Shown piece after piece: positions 1 through 64,000 of a stretch of DNA of 64,000 nucleotides. The translations under genes were made by a program, and so were the position numbers. How positions within the stretch are numbered: the stretch's first letter is position 1; each line of letters opens with the position of its first letter. The notes under the pieces were generated by a model. That model was not told the origin of the DNA and ran no database searches. It was given only the letters and a program-made list of their open reading frames with translations. The stretch lies in IMG/VR virus record IMGVR_UViG_3300046543_000266, positions 153,606 through 217,605 of that record; one strand, written 5' to 3'.

Positions 1-1701
1 CGAGTTGGTGATGCTACCGGCATTGGCCTGATTGTTGACGGTCGAGCGGTTGCCTCCGACGTTAGCACTCGACGACGCGGTCACCGTAGTGTTGGCGTTG
101 ACGCTGGTAGTGTTGGAGTTGCCACCCTTGTTCGCATAGTAGCTCGGATTGCTCGTGGCGTTGGCTACGTCGCTCTTCACCACGTTCTCATCACCGAGCT
201 TGATGCCAAAGAAGTTGCCGATCTTCGACTGCCACGACTGATGCGCACCCGGATCTTTGGCTTCCGGTAGCTTGGCTCCAGGATGCTGGTCCTTCAAGCC
301 CGCGTCCATCTTTGCCAGTTCAGCCTGTACCTTCGGATCTTGTAAGCGCTGCGCGTTGGACTTGGTGAGCTTGGCACCACCGTGATCCTTGGCTGCGTCT
401 ACTTCAGGCTGCTCGATCTTCTTGTTGAGCCCGAGCTTCTCGAGAACCCAATCAATGATCGTCTTGCCCTGATCCTTCATGTACTCCCACGAAGAGACCG
501 CCATCTTCTTGATGTTATCCCATGTGAGGATCTTCTGAACCGTTTCCGCCAATCCAGTGAACAACTGCGGGTCCATGATCATGGCGGCCAACACACCACC
601 CAGACCCTTCAGCCATGAACTAGTGTCGTCCTTCTCCTTCTTGGACTTCTTGCCTGAAGACTTATCGCCGAACTCATTCTTCAGGGCGCGGGCGACGGCG
701 TTGGCATTCTCTTCAGCCTTATCCGACTCACCACTCTTGTGACCGTTCGGGTTAGCCAGGAAGTCCATCAGCTGTTTGTACAGCGACGTCTGGTCGTTAG
801 CCGCAGTGGTGATCGCAGCTTCCGTATTCGGAGACAGCGACACCACGTCTGCACCCTTGACGGTACTGCCCTGAGTAGCAGTGTTGCCCGTCGGCATATC
901 GATGACGTCGGCTGCCGGAGCACGATCACTTTCGCGATTGCCGCCAACCAACGACATCGCACGATTCAGCACCGAAGGCTGTTCTGCTAGGTGCCAGTCG
1001 TTGCTCTGATACGGGACCAGCGAGTTACCACCCGAAGGTCCCGACAGAAGCGGGGTATTGGCGTGATGTCCAATCTCGCCGTTCCCCATCGCAGTGCGTT
1101 CCCGCTTGATGGACGCCGCCAGATCGCGCAACGTGTGTTGAAACACGTCGGCAATGCTTTCCAGCAGATCCTTCTTGCGAGTAACCCATCGAGCGTCGTC
1201 GCGCGCCATCAGCTCGTCGACCATAATGTCCTGCGCAGTCAGAACATCATCCACACTTGCCGGATCTGCCTGTTTGCGCGGGGCCACCATGTTCTGGAAG
1301 TCCGTGAGCTTCGTGCCGATCACGCGCTCGATCTCTTCGGACTGTTCCAGGTTACTGAGCTCGACCACATCCTGGATCTGATGCAACAGATCAGGGAATG
1401 CGTCGGCAAGCGCCTTGTTCAGGGCTTGCTCGTAGGCCGTGAGTTGCGCGCCGCCACCGTCGTCAGCGCCGTGAAGCTTTTCATACTGTGCTTCGAACTT
1501 CTTGGCACTGACTTCGGCAGCGCTGATCGCCTGATCGAACACCTGCTTCGCCAGTCCACTCAACCCGTTGAGCGCGGTACTAACCGCCTTCACATCGGAT
1601 GCGCTGGCAACTCCCTTTGCGATGTTCTGCAACGAGAGGCCCGCCTTGTGTTCCAGCGAAGCCCACTTCTTTTTCTCTGCGTCACTACGAAAAGCGGCCA
1701 T
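1..1701 (-). CDS. Tape-measure-like / baseplate hub tail protein (5' part; runs off left edge)
   Basis: ATG at 1701 (MAAFRSDAEKKKW), open for 567 codons to base 1. Ala/Lys/Ser-rich helical composition. Lies directly after gp26/gp51-like genes. Absent from the ORF track because it is truncated. Confidence 0.55.
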   Translation of the reverse strand, partial: MAAFRSDAEKKKWASLEHKAGLSLQNIAKGVASASDVKAVSTALNGLSGLAKQVFDQAISAAEVSAKKFEAQYEKLHGADDGGGAQLTAYEQALNKALADAFPDLLHQIQDVVELSNLEQSEEIERVIGTKLTDFQNMVAPRKQADPASVDDVLTAQDIMVDELMARDDARWVTRKKDLLESIADVFQHTLRDLAASIKRERTAMGNGEIGHHANTPLLSGPSGGNSLVPYQSNDWHLAEQPSVLNRAMSLVGGNRESDRAPAADVIDMPTGNTATQGSTVKGADVVSLSPNTEAAITTAANDQTSLYKQLMDFLANPNGHKSGESDKAEENANAVARALKNEFGDKSSGKKSKKEKDDTSSWLKGLGGVLAAMIMDPQLFTGLAETVQKILTWDNIKKMAVSSWEYMKDQGKTIIDWVLEKLGLNKKIEQPEVDAAKDHGGAKLTKSNAQRLQDPKVQAELAKMDAGLKDQHPGAKLPEAKDPGAHQSWQSKIGNFFGIKLGDENVVKSDVANATSNPSYYANKGGNSNTTSVNANTTVTASSSANVGGNRSTVNNQANAGSITNS

Positions 1702-1706
1702 AGTAA

Positions 1707-1901
1707 TCAACCTGTGTAGATCATTCCATTGCGTGCAGCATCGATGCGCTCGTCACGACGTTTCTGAGCATACTCCGAATACTGCTGGAACCGATAAAGC
1801 GGCATTTCGTCAGATGGATCAAAACCGAATTCCGAAGCTATCAGAAAGTAGCGGTCCTTGACGTCAGCCGCGCTTGTCAGGGGAAAGAAACGAGAACGCA
1901 T
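1707..1901 (-). CDS. Small T4 gp51-like baseplate/tail assembly protein (64 aa)
   Basis: MRSRFFPLTSAADVKDRYFLIASEFGFDPSDEMPLYRFQQYSEYAQKRRDE. Size and position between a gp26-like gene and a TMP-like gene match gp51-type ORFs. The ORF-track extension to 2171 looks spurious. Confidence 0.45.
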   Translation of the reverse strand: MRSRFFPLTSAADVKDRYFLIASEFGFDPSDEMPLYRFQQYSEYAQKRRDERIDAARNGMIYTG

Positions 1902-3129
1902 CGAGGATGAGCTTACTCTTCCTCGATGCGCCACACCCCTTGCACGTAACAACGACTTCTTCATCAACACCGTAAGTGCCAATGGCCTGTTCATAGTCTT
2001 GCAGCAGCTGAACTTGGTCTGCGGTTGCTTCCCCGACGATATCCACGCGCACGGCCAGCGTGAGCAGGAGTTCCTGATGCTGGATATGCGACGCCATCTG
2101 AGCCAGATACGCAAACTCGGTACGGGTAGCCTTGTCCTGCATCTGCGGCGCATCCTGGAACTCGATGACATCGCGCATGGTAGGCGGGCGGAAGAACATC
2201 GCCGAGGTATCGCTGAAGTGGTAGTGTTCCGGATTCGGGATTTCTTCCAGCTCCTTAACTACCATCGTGGATTGACGAATGATCTCGGCAATCTGCAGCG
2301 AGTCTTCCGGCAGGACTTGCGACTGGATGAGGTCGAACTGCTCCTGGGACATTTCGCCAGCAGCGACCGCGGCAGCGTACTGTTCCAGCTTGTAGCCGTC
2401 CTCGACGCGCTTCATGTGCGCTTCGTTGTTACACGTCGTCTTGTGCGTGTAGTTCGACTTCGTGAAGCTATTCAGACGCAGCCAATACAGCACGAAGTAG
2501 AAGTCCGGCAGGGTCAGGTCGAATGCGACAGCCGAATGTCCAGGCGTGGTCGTCATCAGAATCGATGACACGGCTTCCACCAGCGGAAGCAGTGACTGTT
2601 CACGGTGCGCGCGTTGCAGCTTCGCCAGATGCTTGGCACGAAACGGCGAGGCGTACAGATCCTTGAAGTTGTAGAAGGCGAAGCGCGAAGGCAGTGCCAG
2701 CGACGTACCTTCCGGTTCAGCGATCGCGTTCGTGAATCCAGGCATTTCCACCGGAACCGTCGGCGCGCTCACTTGAGCTTGTCCAGCAGGGACGCCGTTG
2801 AACGACATTCCCATCGGATTGGGTTGCGGAGCCTGACGAGGAGCTTGCGGCTGATCGTCAAGCACCGGCTGCATCATCGGGCGACGTTGCAGCTGCGGCG
2901 CGTGTTGCGCTTGCGGGGCTGCCTGAGGTTGCGGCTGTGCCGTAGGTTGATGCGGCGTCTGACCTACCTTCGTCATCTGCTGAGGTGCCTGAGGATGTGC
3001 CTTGGGCGGCGTCATGAAGTGAGCAGTCGACGCAGAACGCGCATCGACCTTCTTCTGGATCGCTTCCTGCCGCTCACGTGGGAACTCCATCGTGGTGGTG
3101 GAATGGATCGTGGTGTTGTTACCACTCAT
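1864..3129 (-). CDS. T4 gp26-like baseplate hub / tail assembly chaperone
   Basis: Pro/Gln-rich N-terminus, FRPPTMRDVIEF motif, C-terminal CKGCG..LDAFSFL typical of gp26-like proteins. Confidence 0.55.
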   Translation of the reverse strand: MSGNNTTIHSTTTMEFPRERQEAIQKKVDARSASTAHFMTPPKAHPQAPQQMTKVGQTPHQPTAQPQPQAAPQAQHAPQLQRRPMMQPVLDDQPQAPRQAPQPNPMGMSFNGVPAGQAQVSAPTVPVEMPGFTNAIAEPEGTSLALPSRFAFYNFKDLYASPFRAKHLAKLQRAHREQSLLPLVEAVSSILMTTTPGHSAVAFDLTLPDFYFVLYWLRLNSFTKSNYTHKTTCNNEAHMKRVEDGYKLEQYAAAVAAGEMSQEQFDLIQSQVLPEDSLQIAEIIRQSTMVVKELEEIPNPEHYHFSDTSAMFFRPPTMRDVIEFQDAPQMQDKATRTEFAYLAQMASHIQHQELLLTLAVRVDIVGEATADQVQLLQDYEQAIGTYGVDEEVVVTCKGCGASRKSKLILDAFSFLSPDKRG

Positions 3130-3166
3130 CGTTTACTCCTAGGTTGGGAAGGGTATTGCTTTGTGT

Positions 3167-4366
3167 TTATATCGTCGGTTGATACAGCGACGACGAGCCG
3201 GGCAACGGCAGATTATTGGCAAGGAAGTCAGTAGCACTGGACAGCATATGCGAACCGCTGCTGATCAGATCACCGACGTTACCAACTCCACTACCGATTA
3301 GATTCGTCAGCGCGTTGCTACTAAGGTTGGACGCAATCGCCGAAGTGAGGTCCGGGTTGACATCCATGACATTGATGAACACGTCGCCAACACTGAACGT
3401 CACGTGGTTGACTAGGCGCTCGCTGCTGTTGCTACCCATCTGGTAGGTGTCTACCGAGATAGGCCAGCACTCGGTGTACTGCACGATGGCGATAACGCTC
3501 TTGGTGACATCCAGCAAGTAGATATAGATCGGCTTCTTGTAGTCAGACGGGCGACCCCATCCACCAGCGAGCTGTCCAGCAGTTGCCGCGCTGAATGGCG
3601 TGAGCACTGCGTTGTTCCAGGCTTGCAGGTACTTCAACGAAGTGTTGGAGCTGTCCGCGTAGACCGCCAGACGAAGCGTATCCACAGAATACTTATCCGG
3701 GTAGTTGCGGTCGCGACCTTCACGGAAGATGGCCTTCGACGCGAACTGGCGGAAAGGCATAGTAGCCTCTTCCACGAAGTACCACGGAAGTTGCGCTGCT
3801 TGGCTAGTGGACACAGCGCCGCCCATAGCCGAAGACAGAGCGCCACCGACACCGCTGAGTGCGCTGCTCGCAAGACTAGCCAGCACTCCAGCGCTCGCGC
3901 CAGATGCGGTCTGCGTCGTGCCGGGGCTGATGACTGGGAGCTGAGCGTACCATGTGAACGACATCAGCGGATCTGGACGTGCGGAGATACCAGCCAACGG
4001 ATTGCCGGGGTCTGCGCCACCGATGCTGCTCATAGCACTGAAAGTGCCAGGACTCTGCAGAGTTGCTGACGGGGCGAAGCCACCTAGGCCAGACAATGCT
4101 GAATCGAAAATCTTGGAGGGTGCGTTGAGTATGGAACCAACTGCACCGCTGACGTTGCCTGTGAGTAAGCTACCGACTGCACCTGTTACGGCGCCAATAC
4201 CGGTCTTAACCACATTATTTACTGTGCCGCTGACTGCGGAACTAGCGTTGTTCTTGACGTTGGTGACAGCGCCTTTGACGCCCTGCTTGAGCGCGTTGAC
4301 CTGCCCCTTCGTGTTCACGTGAATCTGTTGCTCGGCGTTGGATATTGCGTCGGAAAGAAAGCTCAT
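3167..4366 (-). CDS. Tail-tube-fold baseplate protein (gp54/gp48/gp19-like)
   Basis: VEEATMPFRQF...YLQAWNN...YKKPIYIYLLD...YTECWPISV...VTFSV pattern of tube-fold proteins. Start reassigned to ATG 4366 (MSFLSDAIS). Confidence 0.6.
   Translation of the reverse strand: MSFLSDAISNAEQQIHVNTKGQVNALKQGVKGAVTNVKNNASSAVSGTVNNVVKTGIGAVTGAVGSLLTGNVSGAVGSILNAPSKIFDSALSGLGGFAPSATLQSPGTFSAMSSIGGADPGNPLAGISARPDPLMSFTWYAQLPVISPGTTQTASGASAGVLASLASSALSGVGGALSSAMGGAVSTSQAAQLPWYFVEEATMPFRQFASKAIFREGRDRNYPDKYSVDTLRLAVYADSSNTSLKYLQAWNNAVLTPFSAATAGQLAGGWGRPSDYKKPIYIYLLDVTKSVIAIVQYTECWPISVDTYQMGSNSSERLVNHVTFSVGDVFINVMDVNPDLTSAIASNLSSNALTNLIGSGVGNVGDLISSGSHMLSSATDFLANNLPLPGSSSLYQPTI
4216..4223 (-). promoter_or_regulatory. 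AGTAAATA motif (intragenic copy)
   Basis: Exact copy of the recurrent motif, but inside a CDS. Confidence 0.3.
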
Positions 4367-4575
4367 GATTGGCACGCCCGTAAGGAGGCACCAAGAGTGG
4401 ATTAGCTGACGGTTGAACCTCAAGAGTCAGCTGAACTCTTGGGTAAAGAGGAAAAGAGGAAAAGAGGGGACGCGAGACTCGAACTCGTTTTGATCGTCCC
4501 CCAAACCACAATGCAGTGTGTCACCCTTCCCACAAGTTTGAACCCACTGCACGTCGTCGAGTATGCGATACTGAT
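4367..4575 (-). ncRNA. Structured leader / candidate small RNA with T-loop minihelix
   Basis: GGGGACG/CGTCCCC stem (4466-4501) enclosing CGAG-TTCGAGT-CTCG. Also TGCAGTG/CACTGCA and nested CCAAGAGT/ACTCTTGG + AGCTGAC/GTCAGCT stems. Lies downstream of an AATTTAA motif. Confidence 0.4.
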
Positions 4576-4579
4576 GCTA

Positions 4580-4586
4580 TTAAATT
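4580..4586 (-). promoter_or_regulatory. AATTTAA motif (class 2 putative promoter)
   Basis: Intergenic, upstream of baseplate/tail genes. Confidence 0.45.
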
Positions 4587-4605
4587 GGGGCTACTGGTGC
4601 CGTGC

Positions 4606-5301
4606 TTAGATCAGATGCACGTCATCGACAGTGAACGCCGGGAGGTCCGCAGTCTTCGTAGCGTTGCCAATCTGATCACGGAGCTTCTGGTATGCGGCAA
4701 GCAACGTCGCGTATTTGTCGTTGTACGCGTTCGACTTGGCGATGATCGAAGCCGCCAGATAGGAGACTTCGATACCGCGTGCGGTTGCCAGCGTGGACAA
4801 CAGATGCGAAGCGGGTTGTCCGTCGATGACTGCGTGTGCGTCGACGACTTGCTGCTTCCACGAGGCTTGCTCGGACTTCGTGTAACCTGACGACAGCGCG
4901 TAGACTGCTTCGTCGAAGTCCATGGCGGCACGCGCATACGCTGCAGACTGCTGACTGGCGATCGGTGCGTTGATCAGGTCAGCACCGACTTGCCACGCGT
5001 TGCCAGTCCAGTAAACTACCAGTCCGGTGCCGAGTACCATCGGCGGTTCCCACGGCGTGCTGTTGTCGGGTTGCGCTGCGTCGGCGTCGAGCTCGACACT
5101 GGTATCGTACACGGTCAGTGCGCCAACGCCCGAAGCCTTGAACAGATACCACGTTTTCTTGGCGGGCGCTGCCGGAGTTTCTTCGACAGTCGGAGCGGGT
5201 TCTTCAGCAGGAACGCCGGTCTGGATGTTGATGGTTGCATCCGGCTCGATCGTTTCAACCGTCGTCGGTTGTTCAGGAAGGGTGTCTTGAGTGTCGGACA
5301 T
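4606..5301 (-). CDS. Tail fibre assembly-like protein
   Basis: STPWEPP..VVYWTGNAWQV motif followed by YTKSEQASWKQQ..LLSTLATARGI helical domain seen in tail-fibre assembly proteins. Confidence 0.55.
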   Translation of the reverse strand: MSDTQDTLPEQPTTVETIEPDATINIQTGVPAEEPAPTVEETPAAPAKKTWYLFKASGVGALTVYDTSVELDADAAQPDNSTPWEPPMVLGTGLVVYWTGNAWQVGADLINAPIASQQSAAYARAAMDFDEAVYALSSGYTKSEQASWKQQVVDAHAVIDGQPASHLLSTLATARGIEVSYLAASIIAKSNAYNDKYATLLAAYQKLRDQIGNATKTADLPAFTVDDVHLI

Positions 5302-5305
5302 GTTG

Positions 5306-5794
5306 TTAAGACCAGATGAGTGTGAGTGCGGGGTCGACCGGGATGTAGCCGTTAGGAGCCGGCCGATCGAGCGAGATGGTATCCGGACACGGACGACCCT
5401 GCTCTGGCAGGTAATAGCCGTTGTCGTGAGCCTCGTCGGGAGCGATCATCTGCACGTTCTTCGTCGCAACGTACAGATCGCGCTGAACTTCCAGTGTCGT
5501 GCCTTCGGGAGCTACCGGCCAGTCCGCGTTCGTGCGGTACACCAACCATTCAGTGGTCAGCGTCGGGATCATCACACGACGCATACCAATGGCTTCCAGC
5601 AGTTGATCCGGTTTGTCGCTTTGACACACCAGAACAACCTCGTCGTACCGTTCCTTGCGCGCCACATCCATAAGCATGATGCAGTCACGCAGGAGTTGCG
5701 CTTCGACTTGCGGCGTGTACTCGTCGAAAAGCGCACCAAAATATTTACGCTTCGGTGCGGTCACTGGTTGATCGTTCGGGATATGCGTATCCAC
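5306..5794 (-). CDS. Hypothetical protein
   Basis: 162-aa ORF, tightly packed in operon. Confidence 0.7.
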   Translation of the reverse strand: MDTHIPNDQPVTAPKRKYFGALFDEYTPQVEAQLLRDCIMLMDVARKERYDEVVLVCQSDKPDQLLEAIGMRRVMIPTLTTEWLVYRTNADWPVAPEGTTLEVQRDLYVATKNVQMIAPDEAHDNGYYLPEQGRPCPDTISLDRPAPNGYIPVDPALTLIWS

Positions 5795-5795
5795 G

Positions 5796-6053
5796 TCAGA
5801 CTCCCTTAGCGAGCTTGTCGGCTTGCTGCTTGGTTAGGGTGTGAACCTTGGTAGGTTCACCCTTGAAGATAAGCCGGATGTCCGTGCCGTTGACGGAAGG
5901 GCGCACGCCGAAGCGCATACCCTTTTCAACGACTACCGTCTTGCCACGGAAATCCAACTTGACCGGACGAGCTCCCTTGTAAGAAAACCACTGATAGGCC
6001 GTTTCGGGCTTGATTGCGGCAGTAACAGGTTTGCTGATCAGGAATGAATACAT
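5796..6053 (-). CDS. Hypothetical protein
   Basis: 85-aa ORF between portal and next gene with 1-9 bp spacers. Confidence 0.65.
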   Translation of the reverse strand: MYSFLISKPVTAAIKPETAYQWFSYKGARPVKLDFRGKTVVVEKGMRFGVRPSVNGTDIRLIFKGEPTKVHTLTKQQADKLAKGV

Positions 6054-6062
6054 AGAGCATCC

Positions 6063-7967
6063 TTACATCGGGAGTGTTGTACGACCGAGCTTTTCTTTGT
6101 TGCGCTTCGCCAGTTCCAGGCGATAGTTCGGATCGCGGTCGGCTTTCGCTGCGATCTTGATGATCCGGCTGTTTGCTTCTGCCTTGGCACGCGGCTGGCT
6201 GATAGACGGGATGTGCTTGATCTTACCCGTCTTCGACAACGTCCAGCTGTCACCACTGTCGCCAAAGTCACGAGACAGCAACGGCTTCCGGTATCCACGT
6301 GAATGCGAAGCCGATTGTGTGGTCAGTTGACCAGCACTAGCACGTTCCAACAAGCGTGCGTGTTCCTGCTTGGCTTCTTCACGTGCGTCGACGCTACCAC
6401 CGAAGTCATCGTCGAACTCGTCAGTGCCGAAGTCGTCTTCACCTTCGTGGCTGGTGTCCTTGCCCGTGTACTTCTCGAGCTTCTTGCGGAGCTCGGCGTC
6501 TTCGTCCAAGTCACGCATCAGCGCATCCGGATCGATCTTCGCAGCAGCCATCCACATCTTCAGCGGGATAGGTACACCCTTGTCGGATGCTTGCTGAAGC
6601 AGTTCCGCCATGTTCTCTTCACCCTTCGCTTCCAACTCCTTATGCCAGTGAAGCTGCGGCATCTTCAGGTTGTTGCGATTGGTGCGGTTGAACAGGAAGT
6701 CAACAACACGGCCAGCCTCTGCGCGTTTGCTCGGATCCTTGTACAGATTGTTGGTAACGGCGACCAGCGGGAAGATCTTCGAGTAGAACACCCGTTCCGT
6801 CATGTCGGTACGGAAGCTGTTCATCGATTCCAGGAACGTGGAGTACGCCGACTCAGCCGAAGCGTAGCTGGCATCACCCGAAAGGAACGACTCCGAGATA
6901 CCGAGTGCCCGCAGCTTGTAGGCAACCAGAATGTCGGCCATGTCGGTCCACTTCCAGAAGTCACCACCAGGACGCAGATCGGTTGCTTGCACGGCGTTAC
7001 GTGTGGATACCCATCCGCCAAGCGGATCCATTTCCGCGCTCTGGAACTCCTGCACCAATGCGCCGAGCTCTTCGCCTGTCGGTGTCCACTGATCGTCACC
7101 TGCGGTCAAGTGGGTCATCGCGCGCTGACGACGTTGCGATTCAACCAACGTACCGCGGAACAGCGTCTTCTCGATGAGGTACATCGGGAGGATGCGGTGC
7201 AGGTACGAGGTGAAGGCCCGGTCCGTTGTCGAACGGCGCGGCACGAACAGCGTAGTCACCGGGTCTAGAGTGAATGCACCCGACTTCAGCATGTCAACGA
7301 ACTGCGACGGCATCTGCTGCAGATAGCGGCGTGCGTACTCCGAGGTATCGTTGAGGAACTGCTGCGTTGACTGTCCAACCCGCACGTTGATCGTGGGGTC
7401 GATGTTGAAGAACGGCGAAGGCATCACGCTGCAGGACAGTGCGTCGTGCAGCAGAGTGTCCATGAACACCTTAGCCTTCGGATCGAACACCAAGCTTCCG
7501 GCGAAGAAGCCGTCCACAAGGTGCGTTGTCGAGATCAACGGCATCATCTGCTGAACGTTGAGGCGCTCCAGCGTTTCATTGAACGGGCGCAGTTCCTTTT
7601 CTTCCAGACCCCGCAGTTCCCAGCTTGAGAACGGGAAGTGCGCCTGAATGTCCACTGCGCTACCTGCCGTGTTATCGAACAGGTAGATGTCCCGATACAT
7701 CAGGGCCAGCGTGGAGGTGTCGACCAGATGCGGATCCGCCGGGATCAGGCCAGTCATGTAATACTGGTAGTTCGATTGCCAGAAGCCGTTGACGGACATC
7801 GAGGCACCACCGGCACCGCTTCCACCACCGAACATCGACATGTTAGCGCTGACCTCTGACTTGCTGGCTTTACGCGAAGCGCGTGCGCTGATACCATTTC
7901 CCTGGGAAGGAGGGGCCATGTTGAAGTTCTTGCCGTTCACACCCAGAATCTTTTGTTTGGCGAACAT
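6063..7967 (-). CDS. Portal protein (T4 gp20-like, divergent)
   Basis: 634 aa. MYRDIY..DNTAGSAVD, FLSGDASYASAE and FYSKIFPLVA segments resemble large-phage portals. Near terminase. Confidence 0.7.
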   Translation of the reverse strand: MFAKQKILGVNGKNFNMAPPSQGNGISARASRKASKSEVSANMSMFGGGSGAGGASMSVNGFWQSNYQYYMTGLIPADPHLVDTSTLALMYRDIYLFDNTAGSAVDIQAHFPFSSWELRGLEEKELRPFNETLERLNVQQMMPLISTTHLVDGFFAGSLVFDPKAKVFMDTLLHDALSCSVMPSPFFNIDPTINVRVGQSTQQFLNDTSEYARRYLQQMPSQFVDMLKSGAFTLDPVTTLFVPRRSTTDRAFTSYLHRILPMYLIEKTLFRGTLVESQRRQRAMTHLTAGDDQWTPTGEELGALVQEFQSAEMDPLGGWVSTRNAVQATDLRPGGDFWKWTDMADILVAYKLRALGISESFLSGDASYASAESAYSTFLESMNSFRTDMTERVFYSKIFPLVAVTNNLYKDPSKRAEAGRVVDFLFNRTNRNNLKMPQLHWHKELEAKGEENMAELLQQASDKGVPIPLKMWMAAAKIDPDALMRDLDEDAELRKKLEKYTGKDTSHEGEDDFGTDEFDDDFGGSVDAREEAKQEHARLLERASAGQLTTQSASHSRGYRKPLLSRDFGDSGDSWTLSKTGKIKHIPSISQPRAKAEANSRIIKIAAKADRDPNYRLELAKRNKEKLGRTTLPM

Positions 7968-7976
7968 GTTGTTCCT

Positions 7977-8450
7977 TTATTTGGCCTTGCGATGTTTCGC
8001 AAACCGATTGAACTGCGCGTTGCGAAACGCCAGCCGGATTATCAGGTCGAGGTTGACTACGGCGTCGAGCTCACGGCGGAACGCGTACTTGGCAACCTTG
8101 GACTTCAGCAGATTACGACCCATTCGATCAGTAGCCCGGCTGACCAGCAACACACCGACTCCGCGTGGAATGTCGTCCTTCACCTTAGCGTACACGGCGG
8201 GCGACATGGCGAAGTAGAAGCGATTGCTCAACTCGACATAGTTGTGCCACTTCTTGTCTGCACGAAAATCGGCGACGCTCGACTTGACTTCTACGATAGT
8301 AACATCGCCGGAGAAGCTCAAGCACAGCAGGTCAGCACGGAAACGACCGCCTCGACACAAGCCCATCTCTTCGTTGACTGCCATGCGCTTCTTGACGAAG
8401 TATCGCGTGGCCGCAGTCTTGATCTCTGATGCAACCAGTGGTGTGCTCAT
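7977..8450 (-). CDS. MmcB-like PD-(D/E)xK nuclease
   Basis: RADLLCL...IVEVKSSVADFRADKKWHNY...FYFAM is the MmcB family signature. Confidence 0.75.
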   Translation of the reverse strand: MSTPLVASEIKTAATRYFVKKRMAVNEEMGLCRGGRFRADLLCLSFSGDVTIVEVKSSVADFRADKKWHNYVELSNRFYFAMSPAVYAKVKDDIPRGVGVLLVSRATDRMGRNLLKSKVAKYAFRRELDAVVNLDLIIRLAFRNAQFNRFAKHRKAK

Positions 8451-9292
8451 CGCTGCATCGCCTGAATGATTTCCGTCTTCATCTTGTCGTGCTGCTCTTG
8501 CATGACTGTACCAAGCCGAGTACGACTCTGCACCATGCGCTCCCGGAATTCCTTCATGTTGGATTCGGGCAGCCCCAAGGTCTTGGCGTCATCGGTGATA
8601 AGCGCTAGCTCCTTCATGATCGCCATACCGATGTCCAGCATACCCGGACGCAGCACCTTCTCGACCAGCATCATGCCGACGGCACCGCGGTCTTGCGTGG
8701 ACTGCAGGTCGATCATCAGCTCACGGATCGACTGGACCAAGCCGTTGAACGAGTGAACGCCGTAGCGGCCCTTCGACTCACGAATACCAGCTTCTACTTC
8801 CGAGATCAAGTCGATGGACGTTTGGATAAGCCGCTTGTTCAGCTGGGACAATGCGTTGTCCGCTTCACCAGCTTCCAGCATCTGTTGCAGTGCTTCTGCG
8901 TCATCACCGAGGATAGAGTTCAGACCCTTCTTGTTGAGGCGCGAAATACGACCCGGCTTCTGCGGTTCCAGCACCATGAGCTCAGTCCCCGGTTTATTCG
9001 GGGACGGGGCGGCTTTAGCTTTCTCAGCCTTGGGTGCCAGATGACGCTTGGCCTTCTTTGCTTTCGGAGGACGCGGCCGGAAGTCATTCTCGAAATCCGC
9101 GTCGTCCGGTTCATCTGTGTGGCGCGCCTTCTCAGGCTGTGCTGCCGACTTGTTCTTCCCCTTGCGCAACGGTTGCTCGTCGCCGTCTGCACCTTTCTTC
9201 TTGGATGGCTTTGGACTGGGGGACTGGGAAGGGTTGCTACCGGGACCCGAAATGTTGAACGAAAAGTCCCGTGTTTTAGTTTTCTTCAACAT
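8447..9292 (-). CDS. Hypothetical protein, possible terminase small subunit
   Basis: Basic disordered N-terminus plus helical core (SIRELMIDLQ). Position in the packaging module is the only functional clue. Confidence 0.35.
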   Translation of the reverse strand: MLKKTKTRDFSFNISGPGSNPSQSPSPKPSKKKGADGDEQPLRKGKNKSAAQPEKARHTDEPDDADFENDFRPRPPKAKKAKRHLAPKAEKAKAAPSPNKPGTELMVLEPQKPGRISRLNKKGLNSILGDDAEALQQMLEAGEADNALSQLNKRLIQTSIDLISEVEAGIRESKGRYGVHSFNGLVQSIRELMIDLQSTQDRGAVGMMLVEKVLRPGMLDIGMAIMKELALITDDAKTLGLPESNMKEFRERMVQSRTRLGTVMQEQHDKMKTEIIQAMQR

Positions 9293-9317
9293 CAGCTACT
9301 CCTTTCGTGCGTGCTGG

Positions 9318-9572
9318 TCACTCGCTGTCAGCAACCGGAAGGGCGATACGGTGGTCTTCGCACACGAGAACCGGAATGCCGTTGGCGTGGCTGGCAGTCA
9401 TCGGTTGACGGCATTCGGGACACAGACCCTTGCCTGCGACTTCGGCGCTCATGTCGATGCGCGCAGTCAGCTTCTTCTGGGTGGTAGCGGCAGCCGCGCC
9501 AATCTTCTTCGCGACCGCTTCGCTTTTGGTGGACGATGCTTCGAGATACGCTTTCGGGAATTGCATTGCCAT
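9318..9572 (-). CDS. Small Zn-ribbon protein
   Basis: CPECRQPM...VLVCEDH. Confidence 0.6.
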   Translation of the reverse strand: MAMQFPKAYLEASSTKSEAVAKKIGAAAATTQKKLTARIDMSAEVAGKGLCPECRQPMTASHANGIPVLVCEDHRIALPVADSE

Positions 9573-9574
9573 GA

Positions 9575-10189
9575 TTACACTCGCTTGTTGATTAAGGGCA
9601 TACGGCTACTGTCTTCGACCATCTTGACGATGCCCATCGGCTGGTAGTCAAGGTATTTACCAAGACCGGCTTCCAGACCATACAGACCGATGAAGCTGCA
9701 GTCCAGTTGGTGCGGAGGCGTCCGACAGACACGGTACAGCTGATCAAGAGTGTAGCCTTCGAACCGCCGATGGAACTCGTTCTTCCACGTTGCCGCGGTG
9801 ATGTACTTGACAGGAACGTTGTAGCGGCCAGCCAGCAGACCGTTCATCATCGAGACGCATTCAATGAGCGGACCCATCGAACTACCACCACGCGTCTGGA
9901 ACCGTTCGGCGATGATGCCGTTCGGTTGATAAAGATCGATCCACCTACCAACCTCAGTCAAGAACAGATCGCGCTGCGGGCCGAACTTCGTCAGATCGTA
10001 GATTGGATTGGTCAGGATGGCGTTAGCCAGAACCCCGACCTTTCCGTTCTCGTTCACGGCAACTACCGAGATTCCCATATTGCGACTTCCCGGGTCGAAT
10101 GCCAGCACCCGCTTCGTTGTGGGCTTCAGCTTCACATTGTCCGGCAAGTCATATTCCCGATTGGGCTTTCGTATTTTTCTGCGGGCCAT
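9575..10189 (-). CDS. ruvC: RuvC-like Holliday junction resolvase
   Basis: VLAFDPGSRNMG and IIAERFQ RNase H-fold catalytic motifs. Confidence 0.8.
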   Translation of the reverse strand: MARRKIRKPNREYDLPDNVKLKPTTKRVLAFDPGSRNMGISVVAVNENGKVGVLANAILTNPIYDLTKFGPQRDLFLTEVGRWIDLYQPNGIIAERFQTRGGSSMGPLIECVSMMNGLLAGRYNVPVKYITAATWKNEFHRRFEGYTLDQLYRVCRTPPHQLDCSFIGLYGLEAGLGKYLDYQPMGIVKMVEDSSRMPLINKRV

Positions 10190-10216
10190 CTCGTGTTACC
10201 TCGTATTCACATACGG

Positions 10217-10223
10217 TTAAATT
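10217..10223 (-). promoter_or_regulatory. AATTTAA motif
   Basis: Intergenic, upstream of the ruvC-portal run. Confidence 0.45.
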
Positions 10224-10237
10224 GCGACAATCCGCAA

Positions 10238-12517
10238 TTAACGTAAGCCCCTGAATCCTCGGAAGGCGCCACCACTGCGTCCGGCACTGGCGGGCATCGG
10301 CATGGTTGCACGACTCCCGTCGTACGTCCAGTCCTTGGCTTCGTTCAAGCGTTCCATGATTTTCGGATCGTGTAGCTTGGCACCCCACAGCACGAATGCA
10401 CGGAAGATGTCGTCTGTGAATCCGTCACCCTTCTCAGGGCAGCGCGCTTCGCCAACATCTTTCACGGTAACGATCTGGAGCATCAAGTGCGGGACAGGCT
10501 TGCCGAACATATCCGTCTTGTAGTTCTCGACACGTCCGTCCAATATCATACGTTTCTCGGCGTCGTTGATGGTTGGGGCGACGATGTTCTTCTGTCCAAG
10601 CATTGCCACCACTGCGTTGAAATCCTTCCGACGCGGACTGTACTGACGCGCCAAACAACGCGGCTTCTGCGACGGGTTGTTACCCATGTCATCCTTCGCA
10701 CGGTTCAGCAAGTCGATGGATTGCCACTGATCCGCCAGCAATGCCACAGCGTTGAGTTGCTTGAGCATCGGGAGGATCACGTGCTGATACATCATATTGT
10801 GATTGATGCGTCGGCCGTCATGTGGCATACACTCGATGACTGTAGTCAACACGCTCTTGCCTGAGTTGAAGTCGTAGTGACCGCCACACAGCGTGAACGA
10901 GTTATCTACTACTCCAGCGTCGATAGTTACCAGTGACGGCCAGCGGAAGCTACGAACACGATCCAGCTTGAGGTAGACCTCGTCGGCCTTGTCGTACTGG
11001 TAGGTTGCGTTGTGGCTGTTCTGACCGTTAACGAAGATCTCCTCTTCAACAACCTTGGGCTGAATGAACCGCGAGTGTACCGACGGCGGATTAGCCCCGA
11101 AGTCTCGCTCAGCCTTTTCCGGATTGGAGTTGTAGGCCATAGCGATGATCGGATCGTCCTTTTCCATTTCCGGGTGCATTTCCCATGTCGGGAGATTCAC
11201 GCCCAGAATGTACTTGGATCCCACTTCGGTGCGCGACTCAGCCAGCAATCGCATCACCTTATCGCGCTTCGAGATCGGCGACGACACGCACATCATCAGA
11301 GCAGATGGAGCACTGGAAAAGCCAGCGGCCAGCAACTTGCGGCTCACCTTCTGCACCGTAGTCAGACTGTTGGTCAGTGACTTGTGTGCTTCGTCAGCGT
11401 TGGCGCGCTCGGACTGTTCGTCCTCATCTTCGTTACCTTTCGGCAGCGGGAACAAACCCAATTCGTCAAGGGCAGCGCCGATGCGTGTGTCACCCCGGAG
11501 GGTAGTAGAGTTCGGCCCACTCGGGTAGAACTTCATGTTGCGGTGATGGAACGTCAGGTACATTGACGAGTCGCGATACAGTTCTGTGCCTGAACGGGCC
11601 TTGGTATCGTCCAACACTTCGAAGTATGATTGGAACCAGGAACTGTTGTCAATCAGCTTCTTGAACGGAGTCCACAACACGCCGACGGCCTTGTTGAAGT
11701 TCAAGCTGACCATCGTACAGGTCAACTGCGTCGAGGCTTGCATCATAGTAGGAGCGAGCTCCGCGATGTTCGGAAACATCAAATACTGATGGGCCATGTA
11801 CGCAAAGTAGCCAGCGGCCGACGATGATTTGCCGGATCGCTGGCCCAGAACGTTGACTAACTGCTGATAGTGATGCAGACCGTGGTTCTTTATCAGATCC
11901 CACTTGTGACGCTTGCACTTCGGACATACACCGTGCTCCAGCATCACCACGCTCTTCTTCAGGCGATCTGGTTCCAGTGCCTTCGGAATGTTGTAGATGT
12001 CGAATACGCGCTTGTCCGAACAGCACGGGCAGATCTCGGCGAACAACATCAGGCCGATCCACATCTGGCGCGCCCACGGAACGCTGTACTTCGGAGCATC
12101 ACGCGACAGCACATTCATAGTGAAGTCGTAGAAGTTCTTGGCATGAGTAAGCTGTCGTGTATCGATCTTCAGATCACGTAGCGTACCCGTTGCCGGATCC
12201 TCCGCGTCGTTCATGTAAGCCAGGATGTCGAAGTCATCGACGGCCATACCACCTTCTTCGAATCCACCATGCTTGATGATGTACTCGTCAGGCGAGATCT
12301 CCTTGAACTTGATCTTCTTGCCCTTCTTCTTGGCAAGTTTAGCCTTCAGCATCCGCTTCTCGTGGATGCGTTGCATGTCGTCGTCAGACAGCAAGCCCTT
12401 CAGGAAGACGTCGGCATCCGCGTCCATCAAGCTGTCGGTACGAGCCGTTGCCAAGCGATCACTCGCAGACTCCACGGCATTATAATCGATCTTCTGCATG
12501 GCAATCCTATTCTTCAA
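10238..12517 (-). CDS. terL: Terminase large subunit
   Basis: Walker A GQRSGKS, Walker B AALDELG, CVSSP coupling motif, nuclease TIDAG and TDDIFRA. Confidence 0.9.
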   Translation of the reverse strand: MKNRIAMQKIDYNAVESASDRLATARTDSLMDADADVFLKGLLSDDDMQRIHEKRMLKAKLAKKKGKKIKFKEISPDEYIIKHGGFEEGGMAVDDFDILAYMNDAEDPATGTLRDLKIDTRQLTHAKNFYDFTMNVLSRDAPKYSVPWARQMWIGLMLFAEICPCCSDKRVFDIYNIPKALEPDRLKKSVVMLEHGVCPKCKRHKWDLIKNHGLHHYQQLVNVLGQRSGKSSSAAGYFAYMAHQYLMFPNIAELAPTMMQASTQLTCTMVSLNFNKAVGVLWTPFKKLIDNSSWFQSYFEVLDDTKARSGTELYRDSSMYLTFHHRNMKFYPSGPNSTTLRGDTRIGAALDELGLFPLPKGNEDEDEQSERANADEAHKSLTNSLTTVQKVSRKLLAAGFSSAPSALMMCVSSPISKRDKVMRLLAESRTEVGSKYILGVNLPTWEMHPEMEKDDPIIAMAYNSNPEKAERDFGANPPSVHSRFIQPKVVEEEIFVNGQNSHNATYQYDKADEVYLKLDRVRSFRWPSLVTIDAGVVDNSFTLCGGHYDFNSGKSVLTTVIECMPHDGRRINHNMMYQHVILPMLKQLNAVALLADQWQSIDLLNRAKDDMGNNPSQKPRCLARQYSPRRKDFNAVVAMLGQKNIVAPTINDAEKRMILDGRVENYKTDMFGKPVPHLMLQIVTVKDVGEARCPEKGDGFTDDIFRAFVLWGAKLHDPKIMERLNEAKDWTYDGSRATMPMPASAGRSGGAFRGFRGLR

Positions 12518-13226
12518 TTACCGGCGAACGTTTAGGTGTGGGTGTCTTGGGCGTGTCGTCGGAAGACGCTGCTGATTGGGCTTTCTCTTTCGGCCTACGA
12601 CGTTCATCGTCGGAAAGCGCCGGGAAGATGATATTCGCTGGCTGCTTAGGCGTGATTGAGTTGATCAACGAGTCGACTGCAGACCGCGGCAATCCAAGAT
12701 ACTTTGCAATGTAGCGAGCCATCAACAATTGAGATCCGGTCGCTACCATGCGTTCAAATTGCGCGAATTGGGTATTGTCGACCTCAGCGTTCAAGGTACG
12801 CTGGACTACCTCACGTGCTTGCGAGGTGCCCGCCTGAACGGCCAGAGTAAGCGGTCCGAGGTCATTAAGGAAGAACTCTCGTACACGCTCGATGTTGGAT
12901 TGGAGGGCGACTGGAAGCTCGTCAGAGTAGGCACTCTTACGGATCTCCACCTCCTCGGTGATGAGGGATAGTGCGTGCGGGGCCACCACCTTCTTGGTAG
13001 CATTCAACGACTCGTCGAAGGACTGGGTCGGACGGTAGAAGAAGCGGGAACGCCTGGACTTGGTGGTCTTTTTCTTTTTCTTGGGTGCTTCGGGAGCTTC
13101 CACTTCGGGTTGCTGCTGTGACTTCGGTGTCGGGTGGGCCATCACAGTCAGCGCACTGAGAAGATCGTCTGCCACGTCCTCCTGCTTCTTGGTGGACAAA
13201 CTCAGGTGGGATAAACGACTTGCCAT
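12507..13226 (-). CDS. Hypothetical protein
   Basis: Start reassigned to ATG 13226 (MASRLSHL). The ORF-track extension overlaps recA out of frame. Confidence 0.7.
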   Translation of the reverse strand: MASRLSHLSLSTKKQEDVADDLLSALTVMAHPTPKSQQQPEVEAPEAPKKKKKTTKSRRSRFFYRPTQSFDESLNATKKVVAPHALSLITEEVEIRKSAYSDELPVALQSNIERVREFFLNDLGPLTLAVQAGTSQAREVVQRTLNAEVDNTQFAQFERMVATGSQLLMARYIAKYLGLPRSAVDSLINSITPKQPANIIFPALSDDERRRPKEKAQSAASSDDTPKTPTPKRSPVIEE

Positions 13227-13258
13227 TGCGGACCTCTGACTGTGATGGTTGATTACGA

Positions 13259-14812
13259 TTACTCTTCTGCGTCGTCGTCCATGGACTTCGACTTCTTCTG
13301 GTTGCGTTTCGCTACGTACAACTCTTCGCCAACGCCGGAAGCCAACTGGCGGAAGCACCACGAACGCAGATTCATAGGCTTGTAACCCATGCGGTTCGAA
13401 TGCTCGGTCATCTTGGCCTTGTCGCCGAGGACCCATTCCTTGAGTTGCGCCCAGCTGATGACCTTCTTACCAGCGCCCAGACCCTTGAGGTCGATATACA
13501 TATTTTTCCGATTCTTGCCGGTGAGCTGGCCCGTCTGGCGGAGATAGTACACCGTGTCGAAGAACGGGTCGAAACCGCGAGCTTCACCACTGCCGTCTTC
13601 TTCCCACAAGCGAACGAAGCCCATACGACCCGGCGTCCACAGCTTGTTCTTGATAGCCTTGAACCGGACGTAGCGATAACGGTCGGTGCCCTCTACTTCT
13701 ACCGACGGCTCGTGCTCGCGACGATCTTCCGCGTCGAACTTCGGATTGAACGGCAGGTTCGAGGCCAACGGCGTCCATTGGATACGCACGTCACTGTTGA
13801 AGCGCAGTGCCTGTCCACCCGGTTCTGCTTCCTTCGGACCGTACATCGCCATCGGAACAGCACGCAGCTGATTGATACCAATGACCGCGACCATCTTTGA
13901 TGCCAGACGACCCTTCACGCGCGGCAGATGCTTCGAGAACATACGCGCTTGCAACGCCAGCGAGTTGTCGCCGTCTTCCTTGTCGTTCGACGTCGGGTTC
14001 ATTGCCGGATACGAGTCGACCAAGATCAGAGCTTGCAGTGCTCCATCGGGTGCCGGGATCCAGATGCCCTTGCCGTACTTCTTGGACATCGTCTTGTCGG
14101 AATGGCTATCGAGCTTCGCCTTGTTTTCCTTCGTCTCGTCGAACACGAGCCACCACTTACCCGCGATGAACTTCTTGTCCGGCAGCTTCTGCAGCATGTC
14201 GTGCAACCAGTCGAAGAACTTCTCGCCGATGGTTTCCGCACGATAACGCACACGCGGAGCCACCGTCCACTTGCCGGTTTGCGCGTCCTTCTTGCCGAAC
14301 ACTTCCTTGATCGAGATCTTCGCGCCGCAGGTACGCAGAATGTTGGCGACGTAGGGCTTGGAGTTCTTGGTCGAACCTTCGTAGTCCGCCAGCCCGATGA
14401 TCGGGATGTTGGCGTTGATACCAGCGGCCATGATGTGCAGCGCGCCAGTAGTCTTACACGACTGTTCCGGGCCGAAGTGGGTGTACCATGCCGGGCGGAT
14501 ACCACCACCCTCGACGAGGTCCAGCGCCAGAATGCCGGTGGACATCGGCGGTACGTCTTCGAGCAAGTCGCTATCGAAGTCTTGACGGCGGCTGACGTCG
14601 TCGAGCGTATCCGAGTACAGACCAGCGACGTCGAAGGTTACTTCACCCTTCGCACCCTTCTTGCCACGAGGTGCCTTACCTACGACCGCTTCGATTGCTT
14701 CTTCGACTTCGTCTTGCTTGGCGCGGCGTGCTGGAGCTCGCTTGACTGCTGGCGCCTTCTTGGCTGCGACCTTACGGGCCGGAGCCTTAGCTACTGGCTT
14801 CTTTGTTGCCAT
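13259..14812 (-). CDS. recA: RecA/UvsX-like recombinase
   Basis: STGILALD, P-loop variant GPEQSCKT, LILVDSYPAM, INQLR, EPGGQALRFNSDVRI, KAIKNK. Start at ATG 14812. Confidence 0.92.
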   Translation of the reverse strand: MATKKPVAKAPARKVAAKKAPAVKRAPARRAKQDEVEEAIEAVVGKAPRGKKGAKGEVTFDVAGLYSDTLDDVSRRQDFDSDLLEDVPPMSTGILALDLVEGGGIRPAWYTHFGPEQSCKTTGALHIMAAGINANIPIIGLADYEGSTKNSKPYVANILRTCGAKISIKEVFGKKDAQTGKWTVAPRVRYRAETIGEKFFDWLHDMLQKLPDKKFIAGKWWLVFDETKENKAKLDSHSDKTMSKKYGKGIWIPAPDGALQALILVDSYPAMNPTSNDKEDGDNSLALQARMFSKHLPRVKGRLASKMVAVIGINQLRAVPMAMYGPKEAEPGGQALRFNSDVRIQWTPLASNLPFNPKFDAEDRREHEPSVEVEGTDRYRYVRFKAIKNKLWTPGRMGFVRLWEEDGSGEARGFDPFFDTVYYLRQTGQLTGKNRKNMYIDLKGLGAGKKVISWAQLKEWVLGDKAKMTEHSNRMGYKPMNLRSWCFRQLASGVGEELYVAKRNQKKSKSMDDDAEE

Positions 14813-14839
14813 GAGTTCTGTTCCTGGGAAGGGCAAATG

Positions 14840-14878
14840 AAAAGACCCGCCGCGAACGGTCATCTGTTCGGCGGCGGG
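14840..14878 (-). terminator. GC hairpin + U4 (terminator or 5' leader hairpin)
   Basis: CCCGCCGCCGAAC/GTTCGCGGCGGG stem followed by TCTTTTC on the minus strand. Confidence 0.55.
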
Positions 14879-14907
14879 CCCGAGGCTTCACGATGAGTTA
14901 CGTGAGC

Positions 14908-14915
14908 TATTTACT
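14908..14915 (-). promoter_or_regulatory. AGTAAATA motif (class 1 putative promoter)
   Basis: Intergenic, between SSB and recA. Confidence 0.6.
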
Positions 14916-14924
14916 ACTGACGCT

Positions 14925-16463
14925 TTAGCGACGTGCCTTCTTCACCGGAGCCTTCTTACGTGCGGGCGGCTCGTCGTCCTCGTCTTCATCTTCGTCGTCG
15001 AAGTCATCGTCATCTTCATCTTCTTCCTCGACGACCTTCTTGCTTTTGGCTGCCGTCTTCTTGGCGGGAGCCTTGGCTACCGGCTTCTTGGCACCCTTCT
15101 TGGGCGGCGGGGCTTCGTCTTCATCTTCGTCGTCGAAGTCATCTTCATCTTCGTCATCCGAATCTTCGTCCTCGTCCTCGTCTTCCTCGACGGCGGCCTT
15201 CTTGCCCTTGGCTACAGGCTTCTTCGCCGGGGCTTTCTTGGCACCCTTCTTCGGAGCCGGCTCGTCGTCTTCGTCTTCGTCTTCGTCCTCGTCGTCGAGA
15301 TCGTCGTCTTCGTCTTCCGAGTCTTGATCATCCTCGTCGTCCGAATCTTCGTCCTCGTCTTCATCATCGCCGAAGTCGTCCTCGTCTTCTTCGTCTTCCT
15401 CGACCTTCTTGCCCTTCTTGGCCGGTGCAGCCTTACCCTTCTTGGGCGGCGGTGCATCGTCCTCGTCTTCATCTTCGTCGTCGAAGTCATCGGACTCTTC
15501 GTCCTCGTCTTCTTCGTCTTCCTCAGCAGCCTTCTTGCCCTTGCCCTTTGCCGGAGCAGCCTTCTTGGCGGGAGCCGGTTTGCCCTTGCCCTTCTTCGGC
15601 GCCGGTTCGTCGTCCTCGTCCTCGTCTTCCTCGTCGAGGTCTTCGTCCTCTTCGTAGTCGTCTTCAGCAGCCTTCTTGCCCTTCGACTTCACCTTGATGC
15701 CCATGCGCTTTGCCCACGATTCGTAGTCACGCTTGGTTTCTTCTTCCGTCGATTCAGCAGCCAGATCCGACAGGTCCCACGTGAGGAATGCCAGTTCTTC
15801 TTCGGTCAGCGGCGAACGCTCGCCGATCTGCACGGAGTACTGCTCAGCCGGTGCCTTCGTGCTGTCGAACATGATACGCACGTCGCAACCGAACTTATCG
15901 TGGCTGACTGCGTAGGCCGTCGTGCTGCCAGTCTTCTTCGACGTTACCGTGTTGAGGGGCTTCAGTTCAGCCAGCTTGCGGATAGCGCCGCCCGGCAGTG
16001 CCAGAGCAACCCACGGTGTCCACGTTTCCGAGTCCTTGTCCTTGTGGCCCGACTTGCGTTCGGCAGCCGTCGGCTTCGGCAGACGCGACGGTTGCTGCTT
16101 CTGGGCAGCACGCGACAGAGCGTTGCAGTAGAACTTCTTTGCCACCTGAACCGTCTTCTTGTCGTTCTCGCGGATGTCTTCCTCTTCCTGCACGATTGCA
16201 TACCACGGATCGTACTTCGTGGTGTCGAACTGCTGCGTGTCCGGATCGTACGACGGGAAAGAGACCGGGAACTTCGTGGGCTTGCCGTCCTTCGTCTTCG
16301 TCTTGACCCAACCCGTTGCGTAGCTGAACGTCGGTCCGAAGAAGCGGAACGTCACCCACTTCTTTTCCGGGAACTTGAACAGGTTGATCTTGTCGGTGAT
16401 CTTCGGTTTGTCCGAACGGTTGCCAGTGCGGACGTTATCGAAATCTGTACCCTTTTGAGCCAT
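14925..16463 (-). CDS. gp32-like single-stranded DNA-binding protein with long charge-block tail
   Basis: N-terminal ~260-aa aromatic-rich domain (FRFFGP, KKFYCNAL, FGCDVRI, QYSVQ). Adjacent to recA. C-terminal ~250 aa of alternating D/E and K/P/A blocks. Confidence 0.6.
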   Translation of the reverse strand: MAQKGTDFDNVRTGNRSDKPKITDKINLFKFPEKKWVTFRFFGPTFSYATGWVKTKTKDGKPTKFPVSFPSYDPDTQQFDTTKYDPWYAIVQEEEDIRENDKKTVQVAKKFYCNALSRAAQKQQPSRLPKPTAAERKSGHKDKDSETWTPWVALALPGGAIRKLAELKPLNTVTSKKTGSTTAYAVSHDKFGCDVRIMFDSTKAPAEQYSVQIGERSPLTEEELAFLTWDLSDLAAESTEEETKRDYESWAKRMGIKVKSKGKKAAEDDYEEDEDLDEEDEDEDDEPAPKKGKGKPAPAKKAAPAKGKGKKAAEEDEEDEDEESDDFDDEDEDEDDAPPPKKGKAAPAKKGKKVEEDEEDEDDFGDDEDEDEDSDDEDDQDSEDEDDDLDDEDEDEDEDDEPAPKKGAKKAPAKKPVAKGKKAAVEEDEDEDEDSDDEDEDDFDDEDEDEAPPPKKGAKKPVAKAPAKKTAAKSKKVVEEEDEDDDDFDDEDEDEDDEPPARKKAPVKKARR

Positions 16464-16470
16464 GCTGGTG

Positions 16471-16863
16471 TTACTCCTGTGTGGGATGAGTTGGTCTCGA
16501 CGCGCGCCCTTGTGATTGGTTCATCTGGGCGAGCGACATGGTAAGTGCCTTCTGAATACTATTTACTGTGTGCCGCAGAGTTGCATCGTCGAGCGGCGCA
16601 GCGCTATTCAGGGCAACCAGAGTGGTTTGTAGCAATGCCTGTTGATGCACAGCCAGCTGATTGGCACGCGATTCCAAGTGAGCGGCGACGAGCGTAGCAA
16701 ACTTCTCAATGCCGTCAGCGTCCATCTTCTCGCGCATCATCAACGATACCGCTTGTTCTGCCTGTTGAGTGCGCTGCGAATACTCAGCAAGCAATCCCTT
16801 GTGGGCCTGAAGGGATAGTTCGAGACTGGCCTCCCGATTGGCGTTACGGCTAACGTGCGTCAT
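16471..16863 (-). CDS. Hypothetical coiled-coil protein
   Basis: 130-aa ORF coupled to the sigma gene. Confidence 0.7.
   Translation of the reverse strand: MTHVSRNANREASLELSLQAHKGLLAEYSQRTQQAEQAVSLMMREKMDADGIEKFATLVAAHLESRANQLAVHQQALLQTTLVALNSAAPLDDATLRHTVNSIQKALTMSLAQMNQSQGRASRPTHPTQE
16560..16567 (-). promoter_or_regulatory. AGTAAATA motif
   Basis: In the 3' end of the upstream gene, ~100 nt before the SSB start. Confidence 0.5.
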
Positions 16864-16869
16864 TAAATT
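16863..16869 (-). promoter_or_regulatory. AATTTAA motif
   Basis: Overlaps the stop codon of the sigma-like gene. Confidence 0.35.
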
Positions 16870-17834
16870 TCCAATGCGAACGAGCGCAGTAAGTCACGGT
16901 TCTTGCGGCTCACATGCTCGGGGATTCCGAGACTGGCTCGGATATATCCGTGCGTGTCCGCCTGTTTGGCTACGAAGGCGATGTGTTCTTCGAGCTCACC
17001 ACTGGTATCCGGCATTGTGAAGCCGAGGATATCAGAAGCCGCGTCGCCGTGCGCATCGGTCAGACTCTCGACAGACTGGTCCGATTGTCCACGCGCCATG
17101 TTGGCTACTTCAGAGCGCGCACTCTTGAACCAGTTCTGTATGAATGTGGTAAGAACACCTTGCCGCGCGTCACACCGATCAATCGCCCGCGACACCACGA
17201 TCATGTACGTCTGAGCGACGTCGTCCAATGGAACGTAGTGGTTGAAGTCCTTGTAGGTAGCTTGCGCTTGCATGATCGCCATCCGGGTGTACTTCTGGAC
17301 AATCATCTCCTTGAACTCGCGAGCCTTGTCATACCAGTAACGCACCTGCTGGATTGCGCTATACAGACTACCACCCGGACGCAGTCCCATCTCGCGCTCG
17401 ACCTGATGCATCCGTGAGTTGCGCACCACGTTGTCCACACGGGCAAACGGTGAATGCAACCACTCGTAGTGACGCAACTTCTTCAGGAACATCGACAGGA
17501 AGCCGAACAGCAAGCCTCGGTTGATGTACATGGACTTGGCGTGCTCGTGCGCCTTGGTTATGTCCGGGGCGGTGATTACATTGAACAAGTGGATAGCCAG
17601 TTTGGCCCGGTCATCCGACGTGAACTTGGTACTAGCCTTCAGCGACTGGTGCGCCGTGATCTTCGCCAGATAGTTGTTGAACAGCGACGGGCACTCCGCG
17701 TGAATCGGTTCGAGGGCTTTCCAGAGAAACAGGTCGAGCGTCTGCAGATACTGGAGGCTCGTCAGATTGCCCGTGATACTTTCGGTGATACCCTTCAGCG
17801 AGTCGAAGGCGCGGCTGTGCTCGTAGCTTTTCAT
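16863..17834 (-). CDS. Phage sigma-70-like transcription factor
   Basis: Region-2-like MIVQKYTRMAIMQA..Y..DDVAQ..AIDRCDARQGVLTTFIQNW. Confidence 0.7.
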   Translation of the reverse strand: MKSYEHSRAFDSLKGITESITGNLTSLQYLQTLDLFLWKALEPIHAECPSLFNNYLAKITAHQSLKASTKFTSDDRAKLAIHLFNVITAPDITKAHEHAKSMYINRGLLFGFLSMFLKKLRHYEWLHSPFARVDNVVRNSRMHQVEREMGLRPGGSLYSAIQQVRYWYDKAREFKEMIVQKYTRMAIMQAQATYKDFNHYVPLDDVAQTYMIVVSRAIDRCDARQGVLTTFIQNWFKSARSEVANMARGQSDQSVESLTDAHGDAASDILGFTMPDTSGELEEHIAFVAKQADTHGYIRASLGIPEHVSRKNRDLLRSFALEI

Positions 17835-17836
17835 GA

Positions 17837-18289
17837 TTACTTCTTACGTTGAGATACCGGCGAGGGTTTCTGAGGCGGCGGGAGTTTGGACTCGATCTTG
17901 TTGAAGAGGGATACGACATGCTTGCACATCCCTGTGCGAAGCTCGGGATTGGTTTGGATCGGATACTCGCCGTTGGAGTACTCGATATCAGCGGCACCCT
18001 TCTCGTGTAAGGCCGTTTCCCAACGGTACGTGAAGTCGGCGCAACTGCAAGACAGCTTGACGTGCAGTTGCTTGTCCAAGAACACAATCACAGTCACGTA
18101 CTTCTGTGGGTCTGGGTTCTTGACCGGACGGCCCTCGTTGTTGATGACGTGAGTGCTGTAGCTGGCACTCGCCACGTATCCTCGACCTTTAGAGTCGAAG
18201 CCCTTCTTCATATCGGTGATCCGCACGTACTTCGCACCCTCGTGGCGGAGGCGAGTGGTACGGCGGATGATTTGCGGCAATGTCAGCAT
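17837..18289 (-). CDS. SWIM-type zinc finger protein
   Basis: LSCSCADF...CKHV. Confidence 0.7.
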   Translation of the reverse strand: MLTLPQIIRRTTRLRHEGAKYVRITDMKKGFDSKGRGYVASASYSTHVINNEGRPVKNPDPQKYVTVIVFLDKQLHVKLSCSCADFTYRWETALHEKGAADIEYSNGEYPIQTNPELRTGMCKHVVSLFNKIESKLPPPQKPSPVSQRKK

Positions 18290-18319
18290 GATGGATCCTC
18301 GGTGAGCCGAGTAATCAAA

Positions 18320-18448
18320 TTACGTGAAGCTGATGTGCAGGTGTTGGAACAGGTGGATTAGCCAGCCGAACTCCGTGTAGACGCCGATCACCAGCAGAGT
18401 TGCCACCCATAATAACAGTAGGCCAATCCAGAATTCACTCTTGTTCAT
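18320..18448 (-). CDS. Small membrane protein (42 aa)
   Basis: MNKSEFWIGLLLLWVATLLVIGVY hydrophobic helix, ATGA overlap with the upstream gene. Confidence 0.5.
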   Translation of the reverse strand: MNKSEFWIGLLLLWVATLLVIGVYTEFGWLIHLFQHLHISFT

Positions 18449-18720
18449 GGGTATGCAACTCCGGCACGCTCTTGCCATGCAATCACTTCGGGATTGCGCG
18501 TCTTCCAGCGGCCAGCCGGATTTACCTTAGTGCCAGCGCGCGGACGCATGGTTATCACGTTCAGCAGCGTGAGTCGGCTGAGCGCTTCACGCAGAACGGT
18601 ACGGCTCACCCCCAACTGCACAGCCAGATCCAGCTGATCCGGAAGCATACCGCCGGGGCCGACTTTGACTACGAGGTCAACCAACGATTCGAGCGTCTTA
18701 TCTACTTTGCTGACTGCCAT
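18445..18720 (-). CDS. Stand-alone FadR/GntR-family winged HTH
   Basis: LPDQLDLAVQLGVSRTVLREAL...RPRAGTKV GntR signature. No effector domain. Confidence 0.85.
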   Translation of the reverse strand: MAVSKVDKTLESLVDLVVKVGPGGMLPDQLDLAVQLGVSRTVLREALSRLTLLNVITMRPRAGTKVNPAGRWKTRNPEVIAWQERAGVAYP

Positions 18721-18744
18721 GATGCACCTCTTAAGATGGGTGGT

Positions 18745-19218
18745 TTAATAGTCGGCTACTGCGGTGTGATAGCAAACGATGCCGCGTGCGCGCCACATAT
18801 CGACTACGCATTGACGATCGTCGAACGCCATGAACACGTCGGCCAAGTCGAAGCCCGCTTGCTGCACGATCCACGGCTTGTAGTCTTCGTCCGACATCTT
18901 CGCAAGACCGTGGAGGCCGGGCGGACGCATCAGCAGTTGATCGTTGGTGATCTTCGGGCCAACGTACTCGTGAATCTGGTGGAGCGTCATACCCCGATAC
19001 TCAGGACCGTCGCCACGGCTGGTAACGAACAGCATGTGGAACGCCGGATTGTCGTAGAAGGCGCGGTAGACGTGTGCTCCTTGTGGGATCACCGTGTCAT
19101 TGACCGTTGCCTTGATGTAGGCTTCACGATCACCCTTGAAGTAGTGGGCCGTGCGATGGCTGGAGTTGATGAGGCAGCCGTCCAGATCACAGATGACCAG
19201 CTTGATTGGTGCTTGCAT
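18745..19218 (-). CDS. HAD-family phosphatase (T4 PNK phosphatase-like)
   Basis: DLDGCL motif I, FVTSR, LLMRP, FDDRQCVVDMWRARG. Confidence 0.85.
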   Translation of the reverse strand: MQAPIKLVICDLDGCLINSSHRTAHYFKGDREAYIKATVNDTVIPQGAHVYRAFYDNPAFHMLFVTSRGDGPEYRGMTLHQIHEYVGPKITNDQLLMRPPGLHGLAKMSDEDYKPWIVQQAGFDLADVFMAFDDRQCVVDMWRARGIVCYHTAVADY

Positions 19219-19251
19219 GAGGGAACCTCGTTGGGTTGGTTGTGGAGATGA

Positions 19252-19704
19252 TCAGTTGGCGGCTGCGGTTTCCGGCGACGCGAGCAGCAGTGCGCGCTCA
19301 GCGATCATGCGTTGCTTGGTGCGACGCTTCTCCAACAGCAGCGCGAAGTAGAAGATCGCGTCGAGAAGCGTTTCGTCCAGCGACTCGGTGGCATTCGCAT
19401 CACCTTCAACGTTGAACACGTCGTAGTTCAGCAGTTCGCACTGCGTCTCGAGGCGGTCGATCTTGCGCCAGATCGTGAAGAAGGCACCCGGTCCCACACG
19501 CTTGCACCACGACGCGCCGTACTCGCTGTCCTTCTTGATGCCGAGGTCGACCAGTTCGTTCATCATCTGGCGGATGTTCTCGAAGTTGGTATGCGGCAGG
19601 TCACGGTCTTGAATCAGCGAGTTGGGGAAAAAGGACACGCCGAAGTCCGGATGCAGCATCGACTGTTGTTTGGGTTGTTGGGGTTGTTTGGGTTGGTTGC
19701 TCAT
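19252..19704 (-). CDS. Nucleotide-modification-associated domain 1 (DUF1599, MazG-like) protein
   Basis: KKDSEYGASW...RKIDRLE...ETLLDAIFY. Confidence 0.7.
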   Translation of the reverse strand: MSNQPKQPQQPKQQSMLHPDFGVSFFPNSLIQDRDLPHTNFENIRQMMNELVDLGIKKDSEYGASWCKRVGPGAFFTIWRKIDRLETQCELLNYDVFNVEGDANATESLDETLLDAIFYFALLLEKRRTKQRMIAERALLLASPETAAAN

Positions 19705-19925
19705 GTTGGTTCCTTGGGTTGGAAGCGGTTCAATACTACGGCGGTTCCGTCAGCGCTAATACGTTGCCACACTAGCGCTTTCTCTTCGACGCTGAGGAAT
19801 ACCCAATTGTCTACTTCGAATTGGGTACGACCGCAGCCTTTGCATTTGGCGTCGAAGAGCGTGGAACACACGCCGATACATGGGGTGTCGAGTCCGTGCA
19901 TTACTTCATCCGGCGGCCGAGCCAC
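19701..19925 (-). CDS. DUF1289 family Cys-rich protein
   Basis: PCIGVCS...CKGCGRT..EV.NW. Confidence 0.8.
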   Translation of the reverse strand: MARPPDEVMHGLDTPCIGVCSTLFDAKCKGCGRTQFEVDNWVFLSVEEKALVWQRISADGTAVVLNRFQPKEPT

Positions 19926-21001
19926 ATGATACCGGCGGTCAGCCAGTCGTTGCCGAGCTTGGTGTCGAGGTCAAGCTGGAGGCACTGCTTGTTGTACGTG
20001 AGCAGAGCCAGACCGCTCGCCGTGTCGCCGGCCTTGTGCATGTTGTAAGCCCGAGCCATCGGCATTGCCACGTAGTCCAGGAACTGGTTCTCGTAGTCAC
20101 GGGGGTTCACCTGCTCGGTACACACCGTGACGAAGTCGCGCAGTTCGTCTTCGAATTCATCGCTGTCAGCTTGCAGCGGCAGCGGTGCCACGTCTTCGTC
20201 ATACCGACCTGGATAGGCCAGACCACCCTCGACCCCACGGAAGCCGTTGCCCGCGCGCTCGATGAACCGCTTTGTTACGTCGAACTCCGTGTAGATGTGC
20301 AGGTTGTTGGACACCTGATAGTAGTTGCCAACTTCGACGCCGATCTTGTTCGCCAGATATTCATGGAGGAACGCGAAGTGAACGGCGTTGGCGCCGTAGG
20401 CACCCCAGATCATGTCGTTGCTACGGTTCGTCACCGTGATATTGAGCTTGCCCTGACAGATGTCGACGTAGACCGCGGTATTGCACGGCAGGTCCTTCGA
20501 CGTCTGGTTCAGCAGATCCGACGGCTTATACTCGTTGTACATGCCGATGCCGCTTTCGTGCTCGACATCTTCGCCCTTGCCGTCCCACATGCTGATCACA
20601 CAGCGACGGCTGCCCGGATTCTTGCGCAGTTCGGCGATCACGGCGTCCAGCTGATCGTAGCCGAAGTGGTTGCGCCAGCGGAAGCCATACGCGCCGTTGA
20701 GCGTCTCACCGTCGTCGGTGTACTGGAGCATCTGCTTGGCATAGTAGCCGATGGTCGCCACGTCGTTGTTGCCATTCAGCATCCACATGCTTTCGATCAG
20801 GTGGAGGAACGGGTTGGCGTCGCGAGCCTTGCTGAACGACACACGGTGCATCGGGCTCGACCACATGGTCGTCACCGGACGGGGGAAGCGCAGGACCGGA
20901 CCGTTGCGGCTGTCGGTGACAACACCGTTGGCGAGGATCTGGGGGATGCCAATGCTGAGGGCATGGTCCGGGTTAGCTGCATGAATCACAAACATGAACA
21001 A
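19901..21001 (-). CDS. Thymidylate-synthase-fold dUMP hydroxymethylase (putative)
   Basis: DLPCN catalytic Cys, NRSNDMIWGAYGAN with Asn at the uracil-specifying position, SNNLHIY. Confidence 0.75.
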   Translation of the reverse strand: MFMFVIHAANPDHALSIGIPQILANGVVTDSRNGPVLRFPRPVTTMWSSPMHRVSFSKARDANPFLHLIESMWMLNGNNDVATIGYYAKQMLQYTDDGETLNGAYGFRWRNHFGYDQLDAVIAELRKNPGSRRCVISMWDGKGEDVEHESGIGMYNEYKPSDLLNQTSKDLPCNTAVYVDICQGKLNITVTNRSNDMIWGAYGANAVHFAFLHEYLANKIGVEVGNYYQVSNNLHIYTEFDVTKRFIERAGNGFRGVEGGLAYPGRYDEDVAPLPLQADSDEFEDELRDFVTVCTEQVNPRDYENQFLDYVAMPMARAYNMHKAGDTASGLALLTYNKQCLQLDLDTKLGNDWLTAGIMWLGRRMK

Positions 21002-21040
21002 CTCCTATGAGAAGGGTTTGATTGGTTGCATACACCAGCT

Positions 21041-21048
21041 TATTTACG
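21041..21048 (-). promoter_or_regulatory. CGTAAATA motif variant
   Basis: Intergenic, upstream of the TS-fold gene. Confidence 0.5.
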
Positions 21049-21066
21049 CGCTGGCTTAGAGTTGGA

Positions 21067-22071
21067 TTAGGAGCCTTTGTAGCCGCTGCGAGGCTCGCCT
21101 TCACCGCTGATGACGCGGCAGTATTTGTCGTACTCGCACAGACAGTTGCTGAGGTTCGCTGCGCTCAGGTCGACGAAGCCCGTCTCGAAGCTACCGGACC
21201 ACCACTTCGGAGGCACGATCGTCTTCGCCAACTTGTTCATGTCGCGGCGCAGCTTGACCATCGGCTCGTTGAGAGCATTGCCGCGGACGTCGGCTTTACG
21301 ACCGCCGCTCATCACTCGGTTCATACCCCGCGTAGTGCCCGGTCCAGGACTAGTGAACGTCTCGATGTCCGTGGCATTCATCAGCCACTTCTGGCTGTAC
21401 GTCAGGTCGACGATAACCTGATATGCCATGAACGGTCCCCAACCTTGATACTCACGAAGGGTGGATACGGCCTCTTCCTGGGACTCCTTGAACTTACTGC
21501 GCAATTCCTTGCGATCCTTCCACAGCGGATCCAGCCCAAAGTACGGGATGTAGTAAGCCTTGCTGTTGTCCGGCGGGTTCGTGCCCTTCGGGAACACGCT
21601 GTTGACGATGTAGGCACCGGTGATCAGCTTCTGCTTCTCGTTCTTGATAGCGTTGAACGTGGCGTAGGCTTTCTTGGCACTCCAGCCGTCGACTGGGAAG
21701 CTACCTTCGTCCATCATGCGTTGCAGCGTATCCGGCCAGTTGATGATACGAGCCAGCGCCAGCATGAACCACAGGTCCGGATGGTTCTGGTACGGCGTGA
21801 TGATGTTGTCGATTATCCACTTGCTGACCGTGTCGAGCTCACGGTAGATGTTGCAGAAGCGGTAAGCGCGCAGCACTGGATCGTTGGTCCACGGCTTGGC
21901 CTTGCCTACGTGATAGCGCTTCAGGTAGATAGAGTGGCGCTCGATCCAGAACTTCGTGATCGACTCTACCTTGTTTTGATCTTCGGGCTGGAACAGATAG
22001 GGCAGCTTCTTCGGAGCCGCCGCTGGCTGATCAAACAGACTGCCTTGACTGGCGTTTGTTTTGCGCTTCAT
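21067..22071 (-). CDS. 5-hmdU DNA kinase (aGPT-Pplase1 family)
   Basis: ERHSIYLKR..G...PWTNDPVLRAYRFCNIYRELD signature, GWGPFMAYQ, LSNCLCEYDKY. Start at ATG 22071 with ATGA overlap. Confidence 0.8.
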   Translation of the reverse strand: MKRKTNASQGSLFDQPAAAPKKLPYLFQPEDQNKVESITKFWIERHSIYLKRYHVGKAKPWTNDPVLRAYRFCNIYRELDTVSKWIIDNIITPYQNHPDLWFMLALARIINWPDTLQRMMDEGSFPVDGWSAKKAYATFNAIKNEKQKLITGAYIVNSVFPKGTNPPDNSKAYYIPYFGLDPLWKDRKELRSKFKESQEEAVSTLREYQGWGPFMAYQVIVDLTYSQKWLMNATDIETFTSPGPGTTRGMNRVMSGGRKADVRGNALNEPMVKLRRDMNKLAKTIVPPKWWSGSFETGFVDLSAANLSNCLCEYDKYCRVISGEGEPRSGYKGS

Positions 22072-22376
22072 TTGAATAAGCCTCGTGTTCTTTGATTGGC
22101 AATCGTTGCCAGATACGTACCGTGACAGCGCTTGGGATTGCACCAACATCCGAGACGCTGTCCTTTTAAATCACGGCGGATCTCGTCTCGGGTTGGTGGC
22201 GTTTCTCCGTTAGGTGCTTCGAGCAATCCGTCTAGCCACTTCATGTGCTTGTCGCAGCATTCGGTACGCGTGCCGTGAACGCCGACCACAAAGGGATTGC
22301 CGTACTTCTGAGGCCTCCCGATGTAGACGTCGTATTCGGATCGCTCGCAGTGGACAACCAACGGATGGTTCGTCAT
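22068..22376 (-). CDS. DUF4326 family protein
   Basis: VVHC...DVYIGRP.KYGNPF...LGCWCNP..CHG. ATGA overlaps at both ends. Confidence 0.8.
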   Translation of the reverse strand: MTNHPLVVHCERSEYDVYIGRPQKYGNPFVVGVHGTRTECCDKHMKWLDGLLEAPNGETPPTRDEIRRDLKGQRLGCWCNPKRCHGTYLATIANQRTRGLFK

Positions 22377-23167
22377 AGCAGGAAGTGTTCGGCTTCGATT
22401 GCACGAGTGCGCCAGTACATGCACTGGTCACCGAGCGACATGTTGCGAATGTCGTCTTCGGAATAGTACCCGAGCACCTTGCGCGCCAGCGTGTCCACGG
22501 TATGTGCGTGGGTTGTACCCCTATTTACGCTGCCGACCATTTCGTAGCCGAAGAGCTTGAAATCGCGCTCGTACAGACGGTTGATCAGGCCCAGAACATC
22601 TTCGTCCAGTTCTTCGATTTTCAGCTTCGGACCAGTCGGATACTTCGTCTGATCCTTCGAGTGGCCGAACTCTTCGGTTTCCACGCCGATCATTTCACGC
22701 ACCGTTTTCCAGTCGGCATCAAGGCGCTCGTAGCGGCCGATGAAGTCAGCGTAGCACTTGTTGCCTTGATAGAAGAAGTAATGCTGCGGGCAGAAGTGCG
22801 TGTACTTCCAGTCGAAGCGCACACTTACTTCGTTCAGATTGCGGCGCGCGAATTCGTTGAAGTCGGCATCGGCCGGCAGATTGTGTTGGCGCTTGTGCTC
22901 GGCCCACGAACTGATGAGACGAGTGTACGGATCACGCACGAAGCCGAACTTGAAGTACTCCTCGAAGTAGTGATGGGGCCACACTGCCGGGATGTCGGCA
23001 ACGCACACGTGGAACACTTCGATCACACGTTCGAGCTTGGGAATGAACGACTGGTAGTCCAGCTTCAGCGGGTTGCTGTCATACTGGAAGAGGGTGCGGC
23101 GAATCGACGTTCCTGCAACCTTTGGGTTGTGCAAAAACATGAACTTGTTTTGGTCACTGATGATCAT
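22373..23167 (-). CDS. PAPS-dependent sulfotransferase (Sulfotransfer_2 / carbohydrate sulfotransferase-like)
   Basis: 5'-PSB loop FLHNPKVAGTS, 3'-PB motif FVRDPYTRLIS, DFIGRYERLDADW. Confidence 0.85.
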   Translation of the reverse strand: MIISDQNKFMFLHNPKVAGTSIRRTLFQYDSNPLKLDYQSFIPKLERVIEVFHVCVADIPAVWPHHYFEEYFKFGFVRDPYTRLISSWAEHKRQHNLPADADFNEFARRNLNEVSVRFDWKYTHFCPQHYFFYQGNKCYADFIGRYERLDADWKTVREMIGVETEEFGHSKDQTKYPTGPKLKIEELDEDVLGLINRLYERDFKLFGYEMVGSVNRGTTHAHTVDTLARKVLGYYSEDDIRNMSLGDQCMYWRTRAIEAEHFLL

Positions 23168-24077
23168 TGAGCAGTCTCTTGAGGTATTCGCGGTCTTTGT
23201 TTTGAAACGCCAGTTCGGCCTTCAGTAGTAATTTACCCTTCTCGCGGAACTTGGCGCGCTTTTCTTTGTCTTTGAACAGGCCCGGTGCGTTCATGAAGTC
23301 GACGCGCAGGAAGGACGCAACGTGCTGAGCTTGCTTGCCGCGCTTGATCAAACCTGGGAACATCACCATCTGGCGCAGGAACGAGTCGTGGACATGCTGG
23401 ACCTTGCGCTCGCTGCCTGCACCACCTTGATCTTTCGGGTCGAAGGTGGTGTTCCACAGCATGTGATAGTCGACGACCGAACGATAGCCGTTGCACAGCA
23501 CCGCCAGATTGTGAACTGTGTCGATGCCCCACAGATCGCGCGTTTCCTTCTTGTCGATGCAGTGCAGCAGGATGTTCACATCGTAGCCCGCGACGTTGGT
23601 ACACTTGTGATTCTTGCGCTCCAGTCCCCAACGTTCGATGATGTTCTTGTGCATGAAGTAAGCGCCAGCGCCGACCAGCGCGTTACCCTTGCGGAACAGT
23701 TGCGGAGCCCTCTTCAGGAACCACTCGTCCGCAGCGCTGATGTCTTTGGTTGCGCCCACGTACTTGTCACCACGACGACCGTAGAACAGCATGTCGTCCT
23801 CTATCACCATTGCGAACTTGGCCCCCTGCTTGCGATGATGATCGAACACCGAGTAGCGCTTGTTCGGCAGCAGGATGTCGTCCTTGGTGCGCAAGAAGTC
23901 CACGTGCTTGGCGTAGGCTTCCTTCTTGTGGGCCGCATGCTCTGAGGCCGGGCACACCACTGTGATGTGCTTCTGCACTTCAGGGGACAGGTAGGACAGC
24001 GTCTTCTGCCGTCCTACTCGCCCCTTGGTCAGCAGGTAGATGTGGTAGTCTTTATCCATATGATACGTAGGTTCCAA
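23154..24077 (-). CDS. GT-A glycosyltransferase (TET-associated/GREB1/base-J GT-like), paralog 3
   Basis: LLTKGR..Q.TL...VVCPASE, KR..V, VIEDDMLF. Confidence 0.65.
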   Translation of the reverse strand: MEPTYHMDKDYHIYLLTKGRVGRQKTLSYLSPEVQKHITVVCPASEHAAHKKEAYAKHVDFLRTKDDILLPNKRYSVFDHHRKQGAKFAMVIEDDMLFYGRRGDKYVGATKDISAADEWFLKRAPQLFRKGNALVGAGAYFMHKNIIERWGLERKNHKCTNVAGYDVNILLHCIDKKETRDLWGIDTVHNLAVLCNGYRSVVDYHMLWNTTFDPKDQGGAGSERKVQHVHDSFLRQMVMFPGLIKRGKQAQHVASFLRVDFMNAPGLFKDKEKRAKFREKGKLLLKAELAFQNKDREYLKRLLNDHQ

Positions 24078-24570
24078 CCCACCCTTTATGGTGTTCTTTT
24101 ATACCGCCGCAGACGGCCTTCATGCAAGAGTAGTCTAGACCGTGAATGCGGCATAGACCCCTGAGATTGTTTCCAATGTAGCTCACCCAACGTGGAGAAG
24201 TCACGTGGTAGCCGCGCGCCAGCTTGTTGCCAATCTCCACATCACCGCCGTTGAGGGCGCGCTCCGACAAGTTCTGAGCGGTTGTGATGAACCGGCAGTT
24301 ACCCCAGACGTAATCACCGACGTCACCGAGGCGACCCATCTGGAATTCGGATACTGCCTTTCCGATCTGATCGGGGTGTTTTATACCGGCACGTTTCGCG
24401 AGCTTCATGTACTGGCGGAAGGTCAGCAAACAGACGCAACCACGACGACTAGCATTTCCGCGTAGATCGCGCCATTTCCTTCGCCATTGAAACCAGTAGC
24501 TCTGATCGAAGCTGAGCTTCTGCAGCACACCACAAGCTTCCTCTTCAGTTAGAACACGATCCCGAGTCAT
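24052..24570 (-). CDS. Free-standing HNH-like homing endonuclease
   Basis: MGRLGDVGDYVWGNCRFITTAQN beta-beta-alpha-like motif. Paralog of 39780..40397. Confidence 0.6.
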   Translation of the reverse strand: MTRDRVLTEEEACGVLQKLSFDQSYWFQWRRKWRDLRGNASRRGCVCLLTFRQYMKLAKRAGIKHPDQIGKAVSEFQMGRLGDVGDYVWGNCRFITTAQNLSERALNGGDVEIGNKLARGYHVTSPRWVSYIGNNLRGLCRIHGLDYSCMKAVCGGIKEHHKGWVGTYVSYG

Positions 24571-25337
24571 TAGACCAGCCCTCCGATTTTAGCAGCACCC
24601 CTCCAACTGATGCGAGTGTTGGAATCCGGGTGTTGGGCCGATGGCGGCTTTTCCTTCACGACATCGGGGTGCAGCTTGAGCAGCTTCTGCAGCGCAGCCT
24701 TCGCCATATCACGGGTACGTTCACCTTCTAGCCCACCTGGAGCGTCGGCCTTACGCTGCGCCACCGCCATGTCGTACGTGAGGGCGATTCGCGTTCCACC
24801 CTTGAGTAGTTGGAGCGTGTAGTCTATGTCCTCGTACGGAAATAAACGATCCCACACGATCTTCTTTACGGTGCCGCGGGACATGCCGAAGGCGAATCCT
24901 AGATGGCTGTTCTCTTTGATACCACCCTTCGGCGCGAAAGCCTTGGTCCCGAGCCCGACGCACTTGTAGCGCGAGCACAGGTCCGGAAGCACCTTGGTCC
25001 AGAAGCCCTTGGTCACTTCGGGAACCGTCGACGCCACGACGTGCTTGTCCTGCTCCTTATCGAAGGCATACAGGTACAGATCGTCGTCGAACATGAACGC
25101 GTACTTGTGCGGGCTGTTCTCCATGATCCACTGGCGCTTGGCACTCAGCGTCTGGATGGACTTCGGCTGCGCCAGCACGTTGACCTTCGGGTAGTTGGCC
25201 TTGAGGATAACGACTTCATCCTTGGGGCATACCAGAGTGACGTGACCGTGCATTCCCTTAGGCAACCGCTCGACCGTCAGCTGGTTGGCAGTACGGCCCC
25301 GCGTTGGGATGTAGATATGATAGTTGATCTTGGACAT
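24570..25337 (-). CDS. GT-A glycosyltransferase (TET-associated/GREB1/base-J GT-like), paralog 2
   Basis: YIPTRGR..QLT, LVCPKDE, KRQWI, MFDDDL, YEDIDYTLQLL. Confidence 0.7.
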   Translation of the reverse strand: MSKINYHIYIPTRGRTANQLTVERLPKGMHGHVTLVCPKDEVVILKANYPKVNVLAQPKSIQTLSAKRQWIMENSPHKYAFMFDDDLYLYAFDKEQDKHVVASTVPEVTKGFWTKVLPDLCSRYKCVGLGTKAFAPKGGIKENSHLGFAFGMSRGTVKKIVWDRLFPYEDIDYTLQLLKGGTRIALTYDMAVAQRKADAPGGLEGERTRDMAKAALQKLLKLHPDVVKEKPPSAQHPDSNTRISWRGAAKIGGLV

Positions 25338-26071
25338 CAGAAGCGAGCCTCGTTTCTGCGTTGGAATTCCGCCAGATGCTCAGGCGTACCCAGATTGGTG
25401 AACTGACGGGTCTCGAAGTACCGCAGCGGCAGTCGTGTGATCCCGTTGATGACGGCGCTCAGTGGCAGTTCGGCATAAGGCTTTCTGTTGCGCTCGGCTT
25501 CAAGGAACGCATCCGCCATGTCGTCCACGTTACGGAACCAGTAGCAGCCAGTGTTGATGTAGTCGGAGATCCGCAGCTTCTCGGACAGACCATGGAACAC
25601 GGCAGTCTTACGCCACGCCGAATGATACTTGGCTGGATTGTTCAGGAAAGAGTACTCTTCCGACCCGCTCTTGTCTTCGTAGGCAATGACGCCGGAGCTG
25701 CCCTCGATGACTGCTTCGGTCATGGTGTACTTGAGGTCGACGTGTGCCGAGCAGTCACAGTCGAAGATGATGACCGGTCCTTCACGCGGTGGATCGCACA
25801 TCAACGCCAGAGCCATCGCGCTGAATGCCGGACCCGGCGAAACGTCTTCGAGATAGTGGACGGCCTTGAAGGTATCCCCGTACTGTGCGAGCAGCTCCTC
25901 GTCCTTGCGCAGGATCAGGATCTCGACGTCCGACGGTTCCAGCCCATACGAGTCGATAACCCATCGGTACATCGGGACGCCCGGAAGTACTTCGATGAAC
26001 GGCTTGCTGACCGGGAATCCCTGCTCCCGGAAGCGTGAGCCCATTCCGGCGGCGGACATTAGATAGCGCAT
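25337..26071 (-). CDS. Sugar-phosphate nucleotidyltransferase-like protein
   Basis: AAGMGSRF.....SKPFI, GPAFSA, FDCD, INTGCYWF, LGTPE. Confidence 0.75.
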   Translation of the reverse strand: MRYLMSAAGMGSRFREQGFPVSKPFIEVLPGVPMYRWVIDSYGLEPSDVEILILRKDEELLAQYGDTFKAVHYLEDVSPGPAFSAMALALMCDPPREGPVIIFDCDCSAHVDLKYTMTEAVIEGSSGVIAYEDKSGSEEYSFLNNPAKYHSAWRKTAVFHGLSEKLRISDYINTGCYWFRNVDDMADAFLEAERNRKPYAELPLSAVINGITRLPLRYFETRQFTNLGTPEHLAEFQRRNEARF

Positions 26072-27597
26072 GATTGCTGTTCCATGAGTTGGTATATTTC
26101 TTGGCCCTTCTTGAACAGAGCCAGTTGTCGTTGCAGCGAATCGCTGTGTAGCGGCAGCATTGAGAAGAACAGCAGCGCAGTCATCGCCAGCACTTCTTGG
26201 AAGTCGATACCGAAGCGCTCCCGAACTACGACGCTGAAGTAACTAATGACCTCACGGTTCAGCGGAGGCGGGTTGATTGCCGAGACACTGTAGTGCCCGG
26301 CGATAATCGAGTCGTAGCCAACCATCGAGTGCAGCAGCTTTGCCAACTCGTAGCGGACGTCGCCGTATATGGAGCGCTCGTCGAATCCGTTGAGGCCGCG
26401 CGGGTCAAACACCTTGATGCTATTAGTGCGATGGTCATACGCGATGTTGCTGAAGCACAGGTCACCATGAACTACCGAGATACGGTCAGGGCGATCGGGT
26501 ATCTGTGCGATGCAGTGCTCGGACAATGCCGTAAGCTCAGGCACAATCTCCGAGAAGGTGTCGGACTGGCCGCTGGACTGACCACTGAGTTGTAGCTGCT
26601 GGATGCGCTGGCGAGTCTTACCTTCGATGAGCTCACGGAACGCCGCCGCTTCATGCAGGACGGTCTCTGAGTCGATATGGTGTCCCGGGTCACCACCAAT
26701 GAAGTCGAGGCACTTGTCGATGATGGTGTGCCACACACCAAACTCTTGATTGCCGAACACGTACAGTTCAGCCAGCGTCGGCAGCGGCAGGTACTCGATC
26801 TCGTAGGATCCGTAGCAGTCGTACGACAGCAGGGCCGGAGTGTACTTACGCAGCTTGACTGGGAGGTTGCTGTACCAATCGAACTCAGCGTGGATCTTGG
26901 CTGGAGTACCACTCTTACTCACCACGTTGTCTTCGATGCGAAGTTGGTTGAAATGCCGCGACGTCAGGAAGTTCTGCTTGGACAGGAAGTAGGTAGCAGC
27001 GTGTCCGAAGTCAAACCAGTCGACGCCGTCCGTATAGTCCTGATAGGTTACGGCGACTTCGTCGTGAATCCAATCCAGGGCTTCACTGATATCGTCGTCA
27101 GGTGCTATCACACGCGCTACCGTGTTGAGCGGAGCCATGAAGTATCCGATGAACACAGCATTGCGGCCGTTATCCAAGCGTATATCCAACCAGTTGAAGT
27201 TACCCGGACGGGTCGCAGCCACCCCGATGCACGGAGTGGTCGCCCACTTGCTGATCAGTGTATCGCCCCACAGAACGTGTAGTTCCACACCCTCACAGTT
27301 TCGAGCACCGTTCAAGTGGTTCACTATCCTGGTCACCGCATAGTACAGAACGTGCGACAACGGACGTGGGTGCTTGGACGAGTACTCACTTAACATGGTC
27401 ACGCGATCATCGCACGGCGGCATCGGGAAATCTTCCGGATGTGTGACAAATACCTTGTCGAAGTCTGCACCCATCTTCAGCTGATGTTGGATCAACGACT
27501 TGCCAGCTACCGGAATGCGTGAGGCGGGCAGCTTACCGAACATGAACTGAAGCTCGGGGTTGCACAGCGCTGAAGACAGGATAAGCAGGACCTTCAT
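26059..27597 (-). CDS. Nucleotidyltransferase-like + APH/choline-kinase-like fusion (capsule-biosynthesis-type)
   Basis: N-terminal FGKLPASRIPVAG, WFDFGH, C-terminal VVHGDLCFSNI and KVFDPRG kinase motifs. Start at ATG 27597. Confidence 0.75.
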   Translation of the reverse strand: MKVLLILSSALCNPELQFMFGKLPASRIPVAGKSLIQHQLKMGADFDKVFVTHPEDFPMPPCDDRVTMLSEYSSKHPRPLSHVLYYAVTRIVNHLNGARNCEGVELHVLWGDTLISKWATTPCIGVAATRPGNFNWLDIRLDNGRNAVFIGYFMAPLNTVARVIAPDDDISEALDWIHDEVAVTYQDYTDGVDWFDFGHAATYFLSKQNFLTSRHFNQLRIEDNVVSKSGTPAKIHAEFDWYSNLPVKLRKYTPALLSYDCYGSYEIEYLPLPTLAELYVFGNQEFGVWHTIIDKCLDFIGGDPGHHIDSETVLHEAAAFRELIEGKTRQRIQQLQLSGQSSGQSDTFSEIVPELTALSEHCIAQIPDRPDRISVVHGDLCFSNIAYDHRTNSIKVFDPRGLNGFDERSIYGDVRYELAKLLHSMVGYDSIIAGHYSVSAINPPPLNREVISYFSVVVRERFGIDFQEVLAMTALLFFSMLPLHSDSLQRQLALFKKGQEIYQLMEQQSCAI

Positions 27598-27629
27598 TAT
27601 GACCTCGGATTGTTGTGGGCGTACTACCC

Positions 27630-27637
27630 TATTTACT
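27630..27637 (-). promoter_or_regulatory. AGTAAATA motif
   Basis: Overlaps the TAA of the upstream GT gene. Confidence 0.55.
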
Positions 27638-28511
27638 TCTGGCTGGCAGCATAGCATTTCTGCCAGTAGATGATGACTTCCTTGCGGGAGATGCTCTCTT
27701 TGTACTTACGGTCCACCACCTTGACGAACGGCTCGTGCGCACGCGCCAGCTTGACCGCAGCGATGTCCGAGCGCTTGATCGTCCGCTCTTCGAATGCCCC
27801 ACCCTTTGCCCCGTAGGACAGCGGGTTGACTACGAAGTTGTTCATGATTAGATTGGGGATGCCGCGCTTGAGCAGATGCAAGGTCACGTTGAAGTCTTCG
27901 CGGAACTTGATCTCGTCGAAGCGGATGTCGTTGTCGAGTAGCGTGCGGCGGTGATGACCCATCGCGTGCATGGCGCGACCGGCTTCCATGGTTTCCTTGC
28001 GCTGCCGATTGTTGTTCTGCCGTGAAGCAATGCAGGTATGCCGATACTCACGTTCGAGCATGGCATCACGGATGAAGTCGAAGCGGCGGATCTTCTGCTC
28101 GTCGGTGAAGCCGTCCTTGAACAGGAACAGCACACCCTTCTTCTTGTACTCAGGCAGCACATCCCACTGCACCTTCTTGGGGTCGAAGGCTCGATACTTC
28201 TTGTTGCAGCGCCGGAAGAAGTACATGTCGTCGTCCATCTGGAAGATGTTGTCCGACTTGACGTTCTCGATGATCCACTGGCGCTTCTTGGCGATGCCGT
28301 CCACCGTCGGATCGTCGATAGCGTACACCAGATCGTGTTTATACTTCTTCTTTAAGGCCCGCGCATCTTCGAGGGTCGAAGTAATGAGCAGTACCTTGGC
28401 ACGCAGTTCTTCGGGGATGCCCAAGAACGTCACTTGGCGATCCACCCGTTGATGCGTTGGTATGACCAGCTGAAAGTCTTTATCAGCCACGAGGAGTCTG
28501 TTCTTGAACAT
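27633..28511 (-). CDS. GT-A glycosyltransferase (TET-associated/GREB1/base-J GT-like), paralog 1
   Basis: VIPTHQR..Q.T, KRQWI, QMDDDMYF, REDFNVTLHLLKRG, GAKGG. Confidence 0.7.
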   Translation of the reverse strand: MFKNRLLVADKDFQLVIPTHQRVDRQVTFLGIPEELRAKVLLITSTLEDARALKKKYKHDLVYAIDDPTVDGIAKKRQWIIENVKSDNIFQMDDDMYFFRRCNKKYRAFDPKKVQWDVLPEYKKKGVLFLFKDGFTDEQKIRRFDFIRDAMLEREYRHTCIASRQNNNRQRKETMEAGRAMHAMGHHRRTLLDNDIRFDEIKFREDFNVTLHLLKRGIPNLIMNNFVVNPLSYGAKGGAFEERTIKRSDIAAVKLARAHEPFVKVVDRKYKESISRKEVIIYWQKCYAASQK

Positions 28512-28522
28512 GCCCGAGCCTG

Positions 28523-29227
28523 TTAGTAGGTGAGAACGAACTTGCGGAATCCGTCAGGTGTGTTCTCGATGGAAGGGTAGCCAGTGGCCTCGACGTTGTA
28601 CTTGGTGACGCCGTGCTCGACCGTGGTGGCGGGAACCATCAGACCACGCAGTTCGAAGTCGTCGAACAGATACTCTTCCATCGTGGCTGCGTTGATAACG
28701 CGCCACTGATTGGTGTGGCCGTCCGAATGCGTGTTGTACCGGATGTAGTACTTCTTGTGACCGGTCGTCACCACCTTGGCGATCTGACGTGCTTCCTTGT
28801 CGAACTCTTCGGCGCTCTCCAGATAGTTGCCGATCTGATAGTCCACCTCATCGTACTTGGGCGGCACGTACATCTTGTTCGTGTCCTCGAAGCGGCCCTT
28901 GTCGATGGTGTTCATCCACACCTTGAACACGTCGTCTGTGTGATCGAGGAACTGTTCTTGGAACGCGTTGCGCGTGGTTGCCAGCGGACACACGAAGTCG
29001 ACGATAACCCAATGGCCTTGGAAGTGCAGCATCCGAGCCAACTGACCGAGAGTGGTTGCTTGCTTGACGCGGTCCAGGTTGGAGAAGCCCAGATGCGACG
29101 TGATGGTGCTACGCGCCCAGTCAGCGTTGACGTGGATGGCGTTCAGCTTCTGTTGGAGAACCTTTGCCAACGTGGTCTTGCCGCTGCCGGGCAAACCCTG
29201 AATGAAGATGACTTTGTTTTGGCTCAT
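28523..29227 (-). CDS. cysC: Adenylylsulfate (APS) kinase-like protein with C-terminal extension
   Basis: GLPGSGKTTLA, NADWAR...LGFSNLDR, VDFVCPL, VWMNTI...FEDT...Y..P. Confidence 0.75.
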   Translation of the reverse strand: MSQNKVIFIQGLPGSGKTTLAKVLQQKLNAIHVNADWARSTITSHLGFSNLDRVKQATTLGQLARMLHFQGHWVIVDFVCPLATTRNAFQEQFLDHTDDVFKVWMNTIDKGRFEDTNKMYVPPKYDEVDYQIGNYLESAEEFDKEARQIAKVVTTGHKKYYIRYNTHSDGHTNQWRVINAATMEEYLFDDFELRGLMVPATTVEHGVTKYNVEATGYPSIENTPDGFRKFVLTY

Positions 29228-29282
29228 GATGGTTTGTTGTGTGTAGAGAGGGAAGAGCAGTAAAACTAGGAAGAGCGATTTT

Positions 29283-29675
29283 TCAGGCGGTGCGAGCCGA
29301 GGCTTGGTACGGCTTCATGCGCGTGTGGTGGACGATGATGTACTGCGACCGGCCGCCACGCGACATGTGATCAGCGTTGACCCATTGCCGTTCGCGCGGA
29401 AGGAACGCATCGGTGAACACGTAAATGTTGCTGTCGATACGGCACAGGAACCCTTCTGCCTTCTGAGCCGCAGTTGCCAGCAACGTCCGGTCCTGGATCT
29501 CCTCGTAGTTACGGCCGAGATGCTCGTACGTCGAGGGGTCCACGATGACGTGGGTGGTGAGCCGCGGATCGATGGTCACCAAGAAGTCCGGGATGGTCGT
29601 GAACTCCTGACGGGCCAGACCCATCGGGAAGTCCTTGTTCTTGTACACCTGGACAGGCTTGATCGGATTAGTCAC
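29283..29675 (-). CDS. Hypothetical protein
   Basis: Probable GTG start at 29675 overlapping the upstream stop. Confidence 0.6.
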   Translation of the reverse strand: MTNPIKPVQVYKNKDFPMGLARQEFTTIPDFLVTIDPRLTTHVIVDPSTYEHLGRNYEEIQDRTLLATAAQKAEGFLCRIDSNIYVFTDAFLPRERQWVNADHMSRGGRSQYIIVHHTRMKPYQASARTA

Positions 29676-29808
29676 GAGTGTTCTCCAGTGCTTTACGGCG
29701 ACGCATTGCACGCACGTCATGAGCAACCTGACGTAACGTGTGAATGATGACTGCTAATGCCACGACGCCGAGCGCCAACATTATAGCGGATTGCAGCCGG
29801 GGTTCCAT
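29668..29808 (-). CDS. Small membrane protein (46 aa)
   Basis: MEPRLQSAIMLALGVVALAVIIH, read manually. Confidence 0.5.
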   Translation of the reverse strand: MEPRLQSAIMLALGVVALAVIIHTLRQVAHDVRAMRRRKALENTRD

Positions 29809-29832
29809 AGTGAAGATCCTTCAAATTGACTA

Positions 29833-29985
29833 TTACAGATTGGCCTTCTCTTTCGGGTCGCAGCACGTTGCTTCGATTGGGATAACGAAGCAGCACCACC
29901 AACAGCGTTTGGTATCCGGACCAACTACAAACGGGAAGGGGTGCGGCGACGGCGGTTCGGTGTTCTCCCCCACGTCGTTTTCCAT
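29833..29985 (-). CDS. Small Cys-rich protein (50 aa)
   Basis: MENDVGENTE...RCWWCC...TCCDP, read manually, 1 nt after the upstream stop. Confidence 0.45.
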   Translation of the reverse strand: MENDVGENTEPPSPHPFPFVVGPDTKRCWWCCFVIPIEATCCDPKEKANL

Positions 29986-29986
29986 G

Positions 29987-30271
29987 TTAGCGGCGACCCT
30001 TCGTATTGAACTTGGCCTGTTGCCGCTGCTGGAAACGCTTCTGGTCTTGACGCTGGATCTTCAGTTCGTGACGCTTGTTCGCTTCGTCGTGGTTGAAGTC
30101 GGATGCAGGTGCCTGACACGGCGTATCGTCATAGTCATGTAGCTCGCGACGTTTACGCTGTTCGATGCTCGGTGTGCTCTCGTGAACGGCGCCCTGACTG
30201 GCGAGCATAGCCATTGCTGCGACTGCCGAAATGCTGGAGCGACCACCAAGTCCAATGCGACGCTGTGTCAT
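29987..30271 (-). CDS. Hypothetical protein
   Basis: 94-aa ORF in operon. Confidence 0.6.
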   Translation of the reverse strand: MTQRRIGLGGRSSISAVAAMAMLASQGAVHESTPSIEQRKRRELHDYDDTPCQAPASDFNHDEANKRHELKIQRQDQKRFQQRQQAKFNTKGRR

Positions 30272-30537
30272 TTGCGACGTCTCCCTGTTCTAGCGCGGCG
30301 CTGTGCCTTGCGTTTGTGGTGTAGCTTGCGTAGCGCCCGGACGCGGTTGACTTCATACGCCATAAGACGTAGCTGTGAGTCAGTCAGAATACGATAGTCA
30401 ACCGCCCCCGGAACCTCGACCCATGTGAACTTCAATGGTTGTGGAAAGTAGAGGCCCATCAACGCCTTCCGGTGCGTGCGCGCTTCTGGCGCTTGCGCTT
30501 GTTGAGCTTGAGTCTGTGTTGGCGATACAAAGCCCAC
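30268..30537 (-). CDS. Hypothetical basic protein
   Basis: 89-aa ORF, ATGA overlap with next gene. Confidence 0.55.
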   Translation of the reverse strand: MGFVSPTQTQAQQAQAPEARTHRKALMGLYFPQPLKFTWVEVPGAVDYRILTDSQLRLMAYEVNRVRALRKLHHKRKAQRRARTGRRRK

Positions 30538-30634
30538 AGAGTACCGAAGATCCGCCGGTTCTCAATTTCCTCGATCTGGTTAGCAAACTCTACGGCCAGT
30601 GGATCATCCAAATCGTTCATTGTCAAAGTAGGCA

Positions 30635-31654
30635 TCAACGTTTCTCCGAATTGGCCTTCGCATACGAGAACGTCTTGTCCACCAGCGACTCGACGTTCTT
30701 GGGCAGTTGCTTGCCGACCAACCGGAAGGCGATGGCCTCGGCGATCAGTTCGTTGACGTGCTTGGTGGCATACTCGGTGACGATGGGTTCAAGGTCACGC
30801 TTGGATACACCACGCGTAGGCCACAGCGCCCGGATGTCGTCCTTGAAGTCAGCCTCGAACAGCAGGTCCAGTTCCTTCACCGACAGGGAGTGGCGCTGGC
30901 TGATACTGCGCAGTATCCACTTGTAGGTGATGGTGTCCTCTTCCGACAGGATGGACCGGAAGTCTGACGGCATGTCTTCTTGACTCAGCAGCATGTCCAG
31001 CAGCTCCTGGGACTTGTCGCGCTTGATGTCCTCGACCTTGATGCTGGTATTGTACGCCCGGATCCACGCGGCATTGAGCTTCTTGCCGGTAGCGTATTCC
31101 TTGTGGAGGTGATGGCCGAGCTCGTGGTAGATCACGTACGGATACTCCGAGAACGGCATGATCTCCGGGCGGATCTGGAACGTATGCGGCCGCACTTCGG
31201 GCTTCTTACTGCGCTTGTAGAGGCCCGCGTACTTCTCGCCGTTGAACGGGATGACTTCCCACACGCAGGTGGAGGGGTCGATGATGAAGTCGAGGCCGTG
31301 TTGCTTCAGCACCTTGGCACACTTGTCGAACGCCGCGAACAGCTTCTTGCCGAGTTCAGCTTCGGGCTTGTAGAAGAAGTGGATGGTGCCGAAGTTGTCG
31401 TGTACCTTGCGGCCCGTATGCAGGATCGACGTATCGCAGCCGTACACCTTACCCGGAACCGGCGTCGGCCCCAGATTGACGACGATGTCCTTTGTGGACA
31501 CTTCGACTGTGGACCGCAGGTTCGCGAAGTGGCAGTCCTTCTCTACTACACCAGTCACTTGATTGTTGGTCTTGCCAGTGACCTTGAACAGGAAGAGCTT
31601 GGCCTTCGTGTTGTTGGATTGGGTTCGTCCTACAGCGTAATCGCCTTTCTGCAT
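30635..31654 (-). CDS. Zincin-like metallopeptidase
   Basis: YHELGHHLH (HExxH) plus downstream EYATKHVNELIAE. RBS GGAAGG before ATG 31654. Confidence 0.7.
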   Translation of the reverse strand: MQKGDYAVGRTQSNNTKAKLFLFKVTGKTNNQVTGVVEKDCHFANLRSTVEVSTKDIVVNLGPTPVPGKVYGCDTSILHTGRKVHDNFGTIHFFYKPEAELGKKLFAAFDKCAKVLKQHGLDFIIDPSTCVWEVIPFNGEKYAGLYKRSKKPEVRPHTFQIRPEIMPFSEYPYVIYHELGHHLHKEYATGKKLNAAWIRAYNTSIKVEDIKRDKSQELLDMLLSQEDMPSDFRSILSEEDTITYKWILRSISQRHSLSVKELDLLFEADFKDDIRALWPTRGVSKRDLEPIVTEYATKHVNELIAEAIAFRLVGKQLPKNVESLVDKTFSYAKANSEKR

Positions 31655-31695
31655 GGTGCCTTCCTGTTCGTGGATAGAGATATGGTCTGGAAACG

Positions 31696-31730
31696 AAAAA
31701 TGCCCGACCCTGAGTAACAAGGCCGGGCAT
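31696..31730 (-). terminator. Hairpin + U5
   Basis: ATGCCCG/CGGGCAT stem followed by TTTTT on the minus strand. Confidence 0.6.
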
Positions 31731-31746
31731 CCGTTACTGTACAGCT

Positions 31747-31754
31747 TATTTACT
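31747..31754 (-). promoter_or_regulatory. AGTAAATA motif
   Basis: Overlaps the TAA of the upstream gene. Confidence 0.55.
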
Positions 31755-32832
31755 GCGGATCGGCAGGTTGCACCGGGGCGACCACAACGGGTTCAGCCGG
31801 AGCCGGCGTCACAGTCAGCGTGACTGCGGGTTGCTCGGCGGGCACTTGCTGGATGGCTTCTTCGAACACAGCAGCCGGAGTAGGCGATGCCGTAACCTCT
31901 TGCGCGTTGAGGTCGGGCGGCAAGCCAGCGCTCGTGGTGGTGACCGAGCCGTCTTCGTGCTGCACGCTGGCGACGTCTTGATGTTCAGACACGTCCGACT
32001 CTTCGACGCGGAAGTCCGACTCGTCAGTGCTCGGGTTGTCTTCGGTGCCGACCAAGACGCTGGCGTACAGGCCGTTGGTGCTGAACTCCGGGTACACACC
32101 GATGAAGTGCGTCCAGTACACGAGATCCGTGCCGAGCTTGGTGCGAACTTCGAAGGCGTCGACCGTGGAGTTGGTTTCCGACGGGGCGAATGCTGTGCGC
32201 AGGTTGTCGATCGTGACCTTTTCCGACAGTTCGAACAGCAGACGGTGTTGCGTGAGGTTGAACGTGCCGTTCGGATCTTGGCTGTACACCACCAGAGAAT
32301 CCGTGAGTTCGCGCGCCGACAGCGGCGAATCGACCAGACCTTCTTCGACTGCGAATGCGAAGCCGACGTGCACGCCGTCGTTGCTGTTGCTGGCTGCGAC
32401 AACCGGCTCGTTGTCACCGGAGAGCTCCGCCATGAGCTGTTCTGCGAGCGTGCCTTCGTTTGCGCTTTGCGGAACTTCGTCCGTGACCAGCAGATCGACA
32501 GCGGCTTGCTCGACGGCTTCGGAGGCTTCTGCCGTTTCGGCTTCGTCGTCCGACGCGTAATCCGCCTCGTTGAATACGAACAGATTGTTGAGCTTGAGTT
32601 CGAGTTCGCCGTCGACGTTGTAGAACTTGTACATTTCGAGGAAACCGTCGATGTCGCGGTTGTACACCTTGCCGTCGTTGTCCGCGTACACGACTTGCGG
32701 CGGATGTTGCAACTGCGTCTTGGCTTTCAGCGCAGTGTTCGTGATGAACAGGAACTTCGCGGTGCGCCCGTCTTTGCGCATCCACACAGAACCGGGCGAC
32801 AGGAATTCGAGTTGGGAAGCAGGAGTTGCCAT
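31750..32832 (-). CDS. Acidic hypothetical protein with DUF1653-like N-terminus
   Basis: VVYADNDGKVYNRDIDGF resembles the DUF1653 pattern; acidic low-complexity linkers. Confidence 0.55.
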   Translation of the reverse strand: MATPASQLEFLSPGSVWMRKDGRTAKFLFITNTALKAKTQLQHPPQVVYADNDGKVYNRDIDGFLEMYKFYNVDGELELKLNNLFVFNEADYASDDEAETAEASEAVEQAAVDLLVTDEVPQSANEGTLAEQLMAELSGDNEPVVAASNSNDGVHVGFAFAVEEGLVDSPLSARELTDSLVVYSQDPNGTFNLTQHRLLFELSEKVTIDNLRTAFAPSETNSTVDAFEVRTKLGTDLVYWTHFIGVYPEFSTNGLYASVLVGTEDNPSTDESDFRVEESDVSEHQDVASVQHEDGSVTTTSAGLPPDLNAQEVTASPTPAAVFEEAIQQVPAEQPAVTLTVTPAPAEPVVVAPVQPADPQ

Positions 32833-32905
32833 TTGAATGGGATCCTTTGTAGGAAGGGTTATAGGTCGGCCGACCTTGGCGTCTATTGGGTTGCTTTACG
32901 CAGTT

Positions 32906-32913
32906 TATTTACT
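32906..32913 (-). promoter_or_regulatory. AGTAAATA motif
   Basis: Intergenic. Confidence 0.6.
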
Positions 32914-32940
32914 ATGGTCGGCCGAGTTGCTTTTTGGCGC

Positions 32941-33261
32941 TTATTTCACGGGTTTTGCCGCTGGGACCGGCGTCTTCGTGATGTCGAATGCTTCCGCAGT
33001 CAGGTCCGAGAGTTTGGCTTGCTTGTTCGCACAGGCAGTGTACATGTCTTGCCACGTCTGCGCGGTAACGAGCGTTTCGCCCTGCGCGTATTTCCGCACC
33101 GGAAGTGTTTTCATGGGCGGACATTTCTCCAGAAGTTCTGGCGGAATATTGACCTCCTCCTTCGGTGCTACGATCGGCAGCGGCGTTGCAGTGATCGTGG
33201 GCTGACTTCCACATCCGTACAGGAGTGTGAAGACATACGACATCGCGAGATATCTTTTCAT
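32941..33261 (-). CDS. o-spanin (Rz1-like lipoprotein)
   Basis: Lipobox LLYGC, Pro-rich PPELLEKCPP..YTAC. 4-bp overlap with i-spanin. Confidence 0.75.
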   Translation of the reverse strand: MKRYLAMSYVFTLLYGCGSQPTITATPLPIVAPKEEVNIPPELLEKCPPMKTLPVRKYAQGETLVTAQTWQDMYTACANKQAKLSDLTAEAFDITKTPVPAAKPVK

Positions 33262-33707
33262 TTCGTAACTCCGGTTGGTGCCGACGCTTCGTCGGGATGT
33301 GCGGCCTCGTAAGCGTTTGCTGCGGCGTTGACAGGATCCGCGTCGATGATCTCGTTAATCGCAGACACGGTTGCTTCATCCCACCCGCACGACTTGGTTA
33401 CGACGTCGGGAACCAGCAGCTGATACTTGGTAACTACGGAGGCGCGCGTTGACGCCGCTTTGGCGTTAGCCGTAAAAATGTCACCAGCCGCCTTCATGGC
33501 CTTCTGCTCCAAGTCGCTGATCCGAGCGTTCTGCGCAGTGGTTTGCGCATTCTGCTGATCGACCATCTTTTGAATGGTCTTCTGCTGCTCGTTCCAGCCA
33601 GCGGTGTGTCCGCTGTCGTAGCCATTGCTGTGTCCGTAGCTGTACACTCCGAACAACGCGCCGAGTATTGCAACGGTCATGAGACCGTACTTCACCAACG
33701 TTGACAT
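33258..33707 (-). CDS. i-spanin (Rz-like)
   Basis: N-terminal TM helix, coiled coil, C-terminal CGWD. Confidence 0.7.
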   Translation of the reverse strand: MSTLVKYGLMTVAILGALFGVYSYGHSNGYDSGHTAGWNEQQKTIQKMVDQQNAQTTAQNARISDLEQKAMKAAGDIFTANAKAASTRASVVTKYQLLVPDVVTKSCGWDEATVSAINEIIDADPVNAAANAYEAAHPDEASAPTGVTK

Positions 33708-33718
33708 GGTCTAACCTC

Positions 33719-34759
33719 TTAGTAGAATTTCTTTTTGATCTTTTCGAGGATCTGTTGCGGAAGATTGCCCGGATCCCAGAGCGTTACTCCTGCGGCCTTT
33801 GCTGCTTTGGACGGCTCTTCCTCGTCCTTGAAGGGAATATACGGCGACCCCTTTACCGCCCACAACCGGATGACCGACAGCTTGAACATCCGCTTGATCA
33901 GTGGCCGCAATCTCTCAGTGGCATCGATACCTGCATCGTCACCATCCATGAGCAGCACTACTTGATCGACCCCTGCGATCTCAAGTAGCTTGGCCTTGTT
34001 ATCCGTCCACGACTGTGTACCGAAGATACACATAGCCGGGATGCCGTTCATGAGCAAGCGGAGTGCATCCCGCTGCCCCTCCACCAGAACAATAGTGCGA
34101 CTCTTCTTCTGCACCATCATGTCGATAGCGTAGTCGAAGGGCCAGAGTCCGTGGGTAAGCGCCCATTTGCTGCCACCTTCCGCAGCCGCCAGCAGATAGG
34201 AGGGTGCCTCCCCTGTAGGGTCTTTCTTCAAGCGCGCACGGAAGAAGCCCTGCTGCTCGCCGTTTATAATAACCGGCATGTAGATATGCTTCGTGGTTCC
34301 CCACTTCTCCCACTCGTCATTCCACTTCAGACACATACGTCCACCCAACTCGATCAGCATGTCGGTTGGGATAGTACGCCACTTCTTTCCCTTCGGCAGG
34401 TCCCAGAACTTGAACTTGTCCTTACGGTACTTCTCGGTCTGGGTAAGTGCCGCCATGCCCTTTGCCATGAACAAGTCCATAGCGAACTCTTCTTTGGGTG
34501 GACCTTGGTAGAAAGGCTCTAGTCCGATGGCTGGAGCCAGATCATCCCATTTCTTCTTGACGCCACAGCCGTAACACACGAGGTATCCGGGCGAACGCGT
34601 GCTATCACCGTGGAAGATGCGCGCTGAAGGTGTCCGCTCTGAGTGATACGGGCAACAGATGAACGTGGTGTCCCCCATCTTGCGAGTCTCACCACTATAC
34701 ATGCTGAGCTGTTGCCGCACATGCTGCAAGCGATTGCCATTCTTTACCTGATCGATCAT
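33719..34759 (-). CDS. dnaG: DnaG-type DNA primase
   Basis: Zn finger CPYH...CYGC, TOPRIM VLVEGQRDAL and MDGDDAG. Confidence 0.9.
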   Translation of the reverse strand: MIDQVKNGNRLQHVRQQLSMYSGETRKMGDTTFICCPYHSERTPSARIFHGDSTRSPGYLVCYGCGVKKKWDDLAPAIGLEPFYQGPPKEEFAMDLFMAKGMAALTQTEKYRKDKFKFWDLPKGKKWRTIPTDMLIELGGRMCLKWNDEWEKWGTTKHIYMPVIINGEQQGFFRARLKKDPTGEAPSYLLAAAEGGSKWALTHGLWPFDYAIDMMVQKKSRTIVLVEGQRDALRLLMNGIPAMCIFGTQSWTDNKAKLLEIAGVDQVVLLMDGDDAGIDATERLRPLIKRMFKLSVIRLWAVKGSPYIPFKDEEEPSKAAKAAGVTLWDPGNLPQQILEKIKKKFY

Positions 34760-34768
34760 GATGAATGC

Positions 34769-35479
34769 TCAGAGGGAGTCGATAGACGGGTCCTTGTACA
34801 GTAACACTTCTAACGCATTCATCGCTTTGCTGAGCCCGTCGGTGCCCGTGAATGCCTTGGTCCAGGAGTACCACTTGGAGCACACGAGTTGCGTGTAGAT
34901 GAACACAGGGCGATCAACAATCGGCGGGAACCTGTAGAACACGTAGCGCGTCGGATCTGCGCGTCGGATCTCTTCGATGAAACCATCTTCGGTAGTCCAC
35001 GCCAGCCTGACACTGCTATTTACCGCGTCGAAGATACCAGTCAGGTGGATGACTTTGCCTGACGACATCAAGGTGAACGTGGCGTGCTCACTCAGATTGT
35101 TGATGACCGCAGCATAGCCTCCATGGTCAGCGGCAATAACCAACTCATCGTCGACCTCCAGCAGCAGCCGATGCAGCTTATACAGCTGACGGGCACCGTC
35201 GAACCGCGAGTCCAGATCGGCGAGCTTCTCTTTGAGGAGCAGTGCCGTATGCTCGGACTGCGGCTTCTTATCAGCCAGTACCGTTACCGTCATGTACTTG
35301 TTGCGCTGTGGAAGCGCCACGGTTTCAGCGGCCCACCTGTCACCAAGCTCTAATGTCGAGAACAGGCCACGAGTGCGGCTCTGGGTGTGGTTGCCGTGCT
35401 GCGGCTTCGACCCCTCCAACTGCGGGAACTGTCTGATAGGGGTAGTTGCTGCGATTGTCAGCGATCCGTAGATTGCCAT
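34769..35479 (-). CDS. Hypothetical protein
   Basis: 236-aa ORF in the replication module. Confidence 0.65.
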   Translation of the reverse strand: MAIYGSLTIAATTPIRQFPQLEGSKPQHGNHTQSRTRGLFSTLELGDRWAAETVALPQRNKYMTVTVLADKKPQSEHTALLLKEKLADLDSRFDGARQLYKLHRLLLEVDDELVIAADHGGYAAVINNLSEHATFTLMSSGKVIHLTGIFDAVNSSVRLAWTTEDGFIEEIRRADPTRYVFYRFPPIVDRPVFIYTQLVCSKWYSWTKAFTGTDGLSKAMNALEVLLYKDPSIDSL

Positions 35480-35499
35480 AAGAACCTCTGTGGGTATGG

Positions 35500-35877
35500 T
35501 TAGTGAGCGGACGAATGCGTGGCCTGAACAACCGGCTCTGAGCGTATCGTCCCACCGAAAGCGTGAGCAAGCTCAACAGGATTCTCGATATCAGTGTCCA
35601 ACAGCACTTCGATGATATTGTGAATCATGGTCTCCACGCCTTCGGGGATAGAGTAGAAGAACGCCGAGTATAGTTCGACATCCCAGATTGGAACCATCAC
35701 CGCGGCGCTTACCACTGCGTCGTACGAGGTGAGGATCACCTGATGGTTAAGCATCCCTGCGACCTTGATAACGTACAGCATGTAGACCACAGGGGTGCCC
35801 TTCTTCTCTTCATCAAATATTGCCCATTCTTCGTCACCCACACGGTCCACGCTGTACCGAATGGTTGTCGTGGTCAT
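35500..35877 (-). CDS. Hypothetical protein
   Basis: 125-aa ORF, ATGA overlap with the polymerase stop. Confidence 0.65.
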   Translation of the reverse strand: MTTTTIRYSVDRVGDEEWAIFDEEKKGTPVVYMLYVIKVAGMLNHQVILTSYDAVVSAAVMVPIWDVELYSAFFYSIPEGVETMIHNIIEVLLDTDIENPVELAHAFGGTIRSEPVVQATHSSAH

Positions 35878-38800
35878 GCGGCTTCTTTCTCCTTCTTGGG
35901 TAGCGGGCTGATGTCCTTAACCGCGCTACGGATTTGTGTATCGAGGTCCTTGACGCCGAGTAATGGATACTGGTCTTGCAACCAAGTACGCATCGACTTG
36001 CTGCGCCACGGCTTGAAGATAGTTTGCAGCACGTCTTCCTGAGTACCTTCCAGCACCCCTAGCTCATCAGCATCGGCAACCGCTTGCTTGATGGCTTGGA
36101 TGCAGTTTGGCATGGACCAATCCCACTTGTAGGACTGGTCGTCGCGCGCTGCAAACTCAAGCTCGATTTCAGGCTCGACCGTGAACGTCACGTTGAACTC
36201 ATCCTTGTAGGCTTTGGTGATGCCGTAGGTAGCTTGGTACTGCATGATGTGGATCATCGGCACCACCATCTCGTACGGAACCATCAGATAGTTCGCATCG
36301 TGAACCATACGGCTGAAGAAGGCTCGTAGATCCCAGTCGCTCTTTTCAACACCGAGCTTCTGCTTGAAGAACCGCAGATGCTTGTAGTAAGCCTCCAGCG
36401 TAATGCGCGATGCCTTCACGCCGATCTCCGAAGCAAAGCCCTGCACAGGAGCGTTGGAACCACGGCGTACTTGACGGCTAACGATCTTGCGGTCCTGCGT
36501 CATGGCAGCGTACAAGTGACGGACACGACCGATGGGGCTGTACACGTAATACTCGTTTTCAGCCATCGACTGCATCTTCTCAGTCCAACGCGCACCGGCC
36601 TTAAATTCGGTGAACATCTTGTCGACGATGCCTTGAGCATATTCGGTACGGTCTTCAGCAATAAGAGCGCCCAACTGCACATCGAGTGCTTCCAGTTGCT
36701 TGTTGATCTCGATGAGGCGCTTGTTGTCCTTCGTGACCAACGATTCTTCATAGAGCGCACTGATCTTGCCCTTGAGGTTGCCCATGTCGCCTTCCTTGGT
36801 ATCGATACCCAAGGTTTCCGCACCCTTGCCGTACAGCACCCCGAACACGACCTTCTTAACGGCGTCCCGCAGCGGATGGTCCTTGTCCACCAGCTTGCCG
36901 AAGAAGCGCAGCACGTTCAGAATGTGAATGTCACCCTTCTCCTTGATGGCCTTCTTGTTGGCATCGGAAGGATCCTGAATGAACGCCTGACGCAGTGCTT
37001 GACCAGCCTGGAACGCCTCGGCCAGCACCTTGTCACCACTGGCAATCGACCAGATGCGGACTTCGTGAGCGCTATAGTCATACCGGATCATGAGGTAGCC
37101 CTTGGAGGCTACGAACATGCGCTTGATGAGCTTCGACAGCTTACCGCGCGCCGGAATCTGCTGGAGGCTTGGCCCACGTGAAGCCAGACGACCAGTGTCG
37201 ATCACATAATAGTCAGGGCTCAAGTGATCGTTGGTTGCCGCGTCAATGCTGGTATTCAGCTTCTTGTACCAACCCTTGACGTAGGTTCCCATCAGCTTGG
37301 TGAGGCCTTGCAGCTCGCCGTACAGGCTGACGATCTTGTTCTTGTCCTTGTAGTGGGCGATGAACTTCTTATCGATCTGCGGCGCACCCGTCTTAGTCTG
37401 CGTCAACGCATCCAGCCCGAGGATGTTGATGAACAGCTTCTGCTTGTGCTCGGACTTGCTGAACTTGAACATCCACGTGGCAGCCTTCGAGCCAAACAAG
37501 CTTCCGGCCTTGAAGCCCGACTCGCGGACCAGTTCGGCATTGGCTTGCTTCACTTCCTTGTGGACGCGCAGCTCGCCGGACGAACGCTTCAGCTCCTTCC
37601 GCAAGGGGCTGTCTGCTCCCAGCATATGCTTCAGATATTTGCGTTCCACCTTCGAACCATCCTGCCGCAGATGGGACAGCTGATGCGCTGTGTCCGACAT
37701 CTGGTTGAGCATGTGCCGCTCGAAGTAACGCTTGAAGTTCTTGCCAGCGATCTCCTGTGCAGCCGATCGCGCCAACTGCTGATGGTAGATGCCGACGATA
37801 GACACAACGTCAGTAGCCGCATACTCCAGGAAGCCCTTGTCCGTGGGAGGCGTGGTGCCAGTGGTTTCCCGTTCCTTCTTACTGAAGATCGCCTTGTAGT
37901 AGTGATCGTTGCCGTACTCGGAGTACGTTGGAGCCAAGCCACCGAACGTTGAACTCTTGCCGGTGTGCGGGTCGATCATGAAGGTGATGCCGTTCAGTGC
38001 GTTCTTGTTCTCATCCAGATCGTGCTCGCCGAACATGATCTCCCACACCTTGAGCCAGATGATTGGGATGCGCAAGCACTGACGGATCAGGCGCAGGTCG
38101 AACATGCCGTTGAACGTGATGAGCAACGGGCCAGTCGTAGCACTGAAGCGCCTACGGAGCTGTTGCTTGATGTACTTGCGCTCTTCTGCCGTCCAGTGGC
38201 ACAACGGATGATCGACGGACAACACATAGCCGATGTTCTCGTTGTGGTTGGTACAGAACTGGATGGTGTAGATCTTGTTATGCAACACGGACAGGTTACG
38301 TGTTTCCGTGTCGACGCCGACGTGGGTAGCTGTATCGAACCGGCGCATCAGCGCGTCGAACTTCTCGATCGTATCGATATAGCGCGGCTGTGCCTTGAGC
38401 TGAGACAGGTCGTGCGGATTGCGTCCGAGTTGCAGGTAAGCGAAGTGGCGACACCAGAAGCCCAGCAGATTGGCCTGTGCCCCATCCTTTTCGAGCAAGC
38501 GCATGAAGTCGATGGTGGACGTGACCTTGACCGGCATGTCGCCGACCTTCAGCTGATGAACCCATCCCCGCTTGTACTGCGGATACTTGATCTCGGGAAA
38601 GCAGCCGTGCATGATCTCGTCGCCACTGAACAAGATGTGCGTGGGCTTCAGCTTCTTGATGAGCTTGATGATACGGTCAGCGAAAACGCCTTCTGCCTCC
38701 CGACGCTGTAGCGGCGGAAGGTGCAGATGCTTGAACGCGTTTCCGTTGACGACGGCATAGGCCGCCTCGGGCAGCGACCCACCCTTCAGATACGGGCGTG

Positions 38801-39026
38801 CCACCTGACGACTGTACTTGATGGCGTTGCGCACCGACGAGTTGACGGTACGGTCCGACATCAGTTCACCATTGGCTAAGTCCCGACCGTCAACAGTTTG
38901 CATGACGATCAGGATACGACGCTTGGTGTTGCTCCACGTGCTGCACTTCTTCAGCACGAGGTTGTACGGCGACCTCTTCTCGAAGGCGTCCGTACCGAGG
39001 TCGAAGGAAAAGTCTTGGTCTAACAT
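35874..39026 (-). CDS. polA: Family A DNA polymerase with 3'-5' exonuclease and N-terminal UDG-like domain
   Basis: Exo I DTETRN, Exo II FNGMFDL, Exo III YAATDV, motif A DYSAHEVRI, motif B RDAVKKVVFGVLYG, motif C VHDA. Confidence 0.93.
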   Translation of the reverse strand: MLDQDFSFDLGTDAFEKRSPYNLVLKKCSTWSNTKRRILIVMQTVDGRDLANGELMSDRTVNSSVRNAIKYSRQVARPYLKGGSLPEAAYAVVNGNAFKHLHLPPLQRREAEGVFADRIIKLIKKLKPTHILFSGDEIMHGCFPEIKYPQYKRGWVHQLKVGDMPVKVTSTIDFMRLLEKDGAQANLLGFWCRHFAYLQLGRNPHDLSQLKAQPRYIDTIEKFDALMRRFDTATHVGVDTETRNLSVLHNKIYTIQFCTNHNENIGYVLSVDHPLCHWTAEERKYIKQQLRRRFSATTGPLLITFNGMFDLRLIRQCLRIPIIWLKVWEIMFGEHDLDENKNALNGITFMIDPHTGKSSTFGGLAPTYSEYGNDHYYKAIFSKKERETTGTTPPTDKGFLEYAATDVVSIVGIYHQQLARSAAQEIAGKNFKRYFERHMLNQMSDTAHQLSHLRQDGSKVERKYLKHMLGADSPLRKELKRSSGELRVHKEVKQANAELVRESGFKAGSLFGSKAATWMFKFSKSEHKQKLFINILGLDALTQTKTGAPQIDKKFIAHYKDKNKIVSLYGELQGLTKLMGTYVKGWYKKLNTSIDAATNDHLSPDYYVIDTGRLASRGPSLQQIPARGKLSKLIKRMFVASKGYLMIRYDYSAHEVRIWSIASGDKVLAEAFQAGQALRQAFIQDPSDANKKAIKEKGDIHILNVLRFFGKLVDKDHPLRDAVKKVVFGVLYGKGAETLGIDTKEGDMGNLKGKISALYEESLVTKDNKRLIEINKQLEALDVQLGALIAEDRTEYAQGIVDKMFTEFKAGARWTEKMQSMAENEYYVYSPIGRVRHLYAAMTQDRKIVSRQVRRGSNAPVQGFASEIGVKASRITLEAYYKHLRFFKQKLGVEKSDWDLRAFFSRMVHDANYLMVPYEMVVPMIHIMQYQATYGITKAYKDEFNVTFTVEPEIELEFAARDDQSYKWDWSMPNCIQAIKQAVADADELGVLEGTQEDVLQTIFKPWRSKSMRTWLQDQYPLLGVKDLDTQIRSAVKDISPLPKKEKEAA

Positions 39027-39053
39027 GGGAACCTTATAGGTTGGTAACTACCT

Positions 39054-39061
39054 TATTTACT
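39054..39061 (-). promoter_or_regulatory. AGTAAATA motif
   Basis: Overlaps the TAA of the HD gene, upstream of the polymerase. Confidence 0.6.
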
Positions 39062-39755
39062 GGTGGAACCGACCTTCTTCGAGCTCACGGCGGAAATCTT
39101 CGAGCGCTCGTTCGAGATGGAACTCCTGCATCTGACGGCCGAACTTGGTGAACATCGTCGCTTCGCGCAGGAAGGTGGCATTCTTTTCCAGTGCCGACCA
39201 ACGCGCACCGGCATCGAGTGCCAGCATGTTGATTCCGAGTTCCGTGTACAGGCCGACCAGAAGTGCGCGACCTTCGAAAGTGTAGATGGACATCAGGTCC
39301 GCGTCACGGATACTCTTCTGAACCAGATTGGCCGGGCTGAACGGGAACGCGCCGTCCTTGAACATGGTGACGCGGATGATATCCGACACGCTGTTGGCGC
39401 GACGCTTGTCCCATCCAAGCAGGGCGTTCCGCGAGAAGATCGGGCCACGCACAAATTCGATGGCGCGCTGGACGTTGACGTTGTCCGGGTTCTTGCCGCC
39501 ACTGTGGCCGTGGTCATGGAACAGCGCGGCCATCAGCAGGTCTTCCACTTCCGAGTAGTGACGAAGGGTCGTCTCGTCGGCCTCCGGCTCGTTCACGTAG
39601 GCTGTGAACGCGTAGTAGGCGACGGCCAGTTCGTGTTCCAAGTTGTGATACGGGTTCTGCATGTGCGAACCGCAGGCAGCCAGCTGAAGCAGGTTCGGGG
39701 CGGTGACATAACGTTCGAAGATTTCACGGCCGAGTTGGGAAGGGCTGATGTTCAT
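39057..39755 (-). CDS. HD-domain phosphohydrolase
   Basis: PYHNLEH...AALFHDHGH...RDADL. Confidence 0.85.
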   Translation of the reverse strand: MNISPSQLGREIFERYVTAPNLLQLAACGSHMQNPYHNLEHELAVAYYAFTAYVNEPEADETTLRHYSEVEDLLMAALFHDHGHSGGKNPDNVNVQRAIEFVRGPIFSRNALLGWDKRRANSVSDIIRVTMFKDGAFPFSPANLVQKSIRDADLMSIYTFEGRALLVGLYTELGINMLALDAGARWSALEKNATFLREATMFTKFGRQMQEFHLERALEDFRRELEEGRFHQ

Positions 39756-39779
39756 GGAAACTCCTTTTGATTTATAAAG

Positions 39780-40397
39780 TTAGTCGGTGTAGTAACCGGT
39801 CCAGCCTTTGTGGTGAGCAACCGCGCCGCGAAAGACTTTTGATAGTTCACTCTGGTTAAGACCGTGCTTCGCTGCGAACTCTTTCACATTCCGCCCGACG
39901 TATTTCTTTCCGCGTGGACTTAATACCGCGAAGGGTTTAGAGCGAGCTTCGGATACTATCTGATATCCGACGTGAGTGCTTTTTGTCCGACCTCGTAACT
40001 TTTCTGCGCTGCGCGCGACGCTTGGGTCGTTCTCTTTTGTCCGACCTCGCAACTTTTCTGCTGCGACGTAACTTCCACCGTTGACAGTCTTCTCCCACGT
40101 ATTCTGTTCAACCGTGATGAATCTACAGTTACCGACTTCGTAGTCACCGGCATCACCTTTCCGCGCCATTGCATAATGATGTGGTGCTTTGCCAATATCG
40201 TCCGGCCGGGTGAGCTTGGCGCGCTTCGCCAACTTCATATACTGGACAAAGGTTAGGTGACACTCAGCATCTCGTAGCTTGGCATTGCTACGAAGATTAG
40301 TATACTTCCGACGCCACTGCCGCCAGTCGTTGCCGTCGAATCCCGCGGCCCACACAGTAGCTTCTATCAGAAGACGTTCCGCGTTTGATATGCCCAT
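39780..40397 (-). CDS. Free-standing HNH-like homing endonuclease with NUMOD-like repeats
   Basis: MARKGDAGDYEVGNCRFITVEQN, AEKLRGRTK twice, C-terminal HHKGW. Confidence 0.65.
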   Translation of the reverse strand: MGISNAERLLIEATVWAAGFDGNDWRQWRRKYTNLRSNAKLRDAECHLTFVQYMKLAKRAKLTRPDDIGKAPHHYAMARKGDAGDYEVGNCRFITVEQNTWEKTVNGGSYVAAEKLRGRTKENDPSVARSAEKLRGRTKSTHVGYQIVSEARSKPFAVLSPRGKKYVGRNVKEFAAKHGLNQSELSKVFRGAVAHHKGWTGYYTD

Positions 40398-40426
40398 GAT
40401 AAAGCCCACTTAACTAATGTGTGACC

Positions 40427-40434
40427 TATTTACT
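40427..40434 (-). promoter_or_regulatory. AGTAAATA motif
   Basis: Intergenic. Confidence 0.6.
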
Positions 40435-40435
40435 C

Positions 40436-42313
40436 TCAGAGGAAGACTTTGACGCTTTTGGCAGCTCTAGTGATTGCCGTGTACAGATGCTCTTGGATCT
40501 GGTCCTGAAAGACGTCGGACTGATCGACGACGAGGACGTGGTCCCACTGCGAACCTTGAGCTTTGTGAACTGTACAGGCATAGGCAAATCCCCACTGATC
40601 TGTTCCGGCGATGTCGCGCCAGTTCGGTTCCGGCAGGTTCGTGTCGAAGTGATGGGTAGAACATACCGTGTTGACGATCAGCGGCCGTCCATCAGCGTCG
40701 AACATATCATAGGACCGCACCTTGAAGTGAAGCCCTTCGATGTTGGTGTCCTCGAATCCAGACTTCGGATTGCGGAAGTCCTTCAACTTACGTATCACCT
40801 TGATCTGCGGCTGCGTACACTGCCAGATCGTACCATTCATCAAGCCGTTCTGCTTGTTGTTCTTCAGACACATCAAGCGGTCACCCTTGACCGGGAACTG
40901 CGAGTCGATGTCGAATCGACCGTTGACGATACGTACCCGACGATTGATAGCATCCCTAGTGTTGCGCATACCGACGAGGACTTGGTCAGCCTTCATCAAT
41001 GCCTTGTCAGTCATCAATGATCCCGGTGCGTACACACGGGACTCACCGTAGCGTCCAGGCTTGAGTCGCTTCCCCTCTCGGACAAGGGTGGCTAGATACG
41101 TGATTGGATCGTCCTTGGCAGTACGCTCCACGCTTGTCAGCATGATGTCTTCCCGCGACTGGGTGAAGTAACCCTCACCCTTGATTGGCTTCAACTGTCC
41201 AGGGTCACCCAGAACCAGAATGGCTACACCGTAGCTCATCAGGTCCATAGCCATCTCTTCGTTGACCATGGATACTTCGTCGACGATGAGCAGTGCGCAG
41301 TCACGCAACGGGCTTTCGCCGTTGCGGGTGAATCCGGTTACCTGACCAGTATCCCGATCGATCTGGGGCTTGTAGATAAGACTGTGGATGGTGGTGGCGC
41401 TCGTACAACCCTTCGAACGCAGGACTGCAGCGGCCTTACCACTGTAAGCAGCGAACAACACGAGTCCGCGAGGGACGCCTTCACCATTCTCAACAACCCA
41501 CGCGATCTCCTTCGCCATGCTCGTTTTGCCTGTACCAGCAAATCCGAACATCCGGAAGATGGGCTTCTTGCGTGGATCGTTTAACCATCGCCAGACACTC
41601 TTGAATGCTTTGTTCTGATCGTCGTTCCACGGGATGGTCGGACGGGCCACCGGGTCATACTTGCGCTCTGGTGCTTCACCACCGAACTCAATGTCCTGCC
41701 GACGCCGATCCTGTTCTTTCACAATGTCGGATGCAGCGATCACGCCGGACACATCTTCAGAGTTGGTTTCCCTACGGACTGGTCCGGGGTCAGCGTGACG
41801 CAGCATCGCTTCCAGATCCAGTTCCCAAGTCTTTGGGTTCAACGGATCTTCAGCACCGCCGTGTCCGTTGTCACACACCCATCCACTAGTGGTGTTGAAC
41901 ATCGACTGTCCACATACGGTGCACTTCACTTCTGAGACTCCGTCAGCCGTAGGCACACCGCGAGACAGCACCATCAAAGGCGGTGCCTCGAATCGGGCGG
42001 CACGAACGAAGAACGAGGTGGGGGAATTGGTGTAGAAGGCGGTGACCATGTCGTACAAGAGCGAGTAGCAATTGTCGTCAGTGGAGCCAATGGCAAAGCT
42101 GAACTTCTCGGGGGATTGGAGTAGGGTCCGGAGCTTCGAATCAGTAGGATTCTTTTCCAGGTGGAGGCAGCACGAAGCGAAGGTGAGGGCCGGTTGTTCC
42201 CGACCACTCACCTGTTCGTACAGTCTCATGAACTCGATAGGTTCGAGGCGGAGGCGTAGACAAGCCTCCTTGATAAGCGCGATAACGCCGTTCTTGATTT
42301 TGTTTGCATTCAT
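40436..42313 (-). CDS. Dda/RecD-like SF1B helicase with N-terminal extension
   Basis: GFAGTGKT, AAYSGKAA, TIHSLIY, VDEVSMV, LGDPGQLKP, YACTVHKAQGSQW, LYTAITRA. Confidence 0.92.
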   Translation of the reverse strand: MNANKIKNGVIALIKEACLRLRLEPIEFMRLYEQVSGREQPALTFASCCLHLEKNPTDSKLRTLLQSPEKFSFAIGSTDDNCYSLLYDMVTAFYTNSPTSFFVRAARFEAPPLMVLSRGVPTADGVSEVKCTVCGQSMFNTTSGWVCDNGHGGAEDPLNPKTWELDLEAMLRHADPGPVRRETNSEDVSGVIAASDIVKEQDRRRQDIEFGGEAPERKYDPVARPTIPWNDDQNKAFKSVWRWLNDPRKKPIFRMFGFAGTGKTSMAKEIAWVVENGEGVPRGLVLFAAYSGKAAAVLRSKGCTSATTIHSLIYKPQIDRDTGQVTGFTRNGESPLRDCALLIVDEVSMVNEEMAMDLMSYGVAILVLGDPGQLKPIKGEGYFTQSREDIMLTSVERTAKDDPITYLATLVREGKRLKPGRYGESRVYAPGSLMTDKALMKADQVLVGMRNTRDAINRRVRIVNGRFDIDSQFPVKGDRLMCLKNNKQNGLMNGTIWQCTQPQIKVIRKLKDFRNPKSGFEDTNIEGLHFKVRSYDMFDADGRPLIVNTVCSTHHFDTNLPEPNWRDIAGTDQWGFAYACTVHKAQGSQWDHVLVVDQSDVFQDQIQEHLYTAITRAAKSVKVFL

Positions 42314-42350
42314 GGGAAGGGTTGCGCAGGATATCCCTTACGCAGTTGGA

Positions 42351-42932
42351 TTAATGAACGGTCCCCGAAGCTGGTAGGAACAACGACGAGTGGTTGTCCA
42401 TGTCGCGTGCGATTTCTTCGTCTTCCGCGTCGGACTCACCTGATACTTCAGAACCTTGCATACTGTCGGATGACACTTCCTCGTCGTCTAGATCTTCGTC
42501 TTCAGACCCATCGAAGTTGGTGTCCAGACGCAGCATATGCTTGCGCAGCGTCTTCAACTCGTAGTAATGCACGAGCTCCGTGTACTCTTCGAGTTCGTCT
42601 TCGCTGATGCCTTCCATAACATCTGGAGGCGGCTGGATGTACTCGATACGTTGGAAGATCAAGCAACGCTGCCACATGTCGCTGACCACACAGGAATTAA
42701 CAAAGTCTGATAACCGATCCGTGTAAACCTCGATGAAGAATTTGTTGTCAGCCACCGGATCGTTTCCTGCTTGGCGCCGAACCTGCGCACGATTCTCCTC
42801 GGTGAATGCGGAAGCCTTCCGGGCGAAGTTGCCGTACTGAACACGGTTCTGAAACTCGGTATCCTTCGTCGCCGGATCATCAATGTTGATTAGAACAATG
42901 ATCCGGCTTATCTCGTTCACGGTCGCCGTCAT
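42351..42932 (-). CDS. Hypothetical protein with acidic tail
   Basis: 193-aa ORF. Confidence 0.65.
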   Translation of the reverse strand: MTATVNEISRIIVLINIDDPATKDTEFQNRVQYGNFARKASAFTEENRAQVRRQAGNDPVADNKFFIEVYTDRLSDFVNSCVVSDMWQRCLIFQRIEYIQPPPDVMEGISEDELEEYTELVHYYELKTLRKHMLRLDTNFDGSEDEDLDDEEVSSDSMQGSEVSGESDAEDEEIARDMDNHSSLFLPASGTVH

Positions 42933-42953
42933 AAAGCCCCTGCAGAAGTTGTG

Positions 42954-43985
42954 TTAATGATGCCCACCGCCACCACCTTCGTGTCCTCCACCCAAGTGAC
43001 CGCTGTAGAACGCATGTTCCAACCCCTCGCCAATCGATTCCACGAAGTGGTGGACGATCGACTTGGGATTGTCACCGCGCGCCTTTGCCGCACGCATCTT
43101 CTTGATGCCGTACGAAATCACAGAGGCAGAAACGCCAGCCGTCAAGTGCGCGGCCAGACCACCTGGAATGGCTGCAATCGAAAGCATCAATGCCTGTTTA
43201 CCCAGACTCTTGACGGCCTTCTTTTGCTCATCATCCAGCGGCTTCTTCTGCGTGAGACCAACCAAACCCTGAGTTGCGGGCTTGATGTTCGGGAAGCTTC
43301 GATTCAACACTTCCGTCACGTGACCAGCACTCTTCTTCAGATTCTCGCCGAGTGCCTTACGATACGGGGAGCCCGCCTTTGCGTGCTCTTCCGGAACAGG
43401 TGCGTGCTGCGACTTGGCTGCGCCTTCGCCAACTGCTTCGACGAACGCTTCCACCGAATCCTTGTCCTTGTTGGCTGCCTGTCGTTCCTTGTACTTCTCG
43501 ATACCGTACTTCACTGCCGTGATACCGATGTCGGCCACGTAGTGAACGGCGTTACCGCCGATGAATTTGGAGGCAGCGTTATGCAGTGCCAGCTCGCCCA
43601 ACTCGTGCAGGACTTCCTTCTGATGGTGGTCCAGCTTCTTGCCTGTCGCCAAACTCTTCAGGGCGCCGACGGCATGGTTCATCTTCGGGAACGTCTTCTT
43701 CAGATGCTCAGCGATCTTCGGCGCATTCTTGGTAACTGCATCGGCTACCTTCGTGCGGCCTTCGCTGTCTTGCTTCAGGTGTTCGGGTGCTTCGTGACCT
43801 TTGTCCTGTCCTTCCTTGATAGCCTGTTCCGCGTACTTGGAAGCCGGGTGTTGTTCGATGTAGTCCTTCTTCTGATCGGCCGGCAGATTGGTCCACCACT
43901 CGGAAGGTTGTGCTGCGCTCGCGTCGTCCGCGTGGACTGGCGTGAAGTTGGCGGTCGCCATCAGGCGGTACAGTGCTTGCGTCAT
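42954..43985 (-). CDS. Hypothetical protein with internal duplication (possible virion internal protein)
   Basis: WWTNLPADQKKDYIEQHPASKY motif and two related helical modules. RBS GAGG. Confidence 0.6.
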   Translation of the reverse strand: MTQALYRLMATANFTPVHADDASAAQPSEWWTNLPADQKKDYIEQHPASKYAEQAIKEGQDKGHEAPEHLKQDSEGRTKVADAVTKNAPKIAEHLKKTFPKMNHAVGALKSLATGKKLDHHQKEVLHELGELALHNAASKFIGGNAVHYVADIGITAVKYGIEKYKERQAANKDKDSVEAFVEAVGEGAAKSQHAPVPEEHAKAGSPYRKALGENLKKSAGHVTEVLNRSFPNIKPATQGLVGLTQKKPLDDEQKKAVKSLGKQALMLSIAAIPGGLAAHLTAGVSASVISYGIKKMRAAKARGDNPKSIVHHFVESIGEGLEHAFYSGHLGGGHEGGGGGHH

Positions 43986-44000
43986 AATATCCTCGTTGTG

Positions 44001-44029
44001 AAAAGGGCCTCCGGTTAAGGAGGCAGCCC
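44001..44029 (-). terminator. Hairpin + U4 between motif and RBS
   Basis: GGGCTGCCTCC/GGAGGCCC followed by TTTTCAC. Confidence 0.45.
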
Positions 44030-44039
44030 GATGTTTGCA

Positions 44040-44046
44040 TTAAATT
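44040..44046 (-). promoter_or_regulatory. AATTTAA motif
   Basis: Intergenic. Confidence 0.45.
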
Positions 44047-44070
44047 TGCCGACATGGGCTGCCTATCGGG

Positions 44071-44268
44071 TTAGAACTTCCCGAGTAGTACCAGAACGAG
44101 TACCACAGTCAACGCCGTTGTGAAGATGTAGAACGCAGAGTAGCCCCAGGACTTTGAGTACTTCCAACCCGGAAAGCTGACCACACTGCACAGCAGCAAC
44201 AGCAGGATGACGATCATATTAACTGACATGTGAAACCTCCTGTGAGATACTGCACAGTTAAATTCCAC
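44071..44268 (-). CDS. DUF3309-like small membrane protein
   Basis: ILLLLL...FPGWKYSKSWGY...VLVLVLLGKF. Real start probably the ATG near 44229. Confidence 0.65.
   Translation of the reverse strand: MEFNCAVSHRRFHMSVNMIVILLLLLCSVVSFPGWKYSKSWGYSAFYIFTTALTVVLVLVLLGKF
44258..44264 (-). promoter_or_regulatory. AATTTAA motif
   Basis: Upstream of the DUF3309-like gene. Confidence 0.4.
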
Positions 44269-44470
44269 ACGACCAGCTTGGGTGTTACTGGATGTTACAA
44301 CAGACAGACTGCGGTGTGCATACGCTGGAAATACTCAGCGTACGACTGTACGTCACCACGATCAGCCTCACGCCCAGCCTCACGTGCGTCCCGGCGACGA
44401 TCGTTCTTGACTTCGATATACGCCAAGAAGACGAGAGTGGGGTCGACATAACTGGATCTAAGCACGTTCA

Positions 44471-44881
44471 TTACTGTTCTCTGAAGTCAACGTCGTCTAC
44501 ATCGGCGTAGGTCAGACGCTTCGGTGGCTGGGATTGGCGGGTTGGTGGCAGAGCCGGTTGAACAACGCGTTCTACAGTGGGCTTCGCTTGCAGCACTTCC
44601 AGCCCCTGTAGACTGAACGACGGGTCGCTATCCGACGATCGGGAGCTGCTGAAACTGCTAGACCGCTTGATTGGCGTTAGACACTTGAGCCACAGCGACG
44701 GCCGCTCCTTGGTGCAGAAGCAGTCGCCGGGCAACACTTCGTGAAGCAGACGGTCGTCGAAGAACTGCCCGTTGCGGAAAATCTCCACGTCCTTGTCGTA
44801 TCGTCCCTGCCGCGCATCAGGTAGGGCGGGTAATTGCTCCACCGCGCCAGTCGAAGGCTGCAGAACTATGGACGTTGACAT
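44471..44881 (-). CDS. Hypothetical protein
   Basis: Start probably MSTSIVLQ at 44881. Confidence 0.55.
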   Translation of the reverse strand: MSTSIVLQPSTGAVEQLPALPDARQGRYDKDVEIFRNGQFFDDRLLHEVLPGDCFCTKERPSLWLKCLTPIKRSSSFSSSRSSDSDPSFSLQGLEVLQAKPTVERVVQPALPPTRQSQPPKRLTYADVDDVDFREQ

Positions 44882-45188
44882 TGGATGCTCCCATTGGTTG
44901 GGCGTGCCCCGGTTCCCTGTAGCCATTGTGCGGGAACCGGCGACGCATGTCAGTGAAGAAGGCGTCGATGAAGAACAGCAGTGGACTCAGATGCATGTCC
45001 GGTACATCGGGGAAGTTTACAGACACCCACTGACGATCGAGCTCCGCGGCTCGCAACTCGTCGTACGTGAATGTCTTCGACTCACCACGGCGCGGATTGA
45101 TGAACAGCGACGACTTGCCGATATGCGATGCACCGCTGATCTTCTCCGCAGTGTACCAGAAGCTCGAATTCCAACTGCTGTACGCCAT
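44817..45188 (-). CDS. Hypothetical protein
   Basis: RBS GGAG before MAYSSWN. Confidence 0.55.
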   Translation of the reverse strand: MAYSSWNSSFWYTAEKISGASHIGKSSLFINPRRGESKTFTYDELRAAELDRQWVSVNFPDVPDMHLSPLLFFIDAFFTDMRRRFPHNGYREPGHAQPMGASNVNVHSSAAFDWRGGAITRPT

Positions 45189-45219
45189 GATTATCTCCAC
45201 TTGATTTAGTTTGTGTTTA

Positions 45220-45501
45220 TTACAGGACAACGTTGTCCGGGTCGGTGTGCTCGTCGGCCCGCTGCTTCAGCTCCGGCCAGCGATGCGACATGTAGGTGCG
45301 CAGCCAGTTCGCGGCTTTGCGGTAGCCCGGATTGTGCGGCTCGCGGGCTGCTCCGTATCCGTCGGTGACTCCGTTGAGATACGCGTTTCGGATTGCCGAA
45401 ACACCGATGATTCCCAGCGTCAGAATTACGACTACCCCGCACAGCAGTTGCACATTCATGGTCTCACCTATTGATGGTTGGATTGTTTGTTTTGATACCA
45501 C
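45220..45501 (-). CDS. Small membrane protein
   Basis: Hydrophobic LLCGVVVILTLGIIGV segment. Confidence 0.6.
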   Translation of the reverse strand: MVSKQTIQPSIGETMNVQLLCGVVVILTLGIIGVSAIRNAYLNGVTDGYGAAREPHNPGYRKAANWLRTYMSHRWPELKQRADEHTDPDNVVL

Positions 45502-45505
45502 TGTT

Positions 45506-45513
45506 TATTTACT
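45506..45513 (-). promoter_or_regulatory. AGTAAATA motif
   Basis: Intergenic. Confidence 0.6.
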
Positions 45514-45592
45514 GTGACGGAGCAGGTCCAGAAAAGTCAAAAGGCACGCGACCCTTTCGAGTGGCGTGCCATTGTTCAGCTAGTTACGTCAA

Positions 45593-46693
45593 TCAGGACA
45601 ACGTGTTTGCGTCGTCGTTGCGTTGCGCGAAGTAGTCGCGAATCCCGTCACGCAACCCATGATTGTCACCGGTCAGTTGAAGCAACCCGTGTTCGTCATA
45701 GTAGACGTCGGTGTTAGGATCGTACTTGTTGTCCACCAGGATGGACCACCGCTCGACATATTTACGGCTTGATTTACGACCGTGCCAGTGATGCAGGATT
45801 GTGCCTTCCACAAATCCCAAGTCTCCGTTCACCACATGCTTCATTCGGTACAGCCGCGCAAGGGCTGCTTTCTGGTATGCTTTGGTGGTCCTGCCGTGGA
45901 TTCCCATATGAGCATGACCTACGAAGGCCCACGCCATGTGATGATCACCAGCACCTAGGATGGAAATGTCAAACAATCCACCACCTTGTTCCCACGTGTC
46001 TCGACGGATAGCCCATGCGTAGCCCGGATGCCACAGAGTAGCGTATCCACCGGCTTTACGCGCTTCGAGTCCGTACGTCTGATAGCAGTAGCCGAACGAC
46101 TCGACGACTGCATTCTTCGACTCACCGAACACGATGGGGCGACCCTGCGGATCCATGTCCAGCGCACGCGCCCACATCTGCACTACTTGGTGACGGTGCA
46201 GCTGAGTGATGGTGTCTTGAACGATGTTGCTGTTGAAGAAGTGAATGTCAGCGTCGATCCATGCCAGATACTTCACTTGGTCACCGTACAGCTTCACTGC
46301 GTTTGCGAAGGCAATGTTGGTGAGGTTCTCTTTGTGGAACAGTTCGTACTTGGTCCGCAGCTGGACGTGATGCGGATTGTCCGGGCTGGTGACTTCGAAT
46401 TCAGATTCGTTGAGCACCACTTCCACGACATGAAGTGTCACACCGAGATCTTCCATGTGCTTGACAAAGCGCTGGAAATTGGTGAGCAGGTTCTTGAAGT
46501 GTCGGTGGTTGAAATAGACGGCCGCAACGTGAAGGCGGGCGTTACCTTCTAACTTCTTGTGATGATGGTGACCGTGACTGCTGCGCGCGTGATGCGGGTG
46601 CGACGGTTTCTGTTGAACCGGTCGCGGCGCGTAGTAGCCTTGGGCGATGTGGTCTTTGATGAGTCTGGCGATTTTGGTGAGCCCGGAAAACAT
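45593..46693 (-). CDS. GT-A-fold glycosyltransferase-like protein
   Basis: FHKENLTN, LAWIDAD (DxD), HPGYAWA, ILGAGDHHMA, HHWHG. Confidence 0.65.
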   Translation of the reverse strand: MFSGLTKIARLIKDHIAQGYYAPRPVQQKPSHPHHARSSHGHHHHKKLEGNARLHVAAVYFNHRHFKNLLTNFQRFVKHMEDLGVTLHVVEVVLNESEFEVTSPDNPHHVQLRTKYELFHKENLTNIAFANAVKLYGDQVKYLAWIDADIHFFNSNIVQDTITQLHRHQVVQMWARALDMDPQGRPIVFGESKNAVVESFGYCYQTYGLEARKAGGYATLWHPGYAWAIRRDTWEQGGGLFDISILGAGDHHMAWAFVGHAHMGIHGRTTKAYQKAALARLYRMKHVVNGDLGFVEGTILHHWHGRKSSRKYVERWSILVDNKYDPNTDVYYDEHGLLQLTGDNHGLRDGIRDYFAQRNDDANTLS

Positions 46694-46783
46694 GCTGATC
46701 TCTGCGAGTTGGAGGTTAAGGTCTCATGACGAGGTATGTCCTAATAAGTGCAATGGAATTGTAAGCTTCCATTCCCAGATGTG

Positions 46784-46818
46784 AAAAGGGAGCAGCGACT
46801 GGTCCGTTCGCTGCTCCC
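46784..46818 (-). terminator. Hairpin + U4
   Basis: Perfect 11-bp GGGAGCAGCGA/TCGCTGCTCCC stem followed by TTTTCAC. Confidence 0.6.
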
Positions 46819-46850
46819 CCATGTTGTTATTCGTTATGTGAATTGTGGTA

Positions 46851-46857
46851 TTAAATT
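46851..46857 (-). promoter_or_regulatory. AATTTAA motif
   Basis: Intergenic. Confidence 0.45.
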
Positions 46858-46890
46858 GCGTAGCCTACCGCCTTCACACCAAACCCCAGT

Positions 46891-47175
46891 TCACAGCTGA
46901 CTATTGACGTCGCGTCGCAGCGCTTCCAGCTGGTTTGACACGCGACTGAGAACTTCGTAGCGAGCTAGTGCTTGCTTGGCTTTGATAAGTGCATCCAGTC
47001 GCTGGAAGTCGGCGAAGCTGTCCACACGCACTTCGTATCGCTCGCCGTTGACCTTCCACCACGCGATGCCGCGGCGATCGGCGATGTCTCCACTGCCGTC
47101 GAAACCGCTGGTGCTGATGTCGACTCGCTGAACTGGCGAGCTCGTCGGATACGGTGCGTAATGATCGCTGCTCAT
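46891..47175 (-). CDS. Hypothetical protein
   Basis: 94-aa ORF with RBS GAGG. Confidence 0.65.
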   Translation of the reverse strand: MSSDHYAPYPTSSPVQRVDISTSGFDGSGDIADRRGIAWWKVNGERYEVRVDSFADFQRLDALIKAKQALARYEVLSRVSNQLEALRRDVNSQL

Positions 47176-47194
47176 TTGTTCACCTCAATTGGTT

Positions 47195-47416
47195 TTATTG
47201 CCATGATCTATCCTTGAAACAGGCTGTGTACACTGCTCCGGCTATACGTAGGTCTTTGCTTTCAGTAGCCGAAGCCCATGCCATGACGCTGCATCCGGTC
47301 TCGACTGCTCGATTGTGGAAGTGCCGGTAAACGCGGTATCCCAAGTACGACACGACTATCGCGAGGGTGGCGATCATGAGCCAGTCAACGATACCGCGAT
47401 TAGGTCGACGACTCAC
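47195..47416 (-). CDS. Small membrane protein
   Basis: TM segment WLMIATLAIVVSYLGY. Confidence 0.6.
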   Translation of the reverse strand: MSRRPNRGIVDWLMIATLAIVVSYLGYRVYRHFHNRAVETGCSVMAWASATESKDLRIAGAVYTACFKDRSWQ

Positions 47417-47919
47417 TCAGGCACCCCGTACTTGGCGATCAGGTTCTTGAGGCGCGTGATGTCCTTACGCCGCTGCATAGCCTTGACCGGATCTTCCACC
47501 GGCGTCCGCGCCGTCTTGGGGCGCTCGTGCGCTTCGATTATCTGGCGAGGAACAACGCGAGCCTCGACGTTGTTGAATCCAGCGTCAGTGTATAGCACGG
47601 CATCGAAACCGTACTTGACGATGAGCTGGGCCAAGATTGTGCTGAGATCTTTCAGGGTGCCCTGGAAGTCGGACAGTTCCTGAATGCCCTCTGAAGGCAG
47701 ATCACGGATTTGGGTTGCTGACAGCTTCGTCGTGAGGTCCCCAGCTTCCGCGTGGCCTGACATCGAGACCCCAAGGTGGGGTACAACGTTGTAACCCGCG
47801 TCGAAGTATATAACTGACTGGGAACCGTGCTGTTCCTCGACACGACGCAGGGCAGCGATCATTTCACCGATCGTGAGGCTAGTAATCTGCGGTGGTAACA
47901 GTGTACGATTGGCGTTCAT
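47413..47919 (-). CDS. Hypothetical protein with internal repeat
   Basis: Two related YFDAGYNV / YTDAGFNNV segments; ATGA overlaps. Confidence 0.65.
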   Translation of the reverse strand: MNANRTLLPPQITSLTIGEMIAALRRVEEQHGSQSVIYFDAGYNVVPHLGVSMSGHAEAGDLTTKLSATQIRDLPSEGIQELSDFQGTLKDLSTILAQLIVKYGFDAVLYTDAGFNNVEARVVPRQIIEAHERPKTARTPVEDPVKAMQRRKDITRLKNLIAKYGVPE

Positions 47920-48290
47920 GCAAGCACCTTCTCGTCCTGATGCAGTGGAGGCCACTGATGCGACAAGACGGCGATGGCCGCAGCCTCGTTACAGAACACG
48001 CCGATCATGTCGTCTGTCAGCACGTACACATGGCCGTTCCACACATGCAGCGTCAGCATGACGTCACACGTGGACGGATCTTCAACCGTCTCGGGAACCG
48101 GCGTTGCCAAGATTGGTGTGGTGAACACTTTGTTGAACAGACTGGCTAGTTCCAGCGTGTTGTGACTGTTGCCAGCCAGCACGTTCGCCACGTCGGTTTG
48201 CAGCAGTCCGGCAGCGGCGCGCGCCGTATCCTGTTCGAACTCTTCCAGCATGTGGATGCCAACGAAGTGGCACTTTATATCTACAGACAT
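47916..48290 (-). CDS. Hypothetical protein
   Basis: 124-aa ORF in operon. Confidence 0.65.
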   Translation of the reverse strand: MSVDIKCHFVGIHMLEEFEQDTARAAAGLLQTDVANVLAGNSHNTLELASLFNKVFTTPILATPVPETVEDPSTCDVMLTLHVWNGHVYVLTDDMIGVFCNEAAAIAVLSHQWPPLHQDEKVLA

Positions 48291-48320
48291 TAGAACCTCG
48301 TGGGTTGATGGGTGTGTTGT

Positions 48321-48515
48321 TCACAAATCCAGGAACCGCTTGTAGAAAGCCTCGAACTCGCGTTCAAGATTCAGTATTAAACGGTCATAGGCGTCGGGCT
48401 TACCCTTTTGGAGCTTGCGCCGACGCCTGATATCTTCGAAGTCCCGGAGCATGGAGTTGTAGAACTCCGGGTCGAAGAACTCCTTGTTAGACAAGGTTTG
48501 TATTGGAGATTTCAT
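48321..48515 (-). CDS. Hypothetical protein
   Basis: 64-aa ORF. Confidence 0.55.
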   Translation of the reverse strand: MKSPIQTLSNKEFFDPEFYNSMLRDFEDIRRRRKLQKGKPDAYDRLILNLEREFEAFYKRFLDL

Positions 48516-48852
48516 GAAGCTTCGCTAGTGAGCCGAACTTATCGAAGTCCGGTTCGTCAGTCAAGGCACGCTGGCTATGAAGGTTGAAGCAGTGCCGGTC
48601 ACCGTGCATCTTGACGACGATGTTGAATGACTGAACCAGCACGTGAGGCTGATGGCCGGTGTAATACGGCGAATGAGTTGCACCCATTTGGATGATCTCG
48701 AACGCCGGATCCGACAGCAGATGTGAATCGCATAACTCACTGAGCTTCGTGAAGGCCTCGGCAGCCGCTTTCCGAGTAGTTACCTTTGCGATGACCTCAG
48801 ACACCTTCTGTCCAAGCGGGAAGGTGTGCTCGCGATACTTCAACATGCCCAT
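48487..48852 (-). CDS. Hypothetical protein
   Basis: 121-aa ORF. Confidence 0.6.
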   Translation of the reverse strand: MGMLKYREHTFPLGQKVSEVIAKVTTRKAAAEAFTKLSELCDSHLLSDPAFEIIQMGATHSPYYTGHQPHVLVQSFNIVVKMHGDRHCFNLHSQRALTDEPDFDKFGSLAKLHEISNTNLV

Positions 48853-48869
48853 GATGGTTAGTCTCGATA

Positions 48870-49458
48870 TGTTATGGTTTGATCAAACACATACTCCATT
48901 GCGATTAAGCAATGGGCTAGGTGCTTGTAATGCCGATCCGGAGGCGCGGTCGCGCGACAAGGCGCAGCGCCCCCGTAATCAGCGATTGGTCATAAGGAAG
49001 ATCGCGCGCACGCACAAGGAAGGAATTCGCGCGCAACCCAAGTCATAACAACCAATCTAGACAGCTAACTTCCGCTGGATCTGGACATCTAGCAACGACG
49101 CATAGCGATGACTCACAGTGCGACGATACGCCTAGAGACCGGACCAAGGCAGCGGCAACCTTCTCGTCGCGCAAAGGGCAGCAATTGCGACGGCCAAGTG
49201 GGGGTAACGACAGAGTCCCTTTCCCCATCCAACCTAGTCCTCGAACGGCGACGCGCACAAAGGCTAGGCTGGCTGAGGGCTGACGTTGGGCGCGGCACAT
49301 AGGCTGCGCGAATCAGCTTCAACTGCAAACGCGCGTTGCTCGCAGCGGCGCGAATGCTTTCTTGCAACTGATTGAGACCAGTTGCCAGTCCTCACCACTG
49401 CCGTTCATGAAGCAGCACGGCTGGACAGTGGTGGCCGAGTGGAGCCAGCCGTGCCCCC
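48870..49458 (-). ncRNA. Candidate ~600-nt structured non-coding RNA beginning with an H-type pseudoknot
   Basis: No protein-like ORF. Stem1 GCACGGCTGG/CCAGCCGTGC, stem2 CACCACTG/CAGTGGTG, further hairpins with G-U pairs consistent with the minus strand. Confidence 0.45.
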
Positions 49459-49466
49459 AACTCTTT

Positions 49467-49619
49467 TCACTTAGGTTCGTTCCAGAGCTTTTCTATAAGC
49501 CGAGTTTCTCGACGACGGATAATCCGTAGCAGAGTTTTCCGCCAGGATTTGGGACAGTCGTTGAGGTATTCGTTGCATCTGTTGCGAACCTTCATGTGAT
49601 GCTTGGATTTCGATTGCAT
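49467..49619 (-). CDS. Small basic protein (50 aa)
   Basis: RBS GGAG, MQSKSKHHMKVRNRCNEYL, read manually. Confidence 0.55.
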   Translation of the reverse strand: MQSKSKHHMKVRNRCNEYLNDCPKSWRKTLLRIIRRRETRLIEKLWNEPK

Positions 49620-49667
49620 GAGATATCTCCGTAGTGTACTAACACGGCATGATAACCTCCTATGCTT

Positions 49668-49675
49668 TATTTACT
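49668..49675 (-). promoter_or_regulatory. AGTAAATA motif
   Basis: Intergenic. Confidence 0.6.
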
Positions 49676-49689
49676 ATGCGGCGCTGACT

Positions 49690-49944
49690 TCACATGCGGG
49701 CGTAGGCTACGCTGTGAACGTATCGTGTATCGGGATTGCCCGCTACTTCGTAGTAGATCTCGTACCAGATGCGGCTGGCATCTTCGGTGACGTGGCACTT
49801 GATCACGTCCAGCACTTTGTGATGTGCCAGACCGTCTTGCGTCAGACAGGCACTGGATTTGGCCCAGCGACTATCGTCCGACGAAATCCTCTCCTTGGTG
49901 ATGAAGGGTGCCAGCGGCGACATTTCAGCTGCGTAGTGTCCCAT
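49690..49944 (-). CDS. Hypothetical protein
   Basis: 84-aa ORF. Confidence 0.55.
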   Translation of the reverse strand: MGHYAAEMSPLAPFITKERISSDDSRWAKSSACLTQDGLAHHKVLDVIKCHVTEDASRIWYEIYYEVAGNPDTRYVHSVAYARM

Positions 49945-49950
49945 GCGTGC

Positions 49951-50169
49951 TCACTTCGGAATCGTGCGGTTGACGGCTTCGCGGATGTCCACGCATTGCT
50001 TGCGGCCGACTTCGCGAATATCGAACTCGAGAGTTTCCGAGTGGTCGAGTTGCAGATTGCGATCCGACGTCACCAGGAAGCCTTTCTGCTTGAGGAAGTC
50101 TTCGAGCGCTTGGACAACCACCGACTTACCGACGCCGACAGGGCCTTCGACTGTGATCTTGATTGCCAT
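49951..50169 (-). CDS. Short P-loop (dTMP-kinase-like N-terminus) protein, 72 aa
   Basis: ITVEGPVGVGKS..VQALEDFLKQKG; no lid or NMP-binding region. Confidence 0.5.
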   Translation of the reverse strand: MAIKITVEGPVGVGKSVVVQALEDFLKQKGFLVTSDRNLQLDHSETLEFDIREVGRKQCVDIREAVNRTIPK

Positions 50170-50183
50170 GATTTCTCTGTTAG

Positions 50184-50268
50184 GGTGGGGCCATGCTACT
50201 CGATGACGGTTCAAACGCGGGACTCTTATTAGGAAAACCACACGTCATCGAATGCGTAGCACAGCCCC
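50184..50268 (-). ncRNA. Rod-shaped acceptor-stem RNA (array element D)
   Basis: 13-bp GGGGCTGTGCTAC/GTAGCATGGCCCC stem + ACC end, inner TCGATGAC/GTCATCGA and GGTT/AACC stems. Confidence 0.55.
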
Positions 50269-50274
50269 GGTGGA

Positions 50275-50357
50275 GGGTGGGACAGGTTGGAGTCGAACCA
50301 ACGACAGCGCAGATACTATTTCAACCCGCTGCTCTACCGGCTTGAGCTATCTGTCCC
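50275..50357 (-). tRNA. Atypical tRNA-Phe(GAA)-like RNA with 11-nt anticodon loop (array element C)
   Basis: Acceptor GGGACAG/CTGTCCC, D arm GCTC/GAGC, T arm GTTGG-TTCGACT-CCAAC, anticodon loop TTGAAATAGTA. Confidence 0.55.
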
Positions 50358-50364
50358 GATTGAT

Positions 50365-50493
50365 TGGAGGGAAGGCGAGGATTCGAACCCCGCTTCGCGC
50401 ATTAACCCGTAAGGGTGAGTTTGCACTTTCCGTTGCCCTACTACCAGACCGTCGCTATCGCTAGCATCGCGCACGGCCCAGATTCGGCTTCCC
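50365..50493 (-). ncRNA. tRNA-like RNA with encoded CCA and non-tRNA core (array element B)
   Basis: GGGAAG/CTTCCC-T-CCA, T arm GCGGGG-TTCGAAT-CCTCGC, ~90-nt core with GCTA-GCGA-TAGC and ACCC-TTAC-GGGT hairpins. Confidence 0.6.
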
Positions 50494-50501
50494 GTTGATT
50501 A

Positions 50502-50620
50502 AGGTGGGTGGTGGAGGGGATTGAACCCTCGACCTCGGACGTACCAAGAACCACCGCGAGACGCATCCGAAGATGTACGGGTTCAGGATTCCTTGCTCTA
50601 CCACCTGAGCTACACCACCC
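50502..50620 (-). ncRNA. tRNA-like RNA with ~40-nt structured insertion replacing the anticodon arm (array element A)
   Basis: 8-bp GGGTGGTG/CACCACCC, D arm GCTC-AGGTGGTA-GAGC, T arm GAGGG-TTCAATC-CCCTC, insertion with CATC-TTCG-GATG. Confidence 0.6.
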
Positions 50621-50627
50621 ATGTACT

Positions 50628-50834
50628 TTATTTACTGTCCGACATGATAAACGACACGCCAGTGAAACTACCGATCTCGCCACTGAGTAAGTGCTTGGCG
50701 TCCTCGGGAGTGATTTCCACACGCTTACCCATCTGCTCGAACCACGAGTTGTCGTCGGCAAAGAAGTACGTGTAGGTGTAGCGCCCGAGCCGCCGCTTCA
50801 ATCCTGCGTACAGCCGACGCCGGTGCTTACGCAT
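50628..50834 (-). CDS. Hypothetical protein
   Basis: Start MRKHRRRLY overlapping the upstream stop. Confidence 0.55.
   Translation of the reverse strand: MRKHRRRLYAGLKRRLGRYTYTYFFADDNSWFEQMGKRVEITPEDAKHLLSGEIGSFTGVSFIMSDSK
50629..50636 (-). promoter_or_regulatory. AGTAAATA motif driving the RNA array
   Basis: 8 nt upstream of the 5' G of element A; overlaps the upstream stop. Confidence 0.65.
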
Positions 50835-51157
50835 TCGGCGTGCCCTCTTGCGGTTCCGCACGCTTGATGGCGTCGTTAAGTTCGTCGCGCAATCCAGCAA
50901 GACCTTTCACATCAAGTCCTGCCGATGCCTGCCCATTCCATAGCATCAACGTCTCGATGAGGTCTTTGACAACGGTAGCGATTTGCTCGACACGATTCGT
51001 ATCCGTCGACGCACGCTTAGGAGCGTACACGAGCAGGTGTTGCCATGCTCGTGGGTCGACTTCAGGGGCGCCGTGACCGAGCCGGTCAACCAAGTCCATC
51101 ATTTCATCGCTGATCGATTTGGCGCGTTGCTCTTTAGTCGGCGCATTGAAGGTCATA
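50827..51157 (-). CDS. Hypothetical protein
   Basis: RBS GGAG before MTFNAPTKEQ; start position approximate. Confidence 0.55.
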
Positions 51158-51845
51158 GCTGCTCCTTCTTGCGACGCGCTGTCAGGATTTCCTTGGCGAT
51201 GGCGCCGCGCAGGATGCCGTAGTTGGGAACCGACTGCGAACCCCAATGGCCAGGACCGAGATTGTTGAAGTCCGGGTAAGCCAACGCTAGTGCGCGATCA
51301 GCAGCATCGAACGCATCGCGATGATCGCCGGCCTTTGAGACAACCGGGTTCAGATAGAAGGGCACTTCTTCGGCCGTCTGGCGGAACACGTTGGCGAGCA
51401 CCGGCTTATGTGCAGCAACGAACTCGGCGTCGTTCATACCCAACGATGCCGGATTCGCGTACAGATCAGCTTCCTGCGGTTCGGTCGGCGTCGAGCTTTC
51501 ACGCGCCAGCAGTTCGCGCAGGGGACAATCGGCTTCACGCAGGGGACCGCTGTAGCCATACTCGGCCAGCACACTGCGGATCCACGTGAGTTCTTCGAGG
51601 ACCGTGTTGACGTTCGGGTCGTTCTTGCCCGACAGTTTCTCGGCTTCCACCCGGTCATCACGACCACGGATGTTGGTGCCGTCACGCACGCCCTTGTCGT
51701 AGGCGGCTGCTTGACTGCCGTTCTCGGTGAACGGATTCGGGAACACACGGCGCTCGTACGACTTGCTGAAGCCGTCGTTGTACGCGAAGATGATCGCTTC
51801 CAGGTGAAGATCCTCAAGCGTGGGCCACTCTTTGTTGCTGCTCAT
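51153..51845 (-). CDS. Hypothetical protein
   Basis: 230-aa ORF. Confidence 0.7.
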   Translation of the reverse strand: MSSNKEWPTLEDLHLEAIIFAYNDGFSKSYERRVFPNPFTENGSQAAAYDKGVRDGTNIRGRDDRVEAEKLSGKNDPNVNTVLEELTWIRSVLAEYGYSGPLREADCPLRELLARESSTPTEPQEADLYANPASLGMNDAEFVAAHKPVLANVFRQTAEEVPFYLNPVVSKAGDHRDAFDAADRALALAYPDFNNLGPGHWGSQSVPNYGILRGAIAKEILTARRKKEQL

Positions 51846-52139
51846 TTAACACCCCGGAATGTTGGGAATAACGCGAATACCACCGAGACCGTGGTCTGGG
51901 TAGCGTAAGAAGATTGTCGGGTCAGCTTCGACTACGATCGTCCAGTAGGCGACTCGCTGTGCTCTATAGAGCTTGACCCAGAACGTGAATAGGTACATGG
52001 TGCTCCTCCAGTGGCCTATCGTTATCTTGCGGTAACTTCTGCGAGTTACTGGAAGTAGTGGGCGGCGATTGCAGCCAGCCCAACGACAATCACAAACTTG
52101 ATCTTGGTGCGCTGAACCCGTGCGTAGAACGCGGGTTCT

Positions 52140-52475
52140 TCAATCATACGTTCGAACACGTTGGCATAGAGATGATGTAGCATGGTCTTCCTCGGCCTCG
52201 TCCAGTTGTTCGCGGTACTGAACCAACCATCGCTTCTCTTGGATGGTCGGCGTCCAGCCCGCAGTGTTGTGTCGCTGATTGCCGCATCCCAAACAGGAAC
52301 ACAGCTGAGTAGTGTTTACTACTTGCCCCAGAATACGCGGCGGCATCTCCACAGGAGTTCGGGGCAGATCATCGAATGCTTGTTTGTAGCGGTTCGGCCA
52401 GCCCCAATAATGCTTGCGCTTATGCTTGAGTCGGGCGACGTGATGTCGGCGTACTGCACGGTTGAACTTGTCCAT
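52140..52475 (-). CDS. Hypothetical protein with CSCxxCGNxR motif
   Basis: LCSCLGCGNQRH. Confidence 0.65.
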   Translation of the reverse strand: MDKFNRAVRRHHVARLKHKRKHYWGWPNRYKQAFDDLPRTPVEMPPRILGQVVNTTQLCSCLGCGNQRHNTAGWTPTIQEKRWLVQYREQLDEAEEDHATSSLCQRVRTYD

Positions 52476-52583
52476 CTGTATTCCCCGGCCGTGCGCTGAC
52501 TGGTGGTCCAGTCATACCAACGCACGGCGTCTTAGGGTGATACAGCTTGGCGTACTGCGCAGACAACTCCATGGAGCGACGCA

Positions 52584-53102
52584 TCAAACGGTCGGCACCG
52601 TGGTTGTATCGCGCGTAGATTGCGGCGATGTTGATTGACATGGGCTTTGTTGAATTTTGTTGAACTGGAGGCCGAACTGATTTGCCACTTGCGACAGCCG
52701 ATCTTCCCATTCCCACGTACCGAAGATATCGTGTACGTTCTGCAGCACTGACAGGAGTTCGATTGTGCGGTCATCGTCAACGTTCACGTGTGCTGCCAGC
52801 AGACCATCCCGAAGTTGTTTGAGTCCCACAGTGTTGCCACTGTTCAGCGTCTGCGAGTGTTGCTTGCCATCTTTCAGGAAGGCCCGCAGATATCGGACAG
52901 GCAAGCCTTCCATGCGTGTGACGTGGAAGCGCGCCGGGATCAGGGCGCCGACCGGACAGCCTCCACCACCGAAGGAACGATACGCTCCACCGCCGGTTGG
53001 TAGGAGCTTGGCTTTCTGCTGGCTACGAAGATGAAGGACTGCACTGTCGAAGATCTGTTGGTGCGTCAGGAATGGCTTGCTGGATTTCACGGCGGTCTCC
53101 AA
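52584..53102 (-). CDS. Hypothetical phage protein
   Basis: AYR..GGGCPVGALIP and LQNVHD motifs. Confidence 0.65.
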   Translation of the reverse strand: METAVKSSKPFLTHQQIFDSAVLHLRSQQKAKLLPTGGGAYRSFGGGGCPVGALIPARFHVTRMEGLPVRYLRAFLKDGKQHSQTLNSGNTVGLKQLRDGLLAAHVNVDDDRTIELLSVLQNVHDIFGTWEWEDRLSQVANQFGLQFNKIQQSPCQSTSPQSTRDTTTVPTV

Positions 53103-53120
53103 CTGTCTAGTTAGAATTGT

Positions 53121-53330
53121 TTAACTGGCCTCGCGCTCGTCTACTTGACGCAGCGCTTCTTGCAGATCTGTCAGAAGTTGGTCCGCGTTCTCGCGGGTCA
53201 TAACGTACAGCATGGACCGGCCGTCTTGCGTCGGACACACAAGACGGATCATCGGGTTCTGGCCTATCGGCACGTTTGGTTGCACTTGAACTGCGACGCG
53301 CATCAGTTTGTCGTTTATCATCGGTGACAC
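53121..53330 (-). CDS. Hypothetical protein
   Basis: 69-aa ORF. Confidence 0.55.
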   Translation of the reverse strand: MSPMINDKLMRVAVQVQPNVPIGQNPMIRLVCPTQDGRSMLYVMTRENADQLLTDLQEALRQVDEREAS

Positions 53331-53406
53331 GGATTCCTCAGAGGGAAGTGATAACGGGTACTACCGCGATACAGCATCAAACTGTGGTGCGCTTAATCAG
53401 ACGCAA

Positions 53407-53721
53407 TTAGCTGTGGACTTCCCAGAGTTCCTTGCCGATTTCACCGGCCAGCCCGTAGTACGAATCCATGATAACGTAGTGCGCGACCTTGCCGATGTTC
53501 ATGGGGTCGTCGATAACGCAGTCATCAGGCTCGAAGCAGCGCAGCCGGTTCAGGAAGTCGTGGTAGAACTCGTGAACCGCAGGATCGATGACGCCCAGAT
53601 GTTCCATCAAGAACTCGTTTGGCTTGCCATCCTTGATGTGACCAACGAGGAATGCTTTGTACTTACCGAGCTCGAATGCTTCGTTGCGTTTATGGTTGAG
53701 TGCGTAAGTCAGAGTTGCCAT
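53407..53721 (-). CDS. Hypothetical protein
   Basis: Probable start MATLTYALN. Confidence 0.55.
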   Translation of the reverse strand: MATLTYALNHKRNEAFELGKYKAFLVGHIKDGKPNEFLMEHLGVIDPAVHEFYHDFLNRLRCFEPDDCVIDDPMNIGKVAHYVIMDSYYGLAGEIGKELWEVHS

Positions 53722-53909
53722 GCGATCACCACCGGAACAGGCTGCGATTGTTGTAGGGCTTGTCCAGCTGGACGTATCCGGCGTCACGCGTTTCGAACGT
53801 GCGATAACGGTAGCCTTCCGGGACATAGATAACGCTCCACACCGAAACACCACCGCGCGGAGCGTCTTTCCATTCAGAGAACTTGAGTGCCACGTGAACC
53901 TCAGGTTTG

Positions 53910-54425
53910 TTAGGCCATCACATCGTCGGGATCGAAGCCTTCGTCCATGCGCTTACGGCCGAAGGTCACCGGTTCTTGTGTGCGGCCCGTGTAGACCGGC
54001 GCTTGATGTTCGTGATCCGCGTTGCTCTGTGCCTCGACAGCTTCACGCACAGGCAACGACAGCACATTCTTGCCTACCACACCGTAGCGCAGGTGGAGCG
54101 GCTCGGCCACAGCCTTGTTGAGTGTGATGTCGGCTTCGATGGTGGACAGCCATGCCGGGTCGATTTGTCCCACCAGCTTCTGAATGTCGAATGCGAAGTG
54201 CTGCAAGATGGGGAGCGTCGTCGAGAACACCTGAACACGGCTGGACGTCGAGATACCCATGTTGGAGTTCGTGATCTCCAGGAACAGGCGCGTGGTGTTG
54301 GGCTTGACCTCGCCGTCGACCATCTGATCGATGCGGATCAGCGCGTAGCTGATGCTGCCGTTGTTGAAGTTTTGATGCGCGTCAGCTATGATGGTTTCCA
54401 GCTGCGAAGTGGCCTTGAGTTCCAT
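53910..54425 (-). CDS. Hypothetical protein
   Basis: RBS GGAG, 171 aa. Confidence 0.65.
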   Translation of the reverse strand: MELKATSQLETIIADAHQNFNNGSISYALIRIDQMVDGEVKPNTTRLFLEITNSNMGISTSSRVQVFSTTLPILQHFAFDIQKLVGQIDPAWLSTIEADITLNKAVAEPLHLRYGVVGKNVLSLPVREAVEAQSNADHEHQAPVYTGRTQEPVTFGRKRMDEGFDPDDVMA

Positions 54426-54569
54426 GATGTTCTCCAGTGTTTTGTTTGAATTCGAGTTGAAGCTGAAACTGATCGTCAGGTCAGAGGTCGCGGCACGGTT
54501 TCCAGTTGTCCCAGTTGTCCTGCTCGTTGCTTTCTACGATATAGGTCATGGCGATTCTCGGTTGGTCAG

Positions 54570-55277
54570 TCAATACTGCATGGTTGACGTGGTGTACATG
54601 GTGGTGAACATCGTCGGCTGCGGCTCGGCAGGGCATACGTACTCGGAGGCCATGCTGACAGCGTGTTCATGCACCGCTAGGTCCAGGGAGCTCAAGCTCA
54701 TGCGCTTGCGGCAAGTATCCAGCCGCTCTACCAGCATGATACCCAACGGCGATTCGGCAAACTCACCAGTCTTGCGGCTGAACTTACGTTGCAGGTACTC
54801 GTAGCGGCTGACTGCCCGCTGCAAGTTTGTCCGTGCCTCGTGGATCTGTTGGATCGTCTGGCGAAGCATGTCCTGCACGATAGCCACCGGTTCTTGCAGC
54901 CGGATGTCGAAGCGTGCGTCACCTTCGTTAGCCATCTGGTCGATGAGGTTGGTGAACGTTTGATTAACCAGATCGAGCGCCTTCGATTTCATCTGCTCGT
55001 CGGTGGGGCGGCGATATCCGACCGTATCGTAGAATTCCCGCATGGACACATCGCTGAGAACTTCATACGCTTCCTTGATTGCCTGGAAGCGCTTCTTGGC
55101 CTCGTCGGTGCCACCGTTGCGATCCGGGTGGAAGGCCATCGAAGCCTTGCGATACGCCCGGCGAATCTCGGTAGGCGTCGCCCCCTTATCCAGACCCAAG
55201 ACATCGTACAGGTCCGGAGCCTCGGGATCGAACAGGTCGTCTATGTCGAGCTCGGTTGTTACCATGGAGTTTGTCAT
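54570..55277 (-). CDS. J-domain (DnaJ-like) co-chaperone
   Basis: LYDVLGL...EIRRAYRK...FHPDRN...FQAIKEAYEVLSD, intact HPD. Confidence 0.9.
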   Translation of the reverse strand: MTNSMVTTELDIDDLFDPEAPDLYDVLGLDKGATPTEIRRAYRKASMAFHPDRNGGTDEAKKRFQAIKEAYEVLSDVSMREFYDTVGYRRPTDEQMKSKALDLVNQTFTNLIDQMANEGDARFDIRLQEPVAIVQDMLRQTIQQIHEARTNLQRAVSRYEYLQRKFSRKTGEFAESPLGIMLVERLDTCRKRMSLSSLDLAVHEHAVSMASEYVCPAEPQPTMFTTMYTTSTMQY

Positions 55278-55291
55278 TTATGAATTCGGTT

Positions 55292-55478
55292 TGTTGAAGT
55301 CGGCAGGAATCGAACCTGCTTCGCGGGGATCAATCCGCATCTATGCCAATCTAATACGACCCAAGCAATCCAGACCTGCGAGTCGGTTCACTGCATTTCC
55401 GTGGCGTTGTACGGACGACCCGATTCCTGTTGCATAGGTCAAACACATAGGTTCCGCACGCAGTGGTTATGTCTGGCA
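55292..55478 (-). ncRNA. Candidate ~185-nt RNA: multistem 5' domain + tRNA-like 3' domain
   Basis: Follows the AGTAAATA motif. CCAGAC/GTCTGG, CACTGC/GCAGTG and CCGT/ACGG stems, then GGGTCG/CGACTT acceptor and GCAGG-TTCGATT-CCTGC T arm. Confidence 0.55.
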
Positions 55479-55483
55479 CTTGG

Positions 55484-55491
55484 TATTTACT
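55484..55491 (-). promoter_or_regulatory. AGTAAATA motif
   Basis: Intergenic, directly upstream of the structured RNA. Confidence 0.6.
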
Positions 55492-55521
55492 GTGGTTGCC
55501 ATCGTCCGGTATTTGGTCCTT

Positions 55522-55881
55522 TTAGACGTCGGTATCCACAATAAACGGTTTGCACAAATGCGGTCCGCGTTTTCCGCACGCGTGACAAACTGGACCGCGG
55601 CGATTTGGCGAATCGGGACGTGTCGGAATCTTGGTGTAGTTGCCGGGTTTCAGACCAGCCGCAGGATTTATCGGCATCGCGTTTTCGATACCGCGCATCT
55701 GTTCACGAATCACGTTCGTCGTGTGTTCGCGCTCGGCAGCCAACGCTTCCTCGATTGCCGACACGAAGTGCTGGATGTACGGTCGAGTGCCTTCAGTGAG
55801 CGCCCTCGTCGCATGTTTGTTGGCAATCTGCAGTATCACTTCCTGCGGCAGGTGAAGATTCTTCGCGAATAGCATGCTCAT
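55522..55881 (-). CDS. Hypothetical protein with C-terminal Zn knuckle
   Basis: CHACGKRGPHLC. Confidence 0.6.
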   Translation of the reverse strand: MSMLFAKNLHLPQEVILQIANKHATRALTEGTRPYIQHFVSAIEEALAAEREHTTNVIREQMRGIENAMPINPAAGLKPGNYTKIPTRPDSPNRRGPVCHACGKRGPHLCKPFIVDTDV

Positions 55882-56419
55882 GGCGTTGGAATGTGTGTTG
55901 AGGTTCGTCTTGCGGGTCGCGACCTTGTTTCACAGGGTCGAGAACAACGTCGCTGTCTTCGTCAGCGTTGAGCCAGCCGCGTATCTCGATGTCCTGCCAC
56001 GCCTGACGCATGGTCACCAGTTCGGACTTGTCCATGAGTTTCAACGACATGCGACAGAACTCTTCCAGCTTGTCGATCAGCTCTTCGTCGATGATCCGGT
56101 CGTGGCGCACGGTGCGGAGCACGCTGAGGATGCTGTCGTTGTGGATGTCGGGATTGCTCGGATCGTCGAGTACATCTTGGCCGCGCCACACCTTCTTGAT
56201 GATTTCGGGCTTGCTGATAAGGCGCAGGTGCAACACGAACTGCGAGAAGTTCTGTAGCTTGTCGAGATCAGTCTCGTTGAGCTCACCGTTGCGAAGGTTC
56301 GTGATTGTTTCGACAACTCGGCGACGATACGTCTGCACGTAGTTGTAGTGTTGATGGAACAGTTGCGGGTCTCGATGCACACGCTTCTTCGTCGGGATCT
56401 TGGATCGATTCTTTGCCAT
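55793..56419 (-). CDS. Hypothetical protein with internal helical repeat
   Basis: LDKLQNFSQFVL / IDKLEEFCRMSL repeat. Confidence 0.6.
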   Translation of the reverse strand: MAKNRSKIPTKKRVHRDPQLFHQHYNYVQTYRRRVVETITNLRNGELNETDLDKLQNFSQFVLHLRLISKPEIIKKVWRGQDVLDDPSNPDIHNDSILSVLRTVRHDRIIDEELIDKLEEFCRMSLKLMDKSELVTMRQAWQDIEIRGWLNADEDSDVVLDPVKQGRDPQDEPQHTFQRHEHAIREESSPAAGSDTADCQQTCDEGAH

Positions 56420-56448
56420 GTCGGGTGTTCTTGAATGCTCCGTTGTGG

Positions 56449-56472
56449 AAAGGGGGAACCCGAAGGCTCCCC
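56449..56472 (-). terminator. UUCG-tetraloop hairpin + U3
   Basis: GGGGAGCC-TTCG-GGTTCCCC followed by CTTTCCAC. Confidence 0.5.
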
Positions 56473-56484
56473 GTGTGAACTACT

Positions 56485-57462
56485 TTACTCGGCGTCACCC
56501 CAGTCCGGATCGCGCTCGACGACGGCCGTCGGTTGTTTGATCACACCGTCTTCGGCGACCCACGGCTTGAGGTTGGCTTCGGCTTCCTCTTCGGCGATGC
56601 GCACGTCCAGCGGTTCGGCCGGTTCTTCGGTGAACTCCACGTCGGTAACGGCTTCGGCCGGCGATTCGTTGGCGAGCTCGACGGGCACCGCTTCGATCGA
56701 CCACGAGGCGCGCGTGCCGTTGTTGTCCGTGTAGTTGACATACGGTATGGACTGCGCTTGGTTGAGCTCGTCCTTCCCAACGAAGCGGAACACGTCGCCG
56801 ATCTTGAGTGCCAGGAATTCACCGGGCACGAAGTCCAGGTTGTTACCAGTCCAGATCTCGATCGGCTGCAGATTCGGCGACGGGTGCGGCAGCTTTTCAA
56901 ACAGCGACATGACGACGCCATGGAACAGGAAATCCTTCACGCGCTGTTCTTGCGGAAGGGCTTCGTAGGGAAGCATCGCCGGGTTGGTCTTGGCTTCCTC
57001 GTCCTTGACCTTGCCATATGTCCAGCCTTCCGCTTGCTTGGCTGCCATCCACGCTGCGTGTTGCTGTTCGGCAGTGGACGTCGGATTGCGCAGCTTGAAG
57101 ATCACGCCGTTGGTCATTGACTGCTTCTGCGCGTCGGACGCTTCGGCCCACGCGACGACGTCGTGACCGAGTGCCTTCAGGTACGACTGGTTGACTTCGT
57201 GCGCAACCTTCGCGATCGTCTCGATGTTGATGGTGCCCTGCACGTTGATGAAGCTGATCGGGTCGTCGTTCGTAACGATGATGTTGTAGCACTGGACATG
57301 ATCGCCGGTTGCCACGCTGACCGTCGGGTCGTTGTTGCGCAGAGCCGCGGCAAATCCTTCGGCGATGCGCGTGAGACTTTCGGTGTTGGGTTCGTTCGCC
57401 ACCTGAATGTGGAGAATGCGTTTTGCGTTGTGGATGGGTGTGCTGACTTGGACGTCGCTCAT
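56485..57462 (-). CDS. RyR-domain-containing protein
   Basis: IAKVAHEVN..Y...QHAAWMAAKQAEGWTYG.VKDEEAKTNPAMLPYEALPQEQRVKD. Confidence 0.8.
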   Translation of the reverse strand: MSDVQVSTPIHNAKRILHIQVANEPNTESLTRIAEGFAAALRNNDPTVSVATGDHVQCYNIIVTNDDPISFINVQGTINIETIAKVAHEVNQSYLKALGHDVVAWAEASDAQKQSMTNGVIFKLRNPTSTAEQQHAAWMAAKQAEGWTYGKVKDEEAKTNPAMLPYEALPQEQRVKDFLFHGVVMSLFEKLPHPSPNLQPIEIWTGNNLDFVPGEFLALKIGDVFRFVGKDELNQAQSIPYVNYTDNNGTRASWSIEAVPVELANESPAEAVTDVEFTEEPAEPLDVRIAEEEAEANLKPWVAEDGVIKQPTAVVERDPDWGDAE

Positions 57463-57926
57463 TGTTGGACTGCTCCTGTGTAAGATTATGGGACTGCGTT
57501 TGTGTACGCGTTGTTATTTACGGTAGGTGGGTGAGGCCGGAGTTAGCATCATTTGCGCACGTACATGAAGGAGATGAAGTGAAGATGACTGGTAGGGATA
57601 CGGATGACGTCTCTTTTCAAGTTTCCAGTAAAGCGAGCGAAGCGAGATTTACCACCAGCGAGCGCAGCGAGTCTGGTGAACCATCCTATACCACATGGGG
57701 GTGTGGGGGTGTGGGAATATGGTTCTCAAGTTTCATGCAATGACAACTACGGGCTTCGCCCTCCGTTGTCTAGGCATGGTACAGAACCTCCGAAGGAGGT
57801 AGAAAAGAGGAATCCTCAGCCTCAAAAACCTAGGTGTTAGGTGCAGAAATTTGCCTTAATAATATGTAATAATGGTATATACCTAACAGTAGTAAATAAG
57901 CCTCATGAGATGCTCGTGCGCAAACT
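57463..57926. other. Divergent intergenic region, candidate replication origin / control region
   Basis: Strand switch, GCGAGCG(A/C)AGCGAG direct repeat, G-tracts, several hairpins, AT-rich stretch. Confidence 0.4.
57891..57898 (+). promoter_or_regulatory. AGTAAATA motif
   Basis: Orientation flips with the strand switch. Confidence 0.65.
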
Positions 57927-60023
57927 GTGCTCGATCATGTTCGTTCGCAAATTTACCGGAGCACATTCTTGAACGTCGTTCACACTGTAAGTAGTCTGCC
58001 CGGCATGGGCAAAACCGAAGGGGCCGTGCGGTTGATGGCGAAACACCTGCTGTCCGACGCCGATGGTGTCGTGCTCTACGTGGCTCCTACAGTCATGCTT
58101 CTGAAGAAGGTGGAAGAGCGTCTGAAGGTCATGCTGCAATCAATGGGTGGCAAGCCGCGCCACGAAGCCAACATCCTCACGTACAACGAACTGCCGGGCG
58201 ACGGTGAAGGTGGCACCCCTCGCGGTGTGGTGCATAGCATTCTCGAAGACCTGAGCGGCAGTGCCCGAGCAGGTGGCAATCTGTTGATGAGCGCTCGGAA
58301 CAATGCTGTGGCATTCGTCACACACTCCGCGTTCTTCCTGCTGCCGTTCGAGTTCAAGAACAAAGAGCGCGTCAGTGTTGTCTTCGACGAGGCTCGGAAA
58401 TGCGTGTTCGAACCTACCGAGGTCGCACTCACTGAAAAGGAACTCGACCTGTTCAACACCTACATGCAGGACGATGCGTCGCCGCGTCCGTCTGAGTATC
58501 GGCAGGTCAGCTTCAACACTAAGAAGCTGCGCGATCTCGAGAAGCTGATGATCGATCTGCGTGCCAACAAAAGTATGAAGGCGTTCGAGGTCAACCGCTT
58601 TCTCGATATGGTGAAGGCGCTCAAGCGCGGCACTACTGAGGTCTACTATCTCAAGAAGCGATCTTCAAAGAAATATAAGGATGCCACTACCGGAGAACTG
58701 AAGTACCGCACGGCCCTCAAGTTCTACGAGGTCCACATTCCCGGCAAGGTGTTCTTCGGTTGGAAGCGAGTGGTGCTCATGTCAGCGTTTCTCGAACACA
58801 CTCAGCTATACGCCCTTCTGTGTCGTGGCGTGTTCAAGAGTGGCGCGGGCGTCTACACTATGGCGATAGTCAACGGCGTGTGGAAACCGAAGCCCGCCCG
58901 TCGCAACGTTGCGCACGACGTCGAACTCGTCGACGTGACTGAACGGGTTATCAAGGACTACAAGAAGCGGCACGCACAGATCATGCGGCGCTACTCCAAC
59001 GTCACGATCGTATCGTTGACCGGCAACAAAGATACGCCAGTAACAACTCGCAACCTTATCTCGTCGGAGAAGCTGAACGGTGTGGTAGTCAAGACCAAGG
59101 CGATGGCCGAGAAGGGTAAGAAGCAACTTGAAGAACTGTGGGAACGATCCGGCAGTGCCAACGGCATGGGTATCAAATCAATTCGCGAGATCCTGTACGC
59201 GACAGCCGAGTCCCGTCAGCGGCAAGTTCTCACGTCATTCGCCAAGGACTTGCGCGCATGGCATGACAAACTGAACAAGGCCGCCGAAGCTCCGTATCTG
59301 TGGTATCTAGAACAAGGCATCCACGTGGCCGGTCAGTGGTTCGACCGTAACAGTAACAGCAGTCCGGTTCCTCTGTTCCTCGCCAACAAGAACCACATGG
59401 CGGCGCTTCGGAGGCAGCGCCCTGACTTGCGTCGAATGGTCAAGAAACTCCCGTCTGCGTGCCACGGCCGCGACGACTTCAAGGACCACTGCATGTTGCT
59501 GTTCCAGGCAGCTATCAATCCGAAGCCGGAGGCGCGTGCCTTCTACGAAGGTCACATGCCGTGGTATGACTATAATCAAGATCACGTAGTAGACGTGGCA
59601 GTACAGGCCGCGACTCGCACGTCGATGCGGGATACATCAAAGACCGAACCAGTCTTGATCGTAGTGCCTGACCCACATCTAATGGGCTTGCTTGCCGAGC
59701 GCCTCGGTAACGTCACAACCAGTTTCGCGCAAGACGACTACGGTGTCCCGGGGGTCTACTCGATTTCACTGCGTCGGCCGAAGCAAGCTGTGGTCAAGCG
59801 GTATCAAACGTCGGACAAGGGCAAGGAAGCCATACGCCGTGCGCGGGCGAACGCCAAGAAGAGCCCACACTTCGCACGCATCAATAGCCTGACCACTCAG
59901 ATCGCACGCATCAACAAGAAGGGTGTGGACTCTCGCGAAACGAAGGCGCGTCTCGATGCATTGGTAGCTGAGCGTCTAGCAAAACGCGCACTCCATTCTC
60001 AGTGGATGAAAGACAACAAGTAA
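57927..60023 (+). CDS. Divergent SF2-like helicase / origin-binding-like ATPase
   Basis: SLPGMGKT, LYVAPT, VTHSAF, VVFDEARK, late QAATRTSMR motif VI-like. Confidence 0.65.
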   Translation: MLDHVRSQIYRSTFLNVVHTVSSLPGMGKTEGAVRLMAKHLLSDADGVVLYVAPTVMLLKKVEERLKVMLQSMGGKPRHEANILTYNELPGDGEGGTPRGVVHSILEDLSGSARAGGNLLMSARNNAVAFVTHSAFFLLPFEFKNKERVSVVFDEARKCVFEPTEVALTEKELDLFNTYMQDDASPRPSEYRQVSFNTKKLRDLEKLMIDLRANKSMKAFEVNRFLDMVKALKRGTTEVYYLKKRSSKKYKDATTGELKYRTALKFYEVHIPGKVFFGWKRVVLMSAFLEHTQLYALLCRGVFKSGAGVYTMAIVNGVWKPKPARRNVAHDVELVDVTERVIKDYKKRHAQIMRRYSNVTIVSLTGNKDTPVTTRNLISSEKLNGVVVKTKAMAEKGKKQLEELWERSGSANGMGIKSIREILYATAESRQRQVLTSFAKDLRAWHDKLNKAAEAPYLWYLEQGIHVAGQWFDRNSNSSPVPLFLANKNHMAALRRQRPDLRRMVKKLPSACHGRDDFKDHCMLLFQAAINPKPEARAFYEGHMPWYDYNQDHVVDVAVQAATRTSMRDTSKTEPVLIVVPDPHLMGLLAERLGNVTTSFAQDDYGVPGVYSISLRRPKQAVVKRYQTSDKGKEAIRRARANAKKSPHFARINSLTTQIARINKKGVDSRETKARLDALVAERLAKRALHSQWMKDNK

Positions 60024-60034
60024 CGAGGAATCAA

Positions 60035-60175
60035 ATGAAAGCAGTCAAGAAGGTGCACACATCGCCCGACGAGTTTAACTCTGAGGGCTTCGACAAGGAC
60101 GGATTCCGACCTACCTACAGTGACGAGCGAACCAAAATCCGTGAGCGGGTACTACGTGAGCTGGCTAGTAAATAA
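60035..60175 (+). CDS. Small protein (46 aa)
   Basis: RBS GAGG, MKAVKKVHTSPDEF, read manually. Confidence 0.55.
   Translation: MKAVKKVHTSPDEFNSEGFDKDGFRPTYSDERTKIRERVLRELASK
60167..60174 (+). promoter_or_regulatory. AGTAAATA motif
   Basis: Overlaps a stop codon, upstream of DUF1653/Mre11 genes. Confidence 0.6.
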
Positions 60176-60209
60176 CACGGTCAACATACCTACACACCAA
60201 GGAGCCATC

Positions 60210-60512
60210 ATGCCCTACCAAATCGACACATCCACCAACGTCAAGACTGGCGAGTTCTTCCAACACTACAAGGGCGGCGTCTACGAGATTGTAACGCTGG
60301 CAATGAACGAGGGCGACGGCAAGACTATGGTCGTCTACAAGAACTGGGATGACGAGACCTTCGTCCGCCCGCTCGAAGAATTCGTCGCGGTGATGCCCGG
60401 TCTGCTAATGCCACCGGATACTCCGGTCCACCGCTTCAACCTCATCTGCGACAAGGCAGCACTGCGCGATCTGCAAGCGCACGAAGCAGCCAAGCGCTTG
60501 CGGGGCGTCTGA
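60210..60512 (+). CDS. DUF1653 family protein
   Basis: FQHYKGGVYEIV..A...MVVY...FVRPLEEF; RBS GGAG. Confidence 0.8.
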   Translation: MPYQIDTSTNVKTGEFFQHYKGGVYEIVTLAMNEGDGKTMVVYKNWDDETFVRPLEEFVAVMPGLLMPPDTPVHRFNLICDKAALRDLQAHEAAKRLRGV

Positions 60513-61549
60513 TGGCTGAGTTCATCGGGATAGGGGATTTGCATCTTACCAGCGCAGACGGTTCTGGTGGACTGGCGAAGTACATTCAGAACCCCAACGA
60601 AATGGTGATGGAGGAACTACTGACGGTCCTCCAGTGGGCGCGCAAGAAGGGCATCTCGAAGGCGATCTTCTACGGCGACGTGTGCGACAGCCCGCGCATG
60701 AGCTACGAAGCGTTGATCGCCTTCACGAAGTTCCTGTCCGAGAACGACGACTTCATGTTCTACATCATCTTGGGCAACCACGATATGTATGGTGAGACGC
60801 CGGAGACCGGGCACAGCCTCGAAGTGCTCCAGCTGCTGTACTCGAAGAAGAACGTGCGCTTCATCACCAAGCCCCGGACGCTCGACATCGACGGGGCTAA
60901 GGTGCGGTTCCTGCCGTACCCGTTCGAGAACTTCGACAAGAATGCCCTCAACGTTTTCCACAAGGAAGTGTACGGATCGAAGGGTGACAGCGGCCGGGTC
61001 ATGGAAGGCGACGATATGTCGAAGAGCAAGGCTGTGGTTGTGGCCGGTCACTTGCATACCGCACATCGGGTTCGCAACACGTTCTACAGTGGAACGCTGT
61101 ATCAGACCAACTTCGGCGAGTCACAAGATAAGTTCTTCCATCACATCGACTTCCACAGCCCGTCCGAGTACAGTATTGAGTTGGTGCCTCACAAGCCGAA
61201 GTACGTGTTGCATAACGTGGTGCTCCAGTCCCGCGCTGATCTAGCAACTATCCCGACTGGCGAGACCAATCTGGTGAAGCTGGTAGTGCAAGACGGTGCC
61301 GACGTAACGGCTGCCGACTATGCCAACCGTCCGAACATCGCAGTCGTCAAGAACTTCAAATCGAAGGACGATCTGCACGCGGTGCTGACCGAGGATCTGA
61401 CTGAGGGCAAGCAACTGGTGGTACGCACCGAGGACTTCTTCAGGGCGTGGATCGATAGTCTCGACGTAGAAAGCGCCATGCGCAAGCGCGTCCGTCAAGT
61501 ACGCCGTCGTGTTTTAGAAGCAGTCCCATCAAAGATGGAGCGTGTATGA
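60512..61549 (+). CDS. Mre11/SbcD-like metallophosphoesterase nuclease (gp47-like)
   Basis: GDLHL, YGDVCD, LGNHD, AGHLHT, YSGTLYQTNFGE. Confidence 0.88.
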   Translation: MAEFIGIGDLHLTSADGSGGLAKYIQNPNEMVMEELLTVLQWARKKGISKAIFYGDVCDSPRMSYEALIAFTKFLSENDDFMFYIILGNHDMYGETPETGHSLEVLQLLYSKKNVRFITKPRTLDIDGAKVRFLPYPFENFDKNALNVFHKEVYGSKGDSGRVMEGDDMSKSKAVVVAGHLHTAHRVRNTFYSGTLYQTNFGESQDKFFHHIDFHSPSEYSIELVPHKPKYVLHNVVLQSRADLATIPTGETNLVKLVVQDGADVTAADYANRPNIAVVKNFKSKDDLHAVLTEDLTEGKQLVVRTEDFFRAWIDSLDVESAMRKRVRQVRRRVLEAVPSKMERV

Positions 61550-61998
61550 CCCCTACCGTTACTCAAGTCAAAGTCGTTGCCATCGAACTCGACAGGCGTG
61601 CGTGCGCCAATCAACTGTCCGACATGTCGTTCCCACCCTCGTTCTCACGGATGGTACTCGAGACGGTTCGCAACTACGAGAACCCCAATCAGCTGATGAC
61701 TGCGCATGTGCTGTACGCGGAAAGCGCCGATCTGATCCTGCCGTTGGGTATCGTCTCGCGCTACTATCCGTATCAGTACGACGCGCGGATTGCGGTTGTC
61801 AAGAATCAGAATCTGCCCTATTACGCACACGCGTACCTGCCGAGCGCCGATCGCTACCCTGATGCCGCCATGTGCATCTTCCAAGGTTCCCACGACACAC
61901 TCGAAGCGGCTACCCTCAGTATCCAGGAACGCTGGCTGCTGATTCAGCAATCCATGTCGATGGTCACCATTCAACCTCTCGAGACACCCCATGTTTAA
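61546..61998 (+). CDS. Hypothetical protein
   Basis: 150-aa ORF, ATGA overlap. Confidence 0.7.
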   Translation: MTPTVTQVKVVAIELDRRACANQLSDMSFPPSFSRMVLETVRNYENPNQLMTAHVLYAESADLILPLGIVSRYYPYQYDARIAVVKNQNLPYYAHAYLPSADRYPDAAMCIFQGSHDTLEAATLSIQERWLLIQQSMSMVTIQPLETPHV

Positions 61999-62194
61999 GA
62001 TTCTCATCACCACCATCTCGTACATCGTCGGCGGCCCCGGCATGAATAGCCAGACGGCGCTGCACACCATCGTCACGCAGTTCGGCAATCGCGAAGAAGC
62101 ACTGACCGCCGTCCGCATGATCAACGCGCAGAAGGAAGATACCCAGCTCCTCATTCAACGGGCGGTCCCGATGTTCGACCCGAAGAAACCATGA
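61991..62194 (+). CDS. Hypothetical protein
   Basis: 67-aa ORF in operon. Confidence 0.6.
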   Translation: MFKILITTISYIVGGPGMNSQTALHTIVTQFGNREEALTAVRMINAQKEDTQLLIQRAVPMFDPKKP

Positions 62195-62385
62195 TAATCC
62201 GCCGCCACGCCCGCAACGACTTCGTGGCCTTGCGCATATGCGAGACCATCGACGATTACAACGGCACCGTTTTCAGTGTGACGCACGACGGCGTGAAGTA
62301 CATCGTGTGGGCCAACATACATGACTCCAGGCTGTCGCAACTCGATGCTCAGCTGGACCACGTCTACATGGAGCCCGACAAATGA
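62191..62385 (+). CDS. Hypothetical protein
   Basis: 64-aa ORF, ATGA overlaps. Confidence 0.6.
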   Translation: MIIRRHARNDFVALRICETIDDYNGTVFSVTHDGVKYIVWANIHDSRLSQLDAQLDHVYMEPDK

Positions 62386-62756
62386 ACGGCAATCTTGAAG
62401 AACACGACGCCCGGCAGCAGACCATTCAGAATACGCTGTCTGCGTGCGCTGGCCTAATCCACCTTCTGATCGAAGCGCAGCGCAGCACTGACGCGCTGTC
62501 CGAGCCTGTTGCCCGTCCGGAGTACGGTGGGGAAAATCCGAAGCTGTTCGGTCACGGCAGTCAGGTGTCCCGCCTTGATGCCCTGCGCTTTCAGATGGAC
62601 CTGCTGAACAACTCCATGCACGCGCTCGACACTGATCTGCGTGCGCGTGCGGCTGACGTGGACGAAGCATTCCGCTACAAGGTCCAGTCACGTCAGACTG
62701 CGCTGGATGATGCGTTGCGCAATATGACCACGCTTACGGGAGTGCCAAAGCTGTGA
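62382..62756 (+). CDS. Hypothetical coiled-coil protein
   Basis: 124-aa ORF. Confidence 0.65.
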   Translation: MNGNLEEHDARQQTIQNTLSACAGLIHLLIEAQRSTDALSEPVARPEYGGENPKLFGHGSQVSRLDALRFQMDLLNNSMHALDTDLRARAADVDEAFRYKVQSRQTALDDALRNMTTLTGVPKL

Positions 62757-63016
62757 ACACTCAACCTGAACGTGGAACGTACTGCGTGGTGATCCACGAT
62801 CAACTCGCGGTGTCTTACTGTCCGCTGCCCGACGGTGAATGTATGTGGAAGCACCGATCAACCGGAAGGTGCATGTACAGCGAGGAATTCGCAGCCACGA
62901 GTTTTACGCCCAATGAATTCGCACAGCGAGTTGGGTTGCCCGCAATTCCTGCGGACGTAGTAAATATAATCAAACGGGTTCTGGTAACCCGCATCCGAGA
63001 CGAGCTCGCCACGTAG
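62753..63016 (+). CDS. Cys-containing hypothetical protein
   Basis: CPLPDGECMWKH...C. Confidence 0.6.
   Translation: MNTQPERGTYCVVIHDQLAVSYCPLPDGECMWKHRSTGRCMYSEEFAATSFTPNEFAQRVGLPAIPADVVNIIKRVLVTRIRDELAT
62959..62966 (+). promoter_or_regulatory. AGTAAATA motif
   Basis: ~110 nt upstream of the 63079 gene. Confidence 0.5.
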
Positions 63017-63078
63017 CAATCCCGCTCGGATACAAACCCATCCCACGTCTCGTTCCCAATCCTATCGGAGAAATCCAC

Positions 63079-63801
63079 ATGAGTATCAAAAGCATCAGCA
63101 TCAGCGACCTCGAAGCACAGGGACCCCGTGGTTCGGTGTGGGTTCTGAACAGCGCAGCAACCTCGCAGTACGCACTCGTCGGCGAAATCGTCATCAACAT
63201 CCCGAAGACCAACGGCGCCGGTGCCGACCCGCTCAAGATCCCGCAGACGTGGCTCCCGGTCGACGCTGCTGCCCGCTTCCCGCGTGAACGTCTGCTCGAC
63301 GCAGCCGAATTCCGTAGCGCCGTCGTCAACGGTCTGGTCACGATCGTCGACGAAGAAACCGCCGCCAAGATCCTGCGCAAGGACGGGGCCACCGACGAAC
63401 TGAAGCGTCTGCGTGCTACCGACCAACACGTCCGTCAAGCCGGTGCCGCTCGTACCATCGCTGACTCGAACGTCGAGATCTCGCGTGCTGACGGCGTCAA
63501 GGACGACGAAGACGAAGGCGACAAGGTCGAGATCTACGGCAGCAACGACGAAGACGACAACCTCGCACGCAAGGCGAAGAACGGCGTCGAACTCAACGAC
63601 GGCCACAAGCCCTCGTTCCTCATGTTCGTCGACAAGCTCAAGACCGAGTCGGACATCGGCGCGCTGAACGCAATCCGCAGCCGCGCGAAGTTCACCCGCA
63701 AGGAAATGCGCTTCATGCGTGACAACCTCACGCGCGGCGAATTCCCGAAGACGATCAAGGCACTCAAGTCGCGCATCGCCGAGTTCAAGACTACCGCGTA
63801 A
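63079..63801 (+). CDS. Hypothetical protein (strongly biased codons)
   Basis: RBS GGAG, 240 aa, almost all C/G-ending codons. Confidence 0.8.
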   Translation: MSIKSISISDLEAQGPRGSVWVLNSAATSQYALVGEIVINIPKTNGAGADPLKIPQTWLPVDAAARFPRERLLDAAEFRSAVVNGLVTIVDEETAAKILRKDGATDELKRLRATDQHVRQAGAARTIADSNVEISRADGVKDDEDEGDKVEIYGSNDEDDNLARKAKNGVELNDGHKPSFLMFVDKLKTESDIGALNAIRSRAKFTRKEMRFMRDNLTRGEFPKTIKALKSRIAEFKTTA

Positions 63802-63890
63802 TTCAGAAGTTCCCGTAGCGCCGTCGTATCTGTCAGGTTCACAACACCAACAGTCATAACTACCAACCGACTTACAAGGAGTATCACACA

Positions 63891-64000
63891 ATGCCCCGTA
63901 AATCCACCGCAATTCCCGCTGCGAAACCGGCTGCAATTCCCGCCAAGCCTGTGACCAAAGTCGCGCGCAAGCTGACGCCGGAGCATTCGGCAGGTTCGCT
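63891..64000 (+). CDS. Start of next gene (partial)
   Basis: RBS AAGGAG, MPRKSTAIPAAKPAAIPAK. Confidence 0.7.
   Translation, partial: MPRKSTAIPAAKPAAIPAKPVTKVARKLTPEHSAGS

What the first reader, a model, noticed from the sequence alone, without database searches (positions are those of the whole stretch)
14925..15700. SSB with a ~250-aa tail of alternating acidic and Lys/Pro/Ala blocks, ending basic
Seen: five D/E blocks interleaved with six basic blocks (PAPKKG, PPPKKG, KKAPAKK), ending RKKAPVKKARR rather than the acidic tip usual for SSBs. Established: blocky charge patterning drives condensate formation in nucleolin/NPM1-type proteins. Inference: a scaffold for a phase-separated replication compartment, or a polyampholyte suited to handling very anionic (phosphorylated or sulfated) DNA.
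Basis: partly seen in the sequence, partly recalled or inferred. Interest (0 to 1): 0.6.

Follow-up and report, generated by a model that had tools for sequence, protein, structure and literature searches.

The report
Phage gp32-type SSB, charge-striped tail
A jumbo phage from rhizosphere soil encodes a T4 gp32-like single-stranded-DNA-binding protein whose usual short acidic tail is replaced by a 260-residue disordered tail of alternating acidic and lysine-rich stripes; the tail is conserved across a whole clade of jumbo phages, has not been studied, and probably organises the phage's replication and recombination proteins.

Summary
Window 14925-16463 (- strand) encodes a 512-aa protein. Residues 254-512 form six Lys/Pro/Ala blocks interleaved with five Asp/Glu blocks (net charge -74; charge segregation z about 19-20 against shuffles) and end in ...RKKAPVKKARR.

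The N-terminal 253 residues are an SSB of the T4/RB69 gp32 fold. gp32 is the only clear structural match (Z 10.2/10.0, next 4.7). The domain has no Pfam or PDB sequence hit and lacks gp32's zinc site.

The striped tail is a family trait, not a quirk. It occurs in more than 70 homologues, including Burkholderia phage BcepSauron, Ralstonia phage phiRSL1, Achromobacter phage Motura and Erwinia, Xanthomonas, Pseudomonas and Vibrio jumbo phages, always beside a UvsX/RecA-like recombinase.

Each acid block carries one Phe/Leu in a DD-F-DD context, like the DDF/DDL motifs of gp32's own acidic domain.

Family members end in one of two ways: acidic (DDDIPF, DDFDD) or basic (KKRK, KKARR). The label changed at least 5-7 times on the tree, and the basic, Arg-rich tip dominates the window's clade.

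Best reading: an enlarged gp32 "A-domain" that gates DNA binding and docks partners multivalently. Condensate formation is plausible but untested. Nothing supports the modified-DNA idea.

The parts
14925..16463 (-). Complete CDS of the 512-aa gp32-type SSB (P0001), stop codon included
   Evidence: ORF list and translation. PHROG 15004 'single strand DNA binding protein', E 7.3e-77. 74 homologues.
15705..16463 (-). N-terminal domain, aa 1-253: a disordered first ~25 residues, then a gp32-like OB-fold core (pI 8.9, net +5)
   Evidence: AF2 model pLDDT 89.6, pTM 0.82. Foldseek top hits are RB69 and T4 gp32 core, prob 1.0. VIA-align Z 10.2 and 10.0 over 182 and 179 residues; next best 4.7. BFVD hits are phage SSBs. 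Charge.
14928..15704 (-). Disordered polyampholyte tail, aa 254-512: six K/P/A blocks and five D/E blocks, net -74, pI 4.05
   Evidence: Block segmentation and shuffle test. AF2 full-length pLDDT 41-52 with no secondary structure. Internal DNA repeats of 74-88% identity.
15600..15668 (-). Acid block A1 (aa 266-288), with Y270 and L276
15528..15599 (-). Basic block B2 (aa 289-312), PKKGKGKPAPAKKAAPAKGKGKK
15450..15527 (-). Acid block A2 (aa 313-338), with the DD-F327-DD motif
15402..15449 (-). Basic block B3 (aa 339-354)
15255..15401 (-). Acid block A3 (aa 355-403): double length, two hydrophobic motifs (F364, L389), apparently two fused units
15192..15254 (-). Basic block B4 (aa 404-424)
15108..15191 (-). 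Acid block A4 (aa 425-452), with the DD-F443-DD motif
15033..15107 (-). Basic block B5 (aa 453-477)
14964..15032 (-). Acid block A5 (aa 478-500), with the DD-F488-DD motif
14928..14963 (-). Terminal basic block B6 (aa 501-512, ARKKAPVKKARR). It holds all three Arg residues of the tail and belongs to the clade-typical Arg-rich basic tip.
   Evidence: In 27 basic-tip homologues, Arg is enriched in the terminal block relative to internal blocks (odds ratio 1.96, Fisher p 4e-4, not corrected for phylogeny).
14832..14881 (-). Intrinsic-terminator-like hairpin (15 pairs, 14843-14881) plus U-run, directly after the SSB stop
   Evidence: RNA fold -36.8 kcal/mol, z -3.7, none of 200 shuffles as good. 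The pattern scan finds the inner stem plus T-run. An equivalent GC hairpin plus T-run follows the SSB stop in BcepSauron, phiRSL1, Motura, L009 and L010.
13259..14812 (-). Neighbouring UvsX/RecA-like recombinase. The likely true start is ATG 14812 (MATKK...). It has a Lys/Ala/Pro-rich N-terminal tail and an acidic C-terminus (DDDAEE). It is a candidate client of the SSB tail.
   Evidence: Pfam RecA 6.5e-19 and PHROG 97 UvsX-like 3.1e-46. Homologues start MATKK/MAKK and carry similar basic N-tails. SSB-recombinase adjacency is conserved in every relative examined.
16471..16863 (-). Conserved small ORF (130 aa) between the sigma-factor gene and the SSB gene; function unknown
   Evidence: A gene of 106-141 aa sits at the same position in BcepSauron, phiRSL1, Motura, L009 and L010. 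No Pfam, PHROG or Atlas lead.

Best explanation
This is the replication and recombination SSB of a 217.6-kb jumbo phage with direct terminal repeats. It has the three-part plan of T4 gp32: a short flexible N-terminus, an OB-fold core that binds ssDNA, and a C-terminal acidic protein-interaction domain.

Shown here. The core has the gp32 fold but no zinc site. The C-terminal domain is about five times longer than in T4, is predicted to be disordered, and is built from degenerate repeat units. Each unit is a D/E tract with one embedded Phe/Leu (DD-F-DD-EDEDEDD), followed by (E/A)PxPKKG and a Lys/Pro/Ala tract. This design is conserved across a wide clade of jumbo phages. The protein can end either on an acid half-unit or on an Arg-rich basic half-unit.

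Inferred by analogy with gp32. (1) The acid tracts compete with ssDNA for the mildly basic core groove (core pI 8.9), so they gate and tune binding. (2) The repeated acid-plus-hydrophobic motifs act as several equivalent docking sites for phage DNA enzymes. The first candidate is the adjacent UvsX-like recombinase, whose own N-terminal K/A/P tail is electrostatically complementary. The Dda-like helicase and the family A polymerase encoded in the window are further candidates. (3) The interleaved Lys tracts and the basic tip pair with acid tracts of the same or neighbouring SSB molecules, or touch DNA. That would give long-range cooperativity along coated ssDNA and, at high local concentration with cationic clients, possibly a condensed replication and recombination zone.
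For: Identity: PHROG 15004 at E 7e-77. A confident AF2 model. gp32 is the only clear PDB match by two independent aligners. BFVD matches are phage SSBs.

Link to gp32: distant family members (Erwinia Y3, Xanthomonas PhiXhv-15) keep an H...C...CPxC pattern in the same region as gp32's H64/C77/C87-P-V-C90.

Context: conserved order sigma factor - small ORF - SSB - UvsX/RecA-like, with a conserved terminator after the SSB gene.

Tail: predicted disordered. Charge segregation is far beyond chance in this protein and across 76 tails (median kappa 0.63, median z 16.5). 72% of the tails' hydrophobic residues sit inside acid tracts. T4 gp32's own A-domain carries DDL/DDF motifs. Internal DNA repeats are only 74-88% identical, so the array is old and maintained rather than fresh slippage.

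Literature: gp32's C-terminal region recruits Dda and other proteins, and its acidic end is thought to occupy the ssDNA site (PMC11551737, PMC12893549). Recombinases of all relatives carry K/A/P-rich N-tails.
Against: There is no sequence-level link to gp32. Pfam, PDB phmmer and hmmsearch, and hhalign were all negative, so homology rests on fold and a motif pattern.

The window protein has no Zn ligands and no N-terminal Lys-Arg-Lys 'LAST'-like motif, so gp32's cooperativity mechanism may not carry over.

No binding partner has been shown. The one complex prediction gave no verdict.

All functional roles assigned to the tail are analogy or inference.

T4's Dda-binding segment (248-269) is amphipathic rather than highly acidic (PMC11551737), so the DD-F-DD motifs may not be the docking elements.
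Confidence: 0.55

Rival explanations
1. Condensate scaffold. The blocky polyampholyte tail drives liquid-liquid phase separation of SSB, alone or with ssDNA and cationic clients, to build a membraneless replication and recombination compartment in the infected cell. This overlaps with the best explanation rather than excluding it. The difference is that condensation would be the primary selected function.
For: Very high charge segregation is conserved family-wide. The tail is disordered. It is multivalent, with 5-6 units. The neighbouring recombinase and other proteins of the phage carry complementary K/A/P tails. E. coli SSB phase-separates through its disordered tail (PMC7584906). T4 gp32 and UvsX form droplets in crowded buffer (PMC11951158).
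Against: The net charge of the tail is -74 (f- 0.47 against f+ 0.19). Such an unbalanced chain should repel itself unless polycations or client tails neutralise it. T4 gp32 droplets needed PEG (PMC11951158). There is no experimental or localisation data for any member of this family. This genome lacks the homospermidine synthase that phiRSL1 and Motura carry (PMC9992855).
Confidence: 0.25
2. Polyanionic shield or DNA mimic. The acid tracts, about 120 negative charges per molecule, form a brush around SSB-coated ssDNA. The brush repels or soaks up host DNA-binding proteins such as nucleases, restriction or defence sensors and host SSB clients. In relatives ending in DDDIPF, the tip additionally hijacks host SSB-interacting proteins.
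For: Charge density is comparable to nucleic acid. Motura and several metagenomic homologues end in ...DDDIPF; from prior knowledge this is the C-terminal tip of E. coli SSB, and it was not compared with a host sequence here. The tip identity switches repeatedly, as expected under conflict-driven evolution.
Against: Known DNA-mimic anti-restriction proteins are folded, not disordered. The regular Lys tracts and the conserved junction motif are not explained by a simple decoy. There is no defence or counter-defence context around the gene.
Confidence: 0.1
3. Functionally neutral low-complexity expansion produced by replication slippage in a GA-rich repeat and tolerated because it is disordered.
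For: Unit number and tail length vary between homologues, from about 180 to 280 aa and 3-9 acid blocks. Contigs from two rhizosphere runs join across a 36-nt repeat and skip 483 nt in frame.
Against: The architecture persists in N-domain relatives down to about 30% identity and in phages of at least seven host genera. The junction motif and the one-hydrophobic-per-acid-tract rule are conserved. Internal repeats have diverged to 74-88% DNA identity while keeping the pattern.
Confidence: 0.05
4. Adaptation to hyper-anionic (phosphorylated or sulfated) modified DNA.
For: None found beyond the presence of Lys tracts.
Against: The tail is net strongly negative, which would repel more anionic DNA. 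The same tail occurs in many phages for which no such modification is known to me. No modification genes lie next to the gene.
Confidence: 0.02

Closest known systems
Bacteriophage T4 / RB69 gp32 (PDB 1gpc, 2a1k, 8gme)
   Same: The fold of the ssDNA-binding core (Z about 10, about 180 aligned residues). The three-part layout, with a flexible N-terminus and an acidic, disordered C-terminal domain carrying DD-F/DD-L motifs. Genetic association with a UvsX-type recombinase and a Dda-type helicase.
   Different: No detectable sequence similarity. No Zn(His/Cys3) site in the window's clade. No N-terminal KRKST motif. The C-terminal domain is 259 aa against 48 aa. It is interleaved with Lys/Pro/Ala tracts and here ends basic. 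The phage's polymerase is family A, not T4's family B.
Orthologues in cultured jumbo phages: BcepSauron gp242, phiRSL1 ORF222, Motura gp037 (RefSeq 'single strand DNA binding protein'); more distantly Erwinia Y3 gp242, Xanthomonas PhiXhv-15, Pseudomonas HRDY3, Vibrio GR11A
   Same: N-domain identity of 63%, 57% and 42% for the first three. The same striped tail of about 240-255 aa. The same gene order. The distant members also have striped tails.
   Different: BcepSauron, phiRSL1 and Motura end acidic (DDLDD, DDFGDDDE, DDDIPF), whereas the window ends KKARR. Y3 and PhiXhv-15 keep the putative Zn ligands. None has been characterised biochemically in the literature I could search.
Bacterial SSB (E. 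coli type): OB core, disordered linker, acidic tip
   Same: An ssDNA-binding OB domain followed by a long disordered tail that mediates partner recruitment, cooperativity and, in vitro, phase separation (PMC7584906). Some family members even carry the same DDDIPF tip.
   Different: A different OB family. The E. coli linker is Gly/Pro/Gln-rich and nearly uncharged, not a charged polyampholyte. The window protein has no acidic or Phe C-terminus.
Eukaryotic nucleolar charge-block proteins (Nopp140/NOLC1, nucleolin N-terminus, NPM1, UBF tail)
   Same: From prior knowledge, not tested here: alternating acidic tracts and Lys/Ala/Pro-rich basic tracts in a disordered region, and an association with condensates.
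   Different: No homology; this is compositional convergence only. The eukaryotic acid tracts are often Ser-rich and phosphorylated, whereas these are pure D/E with a single aromatic or Leu residue.
Histone H1 C-terminal domain and bacterial H1-like K/P/A repeats (AlgP, HupB C-terminus)
   Same: From prior knowledge: the PAKK/KKAAPAKK-type composition of the basic blocks and of the recombinase's N-tail, which bind nucleic acid or polyanions non-specifically.
   Different: Here the basic tracts are short (12-25 aa) and outnumbered about 2.5:1 in charge by flanking acid tracts in the same chain.

Membership tests
PHROG 15004 (phage 'single strand DNA binding protein') | Significant match to the family profile over the N-terminal domain | tested here: met
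   E 7.3e-77 for the whole protein and 3.5e-68 for aa 1-260, covering profile positions 2-254 of 421.
T4 gp32 family | gp32-type OB-fold core topology | tested here: met
   Foldseek: RB69 and T4 gp32 at E 3.9e-5 to 6e-4, prob 1.0, about 250 columns. VIA-align Z 10.2 and 10.0, rmsd 3.5 and 3.8, 182 and 179 residues, next hit Z 4.7.
T4 gp32 family | Sequence-level membership (Pfam gp32 model, or similarity to solved gp32) | tested here: not met
   No Pfam hit for this protein or five relatives. phmmer and profile hmmsearch against PDB found nothing. hhalign against T4 gp32 gave probability 0.1.
T4 gp32 family | Structural Zn site (His64, Cys77, Cys87, Cys90) | tested here: not met
   The window N-domain has only two Cys (113, 193) and neither is conserved. 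Equivalent columns hold Y/D/P/W. Distant members Y3 and PhiXhv-15 do have H...C...CPxC there.
T4 gp32 family | N-terminal basic cooperativity motif (Lys-Arg-Lys-Ser-Thr) | tested here: inconclusive
   Residues 1-25 are flexible (pLDDT 50-58) and contain scattered K/R and conserved D7 and D24, but no KRK cluster. A KRK/KRR-like cluster sits at the C-terminal tip instead.
T4 gp32 family | Acidic, disordered C-terminal protein-interaction domain | tested here: met
   Present in a much enlarged and modified form: 259 aa, 47% D/E, pLDDT below 52, DD-F/L motifs as in T4's A-domain.
T4 gp32 family | Cooperative ssDNA binding and helix destabilisation | not testable with these tools
   Needs purified protein.
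Bacterial SSB (Pfam PF00436 type) | SSB-family OB domain, and a C-terminal acidic tip ending in hydrophobic residues (DDDIPF) | tested here: not met
   No Pfam SSB hit. Bacterial SSB structures align only at Z about 3. The protein ends KKARR.
Charge-block condensate scaffolds (functional class, not a homology family) | Disordered region with strongly segregated opposite charges | tested here: met
   kappa about 0.67, z 19-20. Predicted disordered.
Charge-block condensate scaffolds (functional class, not a homology family) | Demonstrated phase separation or focal localisation | not testable with these tools
   No data exist for any family member in the searched literature.

The most novel reading that the evidence does not exclude
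A large clade of jumbo phages (BcepSauron-, phiRSL1-, Motura- and Erwinia Y3-like) has turned the gp32 acidic domain into a nucleolar-style charge-block scaffold. The scaffold co-condenses with the Lys/Ala/Pro tails of the recombinase and other phage proteins to form a membraneless replication and recombination factory in bacteria. The interchangeable tip acts as a switch for which clients or neighbours are engaged: an acidic tip (in some members DDDIPF, the bacterial SSB tip as I recall it) or an Arg-rich basic tip resembling gp32's N-terminal Lys-Arg-Lys cooperativity motif moved to the end of a long tether.
Probability: 0.2. Interest if true: 0.75.

Novelty: new variant of a known kind. Interest (0 to 1): 0.55.

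Why it matters
gp32 is the textbook phage SSB, and its 48-residue acidic domain is the hub that assembles the T4 replisome and recombination machinery. This family keeps the gp32 core fold but has replaced that hub with a 180-280-residue, strongly charge-patterned disordered region. It has done so stably across phages of Burkholderia, Ralstonia, Achromobacter, Erwinia, Dickeya, Xanthomonas, Pseudomonas and Vibrio.

That offers a natural series for testing how charge patterning in a disordered tail controls ssDNA-binding cooperativity, partner recruitment and condensation in bacteria. The series varies in unit number, acid:base ratio, and acidic versus basic tip, and it includes a tip matching the bacterial SSB tip (DDDIPF). 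Several members come from phages that can be grown.

The proteins are annotated only as "SSB" or "hypothetical protein" in public records. I found no paper that mentions the tail.

Tried and rejected
1. Sequence bridges to gp32 all failed. These were Pfam on the window protein and five relatives, phmmer and profile hmmsearch against PDB sequences, and hhalign of the family profile against T4 gp32. The gp32 assignment therefore rests on fold and the H/C/CPxC pattern in distant members.

2. A complex prediction of the UvsX-like recombinase (aa 60-534) with the last two tail units (aa 425-512) scored 0.00 and returned 'no answer'. It is not evidence either way.

3. Polyamine counter-ion idea. phiRSL1 and Motura encode homospermidine synthase (PMC9992855), but this genome has no PF03435-type gene. 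The idea was dropped as a general explanation.

4. Looked for a remnant of an acidic tip after the stop codon, or a basic remnant after the stops of acid-tipped relatives. None was found in any frame. The intergenic DNA is a terminator in all of them.

5. Small ORF 16471-16863 as a possible UvsY-like mediator. There is no PHROG, Pfam or Atlas lead, and the Atlas model has low confidence.

6. The second striped protein of the genome (G000 9144-10052) has no PHROG or Pfam family.

7. Population variation from public runs. Only Logan contigs were available. Depth in the tail is swamped by unrelated GA-rich low-complexity contigs. The one clean structural variant, a 483-nt in-frame skip, lies at a 36-nt repeat and cannot be told apart from assembly collapse. 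No RNA run holds the region.

8. Near-constant tail net charge. It looked constant at about -67 in many close relatives, but over all basic-tip proteins it is -59 +/- 13, so no claim is made.

9. The big representative-protein search was not run. The word search already gave 74 relatives, and no claim here rests on absence of relatives.
Full report
**What is there.** The window is the last 64 kb of a 217,605-bp IMG/VR virus record with direct terminal repeats, so it comes from a complete jumbo phage genome. The same sequence is held by many rhizosphere metagenome runs. On the minus strand, 14925..16463 is a 512-codon ORF.

Its gene neighbourhood on the same strand contains these genes:
- portal, 6063-7967
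- RuvC-like resolvase, 9575-10189
- large terminase, 10238-12517
- UvsX/RecA-like recombinase, 13259-14812
- this gene
- a 130-aa ORF, 16471-16863
- a phage sigma factor, 16863-17834
- further away, a family A DNA polymerase (35874-39026) and a Dda/Pif1-like helicase (40436-42313)

**Checking the observation.** The quoted PAPKKG, PPPKKG and KKAPAKK strings are present, and so is the ending RKKAPVKKARR.

The tail is 47% Asp+Glu, 19% Lys+Arg, 12% Ala and 8% Pro, with net charge -74 and pI 4.05. The N-terminal half has pI 8.9. A Das-Pappu-type segregation measure is 19 standard deviations above 2000 shuffles of the same residues, giving kappa of about 0.67.

The basic end is not an artefact. The stop is followed by 112 non-coding bases with no acid-coding remnant in any frame. 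Those bases contain a 15-pair GC-rich hairpin plus U-run (-36.8 kcal/mol, z -3.7).

The ORF finder's start for the recombinase (14863) runs across this hairpin. All homologues start MATKK/MAKK, which puts the real start at 14812.

**Finer anatomy of the tail.** The tail is a degenerate tandem array. Each unit reads roughly (E/A)-P-(A/P)-P-K-K-G, then a K/A/P/G tract, then K-K-(A/V)-(A/V), then E-E-D-E..., then D-D-[F/L]-D-D-E-D-E-D-E-D-D.

Every acid unit has one hydrophobic residue: Y270/L276, F327, F364, L389, F443 and F488. All but F364 lie 8-15 residues before an (E/A)PxPKK junction. The double-length third acid block has two such residues (F364 in its upstream half, L389 before the junction) and looks like two units that lost the basic tract between them.

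At DNA level the units match each other at only 74-88% identity over 60-214 nt, so the array is old rather than a fresh slippage product. Tandem Repeats Finder sees only short 6-27-nt periodicities. All three Arg residues of the tail lie in the last block.

AlphaFold2 with a 36-sequence alignment gives pLDDT 41-52 and no secondary structure for residues 260-512, while the N-domain stays above 90.

**What the N-terminal domain is.** Pfam finds nothing, and PDB sequences give no hit with either the single sequence or a 44-sequence profile. PHROG 15004, annotated 'single strand DNA binding protein', matches at E 3.5e-68 over residues 2-254.

An AlphaFold2 model of residues 1-262 is confident (pLDDT 89.6, pTM 0.82). 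Two independent structure searches agree:
- Foldseek against the PDB returns RB69 gp32 core, T4 gp32 core and the gp32-Dda-dT17 complex as the top entries. The five best chains score E 3.9e-5 to 1.1e-3 (probability 1.0, about 250 aligned columns), a sixth gp32 chain scores 3.3e-2, and unrelated chains begin at about 0.1.
- The Foldseek-independent VIA-align search of 48,161 chains gives Z 10.2 (182 residues, rmsd 3.5) and Z 10.0 (179 residues) for the same two proteins. The next hit is Z 4.7, followed by generic OB folds at about Z 3.

BFVD matches are phage SSBs, including those of T4-like phages. So the domain is a gp32-type SSB core.

hhalign against the T4 sequence shows no sequence signal. 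There is still a telling pattern. The more distant family members Erwinia phage Y3 and Xanthomonas phage PhiXhv-15 carry His...Cys...Cys-Pro-x-Cys in the region where T4 gp32 has its zinc ligands (His64, Cys77, Cys87-Pro-Val-Cys90). Pseudomonas phage HRDY3 has lost three of the four together. The window's clade has none, with Y-D-P-W in place of C-P-x-C. This fits descent from a zinc-bearing gp32-like ancestor followed by loss of the site. It remains an inference, because the global alignment at 14% identity is off by three residues in register.

**The tail is a family character.**
- tblastn against 50,697 phage records finds the N-domain in 88 records. They include Burkholderia phages BcepSauron and BcepSaruman (63%), Ralstonia phage phiRSL1 (57%), Achromobacter phage Motura (42%), Burkholderia BCSR5, and at about 30-37% many Erwinia, Dickeya, Xanthomonas, Pseudomonas, Vibrio and Yersinia jumbo phages.
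- The word-index search adds 74 proteins, mostly metagenomic and 440-530 aa long.
- Every full-length member inspected has a striped tail: BcepSauron gp242, phiRSL1 ORF222 and Motura gp037; Y3, GR11A, HRDY3 and PhiXhv-15; and all metagenomic ones.
- Over 76 distinct tails, the median kappa is 0.63 and the median z against shuffles is 16.5.
- 72% of all F/L/W/Y/I/M residues in the tails are embedded in acid tracts.
- The number of blocks varies from about 3 to 9 acid blocks and tail length from about 180 to 280 aa.
- Gene order is conserved in every genome examined: sigma factor, small ORF, SSB, UvsX/RecA-like. So is a GC hairpin plus T-run directly after the SSB stop.

RefSeq already labels several of these proteins 'single strand DNA binding protein', presumably by PHROG transfer. 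GenBank versions mostly say 'hypothetical protein'. I found no paper that discusses the tail. A comparative survey of jumbo phages mentions gp32 orthologues only in passing.

**The basic end.** The family has two kinds of C-terminus.
- Acidic, with a hydrophobic residue near the end: DDDIPF in Motura and several metagenomic proteins, DDFDD, DFDDDEF, DDLDD and DDDLDF. From prior knowledge, DDDIPF is the tip of bacterial SSB. That was not checked against a host sequence here.
- Basic...KKRK...AKRK...KRRK...KKRR...KKARR and ...KRRR.

A maximum-likelihood tree of 73 N-domains has 27 basic and 46 acidic tips. It needs 7 changes of the label, and starred branches force at least 5, against 18.7 expected for shuffled labels. 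The window sits in a well-supported group of 28 rows, of which 22 end basic. BcepSauron and phiRSL1 are acidic exceptions inside that group. Two basic-tip genes were checked on 87-kb and 231-kb contigs; they are complete internal genes with the usual neighbours.

The basic tip is more than a truncated internal block. Arg makes up 21% of K+R in terminal blocks against 12% in internal ones (Fisher p 4e-4, not corrected for shared ancestry). By my count of the tips listed, about half of the last three residues in the window's clade are Arg.

In repeat terms, acid-tipped proteins stop just after the D-D-[F/L]-D-D of a unit, and basic-tipped ones stop after a K/P/A tract capped by [KR]R[KR].

**How it most likely works.** Shown: gp32-type core, disordered charge-striped tail, conserved unit design, alternative tips, and conserved linkage to the recombinase. 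Everything else is inferred from T4.

In gp32 the core holds the ssDNA trough. The N-terminal Lys-Arg-Lys-Ser-Thr motif binds the neighbouring molecule to give cooperativity. The C-terminal domain recruits replication and recombination proteins (PMC12893549). Residues 248-269 bind Dda through hydrophobic positions, and the acidic end 273-301 is thought to occupy the ssDNA site when DNA is absent (PMC11551737). T4's 48-residue A-domain itself contains DDLDAF, VDDF, EDDF and DLDDLL.

I therefore read the window's tail as a multiplied A-domain.
- The acid tracts act as an intramolecular competitor for the mildly basic core.
- The D-D-F-D-D motifs act as several equivalent docking sites.
- The Lys tracts and basic tip pair with acid tracts in cis or in trans, or contact DNA. 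On ssDNA coated with many SSBs this would create long-range cross-links.

The obvious first client is the neighbouring recombinase. Its N-terminus (MATKKPVAKAPARKVAAKKAPAVKRAPARRAK) has the same composition as the SSB's basic tracts, and this holds in all relatives.

Condensate formation is a reasonable extension, since E. coli SSB (PMC7584906) and gp32/UvsX with PEG (PMC11951158) do it. However, the tail's large net negative charge means it should need cationic partners. I rate condensation as the primary function at about 0.25. I found nothing to support the idea of handling hyper-anionic DNA.

**What did not work.** A complex prediction of the recombinase with the last two tail units returned no verdict and is not used. 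The polyamine link was not borne out: phiRSL1 and Motura encode homospermidine synthase (PMC9992855), but this genome has no such gene. The small upstream ORF and a second charge-striped protein elsewhere in the genome have no recognisable family.

Public runs gave only assembled contigs and no RNA. In two runs, otherwise perfect contigs of 2.3 and 5.2 kb skip 14974-15456. This is 483 nt, in frame, about 161 codons, and it would give a 351-aa protein that keeps the basic tip. The join lies in a 36-nt repeat, longer than the assembler's word as I recall it (31 nt for Logan), so it may be an assembly collapse.

**Verdict.** The SSB call is confirmed and sharpened to a zinc-less gp32-type SSB. 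The 'odd' basic end is a clade-typical alternative tip. The condensate interpretation remains a plausible, untested hypothesis.

The protein belongs to a family already in the databases under a generic name, but its enlarged, charge-patterned A-domain and tip dimorphism appear undescribed. It is a new variant of a known kind, of moderate interest, and cultivable relatives are available for direct tests.

Noticed in passing
window 14832-14881 (- strand); L001 5528-5621, L002 5465-5548, L003 5507-5587, L009 4447-4527, L010 4576-4676: A GC-rich hairpin followed by a T-run sits directly after the SSB stop codon in the window and in all five relatives checked. The stem sequences differ between phages. 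It is probably a conserved intrinsic terminator or attenuator separating the SSB gene from the recombinase gene.
   Followed up: partly
window 13259-14863 (- strand): The mechanical ORF for the UvsX/RecA-like recombinase starts at 14863, but homologues start MATKK, which puts the start at 14812. The protein has a 30-aa Lys/Ala/Pro-rich N-terminal tail and an acidic C-terminus (DDDAEE). Recombinases of all relatives have similar basic N-tails.
   Followed up: partly
L003 3992-5506 (Motura gp037); proteins P0039, P0042, P0043, P0077: Several family members end in ...DDDIPF. From prior knowledge this is the C-terminal tip of E. coli-type bacterial SSB, which suggests these gp32-fold phage SSBs could engage host SSB-interacting proteins. 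It was not compared with a host sequence here.
   Followed up: no
L005 2489-3751 (Erwinia phage Y3), L008 2453-3850 (Xanthomonas PhiXhv-15), L007 2471-3664 (Pseudomonas HRDY3): Distant members keep an H...C...CPxC pattern in the same region as gp32's zinc ligands. HRDY3 has lost three of the four together, and the window's clade has lost all of them.
   Followed up: partly
L012 245-1150 (= G000:C1:9144-10052, outside the window): A second charge-patterned protein in the same phage (302 aa). It has a ~100-aa Ala/Lys/Pro/Arg-rich N-terminus, a ~100-aa beta-rich middle and a ~100-aa pure Asp/Glu/Gly tail ending ...DEDELF. No Pfam or PHROG family was found.
   Followed up: partly
window 14974-15456: Contigs from two rhizosphere runs (X5 2311 nt, X6 5170 nt), otherwise identical to the window, skip these 483 nt in frame at a 36-nt direct repeat. 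This is either a natural short-tail allele (351 aa, tip kept) or a k-mer assembly collapse.
   Followed up: partly
L009 4528-7095: In one close relative (an 87-kb Logan contig) the RecA-like gene is 855 aa and carries NUMOD4 and HNH_3 domains. This suggests a homing endonuclease or intein-like insertion in the recombinase.
   Followed up: no
window 16471-16863 (- strand): A 130-aa, apparently helical ORF is conserved in position between the sigma-factor and SSB genes in all close relatives. Its size and position would suit a recombination mediator, but no search gave any lead.
   Followed up: partly
window 35874-39026 and 40436-42313 (- strand): The phage combines a gp32-fold SSB and a UvsX-like recombinase with a family A DNA polymerase (with 3'-5' exonuclease) and a Dda/Pif1-like SF1 helicase carrying a 225-aa N-terminal extension. 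The replisome is therefore not T4-like overall.
   Followed up: no
window 12507-13436 (- strand): The mechanical 309-aa ORF overlaps the 3' end of the recombinase gene by 178 nt. An internal Met (MASRLSHL...) just after the recombinase stop is the more likely start. No family was found.
   Followed up: no

Follow-up and report, generated by a model that had tools for sequence, protein, structure and literature searches.

What is a sulfotransferase gene doing inside a set of phage genes that make hydroxymethyl-uracil DNA and add sugars to it? The locus lies in a jumbo phage from rhizosphere soil (IMG/VR record IMGVR_UViG_3300046543_000266; complete genome, 217.6 kb), and we analyzed a stretch of 64,000 nucleotides, positions 153,606 to 217,605 of that record, referred to here as the window. 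The original prediction was that the gene encodes a carbohydrate-type sulfotransferase translationally chained to a 5-hmdU DNA kinase, and that it sulfates either (a) the sugar placed on hmdU or (b) the 5-hydroxymethyl group itself, creating a leaving group parallel to the phosphate made by the kinase. Either role would be sulfur chemistry on DNA distinct from phosphorothioation.

A PAPS-type sulfotransferase in a 5-hmdU/glycosyltransferase operon

We first asked whether the gene is what it appears to be, and found that it is. The ORF has an ATG start, and its product scores 85.9 bits (E 6.2e-24) against a cut-off of 22 for Pfam Sulfotransfer_2 (PF03567), covering residues 2–209 and model positions 4–252 of 252, which is far beyond chance. 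Both PAPS-binding motifs are intact. In 77 homologues, Lys-16 of the 5'-phosphosulfate-binding loop and Arg-78 and Pro-80 of the 3'-phosphate-binding motif are invariant, whereas Ser-86 and His-124 are at least 90% conserved; in a 22-sequence alignment, H13, N14, P15, K16, G19, and S21 are invariant. An AF2 model (pLDDT 91.5) matched HS 2-O-sulfotransferase best among solved structures (Z 9.4); the top 23 matches are all sulfotransferases, and the top three are heparan-sulfate O-sulfotransferases. The best matches among Swiss-Prot models were CHST14, CHST11, and CHST9. A sequence search of the PDB with the sulfotransferase profile returned nothing, and Foldseek against the PDB gave only weak hits. 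Sulfate transfer from PAPS was not assayed, and neither was the identity of the acceptor.

The three gene overlaps of the original prediction were read directly from the sequence and are as described. The upstream TAGT gene overlaps the sulfotransferase start by 14 nt (ATGATCATCAGTGA), the sulfotransferase stop TGA (22375–22373) lies inside the ATG of the DUF4326 gene (ATGA), and the DUF4326 stop lies inside the ATG at 22071 of the next gene (ATGA). The same three overlaps occur in L005, a phage contig whose sulfotransferase is 74% identical. This chaining is not specific to one partner, however, because in other relatives the sulfotransferase overlaps by 4 nt with glf, a GT-B glycosyltransferase, a nucleotidyltransferase, or a TAGT instead.

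Features of the module and its surroundings, in window coordinates (L numbers denote related phage contigs)
Coordinates	Strand	Feature	Evidence
22373..23167	-	Sulfotransferase, 264 aa (Sulfotransfer_2, carbohydrate type)	PHROG 3347 E 3e-47; other evidence in text
23105..23131	-	5'-phosphosulfate-binding loop HNPKVAGTS (K16)	Residues 13-21
22910..22936	-	3'-phosphate-binding motif RDPYTRLIS (R78, S86)	Residues 78-86
28523..29227	-	APS-kinase-like P-loop protein, 234 aa, with an unknown C-terminal domain of about 100 aa; probable PAPS supplier	Pfam APS_kinase 56.6 bits (cut-off 21.1); other evidence in text
27633..28511	-	TAGT-family glycosyltransferase 1	PF20691 44.4 bits (cut-off 27.5); pI 9.7
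26059..27657	-	Protein of about 510-532 aa, nucleotidyltransferase-like N-terminal part plus APH-like kinase C-terminal part; probable sugar activation; true start probably at 27597	Weak APH and Fructosamin_kin hits; phrog_24015 E 3e-96 starting at residue 23; phiRSL1 orthologue annotated as NDP-sugar pyrophosphorylase-like
25337..26071	-	Nucleotidyltransferase-like protein, 244 aa	L005 orthologue hits NTP_transf_3 weakly; phiRSL1 orthologue annotated as nucleotidyl transferase
24570..25337	-	TAGT-family glycosyltransferase 2	PF20691 130.8 bits, E 8e-38
24052..24570	-	HNH-type homing-endonuclease-like insert, 172 aa; not part of the pathway	phrog_2081 HNH endonuclease; absent in phiRSL1 and L005; a contig of one sequencing run joins 24059 to 24577 without it
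23154..24077	-	TAGT-family glycosyltransferase 3	PF20691 40.9 bits
22068..22376	-	DUF4326 protein, 102 aa, accessory member	PF14216 E 1e-21; present in L005 and L023, absent from phiRSL1 and most other relatives
21067..22071	-	HMUDK_hel-only protein (aGPT-Pplase clade-1 type), 334 aa; not a P-loop kinase	PF18723 164.7 bits, residues 61-348 of the long ORF; other evidence in text
19901..21001	-	ThyA-like enzyme, probable dUMP hydroxymethylase	PF00303 E 1e-21, the only PF00303 match in the genome; 43% identity, E 1e-95, to PaMx11 gp51
18745..19218	-	HAD_PNKP-type phosphatase, conserved next to the module	PF25109 E 7e-12; also present in L011, L014, L019, and L023

The neighboring helical protein and APS-kinase-like protein

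We next examined the supposed kinase partner. The protein carries only the helical domain (PF18723), has no Walker A motif, and is all-helical in its structural model, with no beta strands. It aligns with PaMx11 gp50 (30% identity, E 4e-34), which also carries only this domain, and shows no similarity to the adjacent, experimentally proven P-loop kinase gp49 (BLASTP E 3.8; Table 1 of PMC8989533). Furthermore, PF18748, the P-loop kinase domain, has no match in the complete genome even at E up to 1, and neither a gp49-like protein nor an amino-acid:DNA transferase (AADT) was found there. The partner is therefore not a demonstrable 5-hmdU DNA kinase, and the proposed parallel to a phosphate made by such a kinase has no basis in this genome. 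More generally, a Pfam HMUDK_hel hit alone does not identify a kinase. We did not survey all IMG/VR contigs carrying PF18723 for P-loop kinase, APS-kinase-like, and sulfotransferase genes.

The original prediction also missed an APS-kinase-like gene in the same operon, a likely PAPS source. The 24 best PDB sequence hits of its product are all APS kinases or PAPS synthases. However, the protein scores below the NCBIfam equivalog cut-off (TIGR00455, 52.2 against 138.7), with a match covering only residues 4–96 and a shortened lid segment; whether it converts APS to PAPS was not measured. No ATP sulfurylase or CysD gene is present in the phage, and whether the likely hosts lack cysC was not examined. 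The cultured phages DLP_6 and LR756500 carry both a distant sulfotransferase and an APS-kinase-like gene. They were not inspected directly for the helical protein.

These features leave room for another assignment, in which the APS-kinase-like protein is not a PAPS source but the kinase of the module for hmdU-DNA or for a sugar, working with the helical protein, while the sulfotransferase depends on host PAPS. It is the only small Walker-A protein in the cluster and the only small P-loop kinase in the genome, and it co-occurs with the helical protein as tightly as with the sulfotransferase, being missing from a phage that has a sulfotransferase but no helical protein (type III, below). The low equivalog score, truncated lid, and extra domain point the same way. 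Nevertheless, we consider this assignment unlikely. In cultured phages the family is found in only 17 records against 359 that carry the helical protein, with phiRSL1 the only overlap seen, and none of 80 IMG/VR loci with about 50%-identical relatives has a helical protein. The motifs shared with APS kinases (NAD..R, LGFS..DR, and F..P...R) are invariant, and the protein shares only the Walker A motif with gp49.

Conservation of the gene set and the probable acceptor

A scan of IMG/VR with the single protein found nothing, but an alignment-based scan recovered relatives. The set of sulfotransferase, helical protein, ThyA-like hydroxymethylase, and glycosyltransferases recurs in about 13 divergent phage contigs and in the cultured, published Ralstonia phage phiRSL1. 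It co-occurs in the window, phiRSL1, L003, L005, L006, L011, L015, L016, L021–L024, L026, and L121, and an APS-kinase-like gene is detected in 11 of those 13 relatives (not in L006 or L121). Sulfotransferase identity ranges from 29 to 74%, gene order is shuffled, and three different glycosyltransferase families are used, the family differing between cluster types. A distribution of homologues mainly in phages lacking hmdU genes had been named in advance as grounds for rejecting the prediction; instead, the close homologues nearly always sit beside hmdU genes.

Several contexts link the enzyme to a sugar. The nearest cellular homologues (about 40–47% identity over the catalytic domain), in Pantoea dispersa (P0012) and Burkholderia cenocepacia (P0015), lie inside O-antigen clusters with glf, several glycosyltransferases, and wzm/wzt. 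In type II phage clusters, the sulfotransferase start overlaps the stop of a UDP-galactopyranose mutase gene (glf). One near-complete phage of the type III lineage (G006, 97% complete) keeps only glf plus an intact sulfotransferase and lacks the helical protein, ThyA-like, TAGT, and APS-kinase genes, which ties the enzyme to the sugar and not to hmdU. We considered whether the type III sulfotransferase might be a decaying remnant and rejected this, because it keeps nearly all invariant residues and has a short branch.

Our best reading, to which we assign a probability of about 0.5, is that the gene encodes a PAPS-dependent carbohydrate O-sulfotransferase that sulfates a sugar of the glycan built on 5-hmdU, as a fixed component of a phage module that replaces thymine with 5-hydroxymethyl-uracil. 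In this model, the ThyA-like enzyme would make 5-hm-dUMP, which is incorporated into DNA; the 532-aa and 244-aa proteins would activate sugars as nucleotide sugars; the three basic TAGT glycosyltransferases would put the sugars on 5-hmdU in DNA; and the sulfotransferase would add a sulfate ester to one sugar hydroxyl, using PAPS made from host APS by the APS-kinase-like protein. The family, the fold, the intact cofactor motifs, the operon membership, and the conservation of the gene set rest directly on our analysis, whereas we infer that the acceptor is a sugar, that the glycan sits on hmdU in DNA, and that the P-loop protein makes PAPS. Our data do not distinguish sulfation of the nucleotide-sugar donor from sulfation of the DNA-linked glycan, and the bases of virion DNA were not analyzed, as only metagenome contigs are available. 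The likely benefit is a bulkier, more negative DNA decoration that blocks host nucleases. Thus, the original interpretation is partly supported: the carbohydrate-type sulfotransferase and its place among hmdU and glycosyltransferase genes hold, the kinase partner does not, and of the two proposed roles sugar sulfation fits the evidence better.

Some observations fit this model poorly. The role of the conserved helical protein is unexplained in it, and the lack of a recognizable hmdU kinase leaves room for the sulfotransferase or the APS-kinase-like protein to act on hmdU instead. Known carbohydrate sulfotransferases act on finished glycans, and none is known to act on a DNA-linked glycan. In addition, the sulfotransferases are near-neutral (13 of 14 have pI 6.2–7.9), while every TAGT, GT-B, and helical protein in these modules has a pI above 9. 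We considered this as evidence that the enzyme does not touch DNA and acts on a soluble donor; surface electrostatics of the model were not mapped, nor was it co-folded with PAP(S), DNA, or UDP-Galf. A control showed that the charge argument is not decisive, as the proven DNA-modifying proteins gp46 and gp47 of PaMx11 have pI 5.7 and 6.6.

The second role, sulfation of the hydroxymethyl group, is disfavored but not excluded, and the missing P-loop kinase makes it more interesting. In this view, the sulfotransferase, fed by the APS-kinase-like protein, would make 5-sulfooxymethyl-dU in DNA in place of the missing kinase reaction, and the helical protein, a relative of the 5-PmdU group transferases, would displace the sulfate with a nucleophile. 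This gives every conserved member of the module a role and would be the first use of sulfate as a leaving group on a nucleobase in DNA. The best fold hits of the helical protein are PaMx11 gp46 (5-PmdU glycinyltransferase) and HhH glycosylases (8-oxoG glycosylases), although these hits are weak (E 0.3 for gp46, model pLDDT 70). Sulfotransferase-fold enzymes that use sulfate as a leaving group appear among the fold matches of the sulfotransferase (retinol dehydratase 1fmj, LGS1 22ga, and the olefin synthase ST 4gox), and in the window, phiRSL1, L003, and L121 the sulfotransferase lies next to the helical protein. Against this reading, which we regard as unlikely, stand the O-antigen relatives, the best structural matches, which are sugar O-sulfotransferases, the coupling to glf in types II and III, and the type III lineage, which keeps an intact enzyme without ThyA-like or helical genes and nests inside the type II clade.

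Equally doubtful is a non-DNA target, such as a host envelope polysaccharide, a virion glycoconjugate, or a small metabolite, sulfated together with glf or the nucleotide-sugar enzymes, with the gene lying in the operon only because of shared sugar-nucleotide supply or early expression. The type III phages and the non-basic enzyme are compatible with this, more distant phage sulfotransferases (24–28% identity) occur in contigs with no helical protein or TAGT, and virus-rich Sulfotransfer_2 clusters exist in the ESM Atlas. However, in 13 of 15 informative contexts with at least 29% identity, the gene is embedded by 4-nt overlaps among TAGT or GT-B glycosyltransferases, the helical protein, and ThyA-like genes, despite extensive reshuffling. 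The enzyme has no signal peptide or membrane segment, and the C-terminal coiled coil of the cellular homologues is lost.

Comparison with known systems

Compared with HNK-1/CHST-type and heparan-sulfate O-sulfotransferases (e.g. HS2ST, PDB entry 3f5f, and CHST14), the protein shares the Pfam family, the two PAPS-binding motifs, and the fold, but only 14–24% identity. It is a soluble phage protein with no membrane anchor and a phage-specific tail of about 55 aa (conserved LGEQC..WR), and its presumed acceptor is a DNA-linked glycan or its donor, not a glycosaminoglycan. The O-antigen cluster sulfotransferases, themselves uncharacterized as far as we found, carry a long C-terminal coiled coil and a terminal SKS.R.T.PLR motif that the phage proteins lack.

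The thymidine hypermodification pathway of M6, ViI, and PaMx11 (PMC5889632, PMC8989533) shares the ThyA-like dUMP hydroxymethylase and, with the gp50-type protein, the helical component. That pathway uses a P-loop 5-HMUDK plus an amino-acid:DNA transferase; here, glycosyltransferases, sugar-activating enzymes, a sulfotransferase, and an APS-kinase-like protein are present instead. In TAGT (GT-A) glycosylation of hydroxymethylpyrimidines in phage DNA (PMC8256090; bioRxiv 10.1101/2023.12.21.572611), the shared feature is TAGT genes, here three paralogues, next to a ThyS-type hydroxymethylase. The preprint notes accessory epimerases, secondary glycosyltransferases, and APH phosphotransferases near such glycosyltransferases, but neither paper mentions sulfate or a sulfotransferase. 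The hypermodifications of SP-15, YerA41, Carin-5, and RP13 (PMC12686479, PMC9023294) are likewise bulky, anionic, sugar-containing decorations on a T-derived base in large phages, but use a dihydroxypentyl linker and phosphate. No homologue of this sulfotransferase was found in them, as tblastn of 50,697 phage records hit only phiRSL1 at E below 1e-3.

Known phage DNA hypermodifications add sugars, amino acids, polyamines, or phosphate-linked groups. Full-text literature searches, which did not extend to Iyer et al. 2013 (PMC3763556), found no paper linking a sulfotransferase, PAPS, or sulfate to phage DNA hypermodification, none on sulfated DNA glycans, and no analysis of the DNA of this phage or of phiRSL1. 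A sulfate ester on DNA-borne sugars would be a new chemical class of natural DNA modification. It would add fixed negative charge and bulk in the major groove, with consequences for restriction, CRISPR, and glycosylase-based defense, for DNA packaging, and for sequencing of such genomes.

Finally, we compared the region with public sequencing runs. Only Logan contigs of rhizosphere DNA runs contain it and no RNA run was listed. These contigs could not show expression or modification. They did reveal that the HNH insert is polymorphic, as well as three substitutions in the sulfotransferase of one strain, two of them synonymous and one A101T.

The sulfotransferase and its operon

The 64-kb window forms the end of a complete 217,605-bp virus record with direct terminal repeats and 56% G+C. 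Its nearest cultured relative is the Ralstonia jumbo phage phiRSL1, with about 73% nucleotide identity over parts of this region, and near-identical DNA occurs in many rhizosphere metagenome runs. The predicted sulfotransferase gene encodes 264 amino acids and contains the motifs HNPKVAGTS (residues 13-21) and RDPYTRLIS (residues 78-86). When we read the gene junctions from the sequence, the three overlaps described in the original prediction were all present: a 14-nt overlap with the upstream glycosyltransferase gene, an ATGA overlap with DUF4326, and an ATGA overlap between DUF4326 and the next gene, whose real start is therefore 22071. The observation on which the prediction rested was thus confirmed.

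Profile searches matched the protein to Pfam Sulfotransfer_2 with an E-value of 6.2e-24 over almost the whole model and to PHROG 3347 with an E-value of 3e-47. Among 77 homologues, Lys-16, Arg-78, Pro-80, Gln-128, and Asp-202 are invariant, whereas His-13, Ser-21, His-53, Ser-86, and His-124 are at least 90% conserved. An AlphaFold2 model built on that alignment has a mean pLDDT of 91.5. A Foldseek-independent search of 48,161 solved chains placed heparan-sulfate 2-O-, 6-O-, and 3-O-sulfotransferases on top (Z 9.4, 8.7, and 8.4), and ranks 1-23 are all PAPS sulfotransferases. Against Swiss-Prot models, the best matches are CHST14, CHST11, CHST9, CHST10, and other CHSTs, with E-values down to 2e-8. 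The assignment as a carbohydrate-type PAPS sulfotransferase is therefore well supported. About 55 C-terminal residues lie outside the Pfam domain and are conserved only among the phage proteins.

The genes of the operon are listed below in the direction of transcription. The same set, without DUF4326 and the HNH ORF, is found in phiRSL1 as ORF230-238. In the third gene, the PHROG match begins at residue 23 and the orthologue in L005, a metagenomic relative, is 503 aa, so that translation probably starts 20 codons downstream of the first start. Its APH-like kinase plus nucleotidyltransferase-like architecture resembles sugar-1-kinase/uridylyltransferase salvage pairs, although the sugar was not identified.

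Coordinates of the operon genes, in order of transcription, and of further features (window positions unless a locus is named)
Feature	Coordinates	Strand	Remark
APS-kinase-like P-loop protein	28523-29227		
TAGT glycosyltransferase 1			
Protein of about 510-532 aa	26059-27657	-	nucleotidyltransferase-like N-terminal part, APH-like kinase C-terminal part; probable start 27597
Nucleotidyltransferase-like protein			244 aa
TAGT glycosyltransferase 2			
HNH-like ORF	24052-24570	-	172 aa
TAGT glycosyltransferase 3	23154-24077		
Sulfotransferase	22373-23167	-	
DUF4326	22068-22376		
HMUDK_hel protein	start at 22071		matches Pfam HMUDK_hel only
ThyA-like enzyme			
HAD_PNKP phosphatase			
Paralogue of the HNH-like ORF	39786-40340	-	40% identity
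Protein with Asp/Glu runs and Lys/Pro/Ala-rich repeats	14925-16463	-	512 aa
DUF4326 in L005	L005:6414-6719		
DUF4326 in L023	L023:13244-13543		
Second sulfotransferase paralogue in L016	L016:10711-11598		Sulfotransfer_2, 36 bits

The HMUDK_hel protein and the APS-kinase-like protein

The original prediction named the gene at the end of the overlapping chain as a 5-hmdU DNA kinase, but it is not a kinase by any test that we could run. The verified 5-hmdU DNA kinases are P-loop kinases, for example PaMx11 gp49 and M6 gp54 (Table 1 of PMC8989533). The window's protein instead aligns with PaMx11 gp50, the product of the gene next to gp49, at 30% identity over 293 residues (E 4e-34), and shows no similarity to gp49. 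Pfam assigns only HMUDK_hel to gp50, whereas gp49 matches AAA_33 and, weakly, PF18748. GenBank records label homologues of the window's protein as aGPT-Pplase clade 1. Its AlphaFold model, at a moderate pLDDT of 70, is entirely helical, and its best, weak fold hits are the 5-PmdU glycinyltransferase gp46 and 8-oxoguanine glycosylases. M6 gp55, which we take from its position alone to be the gp50 equivalent, was dispensable in the published reconstitution. Searches of the complete genome returned no PF18748 match, no gp49-like sequence, and no amino-acid:DNA transferase (PF18724 or gp46-like). The interpretation offered by the original prediction is therefore only partly supported, as the sulfotransferase assignment holds but that of its partner does not.

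The only small Walker-A protein in the cluster is the APS-kinase-like protein, which the original prediction did not mention. Pfam APS_kinase scores 56.6 bits against a cut-off of 21.1, and a profile of six orthologues hits 24 APS kinases or PAPS synthases first in the PDB, with E-values down to 7.5e-17. The motifs GLPGSGKT, NAD..R, L.F...R, and VDFV.P...R are invariant. However, the protein scores far below NCBIfam's equivalog cut-off (52 against 138.7), its lid is shortened, and it carries a C-terminal domain of about 100 aa of unknown nature. The phage has no ATP sulfurylase or CysD gene, so APS would have to come from the host. We conclude that the protein is most likely a PAPS supplier, a role that is inferred and not shown by these data; the alternative, that it is the module's real kinase, appears unlikely.

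The kinase domain belongs to a very widespread viral family: at least 449 IMG/VR stretches with about 45-57% identity were confirmed by tblastn (loci L041-L120 among them). Of the five members that we read through, four are fused to a cytidylyltransferase-like (HxGH) domain; neither the function of these proteins nor any link to sulfation was established. None of the 80 loci retrieved carries the helical (HMUDK_hel) protein, a TAGT, or a ThyA-like gene, and 11 of 50 records have a weak to moderate Sulfotransfer_2 match. Among cultured phages, only 17 records have the APS-kinase-like protein, against 359 that carry the helical protein. The 17 include phiRSL1 and also DLP_6 and LR756500, which carry distant sulfotransferases too.

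Distribution of the sulfotransferase and its inferred acceptor

Close homologues of the sulfotransferase are rare in cultured phages, with only phiRSL1 found at an E-value below 1e-3 among 50,697 records, but they recur in metagenomes, and their contexts fall into four types (loci bearing homologues are designated by L numbers). Type I comprises the window, L005, L003, L006, L014 (phiRSL1), L015, L016, L024, and, in part, L026, and contains three TAGTs, the roughly 500-aa protein, the 244-aa protein, the sulfotransferase, the helical protein, the APS-kinase-like gene (not seen on the short L006 contig), and the ThyA-like gene. Type II (L011, L021, L022, and L023) contains UDP-galactopyranose mutase (glf), the sulfotransferase, a 438-aa GT-B glycosyltransferase, one TAGT-like protein, the helical protein, the APS-kinase-like gene, and the ThyA-like gene. 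Type III (L017, L019, and L038) contains only glf and the sulfotransferase. Type IV (L121) contains the helical protein, the sulfotransferase, two GT-B glycosyltransferases, the ThyA-like gene, and an HD nucleotidase.

Gene order differs between loci while content is kept. The sulfotransferase overlaps by 4 nt with whichever gene is next to it, so the chaining shows operon membership and not a special tie to the helical protein. DUF4326 recurs in three versions of the module (the window, L005, and L023) at different positions and is absent from the others; it is basic (pI 8.7-9.9), and Aravind's group predicted that it is an enzyme linking NAD/ADP-ribose systems to DNA modification (PMC7824862). 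In L016, a 178-kb relative, a second, divergent sulfotransferase paralogue lies directly downstream of the main one, with the PAPS motifs kept but His-124 replaced by tryptophan.

In a maximum-likelihood tree, type I is monophyletic (100/98), and type III nests inside a type II clade, so it arose by loss of the hmdU genes. The type III lineage L019/L038 (IMGVR_UViG_3300029993_000005, 230 kb, 97% complete) is syntenic with type II but lacks the helical protein, TAGT, APS-kinase-like, and ThyA-like genes. Its intact 297-aa sulfotransferase keeps nearly all invariant residues, and we have no explanation for what the pair of glf and sulfotransferase acts on in this lineage. More distant phage sulfotransferases (24-28% identity) lie in contigs without any of these genes. 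The original prediction had specified that it would be refuted if homologues occurred mainly in phages lacking hmdU genes; this refutation therefore fails for the close family but holds for the distant ones. A non-DNA target for the enzyme was considered as a rival and seems improbable.

The closest named cellular proteins reach 47% identity (Pantoea dispersa, Erwinia) and about 40% (Burkholderia), and lie in O-antigen clusters with wzm/wzt, glf, a DUF4422+GT8 protein, and other glycosyltransferases. They carry a long C-terminal coiled coil that the phage proteins lack. In Pantoea dispersa (L008/L009) and Burkholderia cenocepacia (L010), the homologues sit at the end of galactan-type O-antigen clusters, which, with the coiled coil, is reminiscent of chain-terminating enzymes of ABC-transporter-dependent O-antigen pathways and suggests sulfated O-antigens in these species. 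The cellular relatives and the glf coupling in types II and III point to a sugar acceptor, probably galactose-type at least in type II.

Based on these data, we favor sugar sulfation within a 5-hmdU glycan pathway, with a confidence of about 0.5. The ThyA-like enzyme is 43% identical (E 1e-95) to PaMx11 gp51, and PaMx11 makes a proven hmdU-derived base (PMC8989533), whereas TAGT enzymes are known to glycosylate hydroxymethylpyrimidines in DNA (PMC8256090). The timing of sulfation was not established here. The sulfotransferases are near neutral (13 of 14 have pI 6.2-7.9), in contrast with 26 of 26 TAGTs, 12 of 12 helical proteins, and 5 of 5 GT-B proteins with pI above 9. Together with the lineage retaining only glf and the sulfotransferase, this hints at action on the nucleotide-sugar donor, but proven DNA-acting PaMx11 enzymes have pI 5.7-6.6, so the hint is weak. 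Sulfation of the hydroxymethyl group, replacing the missing kinase, would explain why the helical protein, sulfotransferase, and APS-kinase-like gene travel together without a P-loop hmdU kinase; this reading is doubtful in view of the O-antigen relatives, the glf coupling, and type III.

The phiRSL1 genes have long been annotated as "sulfotransferase-like" and "APS kinase." We found no paper that connects them with DNA modification or reports sulfate on DNA glycans, and the main papers on thymidine hypermodification and on TAGT glycosylation do not mention sulfate, although this reading of the literature did not extend to Iyer et al. 2013. The proposed connection of a sulfotransferase and an APS-kinase-like protein with DNA modification is directly testable because phiRSL1 is in culture.

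Other features of the genome

The 512-aa protein has a C-terminal two-thirds made of long Asp/Glu runs alternating with Lys/Pro/Ala-rich repeats (PAPKKGKG-like). By position, without a test of homology, it corresponds to phiRSL1 ORF222, annotated as a single-strand DNA-binding protein.

The HNH-like ORF between two TAGT genes is a polymorphic insert. A contig of one sequencing run (X7) joins 24059 to 24577 with six other letters in between, and the adjacent 24636-24921 region then shows 37 substitutions, which looks like co-conversion or a divergent flank. phiRSL1 and L005 lack the insert, whereas L015 has it at the same place (68% identity). The paralogue elsewhere in the genome weakly matches the I-HmuI NUMOD-like domain.

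What the first reader, a model, noticed from the sequence alone, without database searches (positions are those of the whole stretch)
28523..29227. APS kinase heading the modification operon, with an extra ~70-aa C-terminal domain
Seen: a CysC-like P-loop protein as the first gene of the run, plus an unexplained tail (KKYYIRYNTHSDGHTNQWRV...). Established: APS kinase makes PAPS, the sulfotransferase donor. No ATP sulfurylase is visible in this window, so APS would come from the host or from elsewhere in the genome. Co-location supports a functional sulfation pathway rather than a stray metabolic gene.
Basis: partly seen in the sequence, partly recalled or inferred. Interest (0 to 1): 0.6.

Follow-up and report, generated by a model that had tools for sequence, protein, structure and literature searches.

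The report
Divergent phage APS kinase, novel tail
A jumbo-phage gene encodes a stripped-down relative of the enzyme that makes the universal sulfate donor PAPS, fused to a small beta-domain with no known structural relative, and it always sits beside a sulfotransferase, which suggests the phage sulfates something, most likely its modified DNA.

Summary
The ORF at 28523-29227 (-) is real: 234 aa, in a complete 217.6-kb relative of Ralstonia phage phiRSL1. Residues 1-153 are a P-loop kinase. By sequence, profile and predicted fold its nearest characterised relatives are all APS kinases. It keeps the P-loop, the catalytic Asp, and the Arg/Phe/Arg trio that holds APS. It belongs to a distinct short-lid subfamily: LDGD reads NAD, and the lid Lys and second Phe are missing. 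It scores far below NCBI's apsK cut-off.

Residues 158-233 form a confidently modelled, strongly conserved all-beta domain with no convincing PDB match. That domain is rare. It occurs alone, fused to this kinase subfamily, or once fused to a small NMNAT-like nucleotidyltransferase that usually partners the kinase elsewhere.

All 10 distinct loci carrying the kinase+beta-domain have a sulfotransferase within 5.6 kb, from two families, whether the cluster is glycosyl-hydroxymethylpyrimidine or 7-deazaguanine type. Bacterial members also neighbour sulfotransferases.

Best reading (about 0.65): a PAPS-supplying APS kinase using host APS, since the phage has no sulfurylase. "Heading the operon" is not shown. 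phiRSL1's homologue is already annotated as an APS kinase.

The parts
28523..29227 (-). Whole ORF (234 aa plus stop): short-lid APS-kinase-like domain fused to a C-terminal beta-domain
28769..29227 (-). Kinase domain, residues 1-153 (five-stranded P-loop fold, C-terminal helix at 139-153)
   Evidence: Pfam APS_kinase 3.9e-15. Foldseek top hits are all APS kinases, TM by target up to 0.85. The subfamily profile hits 26 APS kinases in the PDB at 1e-16 to 1e-7.
29171..29197 (-). Walker A / P-loop GLPGSGKTT (residues 11-19). K17 and T18 correspond to Mtb CysC K456 and S457.
   Evidence: PMC4373884
29111..29128 (-). NADWAR (residues 34-39), taking the place of LDGDxxR. N34 replaces the Mg-water Asp; D36 (near the 3'-OH) and R39 (phosphosulfate) are kept.
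   Evidence: Alignment. Invariant. NAD in 24 of 25 subfamily members against DGD in canonical ones. Residue roles from PMC4373884 and PMC8528679.
29069..29092 (-). LGFSNLDR (residues 46-53). F48 corresponds to the adenine-stacking Phe492, and R53 to the Arg497 that binds sulfate and adenine N1.
28877..28897 (-). GRFEDTN (residues 111-117), a remodelled and shortened lid. N117 aligns with the lid Lys562. About 17 lid residues, including Phe576, are absent.
   Evidence: Alignment; conservation; PMC4373884
28529..28756 (-). C-terminal all-beta domain (residues 158-233) with signature R-x-N-T ... W-R ... K-x-N-V
   Evidence: Modelled alone at pLDDT 91.3. No PDB match: Foldseek E > 0.2 and VIA best Z 3.2. 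Only 69 relatives among 1.84 billion proteins.
22373..23167 (-). Sulfotransfer_2 family sulfotransferase, the presumed consumer of PAPS
   Evidence: Pfam 6.2e-24; PSB-like HNPKVAGTS motif
27633..28511 (-). TAGT-family DNA-base glycosyltransferase, 11 bp downstream of the kinase. Two more lie at 24570-25337 and 23154-24077.
   Evidence: Pfam TAGT and phrog_842
18745..19218 (-). HAD_PNKP-type 3'-phosphatase-like protein, a candidate PAP phosphatase (inference only). Present in 9 of 10 kinase+tail loci.
   Evidence: Pfam 7.2e-12; co-occurrence

Best explanation
The gene encodes a divergent, short-lid APS (adenylyl-sulfate) kinase. It phosphorylates the 3'-OH of APS taken from the host's ATP sulfurylase, producing PAPS for the phage's own sulfotransferase. 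In this cluster that sulfotransferase most likely sulfates sugars attached by the TAGT glycosyltransferases to hydroxymethylpyrimidines in phage DNA.

The fused C-terminal beta-domain is an accessory module specific to this kinase system. Because it has many invariant polar and aromatic residues, and the kinase lid is truncated, I infer that it helps close or complete the active site, or docks a partner.

Shown: homology, fold, motif retention, and gene association. Inferred: APS as substrate, host origin of APS, DNA-linked sugar as the sulfate acceptor, and the role of the tail.
For: (1) Pfam APS_kinase at 3.9e-15. All 22 best PDB sequence hits are APS kinases. A profile of the subfamily hits 26 APS kinases at 1e-16 to 1e-7, while other kinases match only the P-loop.

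(2) The AF2 model (pLDDT 93) has APS kinases as its top structural hits, TM by target 0.62-0.85.

(3) Residues that in Mtb CysC hold APS and catalyse transfer are invariant here: K17, T18, D36 (=D480), R39 (=R483), F48 (=F492), R53 (=R497), and the V79-C80-P81 backbone site.

(4) All 10 distinct kinase+tail loci have a sulfotransferase within 0-5.6 kb. Six have Sulfotransfer_2 (window, phiRSL1, L009, L010, L018, L019). Four have an unrelated Stf0-like family immediately downstream (L007, L008, L021, L022), inside 7-deazaguanine clusters in the two whose neighbours were examined (L007, L008). The Stf0-like family looks like sulfotransferases both by language-model features (0.97) and by predicted structure (TM 0.54-0.60 to Stf0, Sulfotransfer_3 and NodH clusters).

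(5) The kinase tracks the sulfotransferase and not the HMUDK_hel protein, which is absent within the 10-kb flanks of five of the ten loci.

(6) Subfamily members without the tail also neighbour sulfotransferases: phage loci L066, L034/L038 and L029; Inquilinus limosus, with an Arylsulfotran_2 gene adjacent and Sulfotransfer_3 3 kb away; and a SAR11 genome, with an overlapping Sulfotransfer_3/1 gene in a NeuB/PglD glycan island.

(7) The phiRSL1 homologue (58% identity) is annotated as adenosine 5'-phosphosulfate kinase.
Against: - LDGD reads NAD throughout the subfamily. D87A at the equivalent Asp abolishes APS kinase activity in human PAPSS1 (PMC8528679); Asp-to-Asn has not been tested.
- The lid Lys562 aligns with Asn117, and the roughly 17-residue lid segment carrying the second stacking Phe576 is missing.
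- The score is 52 bits against the NCBIfam apsK cut-off of 138.7.
- The complete phage genome has no Sat, no CysD and no small-NT homologue, so APS must come from the host. The host is unknown.
- Most relatives are fused to, or adjacent to, an NMNAT-like nucleotidyltransferase. This would equally fit NAD- or CoA-type chemistry.
- The sulfotransferase family next to the Inquilinus member (ASST) is, from general knowledge, PAPS-independent.
- There is no biochemical evidence.
Confidence: 0.65

Rival explanations
1. It phosphorylates the adenosine ribose of another adenylylated metabolite, in an NAD-to-NADP-like or dephospho-CoA-to-CoA-like step, or some new ADP-X compound. On this reading the subfamily's ancestral job is tied to the NMNAT-like nucleotidyltransferase rather than to sulfate.
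For: In about 40 phage loci and about 23 bacterial loci (mostly Pelagibacteraceae), the kinase is fused to or abuts a roughly 120-aa HxGH/ISxT nucleotidyltransferase. That transferase's best solved relatives are NadM/MJ0541 NMN adenylyltransferases. In one SAR11 locus the neighbours are CoA- and folate-related. The canonical lid and the first Asp of DGD are not conserved.
Against: The two arginines that bind the phosphosulfate in CysC are invariant. The jumbo-phage form has lost the nucleotidyltransferase entirely. It nevertheless keeps a strict 10/10 association with sulfotransferases from two families, and NAD or CoA chemistry does not explain that.
Confidence: 0.15
2. It is a kinase acting on the DNA polymer: a non-orthologous 5-hydroxymethyluracil DNA kinase working with the HMUDK_hel / aGPT-Pplase1 protein at 21067-22149, or a polynucleotide kinase paired with the HAD_PNKP phosphatase.
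For: The genome has an HMUDK_hel protein (E = 3.8e-48) and a thymidylate-synthase-family hydroxymethylase, but no PF18748 5-HMUDK and no PF18724 transferase. In phage M6 relatives the P-loop 5-HMUDK lies next to the HMUDK_hel homologue. A HAD_PNKP phosphatase co-occurs in 9 of 10 loci.
Against: Only the P-loop aligns with the M6-type kinase, and PF18748 is not among the family hits. The kinase+tail persists in five loci that lack HMUDK_hel within the 10-kb flanks. The tail is near-neutral to acidic (mean net charge -0.7), unlike a typical DNA-binding domain. The APS-binding Arg/Phe/Arg trio is conserved.
Confidence: 0.07
3. It is a sugar or sugar-nucleotide kinase that feeds the glycosyl donors used by the TAGT transferases.
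For: It lies beside three TAGT genes and two sugar-type nucleotidyltransferases. Gluconate and sugar kinases are the next-best structural matches after APS kinases.
Against: The cluster already has an APH-like kinase fused to a nucleotidyltransferase (532 aa). The kinase+tail is also present in the L007 and L008 7-deazaguanine clusters, where no TAGT gene or sugar-type nucleotidyltransferase was detected. APS kinases outrank sugar kinases in every search.
Confidence: 0.05
4. It is a non-catalytic PAPS/APS-binding regulatory module, like the APS-kinase-like C-terminal domain of fungal ATP sulfurylase.
For: Substitutions at the first Asp of DGD and at the lid Lys could reduce catalysis.
Against: An intact Walker A, D36 and the nucleotide-contacting residues are invariant across hundreds of homologues. 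From general knowledge, the fungal regulatory domain has lost its P-loop signature.
Confidence: 0.05

Closest known systems
Adenylyl-sulfate (APS) kinase CysC / APSK domain of PAPS synthase (Pfam PF01583; e.g. A. pernix APE1195 2yvu, M. tuberculosis CysC 4bzq/4rfv)
   Same: P-loop kinase fold. Walker A. The second Asp of LDGD. Arg483, Phe492 and Arg497 equivalents that bind the phosphosulfate and adenine of APS. An FISP-like strand end (FVCP). These are the best sequence and structure matches.
   Different: The first Asp of LDGD is Asn. The lid is about 17 residues shorter and lacks the Lys562 and Phe576 equivalents. There is an extra 76-aa beta-domain at the C-terminus. The score is far below the NCBIfam equivalog cut-off.
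Ralstonia phage phiRSL1 ORF238 (YP_001950117.1), annotated 'adenosine 5'-phosphosulfate kinase'
   Same: 58% identical over the full length including the tail. Same position in a syntenic cluster: TAGT x3, two nucleotidyltransferases, sulfotransferase, HMUDK_hel, thymidylate-synthase homologue.
   Different: The window's cluster has an HNH endonuclease inserted at 24052-24570. No experimental characterisation of ORF238 was found in the papers searched.
Sat-type ATP sulfurylase / bifunctional PAPS synthase (beta-barrel N-domain + HxxH nucleotidyltransferase + APS kinase domain; e.g. Aquifex 2gks, human PAPSS1)
   Same: The wider family shows an analogous three-module set: a small beta-domain, an HxGH nucleotidyltransferase and an APS-kinase-like domain. 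All three pairwise fusions occur.
   Different: No detectable homology of the beta-domain or the small nucleotidyltransferase to Sat domains. In this phage the nucleotidyltransferase is absent. The parallel is one of architecture only.
5-hmdU DNA kinase of phages M6, ViI and phiW-14 (Pfam PF18748; Lee et al. 2021, PMC8989533)
   Same: A small phage P-loop kinase inside a thymidine-hypermodification-type cluster that also holds an HMUDK_hel / aGPT-Pplase1 protein.
   Different: Only the Walker A aligns. No PF18748 match was found anywhere in the genome.

Membership tests
APS kinase (CysC, PF01583 / TIGR00455) | Match to the family profile above the curated threshold | tested here: inconclusive
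   The Pfam gathering score is passed (56.6 vs 21.1 bits). The NCBIfam equivalog apsK is failed (52.2 vs 138.7 bits), as are all CysC subfamily models.
APS kinase (CysC, PF01583 / TIGR00455) | P-loop kinase fold closest to solved APS kinases | tested here: met
   Foldseek top hits are 4rfv, 4bzp, 4fxp, 2yvu and 2ofx, E about 1e-9, TM by target 0.62-0.85.
APS kinase (CysC, PF01583 / TIGR00455) | Walker A GxxGxGK[ST] | tested here: met
   GLPGSGKTT at residues 11-19, invariant.
APS kinase (CysC, PF01583 / TIGR00455) | Invariant LDGD motif (both Asp required in hPAPSS1) | tested here: not met
   It reads V-N-A-D. The first Asp is Asn34 and the second Asp is kept as D36. NAD occurs in 24 of 25 subfamily genes against DGD in canonical ones (PMC8528679, PMC4373884).
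APS kinase (CysC, PF01583 / TIGR00455) | Two Arg binding the phosphosulfate and one Phe stacking the APS adenine (Mtb R483, R497, F492) | tested here: met
   R39, R53 and F48 align and are invariant.
APS kinase (CysC, PF01583 / TIGR00455) | Mobile lid carrying a Lys (K562) at the gamma-phosphate/2'-OH and a second stacking Phe (F576) | tested here: not met
   K562 aligns with invariant N117. The segment holding F576 (about 17 aa) is absent. This rests on the sequence alignment; model coordinates could not be inspected.
APS kinase (CysC, PF01583 / TIGR00455) | Converts APS + ATP to PAPS + ADP | not testable with these tools
   Needs an enzyme assay.
APS kinase (CysC, PF01583 / TIGR00455) | Genomic association with PAPS-consuming or sulfate-activating genes | tested here: met
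   A sulfotransferase lies within 5.6 kb in 10 of 10 kinase+tail loci, and next to several tail-less members. No sulfurylase is present in the phage.
5-hmdU DNA kinase (PF18748 HMUDK_HMUD1) | Match to PF18748 / similarity to M6 gp54-type kinase beyond the P-loop | tested here: not met
   No PF18748 match in the genome at E <= 1. BLASTP against an M6-type kinase aligns only 22 residues of the P-loop.
5-hmdU DNA kinase (PF18748 HMUDK_HMUD1) | Obligate co-occurrence with hydroxymethyl-dU pathway genes | tested here: not met
   The kinase+tail is present in five loci without an HMUDK_hel homologue within 10 kb.
T4-type polynucleotide kinase (Pnk) | Similarity to the Pnk kinase domain beyond the P-loop | tested here: not met
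   phrog_505 matches residues 4-44 only. No Pnk structures appear among the top fold or sequence hits.

The most novel reading that the evidence does not exclude
The short-lid kinase, the roughly 120-aa NMNAT-like nucleotidyltransferase and the roughly 75-aa beta-domain together form a previously unrecognised compact PAPS-synthesis system. On this reading the small transferase acts as a non-canonical ATP sulfurylase. The system is widespread in phages and is chromosomal in SAR11 bacteria, which lack Sat and CysDN yet carry PAPS-type sulfotransferases. In phiRSL1-like jumbo phages the kinase+beta-domain half has been recruited to put sulfate onto hypermodified DNA (glycosylated hydroxymethylpyrimidine or 7-deazaguanine derivatives). 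That would be a chemical group not yet reported in natural DNA.
Probability: 0.25. Interest if true: 0.85.

Novelty: new variant of a known kind. Interest (0 to 1): 0.55.

Why it matters
If the enzyme makes PAPS for the adjacent sulfotransferase, phiRSL1-like jumbo phages run a private sulfation pathway inside their DNA-modification clusters. In the literature searched here, sulfate has not been reported as a substituent of phage DNA hypermodifications. It would add strong negative charge and a new way of evading nucleases.

The protein also defines a minimal APS-kinase variant with a truncated lid, NAD in place of DGD, and a dedicated accessory domain. That variant tests which canonical features are really essential.

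The recurrent fusion of its relatives to a tiny nucleotidyltransferase offers a testable candidate for how genomes without known sulfurylases, such as SAR11, could still make PAPS.

Tried and rejected
- The tail as a known domain: Pfam gave only a non-significant Agenet hit (E = 0.18). Foldseek against the PDB gave nothing below E = 0.2. VIA-align over 48,161 chains gave a best Z of 3.2. The ESM Atlas shape search gave only hypothetical and DUF6748 clusters at TM <= 0.6. BFVD returned only the phiRSL1 homologue and uncharacterised phage proteins, two of them labelled DUF2061.
- The tail as a DNA-binding module: net charge about -0.7, so not supported.
- The Stf0-like neighbour family as a relative of the Sulfotransfer_2 genes: hhalign probability 0.3%, not significant. 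A PDB profile search gave no hits. Pfam gave only Sulfotransfer_4 at E = 0.2. Its sulfotransferase nature therefore rests on Atlas feature and structure look-alikes and on a P-loop-like QRTGSKS motif.
- The kinase as a 5-hmdU DNA kinase: rejected.
- Promoter or terminator at the gene start: none found.
- Drawing relatives of the viral record for host inference: not possible. L007's whole contig is not held.
- Literature on phiRSL1 sulfation or sulfated phage DNA: nothing found.
- Complex prediction, read laying and the look-up of sequencing runs were not used, because no claim here depends on them.

Full report
**Where the window comes from.** The window is bases 153606-217605 of a complete 217,605-bp viral contig with direct terminal repeats. 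It is a relative of Ralstonia jumbo phage phiRSL1, with about 73% nucleotide identity over parts of the cluster and the same gene order.

**The ORF and its neighbours.** The finding's ORF, 28523-29227 on the minus strand, is open and encodes 234 aa. It sits in a long run of minus-strand genes. Reading downstream from the kinase, the order is:
- a TAGT glycosyltransferase (27633-28511);
- a 532-aa nucleotidyltransferase / APH-like kinase fusion (26059-27657);
- a 244-aa protein (25337-26071) whose phiRSL1 counterpart is annotated as a nucleotidyl transferase; here it matches only phrog_3980, of unknown function;
- a second TAGT (24570-25337);
- an HNH endonuclease (24052-24570), which is absent from phiRSL1;
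- a third TAGT (23154-24077);
- a Sulfotransfer_2 protein (22373-23167);
- an HMUDK_hel / aGPT-Pplase1 protein (21067-22149);
- a thymidylate-synthase-family protein (19901-21001);
- a HAD_PNKP-type phosphatase (18745-19218).

**Is it the head of an operon?** The kinase is the first recognisable modification gene. It follows another co-directional ORF after 55 bp, and neither a promoter-like nor a terminator-like site marks its start. The nearest strong terminator-like hairpin is at 31732-31698, upstream of the peptidase gene. "Heading the operon" is therefore not established.

**The kinase domain: similarity to APS kinases.**
- Pfam APS_kinase matches residues 4-120 at 3.9e-15.
- The best 22 PDB sequence hits are all APS kinases; the top one is Aeropyrum APE1195, 2yvu, at 3.8e-11.
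- A profile built from 16 diverse members of the kinase subfamily hits 26 APS kinase sequences at 1e-16 to 1e-7. Other kinase families align only over the P-loop.
- An AlphaFold2 model built on 36 homologues has mean pLDDT 93.2 and pTM 0.82. Its best structural matches are again APS kinases, TM by target 0.62-0.85, ahead of gluconate kinase.

**The kinase domain: residue map.** I used the HMMER alignment to M. tuberculosis CysC and the residue roles described for that enzyme (PMC4373884).
- Retained: K17 and T18 (K456, S457), D36 (D480, next to the acceptor hydroxyl), R39 and R53 (R483 and R497, which bind the phosphosulfate), F48 (F492, which stacks on the APS adenine), and the V79-C80-P81 strand end (I523-S524-P525). 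All except C80, which varies between Cys and Asn, are invariant among homologues.
- Not retained: the first Asp of LDGD is Asn34, so the motif reads NAD. The lid Lys562 aligns with invariant Asn117. The roughly 17-residue lid segment carrying the second stacking Phe576 is missing.
- Significance of the Asp: in human PAPSS1 the D87A change at the equivalent first Asp abolishes kinase activity (PMC8528679). Asp-to-Asn has not been tested.
- Subfamily signature: NAD is present in 24 of 25 bacterial subfamily genes, whereas canonical relatives have DGD.
- Curated cut-offs: the protein scores 52 bits against the NCBIfam apsK cut-off of 138.7.

The protein is therefore APS-kinase-like. It keeps half of the APS site and has a remodelled lid. 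It is not a canonical CysC.

**The tail.**
- Structure: residues 158-233 form seven beta-strands after the last kinase helix (139-153). Modelled alone, the domain reaches pLDDT 91.3.
- Conservation: it is highly conserved, with invariant R163, N165, T166, W175, R176, E185, E204, K209 and N211.
- Charge: near-neutral, mean net charge -0.7.
- Known relatives: no Pfam family matches. There is no PDB match by Foldseek (E > 0.2) or by an exhaustive VIA-align pass (best Z 3.2). Atlas and BFVD searches return only uncharacterised proteins.
- Distribution: a profile search of 1.84 billion representative proteins found only 69 relatives. Most are stand-alone proteins of 72-130 aa. Five of the ten longer ones scanned carry the same APS-kinase-like domain in front, and the other five have no Pfam match. 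One (P0150, 191 aa) has the beta-domain fused to a small nucleotidyltransferase.

**The wider family.** The word search found 5,801 homologues. Outside the phiRSL1-like phages the kinase has no tail. In about 40 of 49 IMG/VR loci, in Xylella Salvo-type phages and in Stenotrophomonas phage DLP_6, it is fused to or immediately followed by a roughly 120-aa HxGH / ISxT nucleotidyltransferase. That transferase's best solved relatives are NadM-type NMN adenylyltransferases (E = 1e-4; Pfam CTP_transf_like at about the cut-off).
- In one phage group a 99-aa homologue of the tail is encoded right after the kinase-transferase fusion.
- All three pairwise fusions of kinase, transferase and beta-domain therefore exist, which argues that they work together.
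- The same kinase + transferase pair is chromosomal in many Pelagibacteraceae, in Inquilinus limosus and in a Hyphomicrobiaceae MAG.
- The window's own genome has no homologue of the small transferase.

**Association with sulfotransferases.** This is the strongest functional evidence. Ten distinct loci carry the kinase+tail: the window, phiRSL1, L007, L008 (=L024), L009 (=L023), L010, L018, L019, L021 and L022.
- Six have a Sulfotransfer_2 gene 1.1-5.6 kb downstream.
- Four have, directly abutting the kinase, a 278-295-aa family with no Pfam match.
- For that family, two members (39% identical to each other) score 0.97 against viral Stf0-sulfotransferase clusters by protein-language-model features. 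For one of them the Atlas model aligns at TM 0.54-0.60 over about 200 residues to Stf0, Sulfotransfer_3/1 and NodH clusters, and every named structural neighbour is a sulfotransferase. Sequence-profile tests were not significant.
- Of these four loci, the two whose neighbours were examined (L007, L008) lie in 7-deazaguanine clusters (QueC, QueD, QueE, FolE), not hydroxymethylpyrimidine/TAGT clusters. The other two (L021, L022) carry the same abutting Stf0-like gene. The kinase therefore follows the sulfotransferase across different modification chemistries.
- The HMUDK_hel protein is missing within the 10-kb flanks of five of the ten loci.
- Tail-less members are also next to sulfotransferase-like genes: phage loci L066, L034/L038 and L029, with FLHIPKTGGTS and RDPLDR motifs; Inquilinus limosus, with Arylsulfotran_2 adjacent and Sulfotransfer_3 3 kb away; and a SAR11 single-cell genome, where the short kinase overlaps the start of a Sulfotransfer_3/1 gene inside a NeuB/PglD glycan island.
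- Three SAR11 genomes have no Sat and no convincing CysD. Their only APS_kinase-family hit is this short kinase, yet they encode Sulfotransfer_3 proteins. These genomes are incomplete, so absence is not proven.

**Mechanism proposed.** The kinase domain binds MgATP at the P-loop and binds APS through R39, F48 and R53. It transfers the gamma-phosphate to the 3'-OH next to D36, giving PAPS. APS must come from the host's sulfurylase, because the complete phage genome has none. PAPS is used by the cluster's sulfotransferase. The acceptor is most plausibly a sugar placed on hydroxymethylated pyrimidines in DNA by the three TAGT enzymes; this is an inference from the gene content. The HAD_PNKP-type phosphatase, present in 9 of 10 loci, could remove the inhibitory by-product PAP; this too is inference only.

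I infer that the beta-domain, with its invariant Arg, Trp and Lys residues, compensates for the truncated lid or docks a partner. I could not inspect model coordinates, so this is a hypothesis.

**Rivals.**
- Another adenylylated substrate. This is suggested by the NMNAT-like partner in relatives and remains possible (about 0.15).
- A DNA 5-hmdU kinase. The genome has HMUDK_hel but no PF18748 kinase. However, only the P-loop aligns with the M6-type kinase, and the kinase+tail persists in loci without HMUDK_hel.
- Sugar kinase or non-catalytic regulator. Both are less likely.

**Novelty.** The phiRSL1 homologue (58% identity, same architecture) is already annotated as an APS kinase, so the basic call is not new. 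What is new here:
- recognition of a short-lid NAD-motif subfamily;
- the dedicated beta-domain, which has no known structural relative;
- the strict coupling to two sulfotransferase families across modification types;
- the three-module fusion network, which hints at a compact non-canonical PAPS-synthesis system.

No paper in the searched library describes sulfation in phage DNA hypermodification or characterises the phiRSL1 genes.

Noticed in passing
window 21067-22149 (-): A 360-aa HMUDK_hel / aGPT-Pplase1 homologue (E = 3.8e-48) is present. The complete genome nevertheless has no PF18748 5-hmdU DNA kinase and no PF18724 amino-acid:DNA transferase. Its role in a TAGT/sulfotransferase cluster is unexplained.
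   Followed up: partly
window 24052-24570 (-): An HNH-endonuclease-like ORF (phrog_2081, 1.5e-7) is inserted between the second and third TAGT genes. The syntenic phiRSL1 cluster has no gene there.
   Followed up: no
L007 9529-16692; L008 9507-16705 (relatives of the window's phage): At the same genomic position these jumbo phages carry a 7-deazaguanine cluster (QueD, QueC, QueE, FolE). It also holds a PRTase-like protein, a roughly 485-aa unknown protein and a Stf0-like sulfotransferase right after the kinase. This hints at a sulfated or otherwise elaborated deazaguanine modification.
   Followed up: partly
L011 8001-9055; L014 8001-8810; P0150; L079 7998-8778: The kinase subfamily, a roughly 120-aa NMNAT-like nucleotidyltransferase and the beta-domain occur in all pairwise fusions and as adjacent genes, in many phages and in Pelagibacteraceae chromosomes. 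Together they may form a compact PAPS-synthesis or other adenylyl-activation system.
   Followed up: partly
L090 4991-9489 (SAR11 single-cell genome): A glycan island contains NeuB, a PglD-like acetyltransferase and a pyruvate-kinase-barrel protein, followed by the short kinase overlapping a Sulfotransfer_3/1 gene. No small nucleotidyltransferase was detected in this locus.
   Followed up: no
window 18745-19218 (-): A HAD_PNKP-type phosphatase is conserved downstream of the modification cluster in 9 of 10 related loci. In L009 it lies directly after the kinase. It is a candidate PAP 3'-phosphatase, but this is untested.
   Followed up: partly
window 26059-27657 (-): A 532-aa protein (phrog_24015, 3e-96) has only weak APH/fructosamine-kinase similarity in its C-terminal half. 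Together with the 244-aa protein next to it, it is presumably a sugar-1-phosphate activation pair for the TAGT donors.
   Followed up: no
window 14001-16000 and 58001-64000: There is an unusually negative AT skew (-0.35) around 14-16 kb. The sign of the AT skew flips after about 58 kb, possibly marking a change of transcription direction near the genome end.
   Followed up: no
L066 4916-10534 (63.5-kb phage contig): A smaller phage carries a compact version of the same cluster: HMUDK_hel, TAGT, Sulfotransfer_2-like, TAGT, then a tail-less kinase 31% identical to the target.
   Followed up: no
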